A stretch of DNA of 60,487 nt from positions 1 through 60,487 of the forward strand of contig CAMZLQ010000038.1 in assembly GCA_947311585.1 (NCBI GenBank), written 5' to 3'. The notes below the pieces were generated by a model. That model had not been told where the DNA came from, made no database searches, and was given only the letters and a program-made list of their open reading frames with translations. The position numbers were made by a program, and so were the translations under genes. Shown here piece by piece: positions 1-60,487 of this stretch; the first letter of the stretch is position 1, and the number at the start of each line of letters is the position of its first letter. The DNA is from an uncultured Alcanivoracaceae bacterium (GTDB lineage: Bacteria > Pseudomonadota > Gammaproteobacteria > Xanthomonadales > Marinicellaceae).

Positions 1-1
1 A

Positions 2-184
2 AGAGAGGCTAAAGTATTGCGCATGCGTTTTGGTATCGACATGAACACCGATCACACGCTAGAAGAAGTGGGTAAACAATTTGATGTCACACGCGAACGC
101 ATTCGCCAAATCGAAGCTAAGGCTCTACGCAAATTACGCCACCCAAGCCGTTCAGAACTGCTGCGTGGGTTTATGAATTTGTAG
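2..184 (+). CDS. rpoD: RNA polymerase primary sigma factor RpoD, C-terminal fragment (gene starts upstream of window)
   Basis: Frame-2 translation [60 protein letters not shown] is the region 4.2 HTH of sigma-70 proteins. TAG at 182-184. Absent from the ORF track because it has no start codon inside the window. Confidence 0.9.
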
Positions 185-204
185 AAAAAGAAGTTTTTAA
201 CTAT

Positions 205-234
205 AAAAAAGCGGATTATTTATCCGCTTTTTTA
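205..234 (+). terminator. Rho-independent terminator after rpoD
   Basis: Stem GCGGAT (211-216) / ATCCGC (222-227) with a 5-nt loop, followed by a T-run at 228-233. An A-run lies on the 5' side. Confidence 0.8.
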
Positions 235-442
235 CGTCCTCTATAAGCAGTGCCAAATCGTAATTTTTTGACTTTCATAAAGTGCAATCCCAGCCCCAGC
301 CGTAGTACATCTCTTCATCTTCAAAAATAATAAAGACATCGTTTTTGTCATTCCAAATGATGTGAGACCATTTGGCGTTGGGAATTAAATCTTTGTTTTC
401 TTTAAACCATTTGGGAGTGGTTTTTTTTATTTTATATTTGGC

Positions 443-709
443 TTAATTCAATGAGACATTGTATAAATGGGTTGAAGTGAAGATTTCTTCTGCATCGGTT
501 TGACTCATGACTTCGCGTGCATGAAAAATGGTTTGCCAAAAAAAACCTAACGCCGATGTGTATTTTTCCTTTGTTGCTGAAACAAAGGTAATTGACTCCA
601 TAAAATCAGGAGTCCAGATTTTATGAAAATCATGCGAATGCAAAAGTACAGGTTCAGCAATAAGCTCACCGTCTTTTAGTAGTTTTTTTCCGTAATTGGC
701 TAGGCTCAT
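443..709 (-). CDS. hypothetical protein (88 aa); the frame continues in-frame beyond its TAA for 55 more codons
   Basis: ATG-initiated ORF with no family motif I recognise. TAA at 443-445 is followed in the same frame by AKYKIKKTTPKWFKENKDLIPNAKWSHIIWNDKNDVFIIFEDEEMYYGWGWDCTL and TGA at 275-277. Confidence 0.45.
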   Translation of the reverse strand: MSLANYGKKLLKDGELIAEPVLLHSHDFHKIWTPDFMESITFVSATKEKYTSALGFFWQTIFHAREVMSQTDAEEIFTSTHLYNVSLN

Positions 710-933
710 AATTTAGGTTTAATAAATAATGGTGAAATTTTACTTCGCCACTGTATTTCCACCAAGCAATTAGAATGTATTATAATAAAATAAAATAGCG
801 TCCTACACTCTGTAAAAGTATGATTTTCTATAGAAAGTCAATCCCTGCATAATAAGTTAAGAATCTTAGCTAGAAAAGTTTATCTTTGATTATTGTTTGA
901 TTTATCAACCCTGCTAGGTGTACTAAATACTTG

Positions 934-942
934 TGTTATAAT
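934..942 (+). promoter_or_regulatory. putative extended -10 promoter element upstream of nth
   Basis: TGtTATAAT at 934-942, 39 nt upstream of the nth ATG. The -35 is weak. Sequence pattern only. Confidence 0.3.
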
Positions 943-980
943 CCAGTTTTGTATAATGGGATTTAGCTCTTAGCATAAAA

Positions 981-1619
981 ATGAATAAACAAAAACGCAT
1001 CGAAATTTTTGAACGTTTCAAACGCATCAACCCCCATCCAACCACAGAACTAGAATATTCTTCACCTTTTGAACTGCTTATTGCCGTAATTTTATCAGCT
1101 CAAGCCACTGATGTAGGCGTCAATAAAGCCACTTCACGTTTGTATAAGGTTGCAAACACTCCGCAACAAATTTATGATTTAGGTTTGGAAACACTTAAAG
1201 AATATATCAAAACCATAGGCTTGTTTAATACCAAGGCTAAGAATGTGATAAAAACCTGTAAAATTCTTATTGATAAACACAATTCCATTGTTCCCGATAA
1301 CCGTAAGGATTTAGAAGCCTTGCCAGGAGTGGGTCGTAAAACTGCCAATGTTATTCTTAATACAGCATTTGGGCAACCGACTATGGCAGTTGACACGCAC
1401 ATTTTTCGTGTCTCAAGACGCACTAAAATTGCACACGGCAAAGATGTTTTACAAGTTGAAAAAAGCCTCCTACGTCTTATCCCTAATGACTACCTGATGG
1501 ATGCTCATCACTGGCTTATTCTTCACGGAAGGTACACTTGCAAAGCCCGAAAACCCAATTGCCAAGAATGTATTATTAGTGATTTGTGCGAATTTGATAA
1601 AATAAATTTAACTCTTTAA
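981..1619 (+). CDS. nth: endonuclease III (DNA-(apurinic or apyrimidinic site) lyase)
   Basis: 212 aa. HhH-GPD motif LPGVGRKTANVIL. Asp in AVDTHIFR. C-terminal 4Fe-4S ligands CKARKPNCQECIISDLC (C-X6-C-X2-C-X5-C). Confidence 0.95.
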   Translation: MNKQKRIEIFERFKRINPHPTTELEYSSPFELLIAVILSAQATDVGVNKATSRLYKVANTPQQIYDLGLETLKEYIKTIGLFNTKAKNVIKTCKILIDKHNSIVPDNRKDLEALPGVGRKTANVILNTAFGQPTMAVDTHIFRVSRRTKIAHGKDVLQVEKSLLRLIPNDYLMDAHHWLILHGRYTCKARKPNCQECIISDLCEFDKINLTL

Positions 1620-1673
1620 TAAACGTCTTTCTTAGTAAAAGAATGCAGTTCTCTCTATGCCACGAAAAACACC

Positions 1674-2303
1674 CTAATCATCTTCAAGATAGTTATAAAC
1701 TTTATAAATTGGAGTTTCCCGTTTGCGGTATAACCACGCAAGAAAAACCCCCACTAACAAACCAAAAAGATGAGACTCCCATGAGATGTGTGCTTTATTG
1801 GGGATAATACCGAAAACGAGTGAGCCATAGAGAAATACGATAACAAGGGATATACCTACCGATTGCATATCTTTGCGAATAAAACCACTGATGAAGATAA
1901 AGGTTAAGATAGCATAAAGTAAGCCACTTGCTCCTATATGATTGGCATTACGTGCAAACAACCAAACCATTGTTCCTGTTAGTATTATTGAATAAATAAA
2001 CACCTTTTTAGCAATTTTGGGGTAATTGCCAAAAAGAGCGGTTAAGGCGAGTAGTAAAGGCAAAGTATTGCTCATTAAATGCGACAGGCTGCCATGTAAA
2101 AATACCGTGGTGAATATACCGTATATCCTATTTAACTGACGTGGATGAATGCCATAACTATTTAGAGCGATAAAGGGCAGCAACTTGTCGATAAGAAAGA
2201 TTCCCCACATAAGAGCAACAAAATAAAGCCCTATTTTAAAGGCTTTAGGCCAAAGTTTTTTGCGCGTTAACGCATAATCTTCATCTAATTGCTGTATTCT
2301 CAT
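1674..2303 (-). CDS. rhomboid family intramembrane serine protease
   Basis: 209 aa polytopic membrane protein. FLHGSLSHLMSN (HxxxxHxxxN). Catalytic Ser context HIGASGLLYA. Catalytic His context SWESHLFGLLVG. Confidence 0.85.
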   Translation of the reverse strand: MRIQQLDEDYALTRKKLWPKAFKIGLYFVALMWGIFLIDKLLPFIALNSYGIHPRQLNRIYGIFTTVFLHGSLSHLMSNTLPLLLALTALFGNYPKIAKKVFIYSIILTGTMVWLFARNANHIGASGLLYAILTFIFISGFIRKDMQSVGISLVIVFLYGSLVFGIIPNKAHISWESHLFGLLVGVFLAWLYRKRETPIYKVYNYLEDD

Positions 2304-2317
2304 GGATTAATTCAACC

Positions 2318-3817
2318 TTAATATCGTCGCCTTCTGGTATTTTCTGCTTGAATTTCACGGTTCCGTTCTTCGTTTGTTATTAAATTTTCAAAGGTACTAA
2401 TTTTGGCTTCTATTCTGGCTCTTTGGTAATAGTCCAGCTCTTGTTTGAGAATATTTTTTAATATTCTGACTGCTCGATAGTTATTGTGAATTTTATGTTC
2501 TTTCATTGCCAATGCCTCGTTGGCTTCTATGCTTTTACCTAAGTTTTGATTAGCAATGGCAAGAATTTCATAATAATTTGGTTTTTCAGGATGCAGTTGC
2601 ACCAGTTTACGAGCAAGCCTTCTGGCTTTTTTTCTGTCATCAAAACCTCTGCTGTTTGAGAGCATTTGTATATAAGGTTCAATAACAACAGGACTTTCAG
2701 GGTAGGACTTGTATAATTCTTCAAACATCTGCTTGCCTTTTTTTCGATTAAGTTCTGCGGTGATATTGGCTTGTAATAGGTTGATGACCAGTTGCGTTTG
2801 ATTGCTTCTTTTTATTTTCTGAACAATTTTTAACGCTTTTTTATTTTCATGAGCGTAGTGCAATGACAATGCGTAGCCATACTGTTGGGCAGGAGTGATT
2901 TCTGATGTTTTCTTTTCTGCATAGAGTTTTCGGTAATAGCTGGTATTATCAATTTCTATAGTTTTGGTTAAGACACGCAGGCGTTCTTTGACAAAATCAT
3001 ACAGTTCAGATTCTTTAATTTCTTTTCCTGCACTTGCGTGGGCTCGATTTTTAGCTTCGGTAACGCGATTAATTGACAAAGGGTGCGTTCGCAAGTACTC
3101 TGGCAATTGATAGCGTTCATCGCTGGGTTTTTCTCGCATTAATTTTTCAAAAAAACTTGCCATCCCCATCGGGTTATAATGGGCTTTTTCTAGGTTTTTA
3201 ATGCCAACTCGATCGGCTTCGTATTCATGTGCTCTGGTAAAATTTATCATGGATTGTTGTTGCAATGCTTGTACACCAACCGCAATGGCAACAGGTGCAT
3301 CGCGTGAGTCGCTATATCGAGCCGCAGCAACAGCTCCTAACATGCCAAGTATCACAGGAATAGTATTCTTTTTAGCATCTGCATAAAATCGAGACATGTG
3401 TCGCTGAGTTGCATGGGCAATCTCATGCGCCATTACGCTGGCGAGTTCACTTTCTGACTCCGTACGCAAAAATAATCCACTGTACATGATAATTAATCCA
3501 CCTGGATAAGTGGAGGCGTTAACGATGTTTTCATTAACAACAAAGAAATCGAAAGGTGCTTTAGGGTTTTCTGAGTAAACCGCTAATCCAAAACCCAATT
3601 TTTCGATATAATCTGCCACAATTGGATCAAGCATAACTAAGTCGTACTCGTATATTTGTTGGATAATGGAATCTCTAATCTCTTTTTCTTTAACGGGTGA
3701 TAAGACGGAATCAGAAGGCGTACCTAGATCGGGCAAGTTAATATCATTGGCTTGACTCCCTAAACTGGTGAGGTTTAGAGTAATTGCGAGCACACTTAGC
3801 GTGATTATTTTCATCAT
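2318..3817 (-). CDS. bepA: periplasmic M48 family metalloprotease with C-terminal TPR region (BepA/YfgC-like)
   Basis: 499 aa with a signal peptide (MMKIITLSVLAITLNLTSLGSQA). HEIAH zincin motif. Helical TPR-like C-terminal half. Lies 14 nt upstream of the rhomboid gene on the same strand. Confidence 0.75.
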   Translation of the reverse strand: MMKIITLSVLAITLNLTSLGSQANDINLPDLGTPSDSVLSPVKEKEIRDSIIQQIYEYDLVMLDPIVADYIEKLGFGLAVYSENPKAPFDFFVVNENIVNASTYPGGLIIMYSGLFLRTESESELASVMAHEIAHATQRHMSRFYADAKKNTIPVILGMLGAVAAARYSDSRDAPVAIAVGVQALQQQSMINFTRAHEYEADRVGIKNLEKAHYNPMGMASFFEKLMREKPSDERYQLPEYLRTHPLSINRVTEAKNRAHASAGKEIKESELYDFVKERLRVLTKTIEIDNTSYYRKLYAEKKTSEITPAQQYGYALSLHYAHENKKALKIVQKIKRSNQTQLVINLLQANITAELNRKKGKQMFEELYKSYPESPVVIEPYIQMLSNSRGFDDRKKARRLARKLVQLHPEKPNYYEILAIANQNLGKSIEANEALAMKEHKIHNNYRAVRILKNILKQELDYYQRARIEAKISTFENLITNEERNREIQAENTRRRRY

Positions 3818-3892
3818 GATGAGTTTTTTTACTTAGTTTTTATCTATTCTATCTATCTGACAGGTAATTTTGTGTTAAATTGCAAAATTATT

Positions 3893-4216
3893 ATGAAATA
3901 TTCAATTTTTATTAACCCCAAAAGTCAAAACTCTTCTGCCATTATACAAGCGTATGAGTTTGTACAAGCCATCAGAGAGGATAAATTTGAACACATCAGC
4001 GTTTTCTTTTACGGTTATGCGGTCAAATGTGCCTTTTACAATGGCTGCCAGTGGAAAATGGTCAACAATTCTAGCATATCGCTATATGCTTGTTCGACAA
4101 TCGCACAAGAGTTTTTAACCAAGAATCAAAAAGTTCATGAAAATTTTACCATTGCAGGACTTGGGCAATGGTTAGATTCCACCCTTAAAGCTGATAAAAA
4201 CATTGAATTCATATGA
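3893..4216 (+). CDS. tusD: sulfurtransferase complex subunit TusD (DsrE family)
   Basis: ATG 3893 (MKYSIFINP) preferred over GTG 3872. Family motifs VFFYGYAV, conserved Cys in LYACSTIA, GLGQWLDS...IEF C-terminus. Confidence 0.75.
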   Translation: MKYSIFINPKSQNSSAIIQAYEFVQAIREDKFEHISVFFYGYAVKCAFYNGCQWKMVNNSSISLYACSTIAQEFLTKNQKVHENFTIAGLGQWLDSTLKADKNIEFI

Positions 4217-4503
4217 AAGCACTGGCATTAGTTACTGACAATAATGATAAGCAAATCAAGTGGTTATTTGACCGGGTTTTGGCTATGATAGCTTACGATA
4301 TTGATTTGAGAATTGTTTTTATCAATGAAGGTTGCAAGCAATTAATCGAAAATAAAATATGGAAAGCCTTACCGATGTATGGAGTCGATGAGATTTATGA
4401 TTTTGATGCAATTATACAGAAAAACGAGTCTCTGTTGCGTAGCGAAAGTATTTCCTCAACAGAATTAAGGTTGATGGTAGCCCAAGCGGATATTGTTTTA
4501 TGA
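4213..4503 (+). CDS. tusC: sulfurtransferase complex subunit TusC (DsrF family)
   Basis: 96 aa. ATGA start/stop overlap with tusD. Assigned by position and size in the conserved tusDCB order; direct motif support is weak. Confidence 0.6.
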   Translation: MKALALVTDNNDKQIKWLFDRVLAMIAYDIDLRIVFINEGCKQLIENKIWKALPMYGVDEIYDFDAIIQKNESLLRSESISSTELRLMVAQADIVL

Positions 4504-4763
4504 CTATCCAAACCCTACACCTATGCAACCTAGATGAGGTTGCTAATTTAGAGCCTTATTGGTTGATGGTTTGTCCGCATGATCAAATTATATTCTACGC
4601 TCACTCAATTAATAAAGAACAATACAAAACACTTGATAAACATCTGCCTTTAACAAAGAAGCACTACCAGAGCAAGCTAGAAAATAAGGCAATTAGCAAT
4701 ATTACGATGGAAAAATGGCTGCAACTGGTTAACACCTCAAACAAAGTAATAACATGGAAATAG
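4500..4763 (+). CDS. tusB: sulfurtransferase complex subunit TusB (DsrH family)
   Basis: 87 aa. ATGA overlap with tusC. Third gene of the tusDCB-type triplet. Confidence 0.55.
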   Translation: MTIQTLHLCNLDEVANLEPYWLMVCPHDQIIFYAHSINKEQYKTLDKHLPLTKKHYQSKLENKAISNITMEKWLQLVNTSNKVITWK

Positions 4764-5074
4764 ATAAAATTAAATTAGATAATAATGGGCATTTTCAGGA
4801 TTACCGTTTATGGAATAAAATTTTGGGAGAACAACTGGCTCAACGCGATGGCATGGCTTTAACTGATGAACACTGGCAAATCATTAAATTAGTGAGAAAG
4901 ATTTATCTTGAAACAGAAACCACTCCGCCCATGCGTCTATTAGTAAAAGCCATTAAAATCAATATCAATGAAGAATCAGCTAATTCTCGGCATTTATATC
5001 GGTTATTTCCTGATGGCCCTGTTCGCTTAGCAAGCAAGTATGCAGGCCTACCAAAACCTAAGCATTGCATGTGA
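4754..5074 (+). CDS. tusE: TusE/DsrC family sulfur relay protein
   Basis: 106 aa. C-terminus YAGLPKPKHCM has the conserved penultimate-region Cys of TusE/DsrC and lacks the second upstream Cys of true DsrC. Overlaps tusB by 10 nt. Confidence 0.75.
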   Translation: MEIDKIKLDNNGHFQDYRLWNKILGEQLAQRDGMALTDEHWQIIKLVRKIYLETETTPPMRLLVKAIKININEESANSRHLYRLFPDGPVRLASKYAGLPKPKHCM

Positions 5075-5076
5075 AA

Positions 5077-7917
5077 TTAAACTAATTTTTTTATTTCTGC
5101 ATAAGGAAGGGCTTTACTTACCAAAAAACCTTGAAAATATTCGCATCCAATTGATTTTAATAATTCGAACTGTTCATCCGTCTCTACTCCTTCTGCAACT
5201 ACAACCAAATTGAGCTTATGAGCCATGGATACAATTGTCTCAATAAGAACTTCCGATGAATTTTCTTTTTTAAGACTTTGTATGAATGATTTATCAATTT
5301 TTAACATATCAATCGGCATTTTTGTTAAGTACTTAAGTGATGAATATCCTGAACCAAAGTCATCAATGGCCAAATTGATGCCTAATTTCTTTAATTTATA
5401 TAATTTATCTAGAGCATCATCAAAATCTTCTATAGCTATTGATTCGGTTAATTCTAAAGTAATTAAACTGGTGTCAATTGCATGTTTGTCTGAATATTTC
5501 TCAATAACTTCGACTATTTTAGTGTGGCGAAATTGAAATAAACTAACATTAATTGAGATAGGTAAGATAAACTCATTTTCTTTTAACCGATTACTAATGC
5601 AACTAAATACACAGTCAAAAATCCATTCATTTAGTTCAATAATTATCCCTGAGTCTTCGGCAATACCTATAAAAGAATCAGGCAATACTAATCCATCTTC
5701 AGGGTGTTCCCAACGGATAAGGGCTTCTAATCGGCACACCTCCTTATTTTGGTTAAAGATGGGTTGGTAATACATCTTAAATTCATTTTTTATAAAGGCT
5801 TGCTTTAATAACTCTTCGGTCCGCAATAATAAGTTTGCCTGCTCTTGCATAGGTTCTTCAAAGAAACTGAGCTCCCCTGCTCCTCTTGATTTTGAAGCAT
5901 ACATGGAAATATCAGCTTGTTGAATTATCTCATCAGGGTCACTCGCACCCGTTGGAAACAAACTGATGCCAATACTAAATGAAGTATGAAAACTATATCC
6001 ATCTATAATAAAAGCCTCCTTCATTCCTTTTATGATTTTATTGGCGACACTTTTAGCATTGAGCTTAAACTTTGGTAAGTCAACAGCTTTATTTTGCAAT
6101 AAAATAACAAATTCATCTCCGCCAAAACGAGAACAAACATCCCCTTTCCTTATAATTTTAGTCAACCTCACGGAAATTTTCTTTAATAATTCATCGCCAA
6201 AATGATGACCCATTGAATCATTCAGCACTTTAAATCTATCTAAATCCAAATACAATACCGCGCCATATAGAGTCTTTTTTTGTGCCTCCTGTATTGCTTC
6301 TTTTAAAGAGAGCATAAAACTTTGACGATTGGGCAAGTTTGTCATGCTATCAAAATAGGCTAATTGCTTTATCTTTTGTTCATTTTCTTCATCTTTAGTA
6401 ACATCAATTTTAATTCCTAAGAGCTCTATCGAGTCTTCTTTCTTATTGTAATGAGGCGTGACAAAATCCTTCAACCAAACAAGATCACCATTTTTACGTT
6501 GGGCTCGGTATTTAAGCTCAAATTTCTGTAAAGAACGAGCACCATTAAAATAAATTGTATCAACGGATTCCACATCTCTTGAGTCAACTATTTTAGTTCT
6601 AACGGTATTCAAATCCATTAACTCTTCTAGTTTAAAACCCATGATTTTTTCAGCTTCCTCGCTTATAAAATCGAGCTTAGAATTACCCAGTGTGTGTTTC
6701 CAAAATATTACGGGTAAAACTTCTACCATTTGTTTGTATTTTTCTTCACTTGCCTTTAGATTTTTATTGAGTGATTCAATTTTTTTAGTTCGTTGTTCAA
6801 CCCGTTTATTTATAAGAATGGAGTTACCTGTGATAACCAACAAGCCTGACTCAAGAAAAGAGATGAATAAAAATCCAATAGATAATAACCACCAAATCAA
6901 CCACGAAGAATATTTCAAGTAAAAACTCGACTTTGCTGTAACTTCAAAAACCCATTTGTGATTAAAAAATGAAAAAGCGGTCTTTACTTTTGAAAAGTGA
7001 TTTGTTTTGGCTGATTTTGGGGTTTCAAATACGGATTTATTCTCATTTTCATAATGTGATAATATCTTTATATTTATATCTTCCAATTCAAGTTGTTTTA
7101 TAACGCTTGGAGAATGCTCTGTTAAAAAGTCATCTAATAAATTGATGGCTTCTTCATTAGCCAGTTTGTGTAAGTTTTTTGTCTTTTGAGAATACTCAAA
7201 TAAGATATTATTTGAAAAGTATTCTGCTTGAGTTTCAAGCTTATCATGAATGCGTTGTGCTTCAACTTTTTTTATGTTTAATGCTACAACAATCAATAAC
7301 ACAAATGAAATAATAACAGGAATAAAAGTCAAGTAAAACCTATTCCACCAAAGTGTCCGAGGCTTTTTAAAAAGCACAAACATAAGTGGTAAAACAATAT
7401 AAATACCAACATTATCGCCAAACCACCACGCACTGTAATTTATTAAGAACAAATCGGAGTTAAGTAAACCACTTTGTGTCAATACACAAGTTGACAGAAA
7501 CGCAGTGAGTGTAACAGGAATAATGGCTGAAAATAAACACAAACGAATGATTGACTTTAAAGTAAGTAATGTATTGCCTCTACCAACATATTTATTAACC
7601 AAATATGCACCTAACACACTGCGAATAACTGCTGAAAGGAGCAAAGCAATATAGGAAAATAAAAGCGAATTTTCACTGGATAGAGTATCCAATTCGTAAA
7701 ATTGGAAATTTATCAAGAACTCCCCAATAACAATAGCAGGAATGTAACGATAACCGAATAATAAAATTACACCGACCCCCACTCCAGCAGCTGGCCAAAC
7801 TGGTGCAGCATAAGTAGGAGGAAGAAGCAGGGGTTGAACCAACAAACCAAAACCATAATAAACCAGTGCAATTATCGCACTTGTGATTATAAACTTGGTT
7901 GTTGAATTAATTGTCAA
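5077..7917 (-). CDS. MASE1-PAS-GGDEF-EAL membrane protein (putative bifunctional diguanylate cyclase/phosphodiesterase)
   Basis: 946 aa. About 8 N-terminal TM helices (MASE1-like) and a PAS region. Intact RFGGDEFVILL. EAL domain with EALIRW, DDFGSGYSSL, KIDKSF, EGVET. Its start overlaps the upstream gene's stop by 11 nt. Confidence 0.9.
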   Translation of the reverse strand: MTINSTTKFIITSAIIALVYYGFGLLVQPLLLPPTYAAPVWPAAGVGVGVILLFGYRYIPAIVIGEFLINFQFYELDTLSSENSLLFSYIALLLSAVIRSVLGAYLVNKYVGRGNTLLTLKSIIRLCLFSAIIPVTLTAFLSTCVLTQSGLLNSDLFLINYSAWWFGDNVGIYIVLPLMFVLFKKPRTLWWNRFYLTFIPVIISFVLLIVVALNIKKVEAQRIHDKLETQAEYFSNNILFEYSQKTKNLHKLANEEAINLLDDFLTEHSPSVIKQLELEDINIKILSHYENENKSVFETPKSAKTNHFSKVKTAFSFFNHKWVFEVTAKSSFYLKYSSWLIWWLLSIGFLFISFLESGLLVITGNSILINKRVEQRTKKIESLNKNLKASEEKYKQMVEVLPVIFWKHTLGNSKLDFISEEAEKIMGFKLEELMDLNTVRTKIVDSRDVESVDTIYFNGARSLQKFELKYRAQRKNGDLVWLKDFVTPHYNKKEDSIELLGIKIDVTKDEENEQKIKQLAYFDSMTNLPNRQSFMLSLKEAIQEAQKKTLYGAVLYLDLDRFKVLNDSMGHHFGDELLKKISVRLTKIIRKGDVCSRFGGDEFVILLQNKAVDLPKFKLNAKSVANKIIKGMKEAFIIDGYSFHTSFSIGISLFPTGASDPDEIIQQADISMYASKSRGAGELSFFEEPMQEQANLLLRTEELLKQAFIKNEFKMYYQPIFNQNKEVCRLEALIRWEHPEDGLVLPDSFIGIAEDSGIIIELNEWIFDCVFSCISNRLKENEFILPISINVSLFQFRHTKIVEVIEKYSDKHAIDTSLITLELTESIAIEDFDDALDKLYKLKKLGINLAIDDFGSGYSSLKYLTKMPIDMLKIDKSFIQSLKKENSSEVLIETIVSMAHKLNLVVVAEGVETDEQFELLKSIGCEYFQGFLVSKALPYAEIKKLV

Positions 7918-9709
7918 GATCTACTGTGTTCCATTTATTGATTTTAGGAATAATTTCTTTTTCTTTATTTTGAGTCTTGATGATTATTGAGTCAATACTT
8001 TTATCACCCACACCTATAATTAGGTCTTTAGAAACCTGAGATAGATAACTTTTTGTTGTAGAGTTGATGTATTTTCTTTCTCCATCCTTGAAAATCAATT
8101 GAACCTCAATGCCAACTACGGATTGATGAGCATGAAACTTTAGACCCACCCAATTTCCATGTTCAGACTCATTGATAAACAACTTAGGTGAACGAGCCAC
8201 TTGAGTAACAACAATATCTAAATCGCCATCGTTATCCACATCAGCATAGCTGGCGGCACGCCCAACTAAATCCAGTTGAGTTAAATCTCCAGCCTCCTCT
8301 ATAGGAACATAAGTCCGCTCACAATCCTCACCGCAATTCCAAAATAATTGACTTTTTTGAGCGTAATGTTGTGCCGCTTGCACTTTGTTTATATCATTTT
8401 CAACGTGTCCGTTAGTTTGAAAAAAGTCCAATCGTCCATCTAAATCATAATCAAAAAAGAACAAACCAAAACTGAGTGCTTGACGGGATTTTGGTCCAAC
8501 ACCTGTGATAACAGATTCATCAGTAAAAAAACCTAAATTTGAACGATTGACGTAAAAAGAAGTCATTTCATTTGCAAAATTACCTATTGTCACAGCCACA
8601 TCTTTATTGTTCTTATAATAAGCCGCGTCCAATCCCATTGCACCTGTTGACTTGCCACTGGCATTGTAGGCCAGCCCTATTTGAGCTCCTTGCTCTTTAA
8701 ATGTTTTGTCTTTTTGATTAATGAAAACAAAATTCTTAGTGGTGTCATTGGCAACAATGACATCTTCAAAACCGTCTTTATTAATATCCAAAAAGGTCAG
8801 TGCTAATGATTTTCCTTCAAACTCTCCGGTTGCAGGATTTTTAACCACTATTCCAGCTGTTTTGGTGACATCCAGAAACTTTCCACCACCTTGATTTTCA
8901 AATAAACAATTGTGTGTTCCAGGAAAATTACTTGGTGGGCCATAAGCGCGTCCTATTCCATCAATTTTATAATCCGCTGCCAAATCCAACTCTCTTGACC
9001 ATTGGACATAGTTAAGAACCATTAAATCTAAATCTCCATCATTGTCGTAATCAAAAAAACCACTGGAAGTACTCCACCCCTCTTGTGTGCAATCCAAAAC
9101 GGCTTGACTTTCAACAAATTGCTGACCCTTTTGGTTGATGTACAAATGATTCTGACCAACCGCAGCAATAAAAATATCGTCGTATCCATCATTATTGACA
9201 TCACCAATAGCAATCCCTGTTCCAAAAAAAGTTTTATTCAAACCCATTTTTTGACTCACATCAGTAAAATAGCCTTTGCCATCATTTTCATAGATATGTT
9301 GCGTTGGTGCCGGTGTTATGGTGTGGTTCCATTGCCAGTTGGTACCATTGGTAAAGACAATATCTTGATCACCATCGTTATCAAAATCGATAAAAGCAAC
9401 CCCTTGCCCCATGGTTTCGGGCAGCATTCGCTCTCCTGTTGCTCCATTTTCTGGAACAAACCCAATGCCACGTTGTTTGGCTTGTTCGACAAAAAGAGTT
9501 TTGGGTGGGTTGATGCGATGAATTAATTGTTCAGGAGCTTGATAAGCTTCTTCTACAATGCCTTGTTGTTTCTTTTCCCTAGTAAAATAATATACCAACC
9601 CGACAGTTATGAGTATCATGGCTGCAATTATTATCAATGAGCGCTTAAAAAAATCTGCAATCACAGCATCATTGGCTATCGGATGCTTTTGTGAATTTTT
9701 ATTCGTCAT
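7907..9709 (-). CDS. CRTAC1-family protein (FG-GAP/VCBS beta-propeller with UnbV/ASPIC C-terminal domain), N-terminally membrane anchored
   Basis: 600 aa with one N-terminal TM (LIIIAAMILITVGLVYYF). Six DxDxDG-type Ca-loop repeats: FDNDGDQD, VNNDGYDD, YDNDGDLD, INKDGFED, YDLDGRLD, VDNDGDLD. C-terminus NWVGLKF...VGIEVQLIFKDG...SYLSQ...IIGVGD matches the UnbV/ASPIC pattern. Confidence 0.8.
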   Translation of the reverse strand: MTNKNSQKHPIANDAVIADFFKRSLIIIAAMILITVGLVYYFTREKKQQGIVEEAYQAPEQLIHRINPPKTLFVEQAKQRGIGFVPENGATGERMLPETMGQGVAFIDFDNDGDQDIVFTNGTNWQWNHTITPAPTQHIYENDGKGYFTDVSQKMGLNKTFFGTGIAIGDVNNDGYDDIFIAAVGQNHLYINQKGQQFVESQAVLDCTQEGWSTSSGFFDYDNDGDLDLMVLNYVQWSRELDLAADYKIDGIGRAYGPPSNFPGTHNCLFENQGGGKFLDVTKTAGIVVKNPATGEFEGKSLALTFLDINKDGFEDVIVANDTTKNFVFINQKDKTFKEQGAQIGLAYNASGKSTGAMGLDAAYYKNNKDVAVTIGNFANEMTSFYVNRSNLGFFTDESVITGVGPKSRQALSFGLFFFDYDLDGRLDFFQTNGHVENDINKVQAAQHYAQKSQLFWNCGEDCERTYVPIEEAGDLTQLDLVGRAASYADVDNDGDLDIVVTQVARSPKLFINESEHGNWVGLKFHAHQSVVGIEVQLIFKDGERKYINSTTKSYLSQVSKDLIIGVGDKSIDSIIIKTQNKEKEIIPKINKWNTVDLDN

Positions 9710-9711
9710 GT

Positions 9712-12462
9712 TTATTCTTCTCTGATATTATTTTCTTTTATAAAGTTGTTTACTGAAATGGTATTCTCCAACCTATCCAATTCATAAATGGCAATCATTT
9801 CTGCTGCATGGTCTGCTGCTTTATTTTTTGCTCTGGCTTTAGCAATAACCGTATCGTGTGCATTATCATCCACTTTATGTTTGTCGTGTAAAGCTTTATG
9901 CTTTTGTGCTTCTTGCACTTCACCTAAAGCAGCATAAAGCTGGAACAAACCAAAATGGGCATCTGCCCACTCTGGATTCATTTCTAGCACTTCATTAAAT
10001 TTATCAATGGATTTTTGATATATAGTTTTTTGCTCTTGCCCTGAAAGCATTTTTGCTCTTTGAAATAAAGTTTGTGCATAGAGGGTGACAAATTTATAAT
10101 CTTTAGAAAAATCAAAATTGGCATCTTTTGCATTTTGAAACTCGGTTTTATAGACTCGCTCAAAACTATCTAAAGCTTTTTGTATAAAACCATTTTGCAA
10201 ATCTATAATCCCCGCAAAATAAGACAATTGCCAAGTATACCTAAAGTCTTGGACTTTGGCTGCTTGATTTAACGACTCTTGTGCTTCATCTAAGCGACCT
10301 TGTTGAAGATAGGTGCGAGTTAAATTTATCCACCCCTCTGCTCGTCCTAGCATCGCCACTTGCTTAAATGCTTTTTCCGCTTGTTTGTAAGCTTTTTGAC
10401 GTAATAAACCAATACCATAATCATTCCAACGTTTCCAATCACTCACAACTGGGATACTTGTACTAGCATCTGATTTTATAGATATATTTTGTACATCTCT
10501 GGCTAAAGTCAATATAGGCAAATCATTAAACTTAGTCTCATCTTCAGTAAAGAAACGGTAGTAAGTGGTATCAAACTTCCGATAAAGAACTTGCGTTTCT
10601 AGAGTGATTTCACCAGTTAATTCAGCTGGGATTTCTAAAGAGTAATGAACGACAGTTGCTGCACCTGGTGGAATTCCATGGTTGTATAATGCGGTAAAAA
10701 TGTCTTCACCATTACGTTTATCAATCCGATTTCCATTTTTATCCAAAACCCATGTGTTGATGAAATAAGACCAATCATCGACTTGACCTTCGGAATTTAT
10801 ACCGCCATTTGCCGCTATTCTTTTACCGTTATGATAGACGTTAAACTCAACCCAGACTTGATTTGAATCAGCCGTGCCTTGAGTAAAAGCATGACCCAGT
10901 TTGACTGTTTTGATGACCGATTCAATCAAATACCGTTTACCAGGTTGCAATTCAACTTTGTCATTTAATGGAGCAATAAGCTCTCCTGTTAGTTCTCCTT
11001 GCTGTTTTATTCCAAATATATCCACTGACAATGAGCCTGGCAACAAGGCATTAACAGGGTCTGGTTTTAACTTGTTCAAGTAACGTATGCCAGAATTAGC
11101 CGCTTCAAAATAATGGCTATGAACCTGACCATTTCCACTAAATGATTCGGTAATTGCACCAAAATCATCAGAATCTTGTAGCGGCATGTGGCAATCAGCA
11201 CATTTTTCCTTGGCTTTGGGAGGGTAATAAAAGCTGGCGACAGCATGCCCTGATACCCCTGATAAAAAGAATGAGTCATAGTGATTTTGACCCCTAAGCC
11301 ATTTATAATGGTTCAATGCTTTTGGCAAGGCCACTTTATGGCAAACACTGCAAAACTCAGCCTTTTTATGCAGTGGTTTTAAATAAGATTTTTTATGAAA
11401 ATCAGGTTTTGCCTTAACCAATGTCTGATTAACCCATTGTAAAAAAGGCAACTCTGAATAAGTAAATGGGTATTGCTCTGGAATTGTTAAGGTATAAGAG
11501 CCATTACCCTTTATTGAGTTTATATCGGAAATAGCATGACAGGCTGTGCAGGTAATGCCCGCTTCTCCAATTTTGGTTCCAGAAAAGTCCTTATCCTTAT
11601 CGAATTCACCGCTAAACATGATAACAGGGTCATGACAAACCGCACAAAGCTTTGCTGCATCATGATTGCCATCGCGCTTCTGTAAAAACTTACGCGTGTT
11701 ATTTATCGCAAAAGAATAGGATTGGTTGTTAAAACTTGAAACTTTATGTACCGAATTCATCCACCCTTCATGCACATCAGCATGGCAATTTTTGCAGTAT
11801 TGGTTGTTATCTAAATCTTTTGGCTTAATGTGTTTATTAGTGCTGGTTTGGGCAAATGATGGGGCAAATAACGGATTCATCTCATCGTGTTTAATTTCCT
11901 TTGGCATCAATGTTTCTCTTTGCAAATACCCCAATCCAGCCAGTGTCACCACAGTCAATAATAGCGTTATTTTACTTGGTAACCACGACAGTTTTGGCCC
12001 TGCTAAACGGTGCATTACAAATAACCAAATAGCAACAAAAGGCAAGACAACATGCAACCAATAGGTTATTTGCCTGAGTTGAATATTTTTGATTTCAAAG
12101 AACGGAATTTCTCGTGTCAGCAACAGTCCAGAGAGCAACAACAATAAAGAAAAGACAAACAAGGCATAACCTGCCTTTATGGCTCTTTTATTCCTTCTGT
12201 TTTTGGTATTACCAATATGAATCCAACCATAAACAATCACTGGAACAATTAACAATAAACCAAGGACTAAGTGACTCAAAAACATATACAAATAGGTTTG
12301 ATCTTGCAAACTTGTATTAGTTATCCACTCGGCAAATGTTATCGTTGATAAATAAATAGAATTAATAACCAGTAGTGAAAATAAGATAAAAACAATTCTC
12401 AAGACTTGTTTTAACTTTGGACCCACTGCTTTTTTAGGTCTCTGTTTAATAATATGACTCAT
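9712..12462 (-). CDS. membrane-anchored pentahaem c-type cytochrome with C-terminal TPR repeats
   Basis: 916 aa. Five N-terminal TM helices (aa ~20-180). Five CXXCH motifs (CKNCH, CAVCH, CTACH, CSVCH, CADCH; DNA ~11188-11796). TPR-like helical repeats in aa ~655-860. Confidence 0.8.
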   Translation of the reverse strand: MSHIIKQRPKKAVGPKLKQVLRIVFILFSLLVINSIYLSTITFAEWITNTSLQDQTYLYMFLSHLVLGLLLIVPVIVYGWIHIGNTKNRRNKRAIKAGYALFVFSLLLLLSGLLLTREIPFFEIKNIQLRQITYWLHVVLPFVAIWLFVMHRLAGPKLSWLPSKITLLLTVVTLAGLGYLQRETLMPKEIKHDEMNPLFAPSFAQTSTNKHIKPKDLDNNQYCKNCHADVHEGWMNSVHKVSSFNNQSYSFAINNTRKFLQKRDGNHDAAKLCAVCHDPVIMFSGEFDKDKDFSGTKIGEAGITCTACHAISDINSIKGNGSYTLTIPEQYPFTYSELPFLQWVNQTLVKAKPDFHKKSYLKPLHKKAEFCSVCHKVALPKALNHYKWLRGQNHYDSFFLSGVSGHAVASFYYPPKAKEKCADCHMPLQDSDDFGAITESFSGNGQVHSHYFEAANSGIRYLNKLKPDPVNALLPGSLSVDIFGIKQQGELTGELIAPLNDKVELQPGKRYLIESVIKTVKLGHAFTQGTADSNQVWVEFNVYHNGKRIAANGGINSEGQVDDWSYFINTWVLDKNGNRIDKRNGEDIFTALYNHGIPPGAATVVHYSLEIPAELTGEITLETQVLYRKFDTTYYRFFTEDETKFNDLPILTLARDVQNISIKSDASTSIPVVSDWKRWNDYGIGLLRQKAYKQAEKAFKQVAMLGRAEGWINLTRTYLQQGRLDEAQESLNQAAKVQDFRYTWQLSYFAGIIDLQNGFIQKALDSFERVYKTEFQNAKDANFDFSKDYKFVTLYAQTLFQRAKMLSGQEQKTIYQKSIDKFNEVLEMNPEWADAHFGLFQLYAALGEVQEAQKHKALHDKHKVDDNAHDTVIAKARAKNKAADHAAEMIAIYELDRLENTISVNNFIKENNIREE

Positions 12463-12464
12463 AA

Positions 12465-15400
12465 TTACTTCCCAGCCTTAAATCTGCTGTTAAATTTACG
12501 GTTTAAGAACTGTGCTTGCTTTGAAATTTTTCCATTTTTAGGAATAGGAGTTAAAGTCTCCCCATTAAGGGTCAATATATCCATATCCTTTGCCCAGCCG
12601 ACAAATTTTAGCAGGTAAAAACGTGAAAAACCATTTTTTAACGCAGGTAAGTCATCAATAAAGGTAAATTTAATTGACTCACCAGCAGCTATTATTGCTA
12701 ACGCATTATCAGCTTGAGTAAGCAAAGGTTTTATCTCTCCCAATTGCGTATAACTCCCTTCCATATAACGCGTATCCCAAAACGGTTTAATACGGTTCAC
12801 GTTGTAGCTTGGAACTCTTTGTGCATTGTTTGTCCTTTGTGGGAAACCGTATACTTTAAGGGTTGCACTTTGCAGAGTTAGTTGGTGTTTTATTACAGAG
12901 TCAACCGCATGAGGAATAACTAAAGATAACTCATCAAAATAAACTTCCATATTGGTTCTTATGCGCAGTTTTCTGGTGTTTTTTGGAATATTGATGGCAA
13001 CTGAAGCAGCCCGAGGCATACCTGCAGGATAACCAAATTCTTTTAACAAAACAGTCCATTGACCATTGGCATAATATTCCAACGTTGGTGCTTGGGCAAT
13101 TTTTCCTGCTTGCCAGGCAGCAAACATAGTTTGAGAGTAGCCATATTCTACCCAACCATTCATTATAAACTGGTATTGACCAAACAAGTCTTGATTAAAT
13201 TCCATTGTAATAATTTGTTCGTCCACTAAACCTAAAAATCGTGAGTCCTTGTTTTCAATTTCAATTGCCCTTTTATCCGTAGTTGTTGCGGCATCCGTGA
13301 CATCAGTGCCACTCCGGTTTGTTACACGAAATGGCTTAATTTTGTTTTGGTATAAAATCAAATCACCTGTCACCTTTGGCAATGAAATTCCCATGCGTTC
13401 ATCAAGTAACACATGATAAGCATCGGGAACATCAACAACCTCTATTTGAAATTCATCTAAATACGCCGATTCTTCCATTGGCTCAGTAAATTGCAAGTTA
13501 AAGACACCATCTTTTGAGGACAGTTGTTCATTCGTTAGCAAATAATTTTCCCACGGTCTTGGGGTTCCATACTCATGTCTTCCAAGAGCAAAGCCGATAC
13601 CTCCAACACCCAAAACATCACTAATAAATTCATATTTGCCATTGTTCCATGCAAAGATTACTGGGCAACTTGACAATTGTCTTTGAGTTTCTGTAATTTT
13701 ATAGTATTTTGAAGTTTCTAAGCCTAATTCCGTTTGATAAACACCATCCGACCACTCCAAATCAATATAATCAATTGTTTTATCAATACCAGCAGCGAGA
13801 TTTATGGCTTGATAATCTTGGTCAACGCCCGTTAAATTGTGATAACTATTGCCAATGGCATAAAAACTTTGGTTTCGTAACGTTACTTGTGTTCCAATTC
13901 CTGAATAATTCGAGCGCACAGAATTGGCATCATCCTCCTTTCCTGATAAGTTTACTAATAAATAAGGCAACCTATTTTTACTGGCAGGAACATGAACCAG
14001 CTTTTTGTTTTGCAAAACTAACAACTCAGGTCCATGCACCGTATTCAACACTTTAATACCAGCAACTCCATTGAGCATAATTTGTTCCTGAACTTTACCC
14101 TCTGCATCAACAATTTTAATGCCTTGGTTACTGCTTAATAAATATTCTTTTTTACCACTGCCATTCACATCAACTTGTAAGAACTTGTTTGATTTCATAT
14201 TATTCAGGCTCTTTAATTTAGAATAATCCTTAATTTGTGAATCGAACTCTAATTGTGTTAAATTGCCATTCTTCGCTAATATGCTGATTTCAGGCACTCC
14301 ATTAGTGTTATTGTCGGCAAAAGTAATCGATTCTATTTGTGGTGTTATTTTTGAACTATAAATGACTTCATAATCCCACATGCGATTATTGAGTAAAGTC
14401 ACAAGCTTATCATCGCTTTGTAAAATAATATCGGCATCTCTATCGCTGTCTATATCTTGCACGAATATCCTTTTGTATCCCGCTTCAGGAGCAAGAAGGG
14501 TCTTTTTTGACAAAGCAGAAAAGCTGTCATTAAGGTTATTATTCCATAATTCAAACTTTCCTTGTTGTGATAACAGCAAAACATCCAAATCTCCGTCATG
14601 GTCTGCATCAGTTAACCGTATGGCTTTTGAACTCAACCCTCCTAAACCAAACGATTTCATATCAACCGGCTTAAATTTTCCCTCTTGTTGCAGGTACAAT
14701 TGATCCGATTCACCGGTAATATAAACATCTATTATATTATCGTTGTTGATATCACCCCAAGCAATCTGATGGATGCCATCCGTAAGTTCAATGCTTAATG
14801 CCTCTCGTTCAACCGCTTTACTCAAAAAGTTATCATACAAATGCAATGTATTGCCAGAAACCGTATAGAGTTGTGGCTTTTGTGTCTGCGACAAACTAAC
14901 CAATCCAAAGGCATCAATGTTTTGAAAAGCAAGAAATCGAGGCACCGCAAAATAGGGAGCAGCAACGTGCATCGAATATTTCTTTTCTTCGGTTTCATTC
15001 GAAAAAGCCATCGCCCTTGCCTTTGGACCCATGCGCGTGTATTTAATTTCGGCTAAACGCGCTTTTGGGTTACTTGCTAATTTTTGATAAGCTGCTAACA
15101 TTTCTTTAGCAATCATTGGCTTCTCAAGCCGTTGAGCTGCCATAAAAGCACCGTAATAAGCACTGCGCAAATAATTATCGGCTTTAATTGCTTGTTGATA
15201 TAAATCCAATGCAGCTTTGACTTTGCCATTTTGTATATTGCATTGCCCTGCAAAATACAGAGCGTAGGCATCTTTAGCATCATGTGCTATGACTTTTTCA
15301 AAACGAGGTAAGGCTTCATCACACAAACCTTGATTGAATTTTAAAATACCAACAATGTAATCAGCCACAAGATTTGATTGGTCAAGTGCGGATAAGTTAA

Positions 15401-15701
15401 TTGCTAACTGCAAAGCTTTGTCTTCATCACCTGGTTTTTGACGATTTAACAAGGCGATGGATAAATTTTGTTTGGCTAAATCCCAATCCTTAGCTCTTTG
15501 CACAAGTTCTTCAAAAGTAGTGGTGGCTTTAGCGTAGTCAAATGAACCCATTTCTCCCACACCTTGGTTGTTTAAGCTAATCAATTCTGAATCAATTTTA
15601 CTTTTAACCTCAAGATTGTTGTGGCTATTGTCTTGTTCAGTGCAGGCTGTTATTGCTAGGATTAATAGCAAAACAAATACATTCTTTTCACTTTTTTGCA
15701 T
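12465..15701 (-). CDS. large lipoprotein: TPR repeats + FG-GAP/VCBS repeats + UnbV/ASPIC-like segment + unassigned ~400-aa C-terminal region
   Basis: 1078 aa. Lipobox LAITAC (Cys20). TPR region aa ~40-215. FG-GAP-type loops DINNDNIID, DADHDGDLD, DIDSDRDAD, DVNGSGKKE. UnbV-like GIGTQVTL...IDYIDLEWSDG (aa ~600-652). Confidence 0.75.
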   Translation of the reverse strand: MQKSEKNVFVLLLILAITACTEQDNSHNNLEVKSKIDSELISLNNQGVGEMGSFDYAKATTTFEELVQRAKDWDLAKQNLSIALLNRQKPGDEDKALQLAINLSALDQSNLVADYIVGILKFNQGLCDEALPRFEKVIAHDAKDAYALYFAGQCNIQNGKVKAALDLYQQAIKADNYLRSAYYGAFMAAQRLEKPMIAKEMLAAYQKLASNPKARLAEIKYTRMGPKARAMAFSNETEEKKYSMHVAAPYFAVPRFLAFQNIDAFGLVSLSQTQKPQLYTVSGNTLHLYDNFLSKAVEREALSIELTDGIHQIAWGDINNDNIIDVYITGESDQLYLQQEGKFKPVDMKSFGLGGLSSKAIRLTDADHDGDLDVLLLSQQGKFELWNNNLNDSFSALSKKTLLAPEAGYKRIFVQDIDSDRDADIILQSDDKLVTLLNNRMWDYEVIYSSKITPQIESITFADNNTNGVPEISILAKNGNLTQLEFDSQIKDYSKLKSLNNMKSNKFLQVDVNGSGKKEYLLSSNQGIKIVDAEGKVQEQIMLNGVAGIKVLNTVHGPELLVLQNKKLVHVPASKNRLPYLLVNLSGKEDDANSVRSNYSGIGTQVTLRNQSFYAIGNSYHNLTGVDQDYQAINLAAGIDKTIDYIDLEWSDGVYQTELGLETSKYYKITETQRQLSSCPVIFAWNNGKYEFISDVLGVGGIGFALGRHEYGTPRPWENYLLTNEQLSSKDGVFNLQFTEPMEESAYLDEFQIEVVDVPDAYHVLLDERMGISLPKVTGDLILYQNKIKPFRVTNRSGTDVTDAATTTDKRAIEIENKDSRFLGLVDEQIITMEFNQDLFGQYQFIMNGWVEYGYSQTMFAAWQAGKIAQAPTLEYYANGQWTVLLKEFGYPAGMPRAASVAINIPKNTRKLRIRTNMEVYFDELSLVIPHAVDSVIKHQLTLQSATLKVYGFPQRTNNAQRVPSYNVNRIKPFWDTRYMEGSYTQLGEIKPLLTQADNALAIIAAGESIKFTFIDDLPALKNGFSRFYLLKFVGWAKDMDILTLNGETLTPIPKNGKISKQAQFLNRKFNSRFKAGK

Positions 15702-16665
15702 GTTTTATTCTTTCGTTTAAGGTTTCGATTGTTGGTATTGTAGATTCACTATCTAATTTGATGTTGCGTTGATAACCGTAAGCTTGTTGTCGGTAGTGAG
15801 CAATAGTATCATGACCTTGTCGGCGTTTTTTTTCTAATCTAATTGCTGCAATATCAATCGGAGCAACAACCACTTTCTCCCCTGAACTCTCACCTGCACT
15901 TGCCAAAATCCTCCCATCAAAATCAACAATCATAGAACCTCCTGGCCATGAAAAAGGGGGATAGTGTTGCATACTTGCTCCTTGATTTGCTGCCACAACA
16001 TAAACTGTGTTTTCTAATGCTCGTGTGCGATTGACTAATGACCACCATTCCATCGGGGCAGTGTTTCCCCATGGATCCATATAAGCAGAAACACGGTTAA
16101 TAACCTCAGCTCCTGCAAAAGCAATTTCACGTATGCACTCAGGAAATAGCCAGTCATAACAGATAGCCACACCTAGCTTTCCAATTTCAGTATCTGTAAC
16201 TGGAAACAAGGGCTCATGGTAATTGGACAAATCAGCAGGAGAAGTGTGAACTTCCCAAGGAATCCACGTATTTACTTTACGGTATTTTGACAATATCCCG
16301 CTAGGACCAATAAGCATTGTCGTATTAAATACATGCCCAGGGTATTGCTTATCCTTTTCTAAAAAACTGGCTGTCTGAATATAAATACCGTATTTTTGGC
16401 ATAATTCATGGTATTTGTCTGTGTAATTATTAGGTAATTCTACTGCCAATTTATCGTGAAGCTCTTTGGCTGTCCGATAGATAGGAACCTGATGCCCAAA
16501 TTCTGGCAACACAAAAAGCCTGACGTCAAAAAACGGCTCATACCCTAAAACGGTTTGTTCAATTATTGTGCACATCGCCTCACAACGATTTGCTATTTCG
16601 CTTCGAGATTGAGGTGCGGGAAAATCGGTTTGAATTGTGGCAGCGTAATATCTCATTTTATACAA
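15688..16665 (-). CDS. carbon-nitrogen hydrolase family protein (nitrilase/amidase superfamily)
   Basis: 325 aa with no signal peptide. Catalytic triad contexts VLPEFG (Glu), YRKVN (Lys), VAICYDWLFPE (Cys). Its 3' end overlaps the next gene's start by 14 nt. Confidence 0.85.
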   Translation of the reverse strand: MYKMRYYAATIQTDFPAPQSRSEIANRCEAMCTIIEQTVLGYEPFFDVRLFVLPEFGHQVPIYRTAKELHDKLAVELPNNYTDKYHELCQKYGIYIQTASFLEKDKQYPGHVFNTTMLIGPSGILSKYRKVNTWIPWEVHTSPADLSNYHEPLFPVTDTEIGKLGVAICYDWLFPECIREIAFAGAEVINRVSAYMDPWGNTAPMEWWSLVNRTRALENTVYVVAANQGASMQHYPPFSWPGGSMIVDFDGRILASAGESSGEKVVVAPIDIAAIRLEKKRRQGHDTIAHYRQQAYGYQRNIKLDSESTIPTIETLNERIKHAKK

Positions 16666-16681
16666 AGATTGATAAATTGTA

Positions 16682-16690
16682 ATTCTAGCA
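16682..16690 (-). promoter_or_regulatory. putative extended -10 promoter for the 16665->5077 operon
   Basis: The minus strand reads TGcTAGAAT, ending about 16 nt upstream of the ATG at 16665. No good -35. Pattern only. Confidence 0.3.
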
Positions 16691-16796
16691 TAGACTTGAG
16701 TATAGACACTAGAAAGAAAGCTTAATTTATTCTTTACTTTATCCCAAATTTCGATACGGAAATTTAATTACTTTACAACTGTATAATTAATCAACC

Positions 16797-17648
16797 TTAG
16801 AGCTGGTATACTAAACGAACTGTTTTTCTTAATTCTGTTTTTATTCCTGAATCCAACGGTGGTTTATAGCTCCACTGCCTCACTGCTTTTAATGCACTGT
16901 TATCAAAAATATGAGAGTTCTTTTTTGTCCTTAGCACCTTTGCACCAGTGACATTACCCATTGAGTTAATGGTAATTTCGACATCAACCCAACCCTCTAC
17001 CTTTTTGCGTGCTGCTCTTGAAGGGTAAACTGGTGCCACATTTTTTATTTTTTTCCATTTATAGGGTGCTGTAGAGACTTGCTTTTTTTGTGGTTCTTGT
17101 TTGGCAATTGTAATTGTGGTTGCTGCTTCGTTTCCTAGATTATTTTGTTCTACACGTTTTTGCTCTGCAATCTGCTCTTGAAGTTGTTTTTGTTGTTGAG
17201 CAGCAATTCGTTCTTGCTCTTCTTGCTGTATTCGAGCCAACCTTTGTGCTTCTCGTTCCTTTACGGCTAACTTTTCTGCTGCTAACCGTTCGGCTTCTCG
17301 TTTTTCAGATGCTAACCGCTCGACTTCTAATTTTTTAAGTTTTGCCAGTTGAGCTGCTTTCTTATTACGCTCATTATCTAACTTTTTTTGAATTTCAATC
17401 TTATTGGTTATTTGCTGACTTGTGGGTTTTTGAATGGTATTTTGAGTAGTAAATGACTCATCTCGATCAAAATCAAGTGAACGTCTATCCAACCCAAAGT
17501 CATCCTCTTTTTCAATTTGAACTTTTAACCTTGGATTGTCTTTGCGTTCAGGCAATGCGTCAGTCCATGAGGGCTTTTTCTTTGATTCTTGTGCATGCGT
17601 AGCAAATTGGAATACTAACAATGCACCTATTATTGTTTTATTTTTCAT
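16797..17648 (-). CDS. TonB C-terminal domain protein with cleavable signal peptide and long E/R/Q/A-rich coiled-coil
   Basis: 283 aa. N-terminus MKNKTIIGALLVFQFATHAQE looks like a signal peptide rather than a TonB anchor. Coiled-coil LEVERLASEKREAERLAAEKLAVKEREAQRLARIQQEEQ. TonB_C motif PVYPSRAARKKVEGWVDVEITINSMGNV...FDNSALKAVRQWSYKP. Confidence 0.7.
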   Translation of the reverse strand: MKNKTIIGALLVFQFATHAQESKKKPSWTDALPERKDNPRLKVQIEKEDDFGLDRRSLDFDRDESFTTQNTIQKPTSQQITNKIEIQKKLDNERNKKAAQLAKLKKLEVERLASEKREAERLAAEKLAVKEREAQRLARIQQEEQERIAAQQQKQLQEQIAEQKRVEQNNLGNEAATTITIAKQEPQKKQVSTAPYKWKKIKNVAPVYPSRAARKKVEGWVDVEITINSMGNVTGAKVLRTKKNSHIFDNSALKAVRQWSYKPPLDSGIKTELRKTVRLVYQL

Positions 17649-17828
17649 GATTCAAGTCATTATTTGGGGATTTAAAACTAAGTTTTTGAGTAATTATTGT
17701 TTTTATTTCACTATTCGCAGTGATTTTTAGTCTTATATGTCTATTAATTCTACTCTTTGTACAAATTATTTCAACTTATTAGTTAACATTTTTTTACATT
17801 TTACCCAAATCCCATTTTATTTACTTAA

Positions 17829-20084
17829 CTAATGGGTTAATTGCATAAACACCTTGGGCAGTTGTTCTGGTAATTTGTCAACATGATCAATAATGGTATA
17901 ATTGTTATTAAATATATCACTCACATAATTATCTGCATTCTTATCAAGCGTGATGCAATAACTAAATATGCCTTGAGACTTGAGCTCTTCCACACATTTT
18001 TTTGTGTCTTTAATAAGTGTTTGCGAGTCTTTTGCATCAATATCCGCAGGTTCACCATCGGTTAACACCAATAGCAACTTCTTTTCTGCTTGTTGTGCAC
18101 TCAGATAATGAGCAGCATGTCGCATAGCTGATCCCATGCGCGTGGAATAAGACGCTTGCATTTGGGCAATACGCGCTTTAACCGTTTCTCCGTATTGTTC
18201 ACTGAATCCCTTAATGTGCTGATAACGCACTTCACTTCGGGTATTTGAGTTAAATCCCGCAATAGCAAATTTATCTCCCAATTTATCTATTGTCCATGCC
18301 GTTATTGCCAAAGCTTCTTGTGACAGTTCCAATAGTGATTGGCCCGTTTCAACATTTATTTGATTTAATGACTCAGATGAATCAACCAACAACATCACCG
18401 CAATGTTACGAGAATCAGTAGTATTGCTGTAATTAATTCGCAAATCGGGCACTTGCCCATTTTTTAAGTCAATTAAGGAACGCAAGGCAATATCCATATC
18501 CAGTTCACTGCCCTCTTCTTGAAAGCGAATGCGCTTTTTGTTCTGGGGTTTTAGCATTTCTATTATGCGCTTTAATTTTTTTGCCAATTCATCGTGTTTT
18601 TGCATAAGTTGGTCAATCCTATGGGCATCACCTGATGGGTGCAATCTTTCATACACCGTTGTCCAATCCGGGCGATAGCTTTGGGAAATATAATCCCATT
18701 CATCATAAAAACGCGGTGGTAAACTGTCGGCTGTATCGATTATTCGTTCTTCATTTTGGTATTCATTGGGCACAATTTCATCGGCTTCATCGTATTCTTC
18801 GTAATGAAACCAAAAACACCGATTATCATCTCGGTAAGATACTTCGGTATTGTCAAAATAAATTTCAGGTAAACTATCGCTATCAAGGCGTGATTGGATG
18901 AAATATTGAGTACCCAGCTTTGCCATTTCTTGCGTCGATGAGGGTTTGTTATTAATGAGTTGGTTGAATTTTTTTCTAAATTGCTCGATTAGTTCGTCTT
19001 CGGGATTGAAATTTTTATCAATTAAAGCCCGTGATAAGCGTGTTGCTCGGTAGCGAATTGTTGAAACTTTCATGGCATCACATGCACCTTTTTCGGGATA
19101 GGTATGTAAGGCGAAAAAATATTTGGTTAAACCTGGATACTGACGCATAGCAAGCCGATCAACGCGCGCGTCTTCAAAGGCGGAAATTATTAATTGCATT
19201 TGCGGTGCGTAGTTATCTGCCATAAGTTTGCTTGACCATTTTCGATGCGCCATCAAATGTGCTAGCATAGTGCGGTAGCGATTGATGCCGCTGATGCCAT
19301 TTAACTCTTCATAGACATCTGGCACGGCTATCAAATCTTCTTCCAAATACGGCAAAGGCACCCGTATTTGGTCGAAACTGGTGGAAAATGCTGTCATCGG
19401 ATAATCACAATCCCACAGGCACTCTTTTGCCATTTTAAGTTTGTGTTCACTGTTTTTAAAACTGGTGCCTTGTCTTTCGCGATTTATAATGCTTTTGGCA
19501 TCGTGTGATTTCAGACTGAAATAGTCGATTTGTTGATCAGGTACATCGACATAATTGCGGGCACCGTAGTCAATAAAACTTCTCAAGCCTTTGATGCTTA
19601 GTTTGGAGATGAGTTGTGGCATGGCTTGTAATAATGGCACCATGCCTGAGGATTCATACAGTGAGTTATGCCCATGAATGACGGTTTGAGTTTTTTCGAC
19701 AAACTCATCCAATGCAATTAAATAGTGCTGTAAATCATCTTTGTTTTTTACGCGGCGGCACACTGTTTTTAAGGATTGTAAAAAAGGGATTAAGGCTTTT
19801 TTATTCGGGCTTCTTGCCAACCTGTAACTATAGTCGGTAATGATTTTGATTGAATCGGTACCCAATTGTTGGGCGACTTCTGGAATAATTTTCAGGTAAA
19901 CCAAAACAGGGTGTACACCTTGACCTATGGAACATAAAAAATTGGCACCATCCAAATAAGCAAATATGGCAATATCATTGAGGCATTTTTTTGCGTTTTT
20001 TAAACACGGTTCAAAGGCTTCAAGTGCATCAGGAAATTTACATTTAAAGCGTTGTTGGTATTTGTTTAATGACTCAGTTTCCAT
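17829..20084 (-). CDS. cbbO: RuBisCO activation protein CbbO (von Willebrand factor A domain)
   Basis: 751 aa. C-terminal VWA with MIDAS LLVDSSES. Start abuts the cbbQ stop (20084). Position in cbbM-cbbQ-cbbO. Confidence 0.85.
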   Translation of the reverse strand: METESLNKYQQRFKCKFPDALEAFEPCLKNAKKCLNDIAIFAYLDGANFLCSIGQGVHPVLVYLKIIPEVAQQLGTDSIKIITDYSYRLARSPNKKALIPFLQSLKTVCRRVKNKDDLQHYLIALDEFVEKTQTVIHGHNSLYESSGMVPLLQAMPQLISKLSIKGLRSFIDYGARNYVDVPDQQIDYFSLKSHDAKSIINRERQGTSFKNSEHKLKMAKECLWDCDYPMTAFSTSFDQIRVPLPYLEEDLIAVPDVYEELNGISGINRYRTMLAHLMAHRKWSSKLMADNYAPQMQLIISAFEDARVDRLAMRQYPGLTKYFFALHTYPEKGACDAMKVSTIRYRATRLSRALIDKNFNPEDELIEQFRKKFNQLINNKPSSTQEMAKLGTQYFIQSRLDSDSLPEIYFDNTEVSYRDDNRCFWFHYEEYDEADEIVPNEYQNEERIIDTADSLPPRFYDEWDYISQSYRPDWTTVYERLHPSGDAHRIDQLMQKHDELAKKLKRIIEMLKPQNKKRIRFQEEGSELDMDIALRSLIDLKNGQVPDLRINYSNTTDSRNIAVMLLVDSSESLNQINVETGQSLLELSQEALAITAWTIDKLGDKFAIAGFNSNTRSEVRYQHIKGFSEQYGETVKARIAQMQASYSTRMGSAMRHAAHYLSAQQAEKKLLLVLTDGEPADIDAKDSQTLIKDTKKCVEELKSQGIFSYCITLDKNADNYVSDIFNNNYTIIDHVDKLPEQLPKVFMQLTH

Positions 20085-20884
20085 CAGCCAAAGATAAGCT
20101 CAATGGCGTTGTCTAAACTTTCGCGTACATCTACATCATCGGTTATGGGGCGCACCATTGCCATTTTGCTGGCTTGGATTGGGGTGATACCTTGATTGAT
20201 GAGTTGCGCCGCATAAACTATTAAACGTGTCGAAATGCCTTCATCCAGCCCATGTCCTTTGAGCTTACGTGCCGCTTGCCCAACCTTAACCAGTTTATTA
20301 GCTACATCTGCTGTGACATTGGCTTCTTTTTGAATGATTTCAGATTCAATTTCAGCATCAGCATAATCAAAATCAAGTCCACAAAAGCGTTGTTTGGTGG
20401 ATTGTTTTAAGTCTTTCATCAAGCTTTGGTAACCAGGATTGTAGGAAATAACTAGTTGGAAATCGGCATGAGCCTTGATTAATTCGCCTTTTTTGTCCAA
20501 TGACAGTTCTCGTCGATGGTCAGTTAAGGAGTGAATTACCACCATGGTATCTTGGCGAGCTTCGACAATTTCATCCAAATAACAAATTGCACCGTATCTT
20601 GCCGCCATCGTTAAAGGCCCATCGACCCAACGGGTGCCATTGGTATCCAATAAAAATCGACCAACCAAGTCCGATGCAGTAATATCTTCGTTGCAAGAAA
20701 CGGTAATAATGGGTTTGCCTAGTTTCCATGCCATGTATTCAACAAAACGCGATTTACCACAGCCTGTTGGGCCTTTGACCATCACCGGTAATTTGGCATT
20801 ATATGCCGCATTGTACAATTCAACTTCGTTGCCAAGTTGCAGGTAATAAGGTTCTTTATCAATTTTGTATTGTTTAATATCCAT
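20084..20884 (-). CDS. cbbQ: RuBisCO activase CbbQ (MoxR-type AAA+ ATPase, CbbQ/NirQ/NorQ family)
   Basis: 266 aa. Walker A GPTGCGKS, Walker B CYLDEIVEA. Immediately downstream of cbbM. Confidence 0.9.
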   Translation of the reverse strand: MDIKQYKIDKEPYYLQLGNEVELYNAAYNAKLPVMVKGPTGCGKSRFVEYMAWKLGKPIITVSCNEDITASDLVGRFLLDTNGTRWVDGPLTMAARYGAICYLDEIVEARQDTMVVIHSLTDHRRELSLDKKGELIKAHADFQLVISYNPGYQSLMKDLKQSTKQRFCGLDFDYADAEIESEIIQKEANVTADVANKLVKVGQAARKLKGHGLDEGISTRLIVYAAQLINQGITPIQASKMAMVRPITDDVDVRESLDNAIELIFG

Positions 20885-20919
20885 GTTGTTTACTTCGTAT
20901 TATCTATTTCAACTATTCT

Positions 20920-20952
20920 AACAAAAAACCTCTACACATAGCAGAGGTTTTA
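20920..20952 (-). terminator. intra-operon hairpin/attenuator between cbbM and cbbQ
   Basis: The minus strand reads AACCTCT-GCTATGTGT-AGAGGTT followed by TTTTTGTT. It lies 24 nt after the cbbM stop and about 35 nt before the cbbQ start. Confidence 0.6.
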
Positions 20953-20975
20953 ACATTCTTACAACCAAAGTGGTT

Positions 20976-22355
20976 TTACTTATGAACACCAAGCTTTTCT
21001 CTCCAACCTGGATAGATGGTATCTGCATCGCCTGGGAAAGATTCAAATGCACGAGCAAATTCTTTGTGCTCTTTTGCGTACTCAATTGGATCGGCACCTT
21101 GTGTCCAACAATCAAATGCTTGAGACAATGATTTTGCACCCGCTGCTGGAGAGTCAATATGACCATATGCACCTCCACCTGCAGTATTAATCAAGTTACC
21201 ATGACCCAAATTTTCAAAGAAACCTGGTAATCTCAAAGCATTCATTCCACCTGAAATAATTGGAGTAGTTGGTTTCATACCCATCCATTTTTGATGATAA
21301 ACAGGACCTTGGCATTCATCACGTTCAATCATGTAAGCAATAATCCTATCGTCTTTACCGCCTTCCATTTTGCCGTAACCCATGGTACCTACATGGATTC
21401 CAGATGCACCCATCAAACGTGCCATTTTAGCTAAAATATAAGCGGTATATCCACGTTTAGATGAAGGCGATGTCACCGCACCATGACCTGCACGATGGTA
21501 ATGCAAATATTGCGAAGGGTATTGGCGACGAGCTGTTGTGACCATGCCAGGACCACCGACATAGCCATCAACTAAAAAGGCGACATGCGGAGCAAATTCA
21601 CCAAATGCCTCAAGTATAAAATCAGCACGATAACACATTTCGTGGTAATCATCAGCGGTAATATTAGCTGAGAAAAGTTTAGCTTCTCCTGTTTCGTCTT
21701 GGGCACGTTTCATGGAGTCCACAACCATTGGAATGACTTTTTTCATGGGACAGAATACTTGATTGCCTTGCGGTTCATCATTTTTAATGAAATCACCACC
21801 TAACCAAAATTGATAAGCCGCCTCTGCAAAGGGTTCGGGACGTAAACCTAGCTTAGGTTTGATTATGGTTCCTGCGATATAACCACCATTTTCAACAGGG
21901 CGGCCTAATATTTTCCATAAATGAGAAATATCAACCGCAGGCCCATCGTATAAATGTAATTTTGTTTCGGGTATCCAAAAATCAAACATTTGCAGATTTG
22001 CAACATCACCCATGCCTTGATTGTTACCAATAGCAAGAGTTAAAAAAGAAACAATCATCATTTTTCCATCTGTTCCATTTCTATCGAACAAATCAAAAGG
22101 ATAAGCCACTTTCATAATGCCTTCGACTTCATCAATTTCATAAACCATTGCATCTAAGTCTTTAGTGAAGTCATCGGTTGTTGAAACCTCTACATTTGTT
22201 CCAGTTGATGATTCTGCAGCAACGTGAGCTGCTGTTTCCAAGTAGCCATACCCGGTTGCAGGTGTCATTGTATACGCCACTAAAATATGGTTTTGACCCG
22301 CGATTAAATCTTCTTCTTTTAAAGTTAAATCTGCATATCGATTGGATTGGTCCAT
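20976..22355 (-). CDS. cbbM: ribulose-1,5-bisphosphate carboxylase/oxygenase, form II
   Basis: 459 aa. N-terminus [64 protein letters not shown] is near-collinear with Rhodospirillum rubrum CbbM. Active-site [22 protein letters not shown] 8 nt upstream. Confidence 0.97.
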
Positions 22356-22379
22356 GTGAATGTCCTCTTTAGATTAATA

Positions 22380-22400
22380 TTTAAGTTGACCCATCTTAAA
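22380..22400. promoter_or_regulatory. candidate CbbR (LysR-type) operator in the cbbM-cbbR divergent region
   Basis: Perfect inverted repeat TTTAAG-N9-CTTAAA. This fits the LysR T-N11-A dyad architecture and overlaps the cbbR -35. Confidence 0.45.
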
Positions 22401-22413
22401 CGATAGCTATAAT
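22386..22413 (+). promoter_or_regulatory. putative sigma-70 promoter of cbbR
   Basis: TTGACC (22386-22391), a 16-nt spacer, then TATAAT (22408-22413), 43 nt upstream of the cbbR ATG. Confidence 0.5.
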
Positions 22414-22456
22414 AAATAAAAGTCACGTTATTTTATGAAAATCATAAGAGTTATTT

Positions 22457-23356
22457 ATGAACATCACCTTAAGACAAATTAATATATTTGTAGAAGTTGC
22501 TAATCATTTAAGCATTACAAAAGCTGCTAATGCCTTATTTTTAACCCAACCCGCTGTTTCAATGCAAATCAAGCAGTTAGAAGATATGGTTGACTTACCA
22601 TTGCTAAATCACATTGGTAAAAAACTTTCACTAACCCAAGCCGGTGAAGAGTTTTTAAAATATTGCATTAGAATCCGCAATGAACTGTTTGAAGCCAAAG
22701 AACTGATGCAAGACTTCAAAGGCGTTAAACGTGGCACTTTAAATATTTGTGTCGCCAGCACACTGAGTCATTTTGCTGTGCAGACAATTAAAGAATTTTT
22801 AGCCAGCCACCCCCATTTAAAGATTCAATTTGAAGTTAACAATCGACACAACGTCTTAAAAAACTTAAAAAATTCTACCGCTGACATCGTTCTCATGGGC
22901 AAACCCCCTCTCGACCAAGATTTAGAGTTCAGTGTTATTAAAGAAAATCCCTTAATAGTCATTGCTCCTAAGGATCATATCTTAACCAATAAAAAGAATA
23001 TCAGTTTAAAAGAATTATGTAAACACACCTTTGTGATTCGTGAACAAGGCTCTGGCACACGCCTTGCTTTTCAATCTTTATTGGATGTCAACAACGTTAA
23101 ATTAAAAGAGCACATGACCATCAACAACAACGAATCCATTAAACTTTGTGTGGCAGCAGGTCTAGGACTTGGCGTCGTATCCATTCACACTGTTAGAGAA
23201 AACCTAAAAAATGGCGACATTGTCCAACTTGATGTTGACAAATTTCCTATTATCAAACAATGGTATATTGTCAATCGAAAATCCTACCACTTACCAGCTG
23301 TTGCTCAAGTTTTTAAGGATTTTGTTATTAATCAAATTTTATTTAGTGCGCATTAA
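22457..23356 (+). CDS. cbbR: LysR family transcriptional regulator CbbR
   Basis: 299 aa. N-terminal wHTH ITKAANALFLTQPAVSMQIKQLE. Divergent from cbbM, which is the canonical arrangement. Confidence 0.85.
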   Translation: MNITLRQINIFVEVANHLSITKAANALFLTQPAVSMQIKQLEDMVDLPLLNHIGKKLSLTQAGEEFLKYCIRIRNELFEAKELMQDFKGVKRGTLNICVASTLSHFAVQTIKEFLASHPHLKIQFEVNNRHNVLKNLKNSTADIVLMGKPPLDQDLEFSVIKENPLIVIAPKDHILTNKKNISLKELCKHTFVIREQGSGTRLAFQSLLDVNNVKLKEHMTINNNESIKLCVAAGLGLGVVSIHTVRENLKNGDIVQLDVDKFPIIKQWYIVNRKSYHLPAVAQVFKDFVINQILFSAH

Positions 23357-23412
23357 TGCTAGAATCAAAAAGTTTTTTATAACGAGCAGAGTTATCAAGA
23401 ACAGACTATACT

Positions 23413-23561
23413 ACCCAAATCCCGATGTAGAATCGCAATTAATAGTGCAAGTAATTGATGTGTTTAAGGAATCTACAAAAACTGAATCCACCTGATTGGT
23501 GATTTCTTAGGTACATTAAGGACTTGTGCTAGCATAGTGATTTCTATATCGGGATTTGGGT
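23413..23561. repeat. 149-bp intergenic element bounded by 20-bp near-perfect inverted repeats
   Basis: ACCCAAATCCCGATGTAGAA (23413-23432) against TTCTATATCGGGATTTGGGT (23542-23561). 19 of 20 positions are complementary, with a 109-nt interior. Confidence 0.7.
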
Positions 23562-23601
23562 CTTAATAAAACAACTATTCAAAAGGAGTAATACTAAACT
23601 A

Positions 23602-24048
23602 ATGAAAATTTTTTCCAATTTTATTTTTATCGCACTAGGTCTCATGATTTCAAGTGCATTAACTCATTACATGCAAATTCCTGCGCAAACCATTTTAATC
23701 GCAGCTCTTGTAATTTTTATACTATCGGTTATCTTATCCTTCATTACACATAATTCATCAAATATAAGTACCGCAAGTCAAAAAAAACCACAACCAAAAA
23801 AACACCAAAAACCCGCGCCAAAAAACAAAACTGTTGCAACAGGACCAACAGTCACTGGCAATGTAAAATGGTATAACAAAACCAAAGGTTTTGGTTTCAT
23901 CACGCAAGAGGATGGCTCAGATATTTTCGTTCACCAAAGTGCATTGGCATTTAAGGGCGGTACTTTAAAAGATGGGCAAGCGGTCACTATGCAAGTGGTT
24001 ATTGACGAGAAAAATCGCCCACAAGCCGAAAATGTAAAAAGAGCTTAG
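23602..24048 (+). CDS. membrane-anchored cold-shock domain (CSD) protein
   Basis: 148 aa. Two N-terminal hydrophobic helices, a K/P/Q-rich linker (QKKPQPKKHQKPAPKNK), then a CSD with RNP1 KGFGFI and RNP2 DIFVH. Confidence 0.8.
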   Translation: MKIFSNFIFIALGLMISSALTHYMQIPAQTILIAALVIFILSVILSFITHNSSNISTASQKKPQPKKHQKPAPKNKTVATGPTVTGNVKWYNKTKGFGFITQEDGSDIFVHQSALAFKGGTLKDGQAVTMQVVIDEKNRPQAENVKRA

Positions 24049-24055
24049 TTATAAT

Positions 24056-26425
24056 TTATTCAAAACTATTCTTAAATAAAATATCGCTGACAGGGATGTT
24101 GGCTTTTTGAACCCCTGTTCCTGGTGACCATGCCCATATTTTATCATCAATTGATAGTTGTATAATTCCTGCATAATTCCATGCCATTCCATTATTTGCT
24201 GAGTGCCATGTGTTTCCATCATCTGTTGAAAATTGTATACCTGATGAATCAACATTTGCACCTGAATGGTAGGATGCGGAGGCTGTAGCATAAATTATAC
24301 TTGAATCATTGGGTGAAATAGCAACGCCACGCATATAATCATCAGTCAATAATTTTTCCCATGAGTTTCCCATATCATCAGAACGATAGAGTCCTTTTGC
24401 CGTTCCATAAGAAGTGACGTAAACACGGTTGGGAAGATTTGGATCTGTTTTGATTTCAAAAACACCTTGCCATGCTTGAACGCCAGCGCCGTCTTCTGAA
24501 TAGGTTGGTACGATGTCAGGACGCATATTGGTTAAATTCCCTTGCATCTCAACTTGGAATTGAGCACCTATTTGTGTCCAACTCGTTCCAGCATTTGTCG
24601 AGCGAAACAACCCAGCCTCTCCTCCTGCATAAACCAATTGGGGGTTAAAATTATCAACACGAGTGAACTTCAATCCACCATTAGCATAGATCATTGTCCA
24701 TGAATTTCCATCATTTACTGATTTATACACATCTCCAGCAACTGTCATGTACATTGTTCGATTTGTACTTAAACTATTCTTATCAATGGATAACCCATAC
24801 ATCCGAATAGAATCATTATACACAGGCAACCCTGTGGTAATTAACTGCCAATTTTCTCCATAATCATTGCTCTTAAATAAACCTGTGGGATAATTATATT
24901 GCCCTTCACTAAAAGATGCCCACACCACATTTTGCCTTGTTGGGTCACTAATAATTGTGGCAACATTAGCCCCTGTCCCTTCATTTCGACCAGGCACTTG
25001 TGAACTTCCGTCATAACTGTCCCAAATATAATTTTCATATTGCTGTAAGTCTGGCAGTATTTGTTTCCATGAAAGCCCTGCATTTTTTGATTGCCAAAAA
25101 CCGATATCATATCCTCCCATATAGACAACATCAGAATTTGATTGATTGACTTCAATGGCGTTGCCATTGATATTTTCTAAACCCGTTGAGAGCCAATAAT
25201 CAGGGCTTATTTCTTTAGATGAAATATTATTAATGGTATCACCACCATCATTCGAGTACCATGCCCACTGACCAAAAGAAGCATACATTTTATTAGAGTT
25301 AAACTTGTCTTTGGTTACGGTTTTAGTTATACCGTTGTAACTCCATGAAAATGCCAGCCACGGCTGTATTCTATAGCCCCTAAACCAATTCAGGATTGAG
25401 CCTGTATGTTGCCAACTTGTTCCACCATTTATTGTAGTAAATGTGCCCACTTGGTTCTCTGCCACATTACCATAATCATTAAAATACTCCATCATTGATA
25501 AGATATTGACAACTTTAATATGATTGGGATTGTCAAAATCCACATTTATTATCCCTGTTTCACTACCTATTTGATTGAAAGAAACTCCGCCTGTGGTGCT
25601 TTTATAAAGTTCTCCAGAAGTCCAATCACCGCCTACAAAGTCTTCAAAACCAAAATTTTCAAAATCATTCGGGTTAGTAGGGCAAGCATTGGCAACAAAG
25701 GTTGAGGCAAAAATAATTTGGGTGTCGGCTGGATTCAAATCAAAATCCATTACTGCACCTATTGATGTGGCGATATGTGACCAATTAACACCTCCATCTA
25801 CTGACTTATATAAAGCAGGTGTTGAACAACTAAAACGAGATTTTCCCGCTAGAGCATAGACAATATTTTCATCGCTAGGATGAACCATAAGTTTAACAAT
25901 ACGCAATCCACCAGGTAAATTTTCATTTGCAACTGGATTCCATGTTATACCTGCATCTAAGGATTTATAAACCTCACCATCAGTTGATCCTGCATTTGAA
26001 TGGTATGTGATGTAGACAATATTAGCATTTGAGTGAGAAAAAACTATGTCTTCAATATAAGGGTAAGACTCACTTGCCACATCTGGTGCCAATACCAAAT
26101 CAAAACTTTGCCCTCCATCATCTGTTCTATAAGCACCATTATAAGTACCAATAATAAAAATATTACCATCTATTGGATGAAAACCAAGGGAACTGATATG
26201 AGTCTCATGAATATTATTATTCCATCCAGATACACGCCAACTATCCCCATCATCGTCACTAAGGTAAATACCACTTAAATCAGAGGCAGAAATTATCGTT
26301 CCACTTGCCGTTGCACCAACAACAGCAATCGCTCCACCACCACCAGGATTGGTTCGAGTCCAAGCATGTTGTGAAAAACTTTTGAAACAAACAACCAACA
26401 AACATAATACTGTAAACTTTTTCAT
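24056..26425 (-). CDS. secreted BNR/Asp-box repeat protein (sortilin/VPS10- or GH74-like double propeller)
   Basis: 789 aa with a signal peptide. About 11 SxDxGxxW Asp-boxes, e.g. SDDDGDSW, SLDAGITW, SVDGGVNW, TINGGTSW, SKNAGLSW, SNDYGENW, SVNDGNSW, STNAGTSW, SDDMGNSW, STDDGNTW. Confidence 0.75.
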   Translation of the reverse strand: MKKFTVLCLLVVCFKSFSQHAWTRTNPGGGGAIAVVGATASGTIISASDLSGIYLSDDDGDSWRVSGWNNNIHETHISSLGFHPIDGNIFIIGTYNGAYRTDDGGQSFDLVLAPDVASESYPYIEDIVFSHSNANIVYITYHSNAGSTDGEVYKSLDAGITWNPVANENLPGGLRIVKLMVHPSDENIVYALAGKSRFSCSTPALYKSVDGGVNWSHIATSIGAVMDFDLNPADTQIIFASTFVANACPTNPNDFENFGFEDFVGGDWTSGELYKSTTGGVSFNQIGSETGIINVDFDNPNHIKVVNILSMMEYFNDYGNVAENQVGTFTTINGGTSWQHTGSILNWFRGYRIQPWLAFSWSYNGITKTVTKDKFNSNKMYASFGQWAWYSNDGGDTINNISSKEISPDYWLSTGLENINGNAIEVNQSNSDVVYMGGYDIGFWQSKNAGLSWKQILPDLQQYENYIWDSYDGSSQVPGRNEGTGANVATIISDPTRQNVVWASFSEGQYNYPTGLFKSNDYGENWQLITTGLPVYNDSIRMYGLSIDKNSLSTNRTMYMTVAGDVYKSVNDGNSWTMIYANGGLKFTRVDNFNPQLVYAGGEAGLFRSTNAGTSWTQIGAQFQVEMQGNLTNMRPDIVPTYSEDGAGVQAWQGVFEIKTDPNLPNRVYVTSYGTAKGLYRSDDMGNSWEKLLTDDYMRGVAISPNDSSIIYATASASYHSGANVDSSGIQFSTDDGNTWHSANNGMAWNYAGIIQLSIDDKIWAWSPGTGVQKANIPVSDILFKNSFE

Positions 26426-26550
26426 GGGATAAATATTAACATAACCTTAGATAAGAAAATGTTAAATAGTTTAAAAAGATAGAGTAATTTAATTTTTACA
26501 TCGCTAAAAATAAGATTATGGAAAAAATAAAAATCAAATAAAACATTCAT

Positions 26551-26584
26551 AAAAAAACCTGTGAGGTCAAATTCACAGGTTTTA
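26551..26584 (-). terminator. Rho-independent terminator after the cyclophilin gene
   Basis: Stem ACCTGTGA (26557-26564) / TCACAGGT (26573-26580). On the minus strand it is followed by a T-run (plus-strand A-run 26551-26556). Confidence 0.75.
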
Positions 26585-26621
26585 TGTTGTATCATCAAGC
26601 TAATTGTTGCAAATAAATTAC

Positions 26622-27125
26622 TTATTCCTCAAGTATTTTATTCCACTCATCAACTCTGGCTTGTTGGGATGCCAATAAATCAGTGGCATCTCCTTGAATA
26701 GATATGGATTTAATTTCATCTCCACCAGCAATGGCATTGACAATATCCATATCAGCATCACTTTGGACAGCGCCGAAAACAGAATGCTTACCATCCAACC
26801 AAGGGGTTGGCTCATGAGTAACAAAAAATTGTGAACCATTGGTACCTGGACCTGCATTTGCCATGGATAGAACTCCTGGTTTGTCGTGCTTTAAACTGGC
26901 ATCAAACTCGTCTTCAAAACGGTAGCCAGGCCCACCTGTTCCTGTTCCTAAAGGACAACCACCTTGAATCATAAAGTTTGGAATCACGCGGTGGAACGAC
27001 ACATTATCGTAAAATCCATTTTGTGCCAAGTTAACGAAGTTAGCTACGGTAAGAGGGGTTTGTTCTGGTGTTAAGACCAAGTTGATATCGCCTTTATTTG
27101 TGTGAATTACTGCTTTTAAAGTCAT
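26622..27125 (-). CDS. cyclophilin-type peptidyl-prolyl cis-trans isomerase
   Basis: 167 aa. [13 protein letters not shown] and [15 protein letters not shown] signatures. No signal peptide. Confidence 0.95.
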
Positions 27126-27268
27126 TTTTTTCTCTTGTTTTCTAAATTATTTAGGATATGGTGTCTAATTCTTGATTTCCAAGTGAAAATTTTTCAAATC
27201 TGTCAATTTACTGTATAATTTTAATTAGTTATGTTACTTTATAAATACCACTAGCTAGGTTTTATCAA

Positions 27269-29824
27269 ATGAGGAATAATAATAATAAACAAAATTTAAT
27301 AAAAACCAACCAATTAGAGCTGCTATACACGTCCTTACCTTCGACACAAATTGGCATGTTTCTAGCTGGCAGTATTTTAGTATTTGTGATGTACAACCAC
27401 ATCTCCCACAACACCTTGTTTGTGTGGTTTTTTTGTTTAATCCTATCCATACTATACCGCTTAAAGCTCTGGCAGCAATTTAATAAATACAAAGGACATA
27501 AAACCTCCACGTGGAAAACAAAATTCAACTTTGGTATTTTTTTATCTGGCTTAGTTTGGGGCAGTGCTTCCTTGTTTTTATTTCCTGACGATTCAGTCTA
27601 TTACCAAGTCTTCTTACAGATAACACTGACAGGAATGATTGCTGTATCTATTGGCATTTTATCAACAAGTCTCTCCAGTATAATGATTTTTAGTTCCTTG
27701 CTATTACCGCCAATTATATACAACAGTCTTTCGATTAACAGTATTTTAGGATTTCCTCTAATTACACTTATTCTTATTTATTTAATTATATCCCTTATGT
27801 CGAGCAGCCGCTTAAAGAGAAGCTTTAATGAAAATCTCATTCTTAAAATTTCTGGGCTTAAAAAGGATATTGCACTTAAAGAAAGTGAAGAAAAATACCG
27901 CTTACTCTTTGAAAACTCCGAAGACCCCATGATGATTTTTGCTGAAATGAAAATACTTATGGCTAATCACGCAACCGTAAATTTTTTTGGTTACCAATCA
28001 TTGGAACAAATTCTCACGGTTCCCCCCTTAGATTTATCACCCAAATACCAACCCGATGGGCTACTCTCAATTGAAAAAGTATTATTGATTGATGACATTG
28101 TAAAAACAAAAGGAAGCCATCGATTTGAATGGCTTTATAAAAAACGAAGTGGTGATAAATTGTATTCCGATGTCACACTGAGTATCATACCTTTTGAAGG
28201 GAAAAAAGCCATTTTATGTGTTGTCAGAGATATTTCTAAAACAAAAAAGATTCAGGAAGATTTAATCGATGCACAAAAAAAAGCAGAATACGCTAATCAA
28301 GTAAAATCAGAGTTTTTAGCCAACATGAGCCACGAAATAAGAACGCCAATGAATGGAATTGTTGGCATGACTAACTTATTATTGCAACACAATTTAGATT
28401 CTGATCAATACCGACGGGCTGGGATTATTAAACAAAGTGCTGAATCATTAATTGATATTGTAAATGATATTTTGGATTTTTCAAAAATTGAAGCAGGCCA
28501 ATTAAAGATTGAGAATCACCAATTCAACTTGATGCAATTAATCGACAATATCACCTCCTCAATGCACAGCCGGATTGCCCAAAAAAAATTACATTTTATC
28601 TCACCGCAAAACAACTCAAACCTTAATATTTGGTTGGAAGCCGATGCAGGTCGAATTAAACAAATACTGACAAATTTACTGGACAATGCCATTAAGTTTA
28701 CCGAAAAAGGAAAAGTCATATTTTCTTGCACCCTATCAAACTTCAAGGATTCTTATTGTTTGGTGCAATTTAATGTTACCGACACAGGCATAGGTCTATC
28801 GCAACCACAAATGAAACAAATTTTTGAACGATTTTCACAAGCCGATAGCACCACAACCCGAAAATACGGAGGTACAGGCCTTGGCTTAAGTATAAGCAAA
28901 CAACTCTCGCAACTCATGGGAGGAGATATTAAAGTAAAAAGTCGACTAGGTAGAGGGACAAATTTTAGGTTCTCGTTCAAAGCAAAAGTAAATGATTCGC
29001 ATAAGCCCGAAGATTTATTACCAGCGGTTCCTTCATCATCAATCAAACAGTTTAACGCAACAATACTTGTTGTCGATGACAATGAAGTTAATCAGACTGT
29101 TGCTCAAGACATGTTAGAAACTTTTGGTTTAAAAGTAAAAATTACAAATAATGGAAAAAAAGCCATTAAGCTGTTAACAAAGCATCATTTTGATCTTGTT
29201 TTCATGGATTGTCAAATGCCTATTATGGATGGTTACGAAGCCACGCAGCACATCAGAAATGCAAAACAAACCGTGTTAAACCCCAATATTCCTATAATTG
29301 CCATGACGGCCAATGCTTTACATGGAGATGAGCAAAAATGTTATGATGCTGGCATGGATGATTACCTAGCAAAACCTTTTGATTTAGCAACCTTACTCAC
29401 CATTTTAACCGACTGGCTAAATACCAAGCACAAAAACAAACCACGCCCAAATCTTCAAAAAGAAGATTTAAAAGAATTAACAAGCTCTTCCCTGTTCGAT
29501 GCTTCGTCGTTATTGAACAAATTAAGCGGAAACACCACTGTAATGAAATCAGTTATAAAACAATTTTTACTCAATATTGAAGAGTTTATAAATGAAATTA
29601 AAAAAATAGAAAAATCCAGCAACACCGAAGAATTAAAAAAACTGATCCATAAGGTAAAAGGCTCAGCAGCCACTGTTGACTGTATTCGATTGAGTCAATT
29701 AGCTATGGAGTTAGAAAACCTTTGCCACACTAAAAGCAAAACATCAATAAAACCAGCCATTGAAAACTTATTAAGCTGCCTAAGAGAAACCAGAACAGTA
29801 CTTAACCTCTCAATAAATCAATAA
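27269..29824 (+). CDS. hybrid sensor histidine kinase (multi-TM sensor - PAS - HisKA - HATPase - REC - Hpt)
   Basis: 851 aa. H-box SHEIRTPMNG. N/G boxes DNAIKFT, DTGIGL, GGTGLGLSIS. Receiver DLVFMDCQMPIMDG ... K in DDYLAKP. Hpt HKVKGSAATV. Confidence 0.9.
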   Translation: MRNNNNKQNLIKTNQLELLYTSLPSTQIGMFLAGSILVFVMYNHISHNTLFVWFFCLILSILYRLKLWQQFNKYKGHKTSTWKTKFNFGIFLSGLVWGSASLFLFPDDSVYYQVFLQITLTGMIAVSIGILSTSLSSIMIFSSLLLPPIIYNSLSINSILGFPLITLILIYLIISLMSSSRLKRSFNENLILKISGLKKDIALKESEEKYRLLFENSEDPMMIFAEMKILMANHATVNFFGYQSLEQILTVPPLDLSPKYQPDGLLSIEKVLLIDDIVKTKGSHRFEWLYKKRSGDKLYSDVTLSIIPFEGKKAILCVVRDISKTKKIQEDLIDAQKKAEYANQVKSEFLANMSHEIRTPMNGIVGMTNLLLQHNLDSDQYRRAGIIKQSAESLIDIVNDILDFSKIEAGQLKIENHQFNLMQLIDNITSSMHSRIAQKKLHFISPQNNSNLNIWLEADAGRIKQILTNLLDNAIKFTEKGKVIFSCTLSNFKDSYCLVQFNVTDTGIGLSQPQMKQIFERFSQADSTTTRKYGGTGLGLSISKQLSQLMGGDIKVKSRLGRGTNFRFSFKAKVNDSHKPEDLLPAVPSSSIKQFNATILVVDDNEVNQTVAQDMLETFGLKVKITNNGKKAIKLLTKHHFDLVFMDCQMPIMDGYEATQHIRNAKQTVLNPNIPIIAMTANALHGDEQKCYDAGMDDYLAKPFDLATLLTILTDWLNTKHKNKPRPNLQKEDLKELTSSSLFDASSLLNKLSGNTTVMKSVIKQFLLNIEEFINEIKKIEKSSNTEELKKLIHKVKGSAATVDCIRLSQLAMELENLCHTKSKTSIKPAIENLLSCLRETRTVLNLSINQ

Positions 29825-29835
29825 ATCACCAAAAA

Positions 29836-31287
29836 TCAAGCTTCTTTTGGTAAAGAAAAATAAAAGGCACTGCCTTTGTTTAACTTACTTTTTACTCGGA
29901 TGGTGGCATGATGAATGTCTAAAATCTTTTTGACAATTGCCAACCCAAGCCCAGATGAATTGGCTGAATCCTTTGAGGTGTTTTCTGCTCGGTAAAGACG
30001 ATTAAAAATATTTGGCAGCTCTTTTTCGCTAATTCCTCTGCCATTATCTTGGATAATAATTTTAAACCCATCACCAGAATCTTCTAGTTTAATAATGACA
30101 TCGCCATGATTGGGTGTGTGTTTAATGGCATTGCCAATAAGGTTTTCGAGCACTCGTTGCATTAAACCAATATCAGCCATTACATTTGTATTGCCTTTTA
30201 ATAAATCCATTTTTAACTCCACTTTTTTAGCTTGCGCCTGTGGAATAAACTCAAGACTGACATCTTGAATCAATTCTGCCATCGAAAAAACCTCAAGATG
30301 GGGTTTAATAATATTAGAATCCAGTTTAGAAAGTTCAAACAAGTCATTTATCATCGCACCTAAGCGACCGCAGTGTTTTCGTGCAATAGATAAATAATGA
30401 CTGGTTGTCTGTTTATCCATGTTATCCTGCTTAATTAACAGCGTGTCTAAATAACCTTGCATTGAAGCCAGTGGCGTTCTTAAATCATGTGAAACATTTG
30501 AAATTAAATCTCGTCGTATTTTATCTGCATTGTGTATTTGCTGTAATTGATTTTCAATTCGTTTTGCCATATCACTAAAGGCATGGTTTAATTGTTGAAT
30601 CTCATCGCCGTCATAATTGCCAGTTTCTTCATCCGATGTCTGTTGAAAATGCACAACTTTATTACGCAGCTGTATAAGAGGTCTGGTTAATTTCATCAAC
30701 ATCAACATACCAATGAAAAAAGCCAATAAAACAACAGCCACTATTGCCACAATAGTTAACTTCATGATATAGGTTTTGCTGATATGACTGGCAAGCTCTT
30801 CGTATTTTTTACCGCCAAGAATCACGTAAATATAACCCTCAAAAACTCCTTTATTAATAATTTTGGCAGCAGAGAACGCTTTTTCATGTTCCGGTGAACG
30901 GGGATCCAAGTCAAGTAATGGACGATTGGAACCCTCCTTTAAAAACTCATTTATTGGCGCTAATGGAACTTTTTTAAGCACCACGGTTTCTGTTGGTAAA
31001 TTATGGCTGATAATATTTCCCAACTTATCCAACAAGTAAACCTCGACAGTCGGATTGATAACCATTGAGCGTTGAGCCAGTTTTTTCAATGCCTTTTTAT
31101 TATAGATGCCATTTTCTATTAACGGCTCTTCTGCAGCCACATACATAGCAATCGAACCGTTGAGTCTTTGGGTCATTTCTAGGTTGTATTGAACGGTGGC
31201 ATAACGAGTAATTACCGCTAATGAAACACCCACAACAATAAACAGTGAAAGCAATAACAATGAGAGTCTTTTATTGAGTGATTTCAT
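29836..31287 (-). CDS. two-component sensor histidine kinase (2 TM, HAMP, HisKA, HATPase_c)
   Basis: 483 aa. H-box SHDLRTPLAS. GNAIKHT, DNGRGI, GLGLAIV. Start overlaps the response regulator's stop by 4 nt. Confidence 0.9.
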   Translation of the reverse strand: MKSLNKRLSLLLLSLFIVVGVSLAVITRYATVQYNLEMTQRLNGSIAMYVAAEEPLIENGIYNKKALKKLAQRSMVINPTVEVYLLDKLGNIISHNLPTETVVLKKVPLAPINEFLKEGSNRPLLDLDPRSPEHEKAFSAAKIINKGVFEGYIYVILGGKKYEELASHISKTYIMKLTIVAIVAVVLLAFFIGMLMLMKLTRPLIQLRNKVVHFQQTSDEETGNYDGDEIQQLNHAFSDMAKRIENQLQQIHNADKIRRDLISNVSHDLRTPLASMQGYLDTLLIKQDNMDKQTTSHYLSIARKHCGRLGAMINDLFELSKLDSNIIKPHLEVFSMAELIQDVSLEFIPQAQAKKVELKMDLLKGNTNVMADIGLMQRVLENLIGNAIKHTPNHGDVIIKLEDSGDGFKIIIQDNGRGISEKELPNIFNRLYRAENTSKDSANSSGLGLAIVKKILDIHHATIRVKSKLNKGSAFYFSLPKEA

Positions 31288-32000
31288 TGCGAATCCATTT
31301 TTTTTGCGATAAATTTATAACCAACACCCCAAATGGTTTTAATGTATTTAAGGTTATCTGGATCCGTTTCGATTTTAGCACGCAAGCGATTCATGTGAGA
31401 ATTAACTGTGTGTTCGTAACCATCATGGCCGTACCCCCAAACCTGATCTAATAGTTGCGACCTTTTATAAACTTTATCAGGATTTGATGCAAAAAAGTGC
31501 AACAAGTCGAATTCTTTAGCCGTTAGCTCAATTTCCTTATTGTTAAAAACAACTCGCCTTTCATCCAGAACAATTTCGAGCCCATCAAATATTAAGGTAT
31601 TGTTTTTATTTTCAGAACTGTAACCATTAGTCACATCAAAGCGCCGCATCAAAGCCTTAACTCGAGCAACGAGCTCTAATACGCTAAAAGGTTTAGTCAA
31701 GTAGTCATCGGCTCCCGTCTCCAACCCAAACACACGATCTAACTCTGTGGATTTAGCCGTCAACATTAAAACAGGCGTGTAACTTCCTTGTGCTCGTAAT
31801 TGCCTGCAAATCTCAATGCCACCTTTACCAGGAAGGCGTAAATCAAGCACAATAACACTCCATTTCCGCGTTATTGCCAACTCCAAACCAGTAATGCCGT
31901 CACTTGCTATTTCAACCCTGTCACAAATTTCGGATAAATGCATTTTGACTAATTGTGCAATATCGTACTCGTCTTCAATTATTAATATTTTACTTTTGAT
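31284..32000 (-). CDS. OmpR-family response regulator (start assigned to a non-canonical ATC codon; the first ATG at 31943 would truncate the receiver)
   Basis: Receiver Asp in VIVLDLRLPG. wHTH IKTIWGVGYKF. The frame upstream of Met-31943 reads IKSKILIIEDEYDIAQLVK, the conserved receiver N-terminus. There is no in-frame ATG, GTG, TTG or CTG back to the TAA at 32070-32072. Confidence 0.75.
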   Translation of the reverse strand: MKSKILIIEDEYDIAQLVKMHLSEICDRVEIASDGITGLELAITRKWSVIVLDLRLPGKGGIEICRQLRAQGSYTPVLMLTAKSTELDRVFGLETGADDYLTKPFSVLELVARVKALMRRFDVTNGYSSENKNNTLIFDGLEIVLDERRVVFNNKEIELTAKEFDLLHFFASNPDKVYKRSQLLDQVWGYGHDGYEHTVNSHMNRLRAKIETDPDNLKYIKTIWGVGYKFIAKKMDSQ

Positions 32001-32188
32001 TTTGATTACCCTTTTGTTAGCTATATTAACAAATATTATAGTTGCAAAATTTGTCCATTTATCACTTATTTATAACAAATTTAAATATTCTGGCTTTTTT
32101 TTTACTTCCTTAAACAATAATTTAAGAAATAATCCCATTAATTTAATCAAAATGATAATATTAATTTCCTCTGTTTATTTTTAATGAA

Positions 32189-34102
32189 ATGTTTTCAAAC
32201 AAAACCTCAATCAAAAACAATACGTTAACTAAAGACAGCTATCAGTCGGATGTGTATCTGTACTTTTCCCGATGGCTCAAAAAAAACATGCAGGATTTTT
32301 TTGCTGATATTAAAGAAATATCAGGCAAAGAAAATCAAGATAACCAACAACTCCTTTCTGTAGAAATACATAAACTTAATATCCTGATTTCCTATTTGCG
32401 CACGATTAAGAATATTTTTATGCAATTTGAAAAAGGACACTACGACTTCTTTGATGAAAAGAGTATAAAACTAAGCTCAAATAAACAAGCCTTTAATGCG
32501 ATTGAAAAAGATGAAATAAATGAAAAACAATTACAAAACTGTTTAATACATAAATATGAAAAGAAAAATCTTGCAGTGCTTTTTCAATTTAAACAACAAT
32601 TATCATTACTTTACAACCAAAGTGTTGACTCCACTAAGCTCACACTTTCACCATTTGTTGTGGTATCGACATTTGCCAAGAGCATTAGGCTCTTACAATT
32701 GTCCTATAAAAACAAACTTATTTTGTACAAATCGTTTGAAAAATGCCTATTAAATCAGTTAAACACGGTGTACGAAGAAATTTTATCGCACTATTTCAAA
32801 CAAGAAAGCACCACTCATGATAAAAACCAAAAAACCCTAGCCACAGCCATTGACATAAAAAACCAGAACCACAGCCTTGAACAGATTGTTCAAGCTATCG
32901 GTATTGTACAAAACAGCGTATCTTTGAAAGACCCGCTTAAAATAAAGAATGCTTTTTTGTCTCAGTTACAGAAAAACAATAATCAATCATTAACACAAAT
33001 TGACAAAGACAACCTCAATTTAATCACCCTGTTATTTCAGAAAATTCAGAACAATAAACTTATCGAACAACCCATAAAGGAAACATTATCACGTCTGCAA
33101 CTAAGCTATATTATGTATGCCTTCTTTGATGAGGCCCTTCTACAAAACCACCAACATCCAGCCAAATTATTGTTAAACGAGATAAGTAATGCCTCTGAAA
33201 AATGGTCAAAACATAAAGATAAAAAGGCAAAATACTTAAAAGAACTTAAGCGCTTTATAAATACTATTATCACTGAGGATGCCGCTAGTATTGAATTTTT
33301 CAATCAAAAAATTCAAGTATTTAAAGCTATTGTTGCAGACTACCAGGAATTTTTTGCTCCACTCGAACCTCAAAATAACTCCGATGAAGGTCGCAACAAA
33401 ATCATCACTGCTATGAAAACAATAGATGCTCTTTTAGATCATAAAAGTGAGGAATATAATACCCCAGAGTACCTAAATAAGATATTGCGCACACCGTGGA
33501 AAAACTTATTAGTGTTACTTTTAGTAAGGCACTCTAATTCATCAAATGAATACCTGGAGATGATTAATTTCATCGATGATTTATTTGCCTTATTAACTCC
33601 AAACAAACCTCAAATAGCCTTAGAGCAATCAATTTCAAAAGTTTGTGCAACTTTTGAAAAAGGCCTTAAACTTATCGCTTATCGAGATGACGATATTAGA
33701 GAACAATCTAAAGAGTTAAAAAAATTCATCTTAAATTACCACAAAAATCACACTAAAAAGAAAAACACTTCACTCAGAGATGACATCATTACCAAAATAC
33801 ACTCAAGTATTTCTCTTTTTAATAAATCCAACAAACCTAAAGTTGAAAAAAAAGTTGTCAATATCAATAAATTTTTAATGGAATTAAATAATGCCGATAA
33901 ACAGTTGGTTAGACCAATTTCTTATGGCACTTGGCTGAAATTCAAACACTCAAACGGTAAAATAATTGAGGCACAACTCTCGTGGATAAACCCCAAAACT
34001 GGTAGGTATTTATTTGTTAATAACAAGGGATTAAAAATCACAGATAAATCAGCCAAACAATTAGCTGATGGAATTAGAGATAATGATATTGTTATTAAAT
34101 AA
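32189..34102 (+). CDS. DUF1631-like protein (function unknown)
   Basis: 637 aa, helical and soluble. The C-terminal segment GTWLKFKHSNGKIIEAQLSWINPKTGRYLFVNNKGLKI resembles the conserved DUF1631 C-terminus. Assignment is from memory of the family pattern. Confidence 0.5.
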   Translation: MFSNKTSIKNNTLTKDSYQSDVYLYFSRWLKKNMQDFFADIKEISGKENQDNQQLLSVEIHKLNILISYLRTIKNIFMQFEKGHYDFFDEKSIKLSSNKQAFNAIEKDEINEKQLQNCLIHKYEKKNLAVLFQFKQQLSLLYNQSVDSTKLTLSPFVVVSTFAKSIRLLQLSYKNKLILYKSFEKCLLNQLNTVYEEILSHYFKQESTTHDKNQKTLATAIDIKNQNHSLEQIVQAIGIVQNSVSLKDPLKIKNAFLSQLQKNNNQSLTQIDKDNLNLITLLFQKIQNNKLIEQPIKETLSRLQLSYIMYAFFDEALLQNHQHPAKLLLNEISNASEKWSKHKDKKAKYLKELKRFINTIITEDAASIEFFNQKIQVFKAIVADYQEFFAPLEPQNNSDEGRNKIITAMKTIDALLDHKSEEYNTPEYLNKILRTPWKNLLVLLLVRHSNSSNEYLEMINFIDDLFALLTPNKPQIALEQSISKVCATFEKGLKLIAYRDDDIREQSKELKKFILNYHKNHTKKKNTSLRDDIITKIHSSISLFNKSNKPKVEKKVVNINKFLMELNNADKQLVRPISYGTWLKFKHSNGKIIEAQLSWINPKTGRYLFVNNKGLKITDKSAKQLADGIRDNDIVIK

Positions 34103-34279
34103 AGTGAGTATTTACAGGCTTCTTATTCACTAATTTTCATACAAATAACAGCAGTGACTTCCCCACTTTTTATAAAGCTCCTTAAGCTTGGTAGCTGAAC
34201 TAAACAGATCATTATGATAACGAGCAGAAATGGTCTAAACTTCCCTACTTTTCTCTGACGATTTAGCTGTTTTCACCGT

Positions 34280-35266
34280 TCAATAAAAAACATCATTGTA
34301 TTCAAAATAATACTCTAAGGTATTCTCTTCATCTCCCCAGTTATAATTCAAATCGGCTTCCAAAGTGGTATTGCGGTAAACTGGCAGAATATTTAAATCT
34401 TCAAAGGAACGGTTAATATTATCGATAAAACCCTCTACGACTTGTTCTTTTAAAAATTCAAAAAAATTGCCACATTTTTCTTTACTTTCGAGCTTATTGA
34501 CATCAATTGGAAAATAACCCCCTTCGGTCATAATGGTATAATCAATCATAGGCTCACCACAAAACTCTGCTGTTTGGTTATGAAATACATAATAAACATC
34601 AAAATCATGAAAAAAAGCATGATTTTTCTCAACACCTGTATGTTTGTTGACGTACTGACTTGGGTAGTCGTAATCTTTCAGGTACACATCGGCAATGGAT
34701 TTTTGTTTATTTAATGGGATAAAGGTGTCAATATTCTGCGGATAACCGTATTGAGTTATCATTTTTACGTAATCTTTTGGTAAGGTTACTGAATGCTCTG
34801 CAGAGTATTTTTCAACGGCTTGTTTGCTCTCTTTATGCGCAAATATTAACGGCTTTAATTGCTTGCTTTTGGGCAATTCTTTATTAATTGCCTTTATCCC
34901 AGCATCATAATACTCAAACAACTTACCCATGTTTTTCGCTTCATTGAGCTTTTCAAATTCTGAGTAATAATTAATAATTATGCCCTCTCCTACCCCTTGA
35001 TAAAGGTCTTTTTCATCTTCCAGCTTTAAATTTCCTTTAATCTTATACTTATACACTTTTTTAATCGGTTGAAAACGGCATTTATCTTCGGCTTTAATTA
35101 AACCAAAAAAGCCACTTTTTGCATCCAACTTGCAAATGACTTTACCATCTATGCTAATTGTGACGTGTTCTTCAAGTTGCTGGTCACTTAATTGAGTTTT
35201 GAATTGTATATCATTGGCAGCAAAACTTGTTTGTGCCGCTATTAAGAGCAAAATATATTTTTTCAT
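34280..35266 (-). CDS. secreted hypothetical protein with SMI1/KNR4 (SUKH)-like central motif
   Basis: Start at MKKYILLLIAAQTSFA (ATG 35266, signal peptide) preferred over 35287. The motif VEKYSAEHSVTLPKDYVKMITQYGYP resembles the SUKH N-terminal signature. It lies 2 nt after the WD40 gene's stop. Confidence 0.5.
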   Translation of the reverse strand: MKKYILLLIAAQTSFAANDIQFKTQLSDQQLEEHVTISIDGKVICKLDAKSGFFGLIKAEDKCRFQPIKKVYKYKIKGNLKLEDEKDLYQGVGEGIIINYYSEFEKLNEAKNMGKLFEYYDAGIKAINKELPKSKQLKPLIFAHKESKQAVEKYSAEHSVTLPKDYVKMITQYGYPQNIDTFIPLNKQKSIADVYLKDYDYPSQYVNKHTGVEKNHAFFHDFDVYYVFHNQTAEFCGEPMIDYTIMTEGGYFPIDVNKLESKEKCGNFFEFLKEQVVEGFIDNINRSFEDLNILPVYRNTTLEADLNYNWGDEENTLEYYFEYNDVFY

Positions 35267-35268
35267 GT

Positions 35269-37266
35269 TCAATTTAACTCCTGGCAACTTTCATCATAGA
35301 CGTGTACCTTGCCTTCATCACCACCAACATAAATTCGATGTTTAGTGGCATCGTAAGCCATTGCCCACAAACCCTCCTGCGCTTGACCACATTCTTTTAT
35401 TTGATTTGTTTTAAGATTCCAAATAATGGTATTGTAATCCGTTAGGGCAATGATATTTTCACCATTGACTGTTGTGGCTAATCGACCAACACCTGTTTGC
35501 TCTGATGACTTGATTTTTTTATAGTCTTTGTTAAGTAAAATCAAGTCACCCTCGTATTGACCAACCGCAATATATTTAATTTGATTGTTCTCAACATAAG
35601 CCTGTAGAGCGGTTGCACCAGTATCCCATATCTTTTTAAATTTTTCTGTGGCAACATTTAATTCAAAAACAGACTCTAAGGTGCCAACCAACAACTTATT
35701 TTTATTTAGCCACTGCAAAGAAAAAGTGCCTTCACTGTATTCGTCTTTATTAAAGAACTCTATGTGTTTGATGGTTTTCTTTGCCTTAACATCAACAATA
35801 TAAACACTGCCATCATCTGATCCAACAGCAAGCAAACTATCGTCATCTGAAAACTTAACAATTCTAAAGCCACTGGGAACACCTCCAATATCCAGTTGTA
35901 CATATAAACTGCCATCGACAGTATTATAAATGAGCAGATGTTCACCATGGTAAGCAAATGCTGCCAAACTACCGTCATGAGAATAACGCGCATCATAGCC
36001 TGTACTGAAATTGTTTTGGAATATTTTATCGAGCTGCCCTTTATCATCCAAAGCTATAGTACGATTGTCACTGCCCGTACCGGTGAGGATTATATTGCCT
36101 TTTCCATCCGCATCTATGCCATTTATACTGCCTTCAAAACGATAGGCACTAAATTCTGCACGGAATATATCCTGCATGCTTTTATCTGTCTGCGAACCTG
36201 TTTTAGTCAATAAATGTTTAAGTTTCTTACTTTTAATGTCCCAAATTTCAAGGGGATAAGAAGAATTGAGGAATAGACTTTGGTTGTCAATAAATTCCAT
36301 AGAGAAGGTTTGCTTGCTCATCGGTTCAATTTGCCATTGTTTTTTATAATTTTCAGTATCAAAAATCACCACCACACTGGTATCAGAATCTAACCAAACT
36401 GATAGAGCCACTATTTTTCCATCAGGAGAAAAAGCAATGGCACTAACCTCATCAACATCTAATCCTTTTACCTCAAAAGACTTAAGTAATTTTTGTGTTC
36501 TATAATCCCAAATTTCGACTTTGTTTGCACCCGTCATCCACAATTCATCATCCTTAATTGGGTTAATTAAGGACTCATCCACATCGAGTTGCGTGTCAAT
36601 AAATCCAATTTTTTTATTGTTTTTAACATCCCACACATGGAAAGAAGAAAAATCCCGGATCACTACGATGGAGCCATCTTTGTTAAAGTAAATCTCATCA
36701 TCATAGGAATCCTCAGGGATTTCAATCATCTTTTTATTAGAAGCTAAATCAACCACAATAACTGCATCACCTTCTACATTGGGTGAATACATGCGTTGAC
36801 CAGCTAAATATTTTTTGTCATGTGAGAGTTGGATGCGTGCATTAATTGCATACTCACTTTTTTTCTTTTTCAAGTTAGAGTCGTATATCGCTAAAGGAGC
36901 TTCATCGATTGCCACAACCAAATACTTATCATCTGCTGAATAAATGGCATGCATTACCGTTTCACCCATGTTTTTCTTCTTTATGATTTTACCAGTTTCT
37001 ACGTCCCAAATAATGGCATAGTCACCCCAATCACCTGAAATCAAACGACTGCCATTCTTATTAAACTGCACTGTTCGGATGCTGTTCTCGTGTGCTTGAA
37101 GCTCATGTAATAATTGCCCGCTGGTCAAATCGTATAAACGAATAACCGAATCGTCATAAGCAAGTGCCAGTGTTGTTTTGTCTTGAGATATTGAATAAGT
37201 TTCCACAGAAAGAGCCTTTATAATTGTTGAATAAAGAAGAATAATTAAAACAAGTATATTTTTCAT
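35269..37266 (-). CDS. secreted WD40-repeat protein (probably two beta-propellers)
   Basis: Start at MKNILVLIILLYSTIIKALS (ATG 37266, signal peptide) preferred over 37386, which would overlap the epmB start. Repeated WD-like strands: IRLYDLTSGQ, AIIWDVETGK, FHVWDVKNNK, VEIWDYRTQK, LEIWDIKSKK, TIIWNLKTNQ. Confidence 0.75.
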   Translation of the reverse strand: MKNILVLIILLYSTIIKALSVETYSISQDKTTLALAYDDSVIRLYDLTSGQLLHELQAHENSIRTVQFNKNGSRLISGDWGDYAIIWDVETGKIIKKKNMGETVMHAIYSADDKYLVVAIDEAPLAIYDSNLKKKKSEYAINARIQLSHDKKYLAGQRMYSPNVEGDAVIVVDLASNKKMIEIPEDSYDDEIYFNKDGSIVVIRDFSSFHVWDVKNNKKIGFIDTQLDVDESLINPIKDDELWMTGANKVEIWDYRTQKLLKSFEVKGLDVDEVSAIAFSPDGKIVALSVWLDSDTSVVVIFDTENYKKQWQIEPMSKQTFSMEFIDNQSLFLNSSYPLEIWDIKSKKLKHLLTKTGSQTDKSMQDIFRAEFSAYRFEGSINGIDADGKGNIILTGTGSDNRTIALDDKGQLDKIFQNNFSTGYDARYSHDGSLAAFAYHGEHLLIYNTVDGSLYVQLDIGGVPSGFRIVKFSDDDSLLAVGSDDGSVYIVDVKAKKTIKHIEFFNKDEYSEGTFSLQWLNKNKLLVGTLESVFELNVATEKFKKIWDTGATALQAYVENNQIKYIAVGQYEGDLILLNKDYKKIKSSEQTGVGRLATTVNGENIIALTDYNTIIWNLKTNQIKECGQAQEGLWAMAYDATKHRIYVGGDEGKVHVYDESCQELN

Positions 37267-37347
37267 TGATGGTATGTTAATTAAAAATACAGGATTATAA
37301 ATTAAAAAATGGTAAAATTTGCCATTAGTTTTAATAATTAACAATTC

Positions 37348-38307
37348 ATGACAAAAAAAACTTGGCGCCAACACAGTAAAAACCACTCAAAGACTGAAGA
37401 TTTTTCCACACAAGAGTGTTATTCTCCGAAAAGTGAAGATTTATTTCGACTTCACATTCCTATTTACTTTAAAAATAATATTGATTTTTCCAACTCCTGC
37501 GATCCTTTATTGATGCAAGTCATGCCAAATCAATTTGAGCTTCTCAAGACAGATAATTTTTCAAATGATCCTGTCGGCGATTTACACGCTAAAAAAACCA
37601 AAGGTGTTATTCACAAGTACCAAGGGCGAGTGCTACTAATTGCCTCAGGTACGTGTGCAATTAATTGCCGCTATTGCTTTCGACGTAGTTTTCCTTACTC
37701 GAAAAACAATGCCTCGGCTCAAAATTGGAAAAATGCAATAGATTACCTCAATAATAATCCAGATGTTCATGAAGTAATTTTAAGTGGTGGCGATCCCTTG
37801 ATGCTTTCAACAAAAGTTTTAAACAATTTAACAACTCAGCTTCACACTATACCTCATATTAAAACTTTACGCATTCACACGCGAACACCTTTAGTTTCTC
37901 CGACACGAATAACAGAAAATTTTCTCAATTGGTTAAAAGACGTTAGCCTTAAGAAAGTTATGGTTTTACACAGTAATCATGCGCAAGAACTGCGAGATGA
38001 TTTAAAACCAGTCTTAGATAGAATTTCACAAACACAAACACTTTTATTAAATCAAAGTGTCTTGTTAAAAGGCATTAACGATAACAGCACAGTTCTTGCC
38101 AATCTTTCTCATCGTTTATTTGAGTTTGGCATTCTCCCCTATTACTTAAATCAACTAGATAAAGTCCAGGGCGCTGCGCATTTTCAAGTGTCAAATAAAC
38201 AAGCCAAACTCTTACACAAAGAACTTCTTGCAGCACTTCCTGGTTATCTTGTACCGAAATTAGTTGAAGAAATACCAGGTAAAAACAATAAATCTCCACT
38301 AAATTAA
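37348..38307 (+). CDS. epmB: EF-P beta-lysylation protein EpmB (lysine 2,3-aminomutase-like radical SAM enzyme)
   Basis: 319 aa. Radical-SAM CAINCRYCFRR. Collinear with E. coli EpmB (HKYQGRVLL, ILSGGDPL, LLNQSVLLKGINDN, LDKVQGAAHF, GYLVPKL). Confidence 0.9.
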   Translation: MTKKTWRQHSKNHSKTEDFSTQECYSPKSEDLFRLHIPIYFKNNIDFSNSCDPLLMQVMPNQFELLKTDNFSNDPVGDLHAKKTKGVIHKYQGRVLLIASGTCAINCRYCFRRSFPYSKNNASAQNWKNAIDYLNNNPDVHEVILSGGDPLMLSTKVLNNLTTQLHTIPHIKTLRIHTRTPLVSPTRITENFLNWLKDVSLKKVMVLHSNHAQELRDDLKPVLDRISQTQTLLLNQSVLLKGINDNSTVLANLSHRLFEFGILPYYLNQLDKVQGAAHFQVSNKQAKLLHKELLAALPGYLVPKLVEEIPGKNNKSPLN

Positions 38308-38354
38308 TATATTCTGTTAAAATTTCAGTTTTCATAAATCACTAGAGAAATAAA

Positions 38355-40412
38355 TTGGCAAAAGAGCAAACTATTCACCTTATGATTGTGCATCAGCACG
38401 AAGAAGATGCCGAACGTATTTTATCTATTCTTCGAAATGCACAAATCTCGGTTCGTCCAAGTCTCTGTATAAATGAAGCGAACCTAATTGAAAAAGTGTC
38501 AAAAAGCAAATTAGACATGATTTTGGTTCAACACATGCAATCCGATTTGCCCATTTCAAATGTAAACCAAATAGTAAAAAGATCAGGTAAAGATATTCCT
38601 GTTATTGCGTTATTGGAAACTCTTGATAACGACTCCGTTTCTGAAGCATTAGAAAGCGGTGCTACAAACATTTGCACAGGCAATATCAAAGAACAACTAT
38701 GCAATGAAATTGTCACTGTATTTGACAACTTGAGAGCTCGTCGAAAACTTCGCCAATACGAATCGGATTTAAATGATGCTGAAAAACGCTGTGCATCTTT
38801 ATTAGACAGCTCTAAAGATGCAATTGCTTATATTCATGATGGCATGCATGTCTATACGAACAATGCCTACTTAGAATTTTTTGAATACGATGATGCAGAG
38901 GAGTTAGAAGTCACTCCTTTCTTAAATTTAGTGACTAAAGAACAAGTCGCTGAAACTAAAAAACTTCTCAGAGATATTGCTGTTGGCAAACTTCCTGATG
39001 ATGACATTAATATGGAACTAAAAACAGACAAAGGCAATGTCCTTAAGGCTATCGTTAGTTTGGATAAAGCACGAGTTGACGGTGAGCCTTGTGTACAATT
39101 TTTAGTTCAACGTCCCAAAGTCAACCTCGCTGCCGAAAAAGAATTACAGGACATCAAAAGTAAAGATTTATTAACAGGCTTTTATAACCGCAGTTATTTC
39201 ACTCAAGATTTAAGTGACAAGGTCAATGAGGTCAAGTCAGGCAAGTCATCTGGGTATTCAATCATGTATATTCAATTGGACAATGATAAAATATTAGAAA
39301 AAGAGTTAGGCAAAGGCAATCTTGATTTATTAGTTGCAGATATGGCTCCATTTATACAAGAAACGCTAGGAACCAACCATGTTTATTCTCGCTATGATGA
39401 CACGATTTTCATTGTTTCTCTTAAGGGGGAAATCGAACAAGCCACTCAATTAGCCCAACACTTAACTTCAAAAATATCAGATAACCTCTTTAATGCAGGA
39501 GAAAAAACTTTAAGCTGCACCATTAGCATTGGATTAACCCAAATCATTGAAAAAACCTCTTCAGCTAATGAAGTCATAAAAATATTAGGCAACCAAATTT
39601 CCAAAGCCACTGAAAAAGGAGGAAACCAAGTCTCGATTTTTGATCCTGCTGAAGAAGAAAAGAAGGCACGAGCAGCGAATCAAAAATGGATTGACTTAAT
39701 TTCAAATGGCATTAAGAACAATCATTTTATTCTTCATTACCAACCAGTTATCAGCCTTCACGGCGATGAAACAGAACATTATGATTGCCTAATCCGCCTG
39801 AAGGAAGGAGACAAGCTTATTATGCCTGTTGAGTTTATTGGAATTGCTAAGAGGCATGGATTAATAATAGACATTGATAAATGTGTTATTAAAAATGCAA
39901 TAATGGCCATTAAAGATAGCACAAAAAAAGTGGCCTTATTGGTAAAAATCTCAACAGAAACCCTTTCCAACGCATCCTTTCCTGTATGGCTTGCCAAAAC
40001 ATTAAAAGAGTACGGAGTTTCGGGTGAGTATTTAATATTGGAAACACCTGAAAGCGAACTGGTTAGTGACTCCAAACACATAAAGCCTGTTATCAACTCA
40101 GTAAAAGGCCTTAATTGTAAGTTTGCAATTGAAAAATTTGGTTCTGGATTGAACTCTTTTGCTATACTTAAACATTACCCAATTGACTTCATTAAAATTG
40201 ATTCAACTTTCATGGAAGACTTTTCTAAAAACGAAGAAAATCAAGAAAAAGTCAAAGAGATTATTGATAATGCCCATGCACAAAATAAAATGGTTATTTG
40301 TGAATTTGTTGAAGATGCCGCTGCCATGAGTATCCTATGGAAATTTTCAGCAAACTATGTGCAAGGTAATTTCCTAGCACCGGCTTCCGAGAAAATGTCA
40401 CAAGAATCTTAA
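38355..40412 (+). CDS. FimX-like c-di-GMP protein: pseudo-receiver - PAS - degenerate GGDEF - degenerate EAL
   Basis: 685 aa, TTG start. The receiver phospho-Asp position is Gln (LDMILVQH). GGDEF is replaced by DDTIF (39396-39410). EAL is replaced by DCL (39783-39791). DDFG is replaced by EKFG (40131-40142). KIDSTF and QGNF are retained. Confidence 0.85.
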   Translation: MAKEQTIHLMIVHQHEEDAERILSILRNAQISVRPSLCINEANLIEKVSKSKLDMILVQHMQSDLPISNVNQIVKRSGKDIPVIALLETLDNDSVSEALESGATNICTGNIKEQLCNEIVTVFDNLRARRKLRQYESDLNDAEKRCASLLDSSKDAIAYIHDGMHVYTNNAYLEFFEYDDAEELEVTPFLNLVTKEQVAETKKLLRDIAVGKLPDDDINMELKTDKGNVLKAIVSLDKARVDGEPCVQFLVQRPKVNLAAEKELQDIKSKDLLTGFYNRSYFTQDLSDKVNEVKSGKSSGYSIMYIQLDNDKILEKELGKGNLDLLVADMAPFIQETLGTNHVYSRYDDTIFIVSLKGEIEQATQLAQHLTSKISDNLFNAGEKTLSCTISIGLTQIIEKTSSANEVIKILGNQISKATEKGGNQVSIFDPAEEEKKARAANQKWIDLISNGIKNNHFILHYQPVISLHGDETEHYDCLIRLKEGDKLIMPVEFIGIAKRHGLIIDIDKCVIKNAIMAIKDSTKKVALLVKISTETLSNASFPVWLAKTLKEYGVSGEYLILETPESELVSDSKHIKPVINSVKGLNCKFAIEKFGSGLNSFAILKHYPIDFIKIDSTFMEDFSKNEENQEKVKEIIDNAHAQNKMVICEFVEDAAAMSILWKFSANYVQGNFLAPASEKMSQES

Positions 40413-40415
40413 GTT

Positions 40416-41294
40416 TTGTTGGAAAAACCATACATAGGTCGATTTGCGCCTACCCCAACCGGCAAATTGCATAGGGGTTCACTCGTCGCAGCACTTGCCA
40501 GTTATTGTGAAGCAAAAAAAAACAATGGGCAATGGTTATTGCGAATTGAGGATTTAGACCCTCCTCGTGAAGTAAAAGGTGCCAGTCAAAGTTTTATCGA
40601 CACGTTGACTAAACTTGGTTTCCAATTGAATCAAAAAGCCATTTATCAATCAAATAAAACAAGACAACATGCCTACCAAAAAGCCCTTAATCAACTAATC
40701 CAAGAGGGTCACACTTATTATTGCTCTTGTTCAAGAAGCGAACTTAAAAACACGAATATTAAAGACCATAAATGCAGAAATAAGAAAAGCACACCTCAAA
40801 AGCCCTATAGCATTAACTTAAAAGCTTCTGATTGCATTATTAAATTTAAAGATAGAATTCAAGGAAATTACATTAAAAACTTATTAAACGATTGTGGAGA
40901 TTGTGTTTTACAACGCAAAGATGGGTTGTTTTCATACCAACTTGCCGTTGTGGTTGATGACTCTTTTCAAAAGGTTACTGATATTGTTCGAGGAATTGAT
41001 TTGATTGATTCAACACCCTGGCAAATATACCTCAACAGCTTACTGAATTACCCGCAACCCAGTTATGCTCACATCCCAATACTTGTCAATAAAACAGGTC
41101 AGAAACTCAGCAAACAAACTTTTGCAAAGGAAATTGATACTGAAAAACCATTAGAAATTTTAGTCAATGCTTACAATCTACTTTTACAAAATTCGTTCAT
41201 AACAACGCCAAAAACATTGCATGAGTTTTGGAATAAGGCAATTAGCCAATGGAATATCAATAAATTAGACAATATTCAATCCATTCAAGTATAA
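40416..41294 (+). CDS. gluQ: tRNA glutamyl-Q(34) synthetase GluQRS
   Basis: 292 aa truncated GluRS paralogue. GRFAPTPTGKLHRGSL (HIGH-type) and GQKLSKQ (KMSKS-type). Cys cluster YYCSCSRSEL. Confidence 0.9.
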   Translation: MLEKPYIGRFAPTPTGKLHRGSLVAALASYCEAKKNNGQWLLRIEDLDPPREVKGASQSFIDTLTKLGFQLNQKAIYQSNKTRQHAYQKALNQLIQEGHTYYCSCSRSELKNTNIKDHKCRNKKSTPQKPYSINLKASDCIIKFKDRIQGNYIKNLLNDCGDCVLQRKDGLFSYQLAVVVDDSFQKVTDIVRGIDLIDSTPWQIYLNSLLNYPQPSYAHIPILVNKTGQKLSKQTFAKEIDTEKPLEILVNAYNLLLQNSFITTPKTLHEFWNKAISQWNINKLDNIQSIQV

Positions 41295-41314
41295 TTAACT
41301 CAACTCCATATTAA

Positions 41315-43805
<2,491 letters not shown>

Positions 43806-43812
43806 GCCGAAT

Positions 43813-46242
43813 TTATTTGTCCTGTTTCTTTTTTGGTTCGGCTAGGGTTTCTTCATTTTCAGAAATAAATGGTACATGATTAGGAGATTTAATGTTTAAA
43901 TCGCGTTGCGGGAATGGTATCTCAATTCCTGCCTCTTTAAAGGCTTTAAATAATTTAAAATAATAATCACTGCGAATCGCATAAGGGCGATACCTGTCAT
44001 AGATAAATACCCACACACGTAAAACAAAATCCAAAGAACTGTCACCAAAACCTGTAAACAGAACAGCAGATTTTTGACTTTCTCGATTAATGGTGTGTTT
44101 AACCTTGTTAGCAACTTCCAATGTAATTTCTTTAACTTGTTCTGGATCGCTATCATAAGAAACACCAAAAGGAATCTCGATGCGCAAATAATTATCATCA
44201 AAAGTCATGGATGTCACGCGGTTTGCAATCAATTCAGAGTTCGGGACAATAATATCATAGCCACCATTGGTACGAATAACGGTATAGCGCATAGCCAGTT
44301 TTATGACTTTTCCATTAACCCCATCATTTAAAGAAATAGAATCCCCTACGGTCAAGGTTCTATCAACCAATAAAATCATACCGCTGATAAAATTGTTGGC
44401 AATATTCTGTAAGCCAAAACCAATACCAACACCAAGGGCACCAAAAACAATCATCATTTGCCCGAGATTAAATCCAGCGGCTGAAAGAGCTGCCAAAAAG
44501 ACCAAAAAACCACCCAAATAATAAATCAATGTTGATATTGAGTGTGATGCACCTTCTGATAACTTTGTACGCTTTGCTAAAAAGACAGTCAACCATTTAC
44601 GAAACAAGCGTAAAAGGATAAAACCTAAAATAATGTACAACAAGACTTTAAAAAGAATGGCAAGGGTAAAAGCCGTATCTCCAAATGAAGCCAGTGGGTA
44701 GTAAACCACCTTTTTCACTTTTTCAAACTGAGCTTTAAACTTATCTCCAAACCACTGCCCAATTTGATCCAACTTATTGAGTTGTTGCGATAACAGGGCT
44801 AAGATTCGTTCATTTTTTTCTGTGCTGACGGCAATAAAATCATTGTTGTTCGTTAATTCCAAAGACAAACGCTGTATGGTTTTTTGGTTTTTTTCTAATT
44901 GCTTGACAAGTTGTTTTTTTGCTTTTGTGATTCTACTGGTGTTATTTTTTGGGAATAAATCGTGTTGCAACAAACGGCTAACTTCTAAAGAAGAACGACC
45001 AAGTGACTCTAATAATTGTCTGTTCTCTACGGTAAGGTTTTTTTGTTCAGTTAGTTTGTTTTGCCAACTAAGTACCATTTTTTTAAAGGCTGCAGGTCGT
45101 GATTTCTTGTTAAGATAGGCACTTACCCAATCGGCCTGAAATTCATAATTAGCCAAATGCAACTGCTGATTTTGTTCTTTTTGCTGCAATAAATTTTTTA
45201 TAAAATAGACGTATTGAATTTTATTTAAATTCAGGAGCTTTTGCAGTTGCAATAAAACCTGTGAAGGACTGTCTTGCTCACTGCTTTTTAATTTAACTTT
45301 GATGTTATCAAGAGCCAATTCCGCTTCAAGTGATTTTTTATCAAATTCTTTGTTGAGTTTTTCGTGTTCTTTGAGTAATTTCTTTAAGTCTTCTTTGGCA
45401 TTGCTAACTTTTTGTTGCACCTCATCAAGGCTGTCCTTATTGATTTCCAGCTTTTCCAGCACCAACGGCAACTGCTTCTCTTTAGCAGCAAGCTCATCCT
45501 CTATATAGTCTAATTGCTTTTTGTTTTTATTTTTCTTCAAATGCAATATGGCATAATCAGCTTGGTAAAGATAAATTATTCTTAACAGTTCAGACACTTC
45601 AAAAGTCTGTTCTTTATCTTTAATGACGATGGTATACTTAACAATAAGGTCATCGAGTATACCCTTGAGGTTTTTAAGTCTTTGGTTATTTTGCTTGGCA
45701 AAATCTTTGGTAGTTTTTTGTAAATGGTGTAATTCTTGAATGGTATTATTAAGCCTATCCAATGACTCAATGGTATAAGGCTCTTCAATTTTTAAATCAA
45801 CTCGAGTAATAGCCTTATTTTCAATCTCTTGCAATAAACTCACGTGCTTAAAGTGCACGTCTTTAAAATTATTAATTAACTCAATGATAGCGTCTTGTTT
45901 TTGTTGCAAACTCGCAATGTTTTTATTTATTTCTTGATTACTTAAATTATCAAGCACTGCATTATTTTCATCTCGTTCCAACTGCTTTTTTGCCACTTCA
46001 ATCTGGACAAATACATCATTTTTTTGTTTCTCTAGTTGTTTAATCAACTGATCTATCAAATTTTTTCTTTGCTCTATTTTGCTTCTGATTTGCTCAATAG
46101 TGCCTTCATAAAGTTCGGCATTAGTTACCGCTGTAATAACAGGAAACTCAGGTGAAACTGTTTTTTCTTCCGTGTTTTCAGGTTGCGCAAAGACACCTGA
46201 ACACAGAAGAGATAAAAGAAAATAAGTGAATAATTTTTGCAT
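43813..46242 (-). CDS. mechanosensitive ion channel (MscS family, MscK-like long coiled-coil periplasmic N-terminus)
   Basis: 809 aa with a signal peptide and a ~500-aa coiled-coil region. TM helices and MscS pore helix GALGVGIGFGLQNIANNFISGMILLVDR, followed by a beta domain. Confidence 0.85.
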   Translation of the reverse strand: MQKLFTYFLLSLLCSGVFAQPENTEEKTVSPEFPVITAVTNAELYEGTIEQIRSKIEQRKNLIDQLIKQLEKQKNDVFVQIEVAKKQLERDENNAVLDNLSNQEINKNIASLQQKQDAIIELINNFKDVHFKHVSLLQEIENKAITRVDLKIEEPYTIESLDRLNNTIQELHHLQKTTKDFAKQNNQRLKNLKGILDDLIVKYTIVIKDKEQTFEVSELLRIIYLYQADYAILHLKKNKNKKQLDYIEDELAAKEKQLPLVLEKLEINKDSLDEVQQKVSNAKEDLKKLLKEHEKLNKEFDKKSLEAELALDNIKVKLKSSEQDSPSQVLLQLQKLLNLNKIQYVYFIKNLLQQKEQNQQLHLANYEFQADWVSAYLNKKSRPAAFKKMVLSWQNKLTEQKNLTVENRQLLESLGRSSLEVSRLLQHDLFPKNNTSRITKAKKQLVKQLEKNQKTIQRLSLELTNNNDFIAVSTEKNERILALLSQQLNKLDQIGQWFGDKFKAQFEKVKKVVYYPLASFGDTAFTLAILFKVLLYIILGFILLRLFRKWLTVFLAKRTKLSEGASHSISTLIYYLGGFLVFLAALSAAGFNLGQMMIVFGALGVGIGFGLQNIANNFISGMILLVDRTLTVGDSISLNDGVNGKVIKLAMRYTVIRTNGGYDIIVPNSELIANRVTSMTFDDNYLRIEIPFGVSYDSDPEQVKEITLEVANKVKHTINRESQKSAVLFTGFGDSSLDFVLRVWVFIYDRYRPYAIRSDYYFKLFKAFKEAGIEIPFPQRDLNIKSPNHVPFISENEETLAEPKKKQDK

Positions 46243-46339
46243 GGCTTTATTCTACGACTTGAGTTAATTTTACTCAAGGGATTATTAACCATCTGTAATA
46301 ATGTATAATGCTTTGCTCATTGATTATTCAGAGGATGGT

Positions 46340-47716
46340 ATGGGCGTTGTTGCTATTGTTATTTCTTTATTGTTGCTGATGTATTTTGCCTATCGAGGTG
46401 TTTCTGTCATTATATTGGCTCCCTTGTTGGCAATGTTTGCTGTTGTCTTTGCAGGGGAATCTTCACAAGTCATGGCAATTTATACTCAGGTGTTTATGAA
46501 AGGTGCGGTTAGTTTTATTGCCAAATACTTCCCTATTTTCTTACTTGGAGCTATTTTTGGTAAATTAATGCAAGATTCAGGCTCTGCAAAAACCATCGCC
46601 ATTGCCATTATAAAATTTGTTGGCAAAAAGCATTCTGCCCTTGCCATTGTCACCTCATGTGCCTTATTGACGTATGGAGGAATCTCGGTATTTGTTGTGG
46701 CATTTGCTGTTTATCCACTGGCTGCGGCACTTTTTAAAGAAGCCAATTTACCCAAGCAAATAATTCCTGCCACACTGGCACTGGGCGGTGCAACTTTTAC
46801 CATGACCTGCCTACCGGGAACAAACCAAATTCACAACATCATTCCAGGCTCCTATTTTGGTACAAACATTTATGCTGCTCCAATTGTTGGTTTAGTCTCA
46901 GGCTTTATCATCATGATTTTGGGTGTATTATGGATTAATTATCGTTTGAAAAACATTGGCCATTTAGGTTACGGGGAAAACCACACAAATGAACCTGAAG
47001 AGCAAGAAGAAGGCAACTTACCCTCATTTTGGATAGCCATGACACCCATTTTGGTTGTCATCCTAACAAACTACCTTTTTACCGAAATATTGATTCCTCG
47101 TTGGGATGTTAGTTACCTTAATTCGGATAAGTTTGGGCACATCAATGTTAATAAACTCACTGGAATTTGGTCCATGATAATCGCCTTAGTTGCGGCAAAT
47201 ATCACCGTATTATTAATTAACTTTAAAAAATTCAACAACCTAAACAAATCACTTACAGATGGAGCCATGGGCTCTATGCTGCCAACATTTAATACTGGTT
47301 CAGAAGTCGGTTATGGCGTGACAATCGCCTCATTAGCGGCTTTTGCCATTATTAAAGAAGCCGTCGTCAACATTTCACCAGGCAACCCCATGATTTCAGA
47401 AGTCGTTGCCATTAATGTTCTGGCAGGCATAACGGGTTCTGCCTCAGGAGGATTAACCATAGCTCTTGGCGCACTTGGCGACACCTACAACCAAATGGCT
47501 CAATCTGCGGGAATTTCACTCGACTGGATGCACCGTTTAGCCTCAATGGCATCCGGTGGTTTGGATAGCCTTCCTCACAATGGTGCAATTATTACCTTAT
47601 TAACAATATGTGGCTTATCCCACAAACAATCTTACAAAGACATCGCCGTCGTCTCTTTGCTGATACCTGTGATTATGGTTTTTACTATGGCTTTTATTTT
47701 GACTATGATAGTATAG
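46340..47716 (+). CDS. GntP family permease
   Basis: About 458 aa, 12-14 TM. ATG 46340 is preferred because GAGGA lies 5 nt upstream. The track's ATG 46301 sits inside a TATAAT (46304-46309). Confidence 0.7.
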   Translation: MGVVAIVISLLLLMYFAYRGVSVIILAPLLAMFAVVFAGESSQVMAIYTQVFMKGAVSFIAKYFPIFLLGAIFGKLMQDSGSAKTIAIAIIKFVGKKHSALAIVTSCALLTYGGISVFVVAFAVYPLAAALFKEANLPKQIIPATLALGGATFTMTCLPGTNQIHNIIPGSYFGTNIYAAPIVGLVSGFIIMILGVLWINYRLKNIGHLGYGENHTNEPEEQEEGNLPSFWIAMTPILVVILTNYLFTEILIPRWDVSYLNSDKFGHINVNKLTGIWSMIIALVAANITVLLINFKKFNNLNKSLTDGAMGSMLPTFNTGSEVGYGVTIASLAAFAIIKEAVVNISPGNPMISEVVAINVLAGITGSASGGLTIALGALGDTYNQMAQSAGISLDWMHRLASMASGGLDSLPHNGAIITLLTICGLSHKQSYKDIAVVSLLIPVIMVFTMAFILTMIV

Positions 47717-47741
47717 TCGCCATTGCAATTTGAGACTTTTT

Positions 47742-49616
47742 ATGAAATCAACTACCAAACTATTGTTTCTAACCTTCCTAATTTTTAGTTACGGATGTTC
47801 CACCACTGCACATAAAACCAATAAAATTGTTGCCGGTGTTGATTACCACTCTTTTGCCAATACGGATGATGTGGTTATTACGCACATCAATCTAAATTTA
47901 TCAATCGACTTTGACAACCACACAATTCATGGTCGCAATGCCATACAGTACAAACTAAAAAATCCCAATGCCAAAGAAATGATTCTCGACACGCGGGACC
48001 TTACCATCATTAGCATTGGCACACCCAATGGTCGGGGAGGCATAATTCCCGTTAAATGGCACATGGGACAAAAAAACAAAATGCTCGGGCAAGCTTTAAT
48101 CATTGACTTACCAAAAAATGACCGCATTATTATTGAATACCTCACATCGCCAGAGTCCACTGGTTTACAATGGTTAACACCGCAACAAACCAGTTCTAAA
48201 AAATACCCATTTCTCTATTCTCAATCAGAAGCCATTCATGCGCGCAGCTGGATTCCACTGCAAGACACTCCACAAGTGCGTCAAACTTATTCTGCCACCA
48301 TAAAAGTGAATAAAAATTTACGCGCAGTGATGAGTGCCTATAACAACCCCAAGGCTGATGAACGGTTTCGCACTTACTATTTTGATATGCCACAAGCCAT
48401 CCCTTCGTACCTTATTGCATTGGCGGTTGGCAAGCTTGAATACAAAGCCATAGGGCCACGCAGTGGTGTTTGGGCAGAAAAAGTTTTACTAGACAAGGCT
48501 GCTTACGAATTTGAAGACACTGAAAAAATGATTAAAGCTGGCGAGGCCTTGTATGGAAAGTACGATTGGGAAACATACGACTTACTTATTTTGCCTTCAA
48601 GCTTTCCTTTTGGCGGCATGGAAAATCCGCGCTTATCCTTTATTACACCAACCGTTTTGGCTGGTGACAAATCTTTGGTTTCACTTATCGCCCACGAATT
48701 AGCCCATTCCTGGTCAGGCAATTTAGTGACCAATGCCACATGGCGGGATTTATGGCTTAATGAGGGCTTTACGACTTATTTTGAATCACGCATAACCGAA
48801 GTGGTCAAAGGCAAAGAAACCAAGGACATGGAAGCCGTACTTGCCTACCAAGATTTAATCGCGGAGATTCCAGAGTTATCAAAAAAAGACCAACACTTGG
48901 CTTTAGACTTACGAGGACAAGATCCAGATGATGCCTTTACCGAAATTCCATACACTAAGGGACGCCTGTTCTTAGATTGGTTAGAAAACGCTTTTGGTCG
49001 AGAAGTTTTTGATGAATTTATCAAAAGTTATTTTCACCATTTTGCCTTTCAAAGTATAACAACAGAAAATTTTGTCAACTACCTTAATGATAATTTACTA
49101 AAGAAACACCCAAAAACAGTCAGCTTAAAACAAGTCAAGCAATGGATTTATTCTCCTGGCATTCCAAAAACGGCGGTAATCCCTCATACACAGGTATTTA
49201 CAGCTATTGATAACTTAACAAAACAATGGCTTAATAAAGACATCAAAACAAATGAACTGCCCACTAAAAACTGGAGCACACAAGAATGGTTGTATTTTTT
49301 AAATAATATGCCAAAAGAATTCAATTACGACAAAATGGTTGAACTCGACAAAACCTATGATTTAACCCACATAAAAAATACCGAAATTGCACATGTTTGG
49401 TATTTGCTAAGTATTCGCAACAATTACCAACAAGCTTTTGAAAATATGCGTCATTATTTAATCGAAATTGGTCGAAGAAAACTGATTGTCCCTCTTTATA
49501 CAGAGCTTGCAAACAATGACAAGAATCGAGCTTGGGCTCAACGAGTTTACCAGATTGCCAGACCTGGTTACCACAGTTTAGCACAAGTTACAATTGATAA
49601 AATATTCGAAAAATAA
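47742..49616 (+). CDS. M1 family aminopeptidase (leukotriene A4 hydrolase-like), lipoprotein
   Basis: GGMENP exopeptidase motif, HELAHSWSGN zincin, WLNEGF. Lipobox FSYGC. ATG 47742 preferred over TTG 47730. Confidence 0.9.
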   Translation: MKSTTKLLFLTFLIFSYGCSTTAHKTNKIVAGVDYHSFANTDDVVITHINLNLSIDFDNHTIHGRNAIQYKLKNPNAKEMILDTRDLTIISIGTPNGRGGIIPVKWHMGQKNKMLGQALIIDLPKNDRIIIEYLTSPESTGLQWLTPQQTSSKKYPFLYSQSEAIHARSWIPLQDTPQVRQTYSATIKVNKNLRAVMSAYNNPKADERFRTYYFDMPQAIPSYLIALAVGKLEYKAIGPRSGVWAEKVLLDKAAYEFEDTEKMIKAGEALYGKYDWETYDLLILPSSFPFGGMENPRLSFITPTVLAGDKSLVSLIAHELAHSWSGNLVTNATWRDLWLNEGFTTYFESRITEVVKGKETKDMEAVLAYQDLIAEIPELSKKDQHLALDLRGQDPDDAFTEIPYTKGRLFLDWLENAFGREVFDEFIKSYFHHFAFQSITTENFVNYLNDNLLKKHPKTVSLKQVKQWIYSPGIPKTAVIPHTQVFTAIDNLTKQWLNKDIKTNELPTKNWSTQEWLYFLNNMPKEFNYDKMVELDKTYDLTHIKNTEIAHVWYLLSIRNNYQQAFENMRHYLIEIGRRKLIVPLYTELANNDKNRAWAQRVYQIARPGYHSLAQVTIDKIFEK

Positions 49617-49761
49617 GTCTATTTTAATTTTATTTTTAAATTTTAGCTAAAAAGTCAGGAAATAGTTGTTAATTTTTAGGGCTATACGTTAAAATCGCCG
49701 GCTCGTTGGAACAGACCAATGCTTTATTGTGTCTGATACATATAAATTTATTGAGGAAATC

Positions 49762-50019
49762 ATGGTAACAATTAGATTATCACGTCATGGCGCTAAAAGA
49801 GCTCCATTCTATCACGTCGTAGCAGCAGATTGCCGCGCAAAACGTGACGGACGTAACTTAGAAAAAATGGGATTCTTTAATCCTGTAGCACGTGGACAAG
49901 AAGAAAGACTAAGACTTGATCTTGAAAAAATTCAAGCATGGGTAGATAAAGGTGCTCAGCTTTCAGATCGTGTTAAAACTTTAATTAAAGAAGCAAAAAA
50001 AGCAGAAGCTGCGGCTTAA
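49762..50019 (+). CDS. rpsP: 30S ribosomal protein S16
   Basis: [20 protein letters not shown] at ATG 49762, with GAGGAA upstream. The track's ORF start at 49729 is an upstream extension. Confidence 0.95.
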
Positions 50020-50037
50020 TTTAGGCATTCTTTAAAA

Positions 50038-50544
50038 ATGATTAAAGGCAGTCGGGTATTGGTTGGAAAAGTATCTGGCTGTTTTGGTGTAAAAGGATGG
50101 CTAAAGATTTTTTCGTATTGCAATCCCAGAGAAAACATCACCACTTATAAAAGTTGGATTGTTGATGGCAAAGTATTTGATTCAGTTGAATCAAAAAGAA
50201 ATGGCAAATTAATAGTTGCCAAGCTCAAAGGAATTGATGACAAAGATACCGCCATGACACTAATTGGTCAAAGTGTAGAAATACGCGAAGATCAACTCGA
50301 ACAACTTCCGTCTAACCAGTATTATTGGAGAGACTTAATAGGGTTAAAAGTAACAAATACTAAGGGCATTGCTTTAGGTACAATTACCAACCTACTCGAA
50401 ACAGGAGCCAATGATGTCCTTATCATCAAAGGTGAACGCGAAAGGTTGATACCGTACATTACTGAAAATGACAACAATAAAACAGTAATAGCAGTAGATT
50501 TAGATAACAAGACCATGACAGTGGAATGGCATGAGGATGACTAG
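50038..50544 (+). CDS. rimM: ribosome maturation factor RimM
   Basis: 168 aa. VGKVSGCFGVKGWLKIFS matches the RimM N-terminal motif. Position between rpsP and trmD. Confidence 0.9.
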   Translation: MIKGSRVLVGKVSGCFGVKGWLKIFSYCNPRENITTYKSWIVDGKVFDSVESKRNGKLIVAKLKGIDDKDTAMTLIGQSVEIREDQLEQLPSNQYYWRDLIGLKVTNTKGIALGTITNLLETGANDVLIIKGERERLIPYITENDNNKTVIAVDLDNKTMTVEWHEDD

Positions 50545-51227
50545 TGAAATTTACCGTTATTACCTTGTTTCCACAAATGGTCGAAGACACACTGACTTAT
50601 GGAGTCATTGGTAAAGCACTCGAAAAAGGCTTAATTGAACTGAAAACAGTTAATCCAAGAGACTTTAGTACCGACAAACATAAGCGTGTTGATGACCGCC
50701 CATTTGGAGGCGGTGCTGGAATGGTCATGATGTATGACCCATTAGCAGCAACTGTTGAACATTTAAAACAACAGGATAAAGAGTTAACATTAAGTTTTTT
50801 AAGCCCAGCTGGGAAAAAACTTAATCAAGGCACAGTTAATCAATTGGCGCAAAAGCATCATATTGTCTTGCTGTGTGGTCGTTACGAAGGCATCGACCAA
50901 AGATTTATAGACACATACGTCGATAATGAAATATCCTTAGGAGATTTTGTAATCAGCGGTGGAGAACTGGCAGCAGCTGTCATCATAGATGCAGTCGCTA
51001 GGCAGATTCCTGATGTATTAGGAGATGAAGATTCGGCAAAAACCGATTCATTCATGAACAATACTTTAGGTGCTCCACAATACACAAGATCGGCTTTATT
51101 GAAGACCGAAGGTGTTCCAGAAGTATTACTTTCTGGCAATCATGCAAAAATTGCCAAATGGCGAGAACAAAAAGCATTGGAAATCACCAAGGACAAAAGG
51201 CCCGACCTTTTAGGCAAAAAAACGTAA
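50544..51227 (+). CDS. trmD: tRNA (guanine37-N1)-methyltransferase TrmD
   Basis: 227 aa. The GTG start shares one nucleotide with the rimM TAG. ITLFPQM, GRYEGIDQR, SLGDFVISGGELAA motifs. Confidence 0.95.
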   Translation: MKFTVITLFPQMVEDTLTYGVIGKALEKGLIELKTVNPRDFSTDKHKRVDDRPFGGGAGMVMMYDPLAATVEHLKQQDKELTLSFLSPAGKKLNQGTVNQLAQKHHIVLLCGRYEGIDQRFIDTYVDNEISLGDFVISGGELAAAVIIDAVARQIPDVLGDEDSAKTDSFMNNTLGAPQYTRSALLKTEGVPEVLLSGNHAKIAKWREQKALEITKDKRPDLLGKKT

Positions 51228-51379
51228 GATGGGCCCCGCCCATCATAAAAAAATATGGACAGAAATGTTCAAAACGGCAGAACCTCTGATTAATCGCCAC
51301 CATTAGCTTGGTTGGTTTGTAGAATGAACGTTCTGGATTGTAAACCATGCAAAAAGCATGATTGATAAAGAGAATCGCA

Positions 51380-51742
51380 ATGAGTGATATAATTAAACAA
51401 CTTGAAGCAGAACAAATGGGCAAAGAAATCCCTGCGTTCAACCCAGGTGACACCGTAATAGTTGGTGTTAAAGTAAAAGAAGGTAAACGTGAACGTGTTC
51501 AAAACTTTGAAGGCGTTGTAATTGCTAAGAAAAATCGCGGCTTAAACTCTGCATTTACCGTACGTAAAATATCTTACGGTGAAGGCGTTGAGCGTGTATT
51601 CCAAACTTACAGCCCAATGATTGACAACATCGAAGTTAAACGACGTGGTGATGTCAGACGTGCGAAACTATACTACTTACGTGGTCTAGAAGGACGTGCT
51701 GCAAGAATTAAAGAAAAATTAGCAACCAAAAAAGGAGCATAA
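51380..51742 (+). CDS. rplS: 50S ribosomal protein L19
   Basis: [12 protein letters not shown] at ATG 51380 is collinear with E. coli L19 ([29 protein letters not shown]). TTG 51362 is an upstream extension. Confidence 0.95.
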
Positions 51743-51744
51743 TC

Positions 51745-51981
51745 ATGGCTAGAGTCTGTCAAGTAACAGGAAAAAGACCAGTAACTGGTAACAACGTTCC
51801 TCATTCATTAAGAAAAACCAGACGTCGTTTCTTACCCAATTTGCACACACACAAATTTTGGGTTGAAAGCGAAAACCGCTGGGTTAAATTACGCACTTCT
51901 ACCAAAGGCATGCGTATTATCGATAAAAAAGGCATTGATGCAGTACTTGCTGATTTGCGTAAGAAAGGGTTAAAGGTGTAA
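51745..51981 (+). CDS. rpmB: 50S ribosomal protein L28
   Basis: [17 protein letters not shown]...[15 protein letters not shown] is collinear with E. coli L28. Confidence 0.95.
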
Positions 51982-51984
51982 ATC

Positions 51985-52170
51985 ATGCGTGAAAAAATTA
52001 AATTAGTTTCAACGGCTACACACGTTGGTGGTAAAAAAGATGGTCAAAAAACAGGTCATTATTACACAACCACAAAAAACAAAAAAACAACTCCAGATAA
52101 ACTTTCATTCATGAAATACGATCCAGTTGTTCGTAAGCACGTACTTTATAAAGAATACAAAATAAAATAG
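51985..52170 (+). CDS. rpmG: 50S ribosomal protein L33 (Cys-less form with a ~10-aa loop insertion)
   Basis: REKIKLVS...[17 protein letters not shown]...[17 protein letters not shown] matches L33. An extra [12 protein letters not shown] is present relative to E. coli. Confidence 0.9.
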
Positions 52171-52193
52171 TCTTCTTTTAAGAGTAACAAATA

Positions 52194-52233
52194 AAAAACC
52201 TGCAATTAATTTAGCTAATTGCAGGTTTTTTTT
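52194..52233 (+). terminator. Rho-independent terminator after rpmG
   Basis: 10-bp stem CCTGCAATTA (52199-52208) / TAATTGCAGG (52216-52225) with a 7-nt loop, followed by T8. Confidence 0.9.
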
Positions 52234-52294
52234 ATTCCCAATATGCATCTCTAAACTGTTAGCCTATAATAGTAAAATTTATAAAATCAACCTT

Positions 52295-53002
52295 ATGTTA
52301 GATAAAATACTTAATGCACCAATCATTGCCCAATTAAAGCAGTGCCATTTATTTAAAGCCATGAATGAAAAACAGTTCGATTCAGTGATGAATCATTGCC
52401 GTTTGCAAAATCTTAAGGCAGATCAACTGCTCTTTCAACAAGACACAGAATTGACCCATATCTATTATTTGTATGATGGTGCAGTCAAATTATTTCGTTC
52501 AACTCGAAACGGTAATGAAAAAATAATTGAGGTGGTTCAACCCGGCAAACCCTTTGCCGAAGGCGTATTATTTGCAGGTTCACCCAAATACCCCGTTTCT
52601 TCTATTGCGATGAAACAAAGTATTGTCGTCAGCATTAAAGCCAACAAGTATCTTGATACCTTAAAAAGCTCGAATGATTTGTGCATCAATATGCTAGGTC
52701 ACCTGTCGCAGCGTTTGCATTGGATGTTAAAAGAACTTGATAAACAAACCCTGCATAATGCCTCTTTTCGTATTGTGGATTATTTTTTAAATCAAGTTGC
52801 TGAGAATATTGATTCGGCGTATGATCTTTGTTTAACCATTCCTAAGCGTGATATTGCCTCTCGATTATCAATTAAGCCAGAAACCTTTTCACGAGCACTT
52901 AAATCTTTATTTAAAAAAGGATTAATTGACATGAAGGACAATCATATTATTTTAAAAGATGTTCACAAACTACGCGAACTCGTTGATTTAGAAGAAATTT
53001 AA
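52295..53002 (+). CDS. Crp/Fnr family transcriptional regulator (Dnr/NnrR-type candidate; no FNR Cys cluster)
   Basis: 235 aa with a cNMP-binding-like beta-roll. C-terminal HTH RDIASRLSIKPETFSRALKSL. The N-terminus lacks the Cys-rich FNR motif. Convergent with nirS. Confidence 0.8.
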   Translation: MLDKILNAPIIAQLKQCHLFKAMNEKQFDSVMNHCRLQNLKADQLLFQQDTELTHIYYLYDGAVKLFRSTRNGNEKIIEVVQPGKPFAEGVLFAGSPKYPVSSIAMKQSIVVSIKANKYLDTLKSSNDLCINMLGHLSQRLHWMLKELDKQTLHNASFRIVDYFLNQVAENIDSAYDLCLTIPKRDIASRLSIKPETFSRALKSLFKKGLIDMKDNHIILKDVHKLRELVDLEEI

Positions 53003-53004
53003 CT

Positions 53005-53039
53005 AAAAAAAGGCTACACATTAAATGGTAGCCTTTTTA
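53005..53039. terminator. bidirectional Rho-independent terminator between the Dnr-type regulator gene and nirS
   Basis: Stem AGGCTAC (53011-53017) / GTAGCCT (53028-53034), flanked by A6 (53005-53010) and T5 (53034-53038). Confidence 0.8.
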
Positions 53040-53061
53040 TATTCTTGTGAGATGCTAAAAC

Positions 53062-55227
<2,166 letters not shown>

Positions 55228-55268
55228 CTAATTTGGAGATATTTTACTCTTCTTAAACTGGTTCAGCA

Positions 55269-55282
55269 TTGACTTAAATCAA
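55269..55282. promoter_or_regulatory. FNR/Dnr-type binding box upstream of nirS
   Basis: TTGACttaaATCAA against the consensus TTGAT-N4-ATCAA (one mismatch). Centred about 96 nt upstream of the nirS ATG. Confidence 0.6.
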
Positions 55283-55330
55283 CTCAAATATCTCTTATTG
55301 TTGAAGATTCAAAGGCATTAAGCTTTTGCT

Positions 55331-57508
55331 CTAAAATTCAATAGCATAGGATAAAGAAACATTTCGAGAAGGCTTTGACAAGGCATCAATAATCACTTCA
55401 TCTTCGGAAAAATTTCGCACTTGTTGCCAGTTCCAATACTCTTTATCGGTTAAATTAAAAATACCCAATCGAATTCGTTGATTTTGAGAAAGTTTATAAT
55501 CCACAAACAAATCAAATACACTGTACCCTGCTGGTACAAACAGACTACTTCGTCCTTGAGCAACACGATCTTGCTTCGCAACAAAAGTCGAGTAGAGGTT
55601 AACGTTCCATATATTATTAGCTGAATGCCATTGCAGGTTATTGACTAATTTGGCTGGAGAAATAGTGTTAAGTGGCTCATCACTGCTTCTATTAACCCCA
55701 TGCGTCAAGCCTAAAGAAGTATAAGTGCTAAAAGAATCATTTATCTGCCATTGGTGACTGACCTCGATTCCTGAAATTTCAGCTTCATGTATATTTCGCG
55801 ACTGAAACAATAAAATTCCGGTAGTTGGATCAACGCCAATACGTGCTTTTGTTTCTATAAAATCATTATATTTTGTTAAAAAAGCCGTGACATTAAATTG
55901 CTGCGACTCACCAAAATAACGAAAGCCCACTTCAAAACCATCAGATGTTTCAGATTTTAAATCTGGATTTGCAATCGCTTTAAGACGAAAAATTGGAATA
56001 TTCAATCCAATATTAACATCTTCAAAAGGGGGCGCTCTAAAACCACGAACGTATTGTGCATAAATACTGGATTGATTATTAATTTCGTACATAACGCCGA
56101 GTTTTGGAGAAAAATCGAATTCACTAACTGACACAATTTGCGTATCCACACCATTAGCATCAAAAACAGTATCGCGAGTGGGCGTTAAATCGTAATAATC
56201 AAACCGTAACGCAGGAATAATCGTCCAAGAACTGTCTTCAATCTTAATTTCATCTAAAACAAACATCCCAAACTCATCCACTTGAGAATTTGGAAAATCC
56301 CGACGAGGAAAAACCTCTCCCAAAATAGATGACAAGGTAACATTTGTGGTTAAATTAGTTTCAGAACCATTGCGTAGTTCTTTAATATCGGCAACTTTAT
56401 ACTCAACACCATACACTAGGTTGTGTATCGCACTATTGGTGAGATATTGCTTGTTGAGATTCAACTCAATACCATAATTGCTTTGGTCAAATTCAAAATG
56501 ACGGAATTGAGCCAAAGGCGTGCCACGACGTGAACTTCTTTGCTCAAAGCTGTCTTGATTAAAGCTAGTTTTTGCATAATAAGCACGAACCACGCCTTCA
56601 TCAAATAAAGCATTATCAAGAATAAAATCATAATCCATTGACGCTTTAAAATTATTGCTGTCATCATCAGCCAATAATTGGGTGGTACGAGAAAAACGCC
56701 CCTGCCCTAAAAATGAATTAATCTGTGTTTGATTTTGTCTTTGCGTTGCGGATAAAGCAAAACTTAAATTATTACTACCAGAGGTATTAACAACAAATTT
56801 TGCAAACAAAGTCTGCTCATCCCAGTCTCCAAAATCTCGTTGTAAAGTGCTCGAATCATGATTCATCAATGCTTTGCCATCACGATGAGTTACTGAAACC
56901 ACGGCTCCTAGCCTATCGCCATTCCACGCTGTTAATCCAGAAACAACACGACCATGGGTTTTGCCATCGTAACCCAGTCGAATCTTTGAATAGCGTTCAT
57001 CATCACTTAAACGGGTTAAATCTTCAGGGTTCCAGGTCTTAATTGAGACAATACCGCCAATGGCATCACTGCCATACAACGTTGAGGCAGGTCCATTGAG
57101 AATTTCGATAGATTTAATCAAATCCGTTTCAGGAAACTGTGCAGTGGCATTGGAATAAGAACCAATAGAAAACTGTTTCGCATTGGTAATGCCATCGACC
57201 TCAATCGCCACACGGTTGTTACCAATACCACGAATATTGATGCCCGCATCACCAAATCGCGTGCCTGCATTCTCCATACTGATAGTGCTTTCGTAACGCA
57301 AAGCATCTCCAATATTCTCACTATTGGTTGCCGCAATATCTTCGGCAGTAACAACACTCACCGCCCCGACCACTTCCACAACGGGCCGTAACTGTTTATT
57401 AGCAACCGCCACAACGGTGGTAGAATCCAATTCGACTTTTGCATCATCTGCTAAAACAGAAAAACTAAAAGTGAAAGACAAAGCCAAATACAAAGGTATT
57501 TTTTTCAT
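55331..57508 (-). CDS. TonB-dependent receptor (haem/haemoglobin-receptor-like)
   Basis: Start at MKKIPLYLALSF (ATG 57508). Signal peptide, TonB box STTVVAVA and plug domain. FRAP ... NPDL motif pair (YVRGFRAPPFEDV...IANPDLKSE). C-terminal ...SYAIEF. Confidence 0.8.
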   Translation of the reverse strand: MKKIPLYLALSFTFSFSVLADDAKVELDSTTVVAVANKQLRPVVEVVGAVSVVTAEDIAATNSENIGDALRYESTISMENAGTRFGDAGINIRGIGNNRVAIEVDGITNAKQFSIGSYSNATAQFPETDLIKSIEILNGPASTLYGSDAIGGIVSIKTWNPEDLTRLSDDERYSKIRLGYDGKTHGRVVSGLTAWNGDRLGAVVSVTHRDGKALMNHDSSTLQRDFGDWDEQTLFAKFVVNTSGSNNLSFALSATQRQNQTQINSFLGQGRFSRTTQLLADDDSNNFKASMDYDFILDNALFDEGVVRAYYAKTSFNQDSFEQRSSRRGTPLAQFRHFEFDQSNYGIELNLNKQYLTNSAIHNLVYGVEYKVADIKELRNGSETNLTTNVTLSSILGEVFPRRDFPNSQVDEFGMFVLDEIKIEDSSWTIIPALRFDYYDLTPTRDTVFDANGVDTQIVSVSEFDFSPKLGVMYEINNQSSIYAQYVRGFRAPPFEDVNIGLNIPIFRLKAIANPDLKSETSDGFEVGFRYFGESQQFNVTAFLTKYNDFIETKARIGVDPTTGILLFQSRNIHEAEISGIEVSHQWQINDSFSTYTSLGLTHGVNRSSDEPLNTISPAKLVNNLQWHSANNIWNVNLYSTFVAKQDRVAQGRSSLFVPAGYSVFDLFVDYKLSQNQRIRLGIFNLTDKEYWNWQQVRNFSEDEVIIDALSKPSRNVSLSYAIEF

Positions 57509-57546
57509 GGTAAAAACCCACATTAATTAATATGCGAGCAGTTTAG

Positions 57547-57565
57547 TCAAATGAGAATTTTTATC
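57547..57565. promoter_or_regulatory. possible Fur box upstream of the TonB-dependent receptor
   Basis: TCAAATGAGAATTTTTATC matches 13 of 19 positions of GATAATGATAATCATTATC. It lies 39-57 nt upstream of the receptor ATG. Confidence 0.35.
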
Positions 57566-57720
57566 ACTTGATGTGAGTCAACTATTTGAAATTTGCAAAA
57601 TATAAAACAAAAACAATTATCACCCAGTAGCGCAGTGAAAAGAAAAATTTATTGTCCCGAAATATTATTAGAGTGTGTGAAAAAACAGTACTTTTGACCC
57701 ATTTATTTCATTGTTGTTTT

Positions 57721-57729
57721 TGCTATAAT
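57721..57729 (+). promoter_or_regulatory. putative extended -10 promoter for the 57757 gene
   Basis: TGcTATAAT at 57721-57729. Strong SD AAGGAG at 57744-57749, 7 nt before the ATG. Confidence 0.4.
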
Positions 57730-57756
57730 AATAACACGTGATTAAGGAGATTAAAA

Positions 57757-58272
57757 ATGAACACAAACAGTTTAACCGATAGGCTTGAGGTGGATTTATT
57801 GCGTTCCATGATTGTTATTGTGACCGTTGTTTTTTGTGTTTTATCTTTCTTGGCAGACGAAAATCCGTATCTTTCAAATGAAATTGCCCTGTGGATTTAT
57901 TTTATTGCAATTTCTCCTCTGGTTTTTCTCTTTACTTTGAGCATTAAAAATCACTTAAAATTGACATTAGGAATGCTTTTATTGGCATTAACTTCGTGTG
58001 GCGTGCTGTACAGCATTTACAATTTCTCACGCTTTGTAGAGACTAATGGATACAAATCTTTTTTGCTTCTTGCTCATGCTACTACTATCCTGTACTTCTT
58101 TTACAATGCGTCCAAAACTCTAGGAAAGGAGAATGCCGTTATTGATTATAAGTCTGTTAAAGACAACCCAAATAAATCAAGCTCTCGAAAACTTACCAGA
58201 CGCCGAAACCGACGGGAGCATTTGCGTGCTAAGAACTCAACTAGAATTAAATCAGGGCAGTATCGTGGTTAG
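57757..58272 (+). CDS. hypothetical membrane protein (4 TM, highly basic C-terminal tail)
   Basis: 171 aa with a strong AAGGAG SD. Four hydrophobic helices. C-terminus SSSRKLTRRRNRREHLRAKNSTRIKSGQYRG. Confidence 0.6.
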   Translation: MNTNSLTDRLEVDLLRSMIVIVTVVFCVLSFLADENPYLSNEIALWIYFIAISPLVFLFTLSIKNHLKLTLGMLLLALTSCGVLYSIYNFSRFVETNGYKSFLLLAHATTILYFFYNASKTLGKENAVIDYKSVKDNPNKSSSRKLTRRRNRREHLRAKNSTRIKSGQYRG

Positions 58273-58285
58273 GATAAGTTTTTGA

Positions 58286-58474
58286 GTTTACAAGAAAGTA
58301 CCGCAAAGCCATTTCATCTCTTTTGATTCTCCCACGAATGATGCTTGTAACTCAAATTATATTACTGATGCAGATGATGTGGATTTAAATGGCGATAATA
58401 GCATCATTAATGGCGTTATTGATATCGGTGGTGATGAGTATAATGAGTTTATTATGACGGATAGTTTTGAATAA
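58286..58474 (+). pseudogene. start-less C-terminal gene remnant (acidic D/N/G-rich tail)
   Basis: 62-codon open frame from the TGA at 58283-58285 to the TAA at 58472-58474: ...FDSPTNDACNSNYITDADDVDLNGDNSIINGVIDIGGDEYNEFIMTDSFE*. There is no ATG, GTG or TTG until 6 codons before the stop. Confidence 0.3.
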
Positions 58475-58544
58475 AGGCAATATTACTTGCTCAATGACTG
58501 CATATTTGAAAAAATAGCTCCTCTTTAACCACACTACCAATAAT

Positions 58545-59177
58545 ATGCCAATAATCACTGCTCAAGACATCAGTTGCCAACGTGGGAACTTTCTTTTGTT
58601 TAAGCCGGTGTCTTTTTCATTGGATTTTGGTCAGTCTTTACTCATCAGTGGTCCCAATGGTATTGGCAAAACCACTGTTTTGGAATCTATTGCGGGTTTA
58701 CGAGGATTGCAACAAGGAAGACTAAGCTTCAAAGACCAGGATTTGTCGAAATTTAAAGACGATTGGTTTGAGAATTCACTGTATATTGGTCACAAAACGG
58801 GCAATAAGAAAGAACTCAATTGTTTGGAAAACTTACGCTCTTTTTTGCAGATACAAGGCATTGAAGTATTAGAGCCTCAAGCAGAACAGGCATTAGAACA
58901 AGTTGGGCTGGCAGGATACGAATACCAAATGGCTGGCAGTTTATCTGCTGGACAAAAAAAACGCTTGGCTTTGGCGCGTTTATTATTGGTTGATTTTTCT
59001 ATTTGGATTTTGGATGAGCCGTTTGTCAATTTAGATGTATCCGGTTGCGATTGGTTGTTGAGTGTTTTGGATAATCACGTCAAAAATAACGGTATTTTGC
59101 TGATTACCGCTCATGACAATAAAGTCATCAAGAACAAAGTCACGCGTGAATTGATTTTGGAGCCTGCAGAATTATGA
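58545..59177 (+). CDS. ccmA: cytochrome c maturation haem ABC exporter ATP-binding protein CcmA
   Basis: 210 aa. Walker A GPNGIGKTT, signature LSAGQKKRLALARL, Walker B ILDEP. Followed by ccmB and ccmC. Confidence 0.9.
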   Translation: MPIITAQDISCQRGNFLLFKPVSFSLDFGQSLLISGPNGIGKTTVLESIAGLRGLQQGRLSFKDQDLSKFKDDWFENSLYIGHKTGNKKELNCLENLRSFLQIQGIEVLEPQAEQALEQVGLAGYEYQMAGSLSAGQKKRLALARLLLVDFSIWILDEPFVNLDVSGCDWLLSVLDNHVKNNGILLITAHDNKVIKNKVTRELILEPAEL

Positions 59178-59839
59178 AGCCATTTTTAGCTTTAGTTAAA
59201 CGCGACTTAACTTTGGGGTTGCGCCGAAAATCACAAATTTACCAACCACTGGTTTTTCAGCTATTGGTTGTTACCATGTTCCCTTTGGGTTTAGGTTCAG
59301 GTGCAAAAACCTTAGCTTTGATTGCCCCTGCAGTGATTTGGATTTTGGCACTGTTGGCAAGTTTGTTGACCTTGGATCAAATTTTTAAGAACGATTACGA
59401 CGATGGCAGTGTCGAATCGTATGTGTTAACTTCTTATCCATTGCCATTGTCGGTTATGGCAAAGGTGATGGCGCATTGGTTATTATCAGGGCTGCCTCTG
59501 GTATTGTTTTCACCCATTATTGGCGTTTTATTGCACTTGCCTTCTTCCTCTTATGGCATTTTGATGTTGTCTTTATTGATTGGAACCCCTATATTTAGTT
59601 TTATGGGTTCGATTGGTTCCGCCCTAACGATGTCTCTCAAACATGGAGGGTTGTTATTAACCATCTTAGTGATGCCACTTTTAACACCTGTTTTGATTTT
59701 TGGAGCCAGTGCTGTAGTGGAAAGCGCGTTGGGTAATTCTGCAGCACAAGCTTTATTGTTGCTTAGTGGATTATTGATTCTGAGCATTACCTTGATTCCA
59801 TTTGCCGCAGCAGCAGCAATTAAAATAAATTTAGAGTGA
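59174..59839 (+). CDS. ccmB: haem exporter membrane protein CcmB
   Basis: 221 aa, 6 TM. ATGA overlap with ccmA. Position in ccmABC. Confidence 0.9.
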   Translation: MKPFLALVKRDLTLGLRRKSQIYQPLVFQLLVVTMFPLGLGSGAKTLALIAPAVIWILALLASLLTLDQIFKNDYDDGSVESYVLTSYPLPLSVMAKVMAHWLLSGLPLVLFSPIIGVLLHLPSSSYGILMLSLLIGTPIFSFMGSIGSALTMSLKHGGLLLTILVMPLLTPVLIFGASAVVESALGNSAAQALLLLSGLLILSITLIPFAAAAAIKINLE

Positions 59840-59843
59840 TTTT

Positions 59844-60487
59844 ATGCACATACAAAGAACAAACTTTTTAGTCCGGTTTTACCACCAGTTAGGCTCACCG
59901 CCTTCGTTTTATCGAATCAGTGGCTATTTTTTAAAGTGGTTATTATTTATTGCCATCGGATTAACTATTTGGGGTTTATACGATGGTTTAGTTTTAGCTC
60001 CTGCTGATTATCAGCAAGGCGATAGCTTTCGTATTATTTATGTGCATGTTCCTGCGGCTTGGATGTCGATGTTCATCTATGCCATCATGGGCGTTTGTGG
60101 TGCTATAGCCATTATTTGGCGCATGAAAATGGCAGAAGCCGTGATGCTTGCCTCCGCTCCAATTGGTGCATGGTTTACTGTTATTGCTCTAGTCACGGGT
60201 TCCTTATGGGGTAAACCCATGTGGGGAACATGGTGGGAATGGGATGCTCGCATGACCTCAGAGTTAATTTTACTATTCCTTTATATTGGCATAATGGCAA
60301 CCTACTCGGCTTTTAGTGAAGACAACCGTAAAGCAGCACGTATGGCGGCACTCATTGCGGTGGTTGGGGTCTTTAATGTTGTCATAATCCATTTTTCAGT
60401 CAAATGGTGGTCTTCCATCCATCAGGGTAGCACCGTTTCATTAATGGGGAAACAACACATCACATGGGACATGTTACGTCCGTTGCT
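59844..60487 (+). CDS. ccmC: haem exporter / haem lyase subunit CcmC (3' end outside window)
   Basis: ATG 59844. Translation MHIQRTNFLVRFYHQLGSP...RIIYVHVPAAWMSM... includes the Trp-rich WWD motif WGKPMWGTWWEWDARM. Not in the ORF track because there is no stop codon in the window. Confidence 0.9.
   Translation, partial: MHIQRTNFLVRFYHQLGSPPSFYRISGYFLKWLLFIAIGLTIWGLYDGLVLAPADYQQGDSFRIIYVHVPAAWMSMFIYAIMGVCGAIAIIWRMKMAEAVMLASAPIGAWFTVIALVTGSLWGKPMWGTWWEWDARMTSELILLFLYIGIMATYSAFSEDNRKAARMAALIAVVGVFNVVIIHFSVKWWSSIHQGSTVSLMGKQHITWDMLRPL

Follow-up and report, generated by a model that had tools for sequence, protein, structure and literature searches.

The window analysed here is a stretch of 60,487 nucleotides from an uncultured Alcanivoracaceae bacterium (GenBank assembly GCA_947311585.1, contig CAMZLQ010000038.1). 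Five co-directional, tightly packed minus-strand ORFs lie between positions 16665 and 5077 (Table 1). An ORF listing matched exactly the layout given in an initial annotation of this DNA: the CN-hydrolase and lipoprotein ORFs overlap by 14 nt (15688/15701), 2-nt gaps separate lipoprotein from cytochrome (12462/12465) and cytochrome from propeller (9709/9712), the propeller and GGDEF-EAL ORFs overlap by 11 nt (7907/7917), and 131 nt separate the CN-hydrolase ORF, as called from a TTG, from the next upstream ORF (16797-17648). For the CN-hydrolase an ATG at 16656 is the likelier start, giving an upstream gap of 140 nt. Pfam and NCBIfam searches bore out the domain content proposed for the five products, and their placement across the envelope came out as predicted. 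The annotation also saw no internal terminator-like hairpin, which agrees with a count of 10 terminator-like sites versus 9.5 ± 2.8 in shuffled sequence, i.e. no excess; every minus-strand site falls within an ORF, and a weak hairpin followed by a T-run is present at 7881-7865, just past the propeller stop codon. The five genes come after cbbM-cbbQ-cbbO, and the source organism is a probable chemolithoautotroph.

Table 1. Positions of the genes and of the cytochrome domains within the window.
Feature	Residues	Position	Strand	Remark
TonB-family gene		16797..17648	-	131 nt upstream; Pfam TonB_C 7.3e-18
CN-hydrolase, 325 aa		15688..16665	-	accessory; TTG start as called
TPR/FG-GAP lipoprotein, 1078 aa		12465..15701	-	accessory
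Cytochrome, 916 aa		9712..12462	-	core gene 1; N-in 5-TM, five c haems, beta-sandwich, TPRs
Cytochrome: five TM helices	1-185	11908..12462	-	H64, H82, H137, H151; putative dihaem-b module
Cytochrome: pentahaem c domain	205-470	11053..11850	-	c552/c554 type
Cytochrome: beta-sandwich domain	478-662	10477..11031	-	AF2 strands
Cytochrome: TPR superhelix	676-887	9802..10437	-	followed by conserved C-terminal tail
CRTAC1-type propeller, 600 aa		7907..9709	-	core gene 2
MASE1-PAS-GGDEF-EAL protein, 946 aa		5077..7917	-	lineage-specific addition; TTG start

The same gene order was found on dozens of unrelated contigs, indicating that the arrangement is more than chance. In a sample biased to relatives with at least 44% identity, 57 of 64 loci have the propeller gene as the next gene after the cytochrome gene, downstream on the same strand, and the other seven have no adjacent propeller. 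Independent gene calls place the two in a 4-nt overlap at loci L018, L019, L021, L109 and L110, and the pair is retained down to 34-40% cytochrome identity (L012, from the Terriglobia, and L104, L106 and L107). The conserved core is therefore two genes, encoding a membrane cytochrome and a CRTAC1-type propeller. The lipoprotein gene is immediately upstream of the cytochrome gene at 17 of 48 loci. Lipoprotein and CN-hydrolase genes occur together at 15 loci, are both missing from 24 and occur singly at only 4. They are an optional, mutually linked accessory pair, which stands upstream of the core at about 40% of loci and is absent from about 60%. Two cultured aerobes, Wenzhouxiangella marina and Pseudomarimonas salicorniae, have all four genes, and the module is also present in soil Acidobacteriota. 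The initial annotation had treated five genes as one operon and suggested a neighbourhood search. The genes are real, and the cytochrome, propeller, lipoprotein and CN-hydrolase do co-occur in unrelated genomes, but two genes form the core, two are optional and the GGDEF-EAL gene is local. A search of the literature and of protein names returned no named or characterised member and no paper on the module, as anticipated by the annotation, which knew of no described pathway of this kind.

Among 751 clustered neighbouring ORFs, only TPR proteins and two-component genes were recurrent. Secreted TPR proteins of one cluster (c4) lie beside the module at 9 loci, and others do so at L104 and L106. 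TPR-sulfotransferases adjoin it at L019 and L106, an EPS/O-antigen locus at L104, and a gene for a TBDT-like outer-membrane protein lies upstream at L012. The TonB-like gene upstream of the module occurs at L001-L011 and L021 only and is a clade-restricted local addition, which may be co-transcribed with the module in the window's clade.

The domain layout of the cytochrome is resolved in an AF2 model (pLDDT 79.6), with TM helices at residues 15-48, 55-86, 92-115, 127-153 and 161-180. Its topology follows from three considerations: c-haem domains must be periplasmic, the TM helices are odd in number and the cytoplasmic loops are positively charged. Five CXXCH motifs are invariant among 46 homologues, as are histidines 239, 356, 365, 406, 448 and 450, which would be enough for bis-His ligation. 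The c domain scored 29 bits against Pfam Cytochrome_C554 (cut-off 20.8), and a PDB profile search matched Thermochromatium tepidum cytochrome c552 (5ZE8, E=1.6e-8). The first three haem motifs align with this protein over about 100 residues; however, c552 is soluble, 435 aa long, and has no TM domain, beta-sandwich or TPR. Within the membrane, a comparison of 33 members of 18-47% identity shows H64 and H137 to be invariant, with H82 and H151 each kept in 90% or more; the four persist even among members with only about 20% identity in the TM domain. These four histidines point to two additional b haems, so the protein probably carries two b haems besides the five c haems and would be a transmembrane electron wire. 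The initial description as a pentahaem cytochrome was thus right as to the CXXCH motifs and probably two haems short.

The TM domain has no PDB match by sequence profile and no Foldseek match in a whole-model query, in which TPR matches filled the list. Ni_hydr_CYTB and DUF4405 matches are weak, yet repeated; those to Ni_hydr_CYTB occur in 9 of 33 members (best E 0.0016, under the cut-off), so that similarity to HydC/FdnI-type domains is sub-threshold only. FdnI and CybB do not share the arrangement seen here, with 2+2 histidines on two helices. In favour of a b-type domain, some family members are independently annotated at JGI as 'cytochrome b subunit of formate dehydrogenase'. The beta-sandwich domain belongs to no known family, with no sequence match in Pfam or PDB; it carries an invariant loop, GH524xFTxGTxDSNxxW, and an invariant H606, and low AF2 confidence in this domain is limited to residues 525-531 of the loop. 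The TPR region is supported by Pfam (TPR_19, 4.4e-11) and by Foldseek matches to TPR structures such as MamA and CTPR, and the tail beyond it contains a conserved DDNA...AADHAA...IY. The family comprises 2,476 clusters at 50% identity (E<=1e-3), found in Gammaproteobacteria, Acidobacteriota and others. One member comes from 'bacterium MnTg04'.

The propeller matches Pfam FG-GAP_3 (9.7e-34) and, weakly, UnbV_ASPIC, and its best PDB sequence match is human CRTAC1 (9ETN, 4.5e-7). As in CRTAC1 and the bacterial 'CRTAC1 family protein', FG-GAP Ca-binding repeats precede a UnbV_ASPIC beta-sandwich. Unlike CRTAC1, the propeller has no EGF domain, is genetically locked to the cytochrome and begins with a conserved cytoplasmic motif, D..I...F..S, followed by an inner-membrane anchor. 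Motif and anchor are present in at least 51 of 59 cytochrome-adjacent propellers, whereas 12 of 16 other CRTAC1 paralogues in the loci have a signal peptide or lipobox instead. The conserved residues are Ca-binding DxDxDG-type aspartates and no redox-cofactor signature was found in the propeller, which is best read as a Ca2+-binding, non-redox protein of ligand-binding type.

The lipoprotein (Pfam TPR and FG-GAP_3) has a lipobox, LAITAC, whose Cys20 is kept in at least 90% of 41 orthologues. TPRs are followed by an FG-GAP propeller and a UnbV-like beta-sandwich, and the C-terminal region, about 450 aa long, is all-beta and highly conserved; an AF2 model of residues 570-1078 (pLDDT 78.6) gave only weak jelly-roll/CBM/discoidin-type matches in Foldseek. 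The lipoprotein contains no CXXCH. The CN-hydrolase (Pfam CN_hydrolase, 1.4e-36) is the best-conserved component of the module and is predicted to be a cytoplasmic nitrilase-superfamily amidase with an intact triad. Its Glu-Lys-Cys triad aligns with the AmiF formamidases 5G3O and 2DYU, and fold and Glu-Lys-Cys(-Glu) residues align over about 250 residues with the AmiF/AmiE branch (also 2UXY). However, its NCBIfam scores of 114.6 and 92.2 bits are far under the equivalog cut-offs of 406 and 427, as it is under every other such cut-off, and it belongs to a separate, well-conserved subfamily whose genes precede the lipoprotein gene.

Tentatively (probability about 0.45), these features suggest that the cytochrome transfers electrons across the membrane in connection with the quinone pool, that it is complexed with propeller and jelly-roll proteins which bind ligands and have no redox role, and that the assembly acts on a substrate in the periplasm or envelope; haem b binding, the physical association of the partners, the direction in which electrons flow and the kind of substrate are what we infer here. 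The core would be a two-protein inner-membrane complex of a fused b/c-type cytochrome and the propeller. Two b haems on TM helices 2 and 4, the one on the periplasmic side bound by His64/His137 and the one on the cytoplasmic side by His82/His151, would link the quinone pool or the cytoplasmic face to the five periplasmic c haems, beyond which would lie the beta-sandwich and then the TPR arm. An N-terminal TM anchor of its own, together with the juxtamembrane motif, would keep the propeller next to the cytochrome. Since it has no redox-cofactor signature, it is taken as a substrate- or ligand-binding or scaffolding subunit, which would offer the substrate to the haem chain. The lipoprotein, with its TPR, propeller, UnbV and jelly-roll/CBM-like parts, probably extends the complex toward the outer membrane, and the dedicated amidase suggests cytoplasmic handling of a small amide, either a product or a precursor. 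Pairing a protein of seven haems with a propeller that lacks a cofactor is odd; the propeller might just as well be purely a scaffold, or the true redox partner might be encoded elsewhere.

The cytochrome would act as do bc-type inner-membrane cytochromes such as Geobacter CbcL, of the CbcL/MtrH/MtoC family (PMC9129911, PMC6295460), though it falls outside that family. Both combine, in a single polypeptide, a TM domain bearing the histidines for two b haems with a periplasmic multihaem c domain, probably all bis-His, and both are presumed to exchange electrons between quinone pool and periplasm. The order is reversed, however: CbcL has nine c haems N-terminally and six TM helices C-terminally, whereas here five TM helices come first and the c haems number five. 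Four conserved TM histidines on two helices compare with three reported for the CbcL family, the beta-sandwich and TPR arm are extra, and the partner is a haem-free propeller where CbcL has c-type cytochromes or porins.

The module could instead be a catalytic oxidoreductase, with its active site in the His/Asp loop of the cytochrome beta-sandwich or in the propeller. Its target would be a polymer of the envelope or of the surroundings, either nitrogen-containing or a glycan, which would be oxidised, reduced or oxidatively cleaved. Electrons would pass to or from the quinone pool, and the small amide set free would be imported and hydrolysed by the CN-hydrolase. The invariant GHxFTxGTxDSN loop and H606, in a domain without known family, are consistent with this, as are the confinement of AF2 uncertainty to that loop (often seen at cofactor sites), the tightly linked, best-conserved amidase with its formamidase-like active site, and the CBM/discoidin-like domains of the lipoprotein. 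The sulfotransferase and EPS/O-antigen neighbours would also fit, but these are anecdotal, at 2-3 loci. We nevertheless consider catalysis unlikely: PDB, Pfam and Foldseek searches with the beta-sandwich and lipoprotein detected no similarity to enzymes, the beta-sandwich has only two invariant histidines, and amidase and lipoprotein are missing at about 60% of loci and so are inessential to the core chemistry.

An extracellular electron-transfer conduit is improbable. Like CbcL, MtoC or ImcH, the cytochrome would then oxidise quinol or reduce quinone, and propeller and lipoprotein would assist electron transfer to or from external minerals, humics or reduced S/Fe. The bc-type architecture fits, as do the position after the cbb genes in a probable chemolithoautotroph and the family member from MnTg04, but RuBisCO linkage is seen in just three close relatives. 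There is also precedent for haem-free beta-propellers adjoining multihaem cytochromes: the NHL propellers UetH/UetI of the uet cluster of 'Ca. Tenderia', Gmet_0556, and those of D. ferrophilus, which are proposed to stabilise cytochrome complexes or mediate adhesion (bioRxiv 10.1101/2022.05.06.490989). Those belong to the NHL superfamily, however, and stand among porins and several cytochromes, whereas a single cytochrome accompanies an FG-GAP/UnbV propeller here. Clustering of the 751 neighbour ORFs revealed no conserved outer-membrane porin and no outer-membrane or periplasmic cytochrome near the module, and the lipoprotein lacks CXXCH. In addition, Wenzhouxiangella/Marinicella-type bacteria are universally aerobic by description (PMC7691419). 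A link to reduced S/Fe substrates, on which the initial annotation proposed to phenotype a mutant, has no support: the module is found in aerobic heterotrophs and soil Acidobacteriota.

More improbable still is the idea, also from that annotation, that the five genes form a redox-signalling unit in which the state of cytochrome and propeller is read out as c-di-GMP by the MASE1-PAS-GGDEF-EAL protein. This protein has membrane (MASE1) and PAS sensor domains by Pfam, and its GGDEF, RxxD, EAL and DDFGSGYSS motifs are all intact. Its gene adjoins that of the propeller and has stayed there at 8 loci although identity is only 43-47%, which speaks for selection on its position. However, all 8 belong to the closest Marinicellaceae-like clade; the gene is absent at L007 and L011 of the same clade and at every more distant locus examined, including Wenzhouxiangella and Pseudomarimonas. 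The homologues align from residue 5-9 and start about 20 nt past the upstream stop, so the 11-nt overlap is not conserved, and the weak hairpin lies at this very junction. GGDEF-EAL genes are also numerous and mobile; the window holds a second at 38355-40412. The gene is outside the conserved unit, a local addition downstream in the window's clade, and redox signalling, with c-di-GMP as its output, is at most a lineage-specific add-on. Least probable is a structural or envelope-assembly unit with no metabolic role, in which TPR arms and propellers would build a scaffold across the envelope, to anchor matrix or exopolymers or to mature proteins, and the cytochrome would be no more than a redox-dependent anchor or sensor: TPR modules on two partners, the recurrent secreted TPR neighbours, the upstream TonB-like and TBDT-like genes and the role of eukaryotic CRTAC1 as an extracellular-matrix protein favour it, but seven strictly conserved haem sites would be costly for a mere anchor, and resemblance to known assembly factors goes no further than generic TPR.

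The preferred reading, an electron-transferring cytochrome with a ligand-binding propeller, thus concerns a module that is widespread, uncharacterised and smaller than the five-gene operon in which it was noticed.

Loci with homologues of the cytochrome were drawn from genomes (17), metagenomes (80) and exact protein look-up (13), and only those with sufficient flanking DNA were counted in each neighbourhood fraction. A CRTAC1-type propeller gene lay directly downstream of the cytochrome gene, on the same strand, in 57/64 loci. The large lipoprotein gene was directly upstream in 17/48 loci and the CN-hydrolase gene upstream in 17/43. These last two genes go together: 15 loci have both, 24 have neither and 4 have only one. 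The module is a conserved two-gene core (cytochrome and propeller) with an optional two-gene extension (CN-hydrolase and lipoprotein), and chance adjacency of its genes was rejected on the conservation statistics. Independent gene calls (loci L018, L019, L021 and L110) gave 4-nt overlaps for the cytochrome/propeller and CN-hydrolase/lipoprotein junctions.

The neighbourhood check confirmed that these four genes, which the initial annotation had placed in one functional system, co-occur beyond the window's close clade (loci L001-L011). All four are found in L106, where the cytochrome is 40% identical to that of the window, and in the cultured strains Wenzhouxiangella marina (complete genome CP012154.1, at about 3.119-3.128 Mb) and Pseudomarimonas salicorniae. 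The core pair is kept in L107 (37%) and L104 (35%), and in the Terriglobia locus L012 (34%) it is accompanied by a lipoprotein-like gene. At 26-29% identity (L013, L014) the cytochrome-propeller association is gone, and the N-terminal domain is shorter too. The contigs of two distant cytochrome representatives, P0174 and P0193, were too short for neighbourhood information.

Other neighbours recur without being universal, namely secreted TPR proteins (one cluster, in 9 loci), DUF4826 and two-component systems. TPR-sulfotransferase genes, an extra signal-peptide CRTAC1 paralogue and a TPR protein lie beside the module in two unrelated lineages (L019, 17159-22784; L106, 1-3574). In L012 (2142-17531), which comes from a MAG, the lipoprotein-like gene is placed after the core pair, not before it, and ahead of the module are encoded an outer-membrane protein of the CarboxypepD_reg/OMP_b-brl_4 TonB-dependent type, another CRTAC1 and a TPR-PPIase protein. 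In L104 (1-18733) a TPR-cytochrome-CRTAC1 trio sits within an exopolysaccharide/O-antigen-type locus that encodes sugar nucleotide enzymes, methyltransferases, an acyltransferase, and GNVR and AAA_31 chain-length/tyrosine-kinase-type genes.

Within the window, the ORF listing returned the five co-directional minus-strand ORFs of the initial annotation at exactly the same coordinates, with junctions, in gene order, of a 14-nt overlap, two 2-nt gaps and an 11-nt overlap. An ATG at 16656, nine bases downstream of the annotated TTG, is the likelier start of the CN-hydrolase gene. The TTG start of the GGDEF-EAL gene overlaps the stop of the upstream propeller gene, and this overlap is not conserved among relatives. 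Terminator-like hairpins showed no excess in the scan (10 vs 9.5 +/- 2.8 in shuffled sequence), and all minus-strand sites were within ORFs. The sole site near a junction, a weak match to the consensus, is just inside the start of the GGDEF-EAL ORF and 26 nt past the propeller stop; it might attenuate read-through into the lineage-specific GGDEF-EAL gene. The stops of the GGDEF-EAL and DsrC/TusE-like genes are 2 nt apart (5074/5077), which leaves no space for a terminator between them. An Rfam scan of the whole window gave zero family matches, indicating that the 131-nt leader holds no riboswitch.

Positions of the module genes and of other features in the window
Feature	Position	Strand	Remarks
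CN-hydrolase ORF	15688-16665	-	TTG start
Lipoprotein ORF	12465-15701	-	
Cytochrome ORF	9712-12462	-	
Propeller ORF	7907-9709	-	
GGDEF-EAL ORF	5077-7917	-	TTG start
Terminator-like hairpin	7881-7865	-	7-bp stem, T-rich run
cbbM (form II RuBisCO)	20976-22355	-	upstream of module
CbbQ	20084-20884	-	upstream of module
CbbO/VWA	17829-20084	-	upstream of module
LysR regulator	22457-23356		next to cbbM, divergent from cbb genes
DsrE-like ORF	3872-4216	+	converges on GGDEF-EAL gene
DsrC/TusE-like ORF	4754-5074	+	converges on GGDEF-EAL gene
cd1 nitrite reductase NirS	53062-55179	-	705 aa; two extra N-terminal cytochrome c domains
TonB-dependent receptor gene	55331-57523		adjoins NirS gene
Second GGDEF-EAL protein	38355-40412	+	
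WD40 propeller protein	35269-37386	-	705 aa
Sortilin/BNR propeller protein	24056-26425	-	789 aa

The cbbM, cbbQ and cbbO genes, the TonB-like gene and the module lie on one strand, with the module downstream. L001 and L004 retain the linkage of RuBisCO to the TonB-like gene and the module; it is shortened in L008, where RuBisCO directly precedes the TonB gene. Because the window holds cbbM-cbbQ-cbbO, DsrC-/DsrE-like and NirS genes, its organism is probably an autotrophic, denitrifying vent gammaproteobacterium. The wider distribution of the module shows that its function is not tied to this lifestyle.

A word-indexed search returned 6,461 relatives of the cytochrome. An exhaustive HMMER search of 1.84 billion representatives, queried with residues 1-680 (without the TPR), gave 2,476 clusters (50% identity) at E<=1e-3 and 478 at E<=1e-30. 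Among the best 150 of the 2,476 clusters, lengths were mostly about 850-1,050 aa; those of the 150 that passed a length and first-motif filter carry five CXXCH motifs (61/76) or four (15/76). The names given by the sources are all generic ('multiheme c-type cytochrome', 'tetratricopeptide repeat protein', 'hypothetical'). The closest relatives of the window are MAGs of hydrothermal-vent and marine origin, binned as Marinicellaceae, 'Lysobacterales' or 'Alcanivoracaceae', and the cytochrome is present in aerobic heterotrophs, in RuBisCO-bearing vent bacteria that are probably autotrophs, and in soil Acidobacteriota.

The AlphaFold2 model of the cytochrome (pLDDT 79.6) comprises five TM helices (15-180), a mostly helical haem domain (~205-470), a beta-sandwich (478-662) and a TPR superhelix (676-887) with a conserved tail attached. 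Five invariant CXXCH motifs lie C-terminal to the TM helices. Attachment of c haems needs a periplasmic location, and the N-terminus and the 84-96 loop are strongly basic, so the topology is read as N-in with an odd number of helices. At least six additional invariant histidines would provide the distal haem ligands. The protein belongs to the c552/c554 domain family PF13435 (29.0 bits vs a gathering score of 20.8), which was found in 10/10 members tested, and a profile search links its haem domain to T. tepidum pentahaem c552 (5ZE8; E=1.6e-8). No family was found for the beta-sandwich by Pfam (haem and beta-sandwich region, 10 members) or by a PDB profile search; the only low-confidence loop of the modelled sandwich carries an invariant GH524xFTxGTxDSN. 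A Foldseek search of the full model against the PDB matched TPR proteins only and was uninformative on the TM, haem and beta-sandwich domains.

When 33 highly divergent members were aligned (18-47% identity within the TM region), no variation was seen at H64 or H137, and conservation at H82 and H151 was at least 90%. The first two are at the periplasmic ends of TM2/TM4 and the latter two at the cytoplasmic ends, the pattern that would be expected of two b haems stacked across the membrane. Ni_hydr_CYTB scored 16.7-18.7 bits against the TM domain, under the cut-off of 30.1, and matched at E<=1 in 9/33 members (best E 0.0016, also below cut-off). DUF4405 and PepSY_TM, which we take to belong to the same two-haem clan as Ni_hydr_CYTB, also gave Pfam matches among the 33 members. 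A TM-domain profile search of PDB sequences gave no meaningful match, and some family members are labelled 'cytochrome b subunit of formate dehydrogenase' by JGI. The sequence matches hint weakly at a b-type TM domain.

In its presumed function the module cytochrome resembles inner-membrane bc-type cytochromes such as CbcL, in which a dihaem-b TM domain is joined to nine periplasmic c haems (PMC9129911). In the CbcL/MtrH/MtoC family the c haems come first, about six TM helices follow at the C-terminus, and three histidines are conserved (PMC6295460); like that family, the module cytochrome has conserved TM histidines that could ligate b haems. However, its domain order is reversed, with helices 15-180 preceding the CXXCH motifs at 223-425, and CbcL-family membership was rejected on this opposite order. 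Unlike those of CbcL, its neighbours are not cytochromes or porins.

Bacteria encode a great many CRTAC1/ASPIC-UnbV and FG-GAP/VCBS proteins, none of which, to our knowledge, has been assigned a function. The 600-aa protein of the window is a CRTAC1 family member, with an FG-GAP propeller (FG-GAP_3, 9.7e-34) and a UnbV_ASPIC domain that is weak in the window (19.2 bits vs 23.4) and clear in orthologues (e.g. 2.8e-21 and 5.6e-19 in the Terriglobia locus L012). Its best PDB sequence match is human CRTAC1 (9ETN). Conserved residues are mainly Ca-binding aspartates and glycines, with no Cys/His cluster among them. The propellers next to a cytochrome are without a cleavable signal peptide; their cytoplasmic N-terminal tail ends in D..I...[FLM]..S, with a TM anchor immediately after (juxtamembrane example from the cytochrome-adjacent proteins of L001-L102: DDAVIGRAFRWS). 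By a strict test, motif and anchor are present in at least 51/59 of these propellers, and by eye in several more. A signal peptide or lipobox is present in 12/16 other CRTAC1-size paralogues of the same loci; the remaining 4/16 bear the motif, and all of these adjoin a cytochrome gene or lie within ~1 kb of one. The motif and anchor point to a putative, specific membrane-level association with the cytochrome TM domain.

The 1078-aa protein has a lipobox, TPRs and FG-GAP repeats. It is a lipoprotein by its N-terminus, MQKSEKNVFVLLLILAITA-C20, with Cys20 at least 90% conserved in 41 orthologues, and from the +2 Thr it would be sorted to the outer membrane. Its C-terminal ~500 residues are very well conserved and are modelled by AlphaFold2 (pLDDT 78.6) as all-beta sandwiches. 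Foldseek gave weak jelly-roll/CBM/discoidin/APC10-like/capsid-type matches to this region (query TM-scores <=0.2); none was an enzyme, and the C-terminus was dropped as a recognisable enzyme on these grounds. The 325-aa protein belongs to the nitrilase superfamily (PF00795, 126.6 bits) and has no signal peptide. The segments of its Glu-Lys-Cys triad (PEF, YRKV, AICYD) align to the catalytic segments of AmiF formamidases. It falls far under every NCBIfam equivalog cut-off, including those of NF009803 (114.6 vs 406) and NF009802 (92.2 vs 427), for formamidase and aliphatic amidase. It is by far the best conserved of the four products, at ~65% identity where the cytochrome is at ~48%, the propeller at ~45% and the lipoprotein at ~37%.

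The module combines a transmembrane cytochrome with probably seven haems, a Ca-propeller anchored in the membrane, a paralogous lipoprotein that carries ligand-binding-type sandwiches and a cytoplasmic amidase with its active site intact. We infer that the cytochrome, in complex with the propeller, would pass electrons to or from the periplasm, with the quinone pool or the cytoplasmic face at the other end, while the propeller, lipoprotein and TPR parts would bind or position a periplasmic or envelope substrate. A rival view takes the module as a catalytic oxidoreductase with its active site in the orphan beta-sandwich or the propeller, and this would account for the amidase. A structural or assembly role is a further rival.

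The initial annotation had proposed a redox-to-c-di-GMP signalling system. The 946-aa MASE1-PAS-GGDEF-EAL protein is a predicted c-di-GMP enzyme, with both Pfam domains (GGDEF 4e-41, EAL 6.5e-68) and with the GGDEF, RxxD, EALIRW, DDFGSGYSS and EGVE motifs all intact in the translation. Its gene does follow the propeller gene in the close clade (8 loci), but it is missing from L007, L011 and every more distant locus. It is not a conserved part of the module, and the signalling proposal can stand only as an addition specific to that clade. The TonB-like gene takes the upstream position in the close clade and L021 only.

An extracellular electron-transfer conduit is weakened by the lack of an outer-membrane cytochrome or porin, on which an Mtr-type conduit was rejected, and by the presence of the module in aerobes; according to a comparative study, the Wenzhouxiangella/Marinicella group is universally aerobic (PMC7691419). 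Neither c-cytochrome nor MtrAB/MtoAB-type porin-cytochrome genes formed a recurring cluster among 751 neighbouring ORFs from about 90 loci. MtrC and OmcA are lipoproteins in which two pentahaem domains (II, IV) alternate with beta-barrel domains (I, III), whereas the module cytochrome has a single pentahaem domain and a TM anchor and lacks a lipobox; its Mtrc-MtrF_II-IV_dom score is sub-threshold (20.2 bits vs 30). Haem-free propellers adjoining multihaem cytochromes are known in EET clusters, but these are NHL proteins (bioRxiv 10.1101/2022.05.06.490989). A role in sulfur/iron lithotrophy was rejected since the module is present in aerobic heterotrophs.

No description of the module was found in the literature on bacterial CRTAC1/UnbV/FG-GAP proteins with multihaem cytochromes or on Wenzhouxiangella cytochromes. 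The sole near match, in a different context, is a CRTAC1-family gene that some bacteria carry between hydrazine-synthase-like genes (PMC12758564). The module is rated as a bc-type membrane cytochrome module with an unprecedented conserved partner set, outside described families and not demonstrably a categorically new system. A bolder reading, to which we give roughly one chance in eight, is that the cytochrome-propeller pair constitutes a new class of periplasmic redox enzyme linked to quinones, in which the propeller or the orphan His/Asp beta-sandwich would bind and transform an envelope or extracellular polymer and the amidase would mop up an amide product.

The cytochrome represents a widespread, undescribed family of putative fused b/c membrane cytochromes, of about 2,500 clusters at 50% identity, and may be a branch point of respiratory chains that has been overlooked. 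Near-obligate genetic pairing with a dedicated, probably seven-haem cytochrome is the first firm contextual clue to the bacterial CRTAC1/UnbV proteins and makes the question testable; with the four-gene module in cultured W. marina and P. salicorniae, genetics and biochemistry are feasible. If the pair is indeed a new redox enzyme, this would give the very large CRTAC1/UnbV family of bacteria its first biochemical function and provide a lead for the UnbV proteins of enediyne clusters and for animal CRTAC1.
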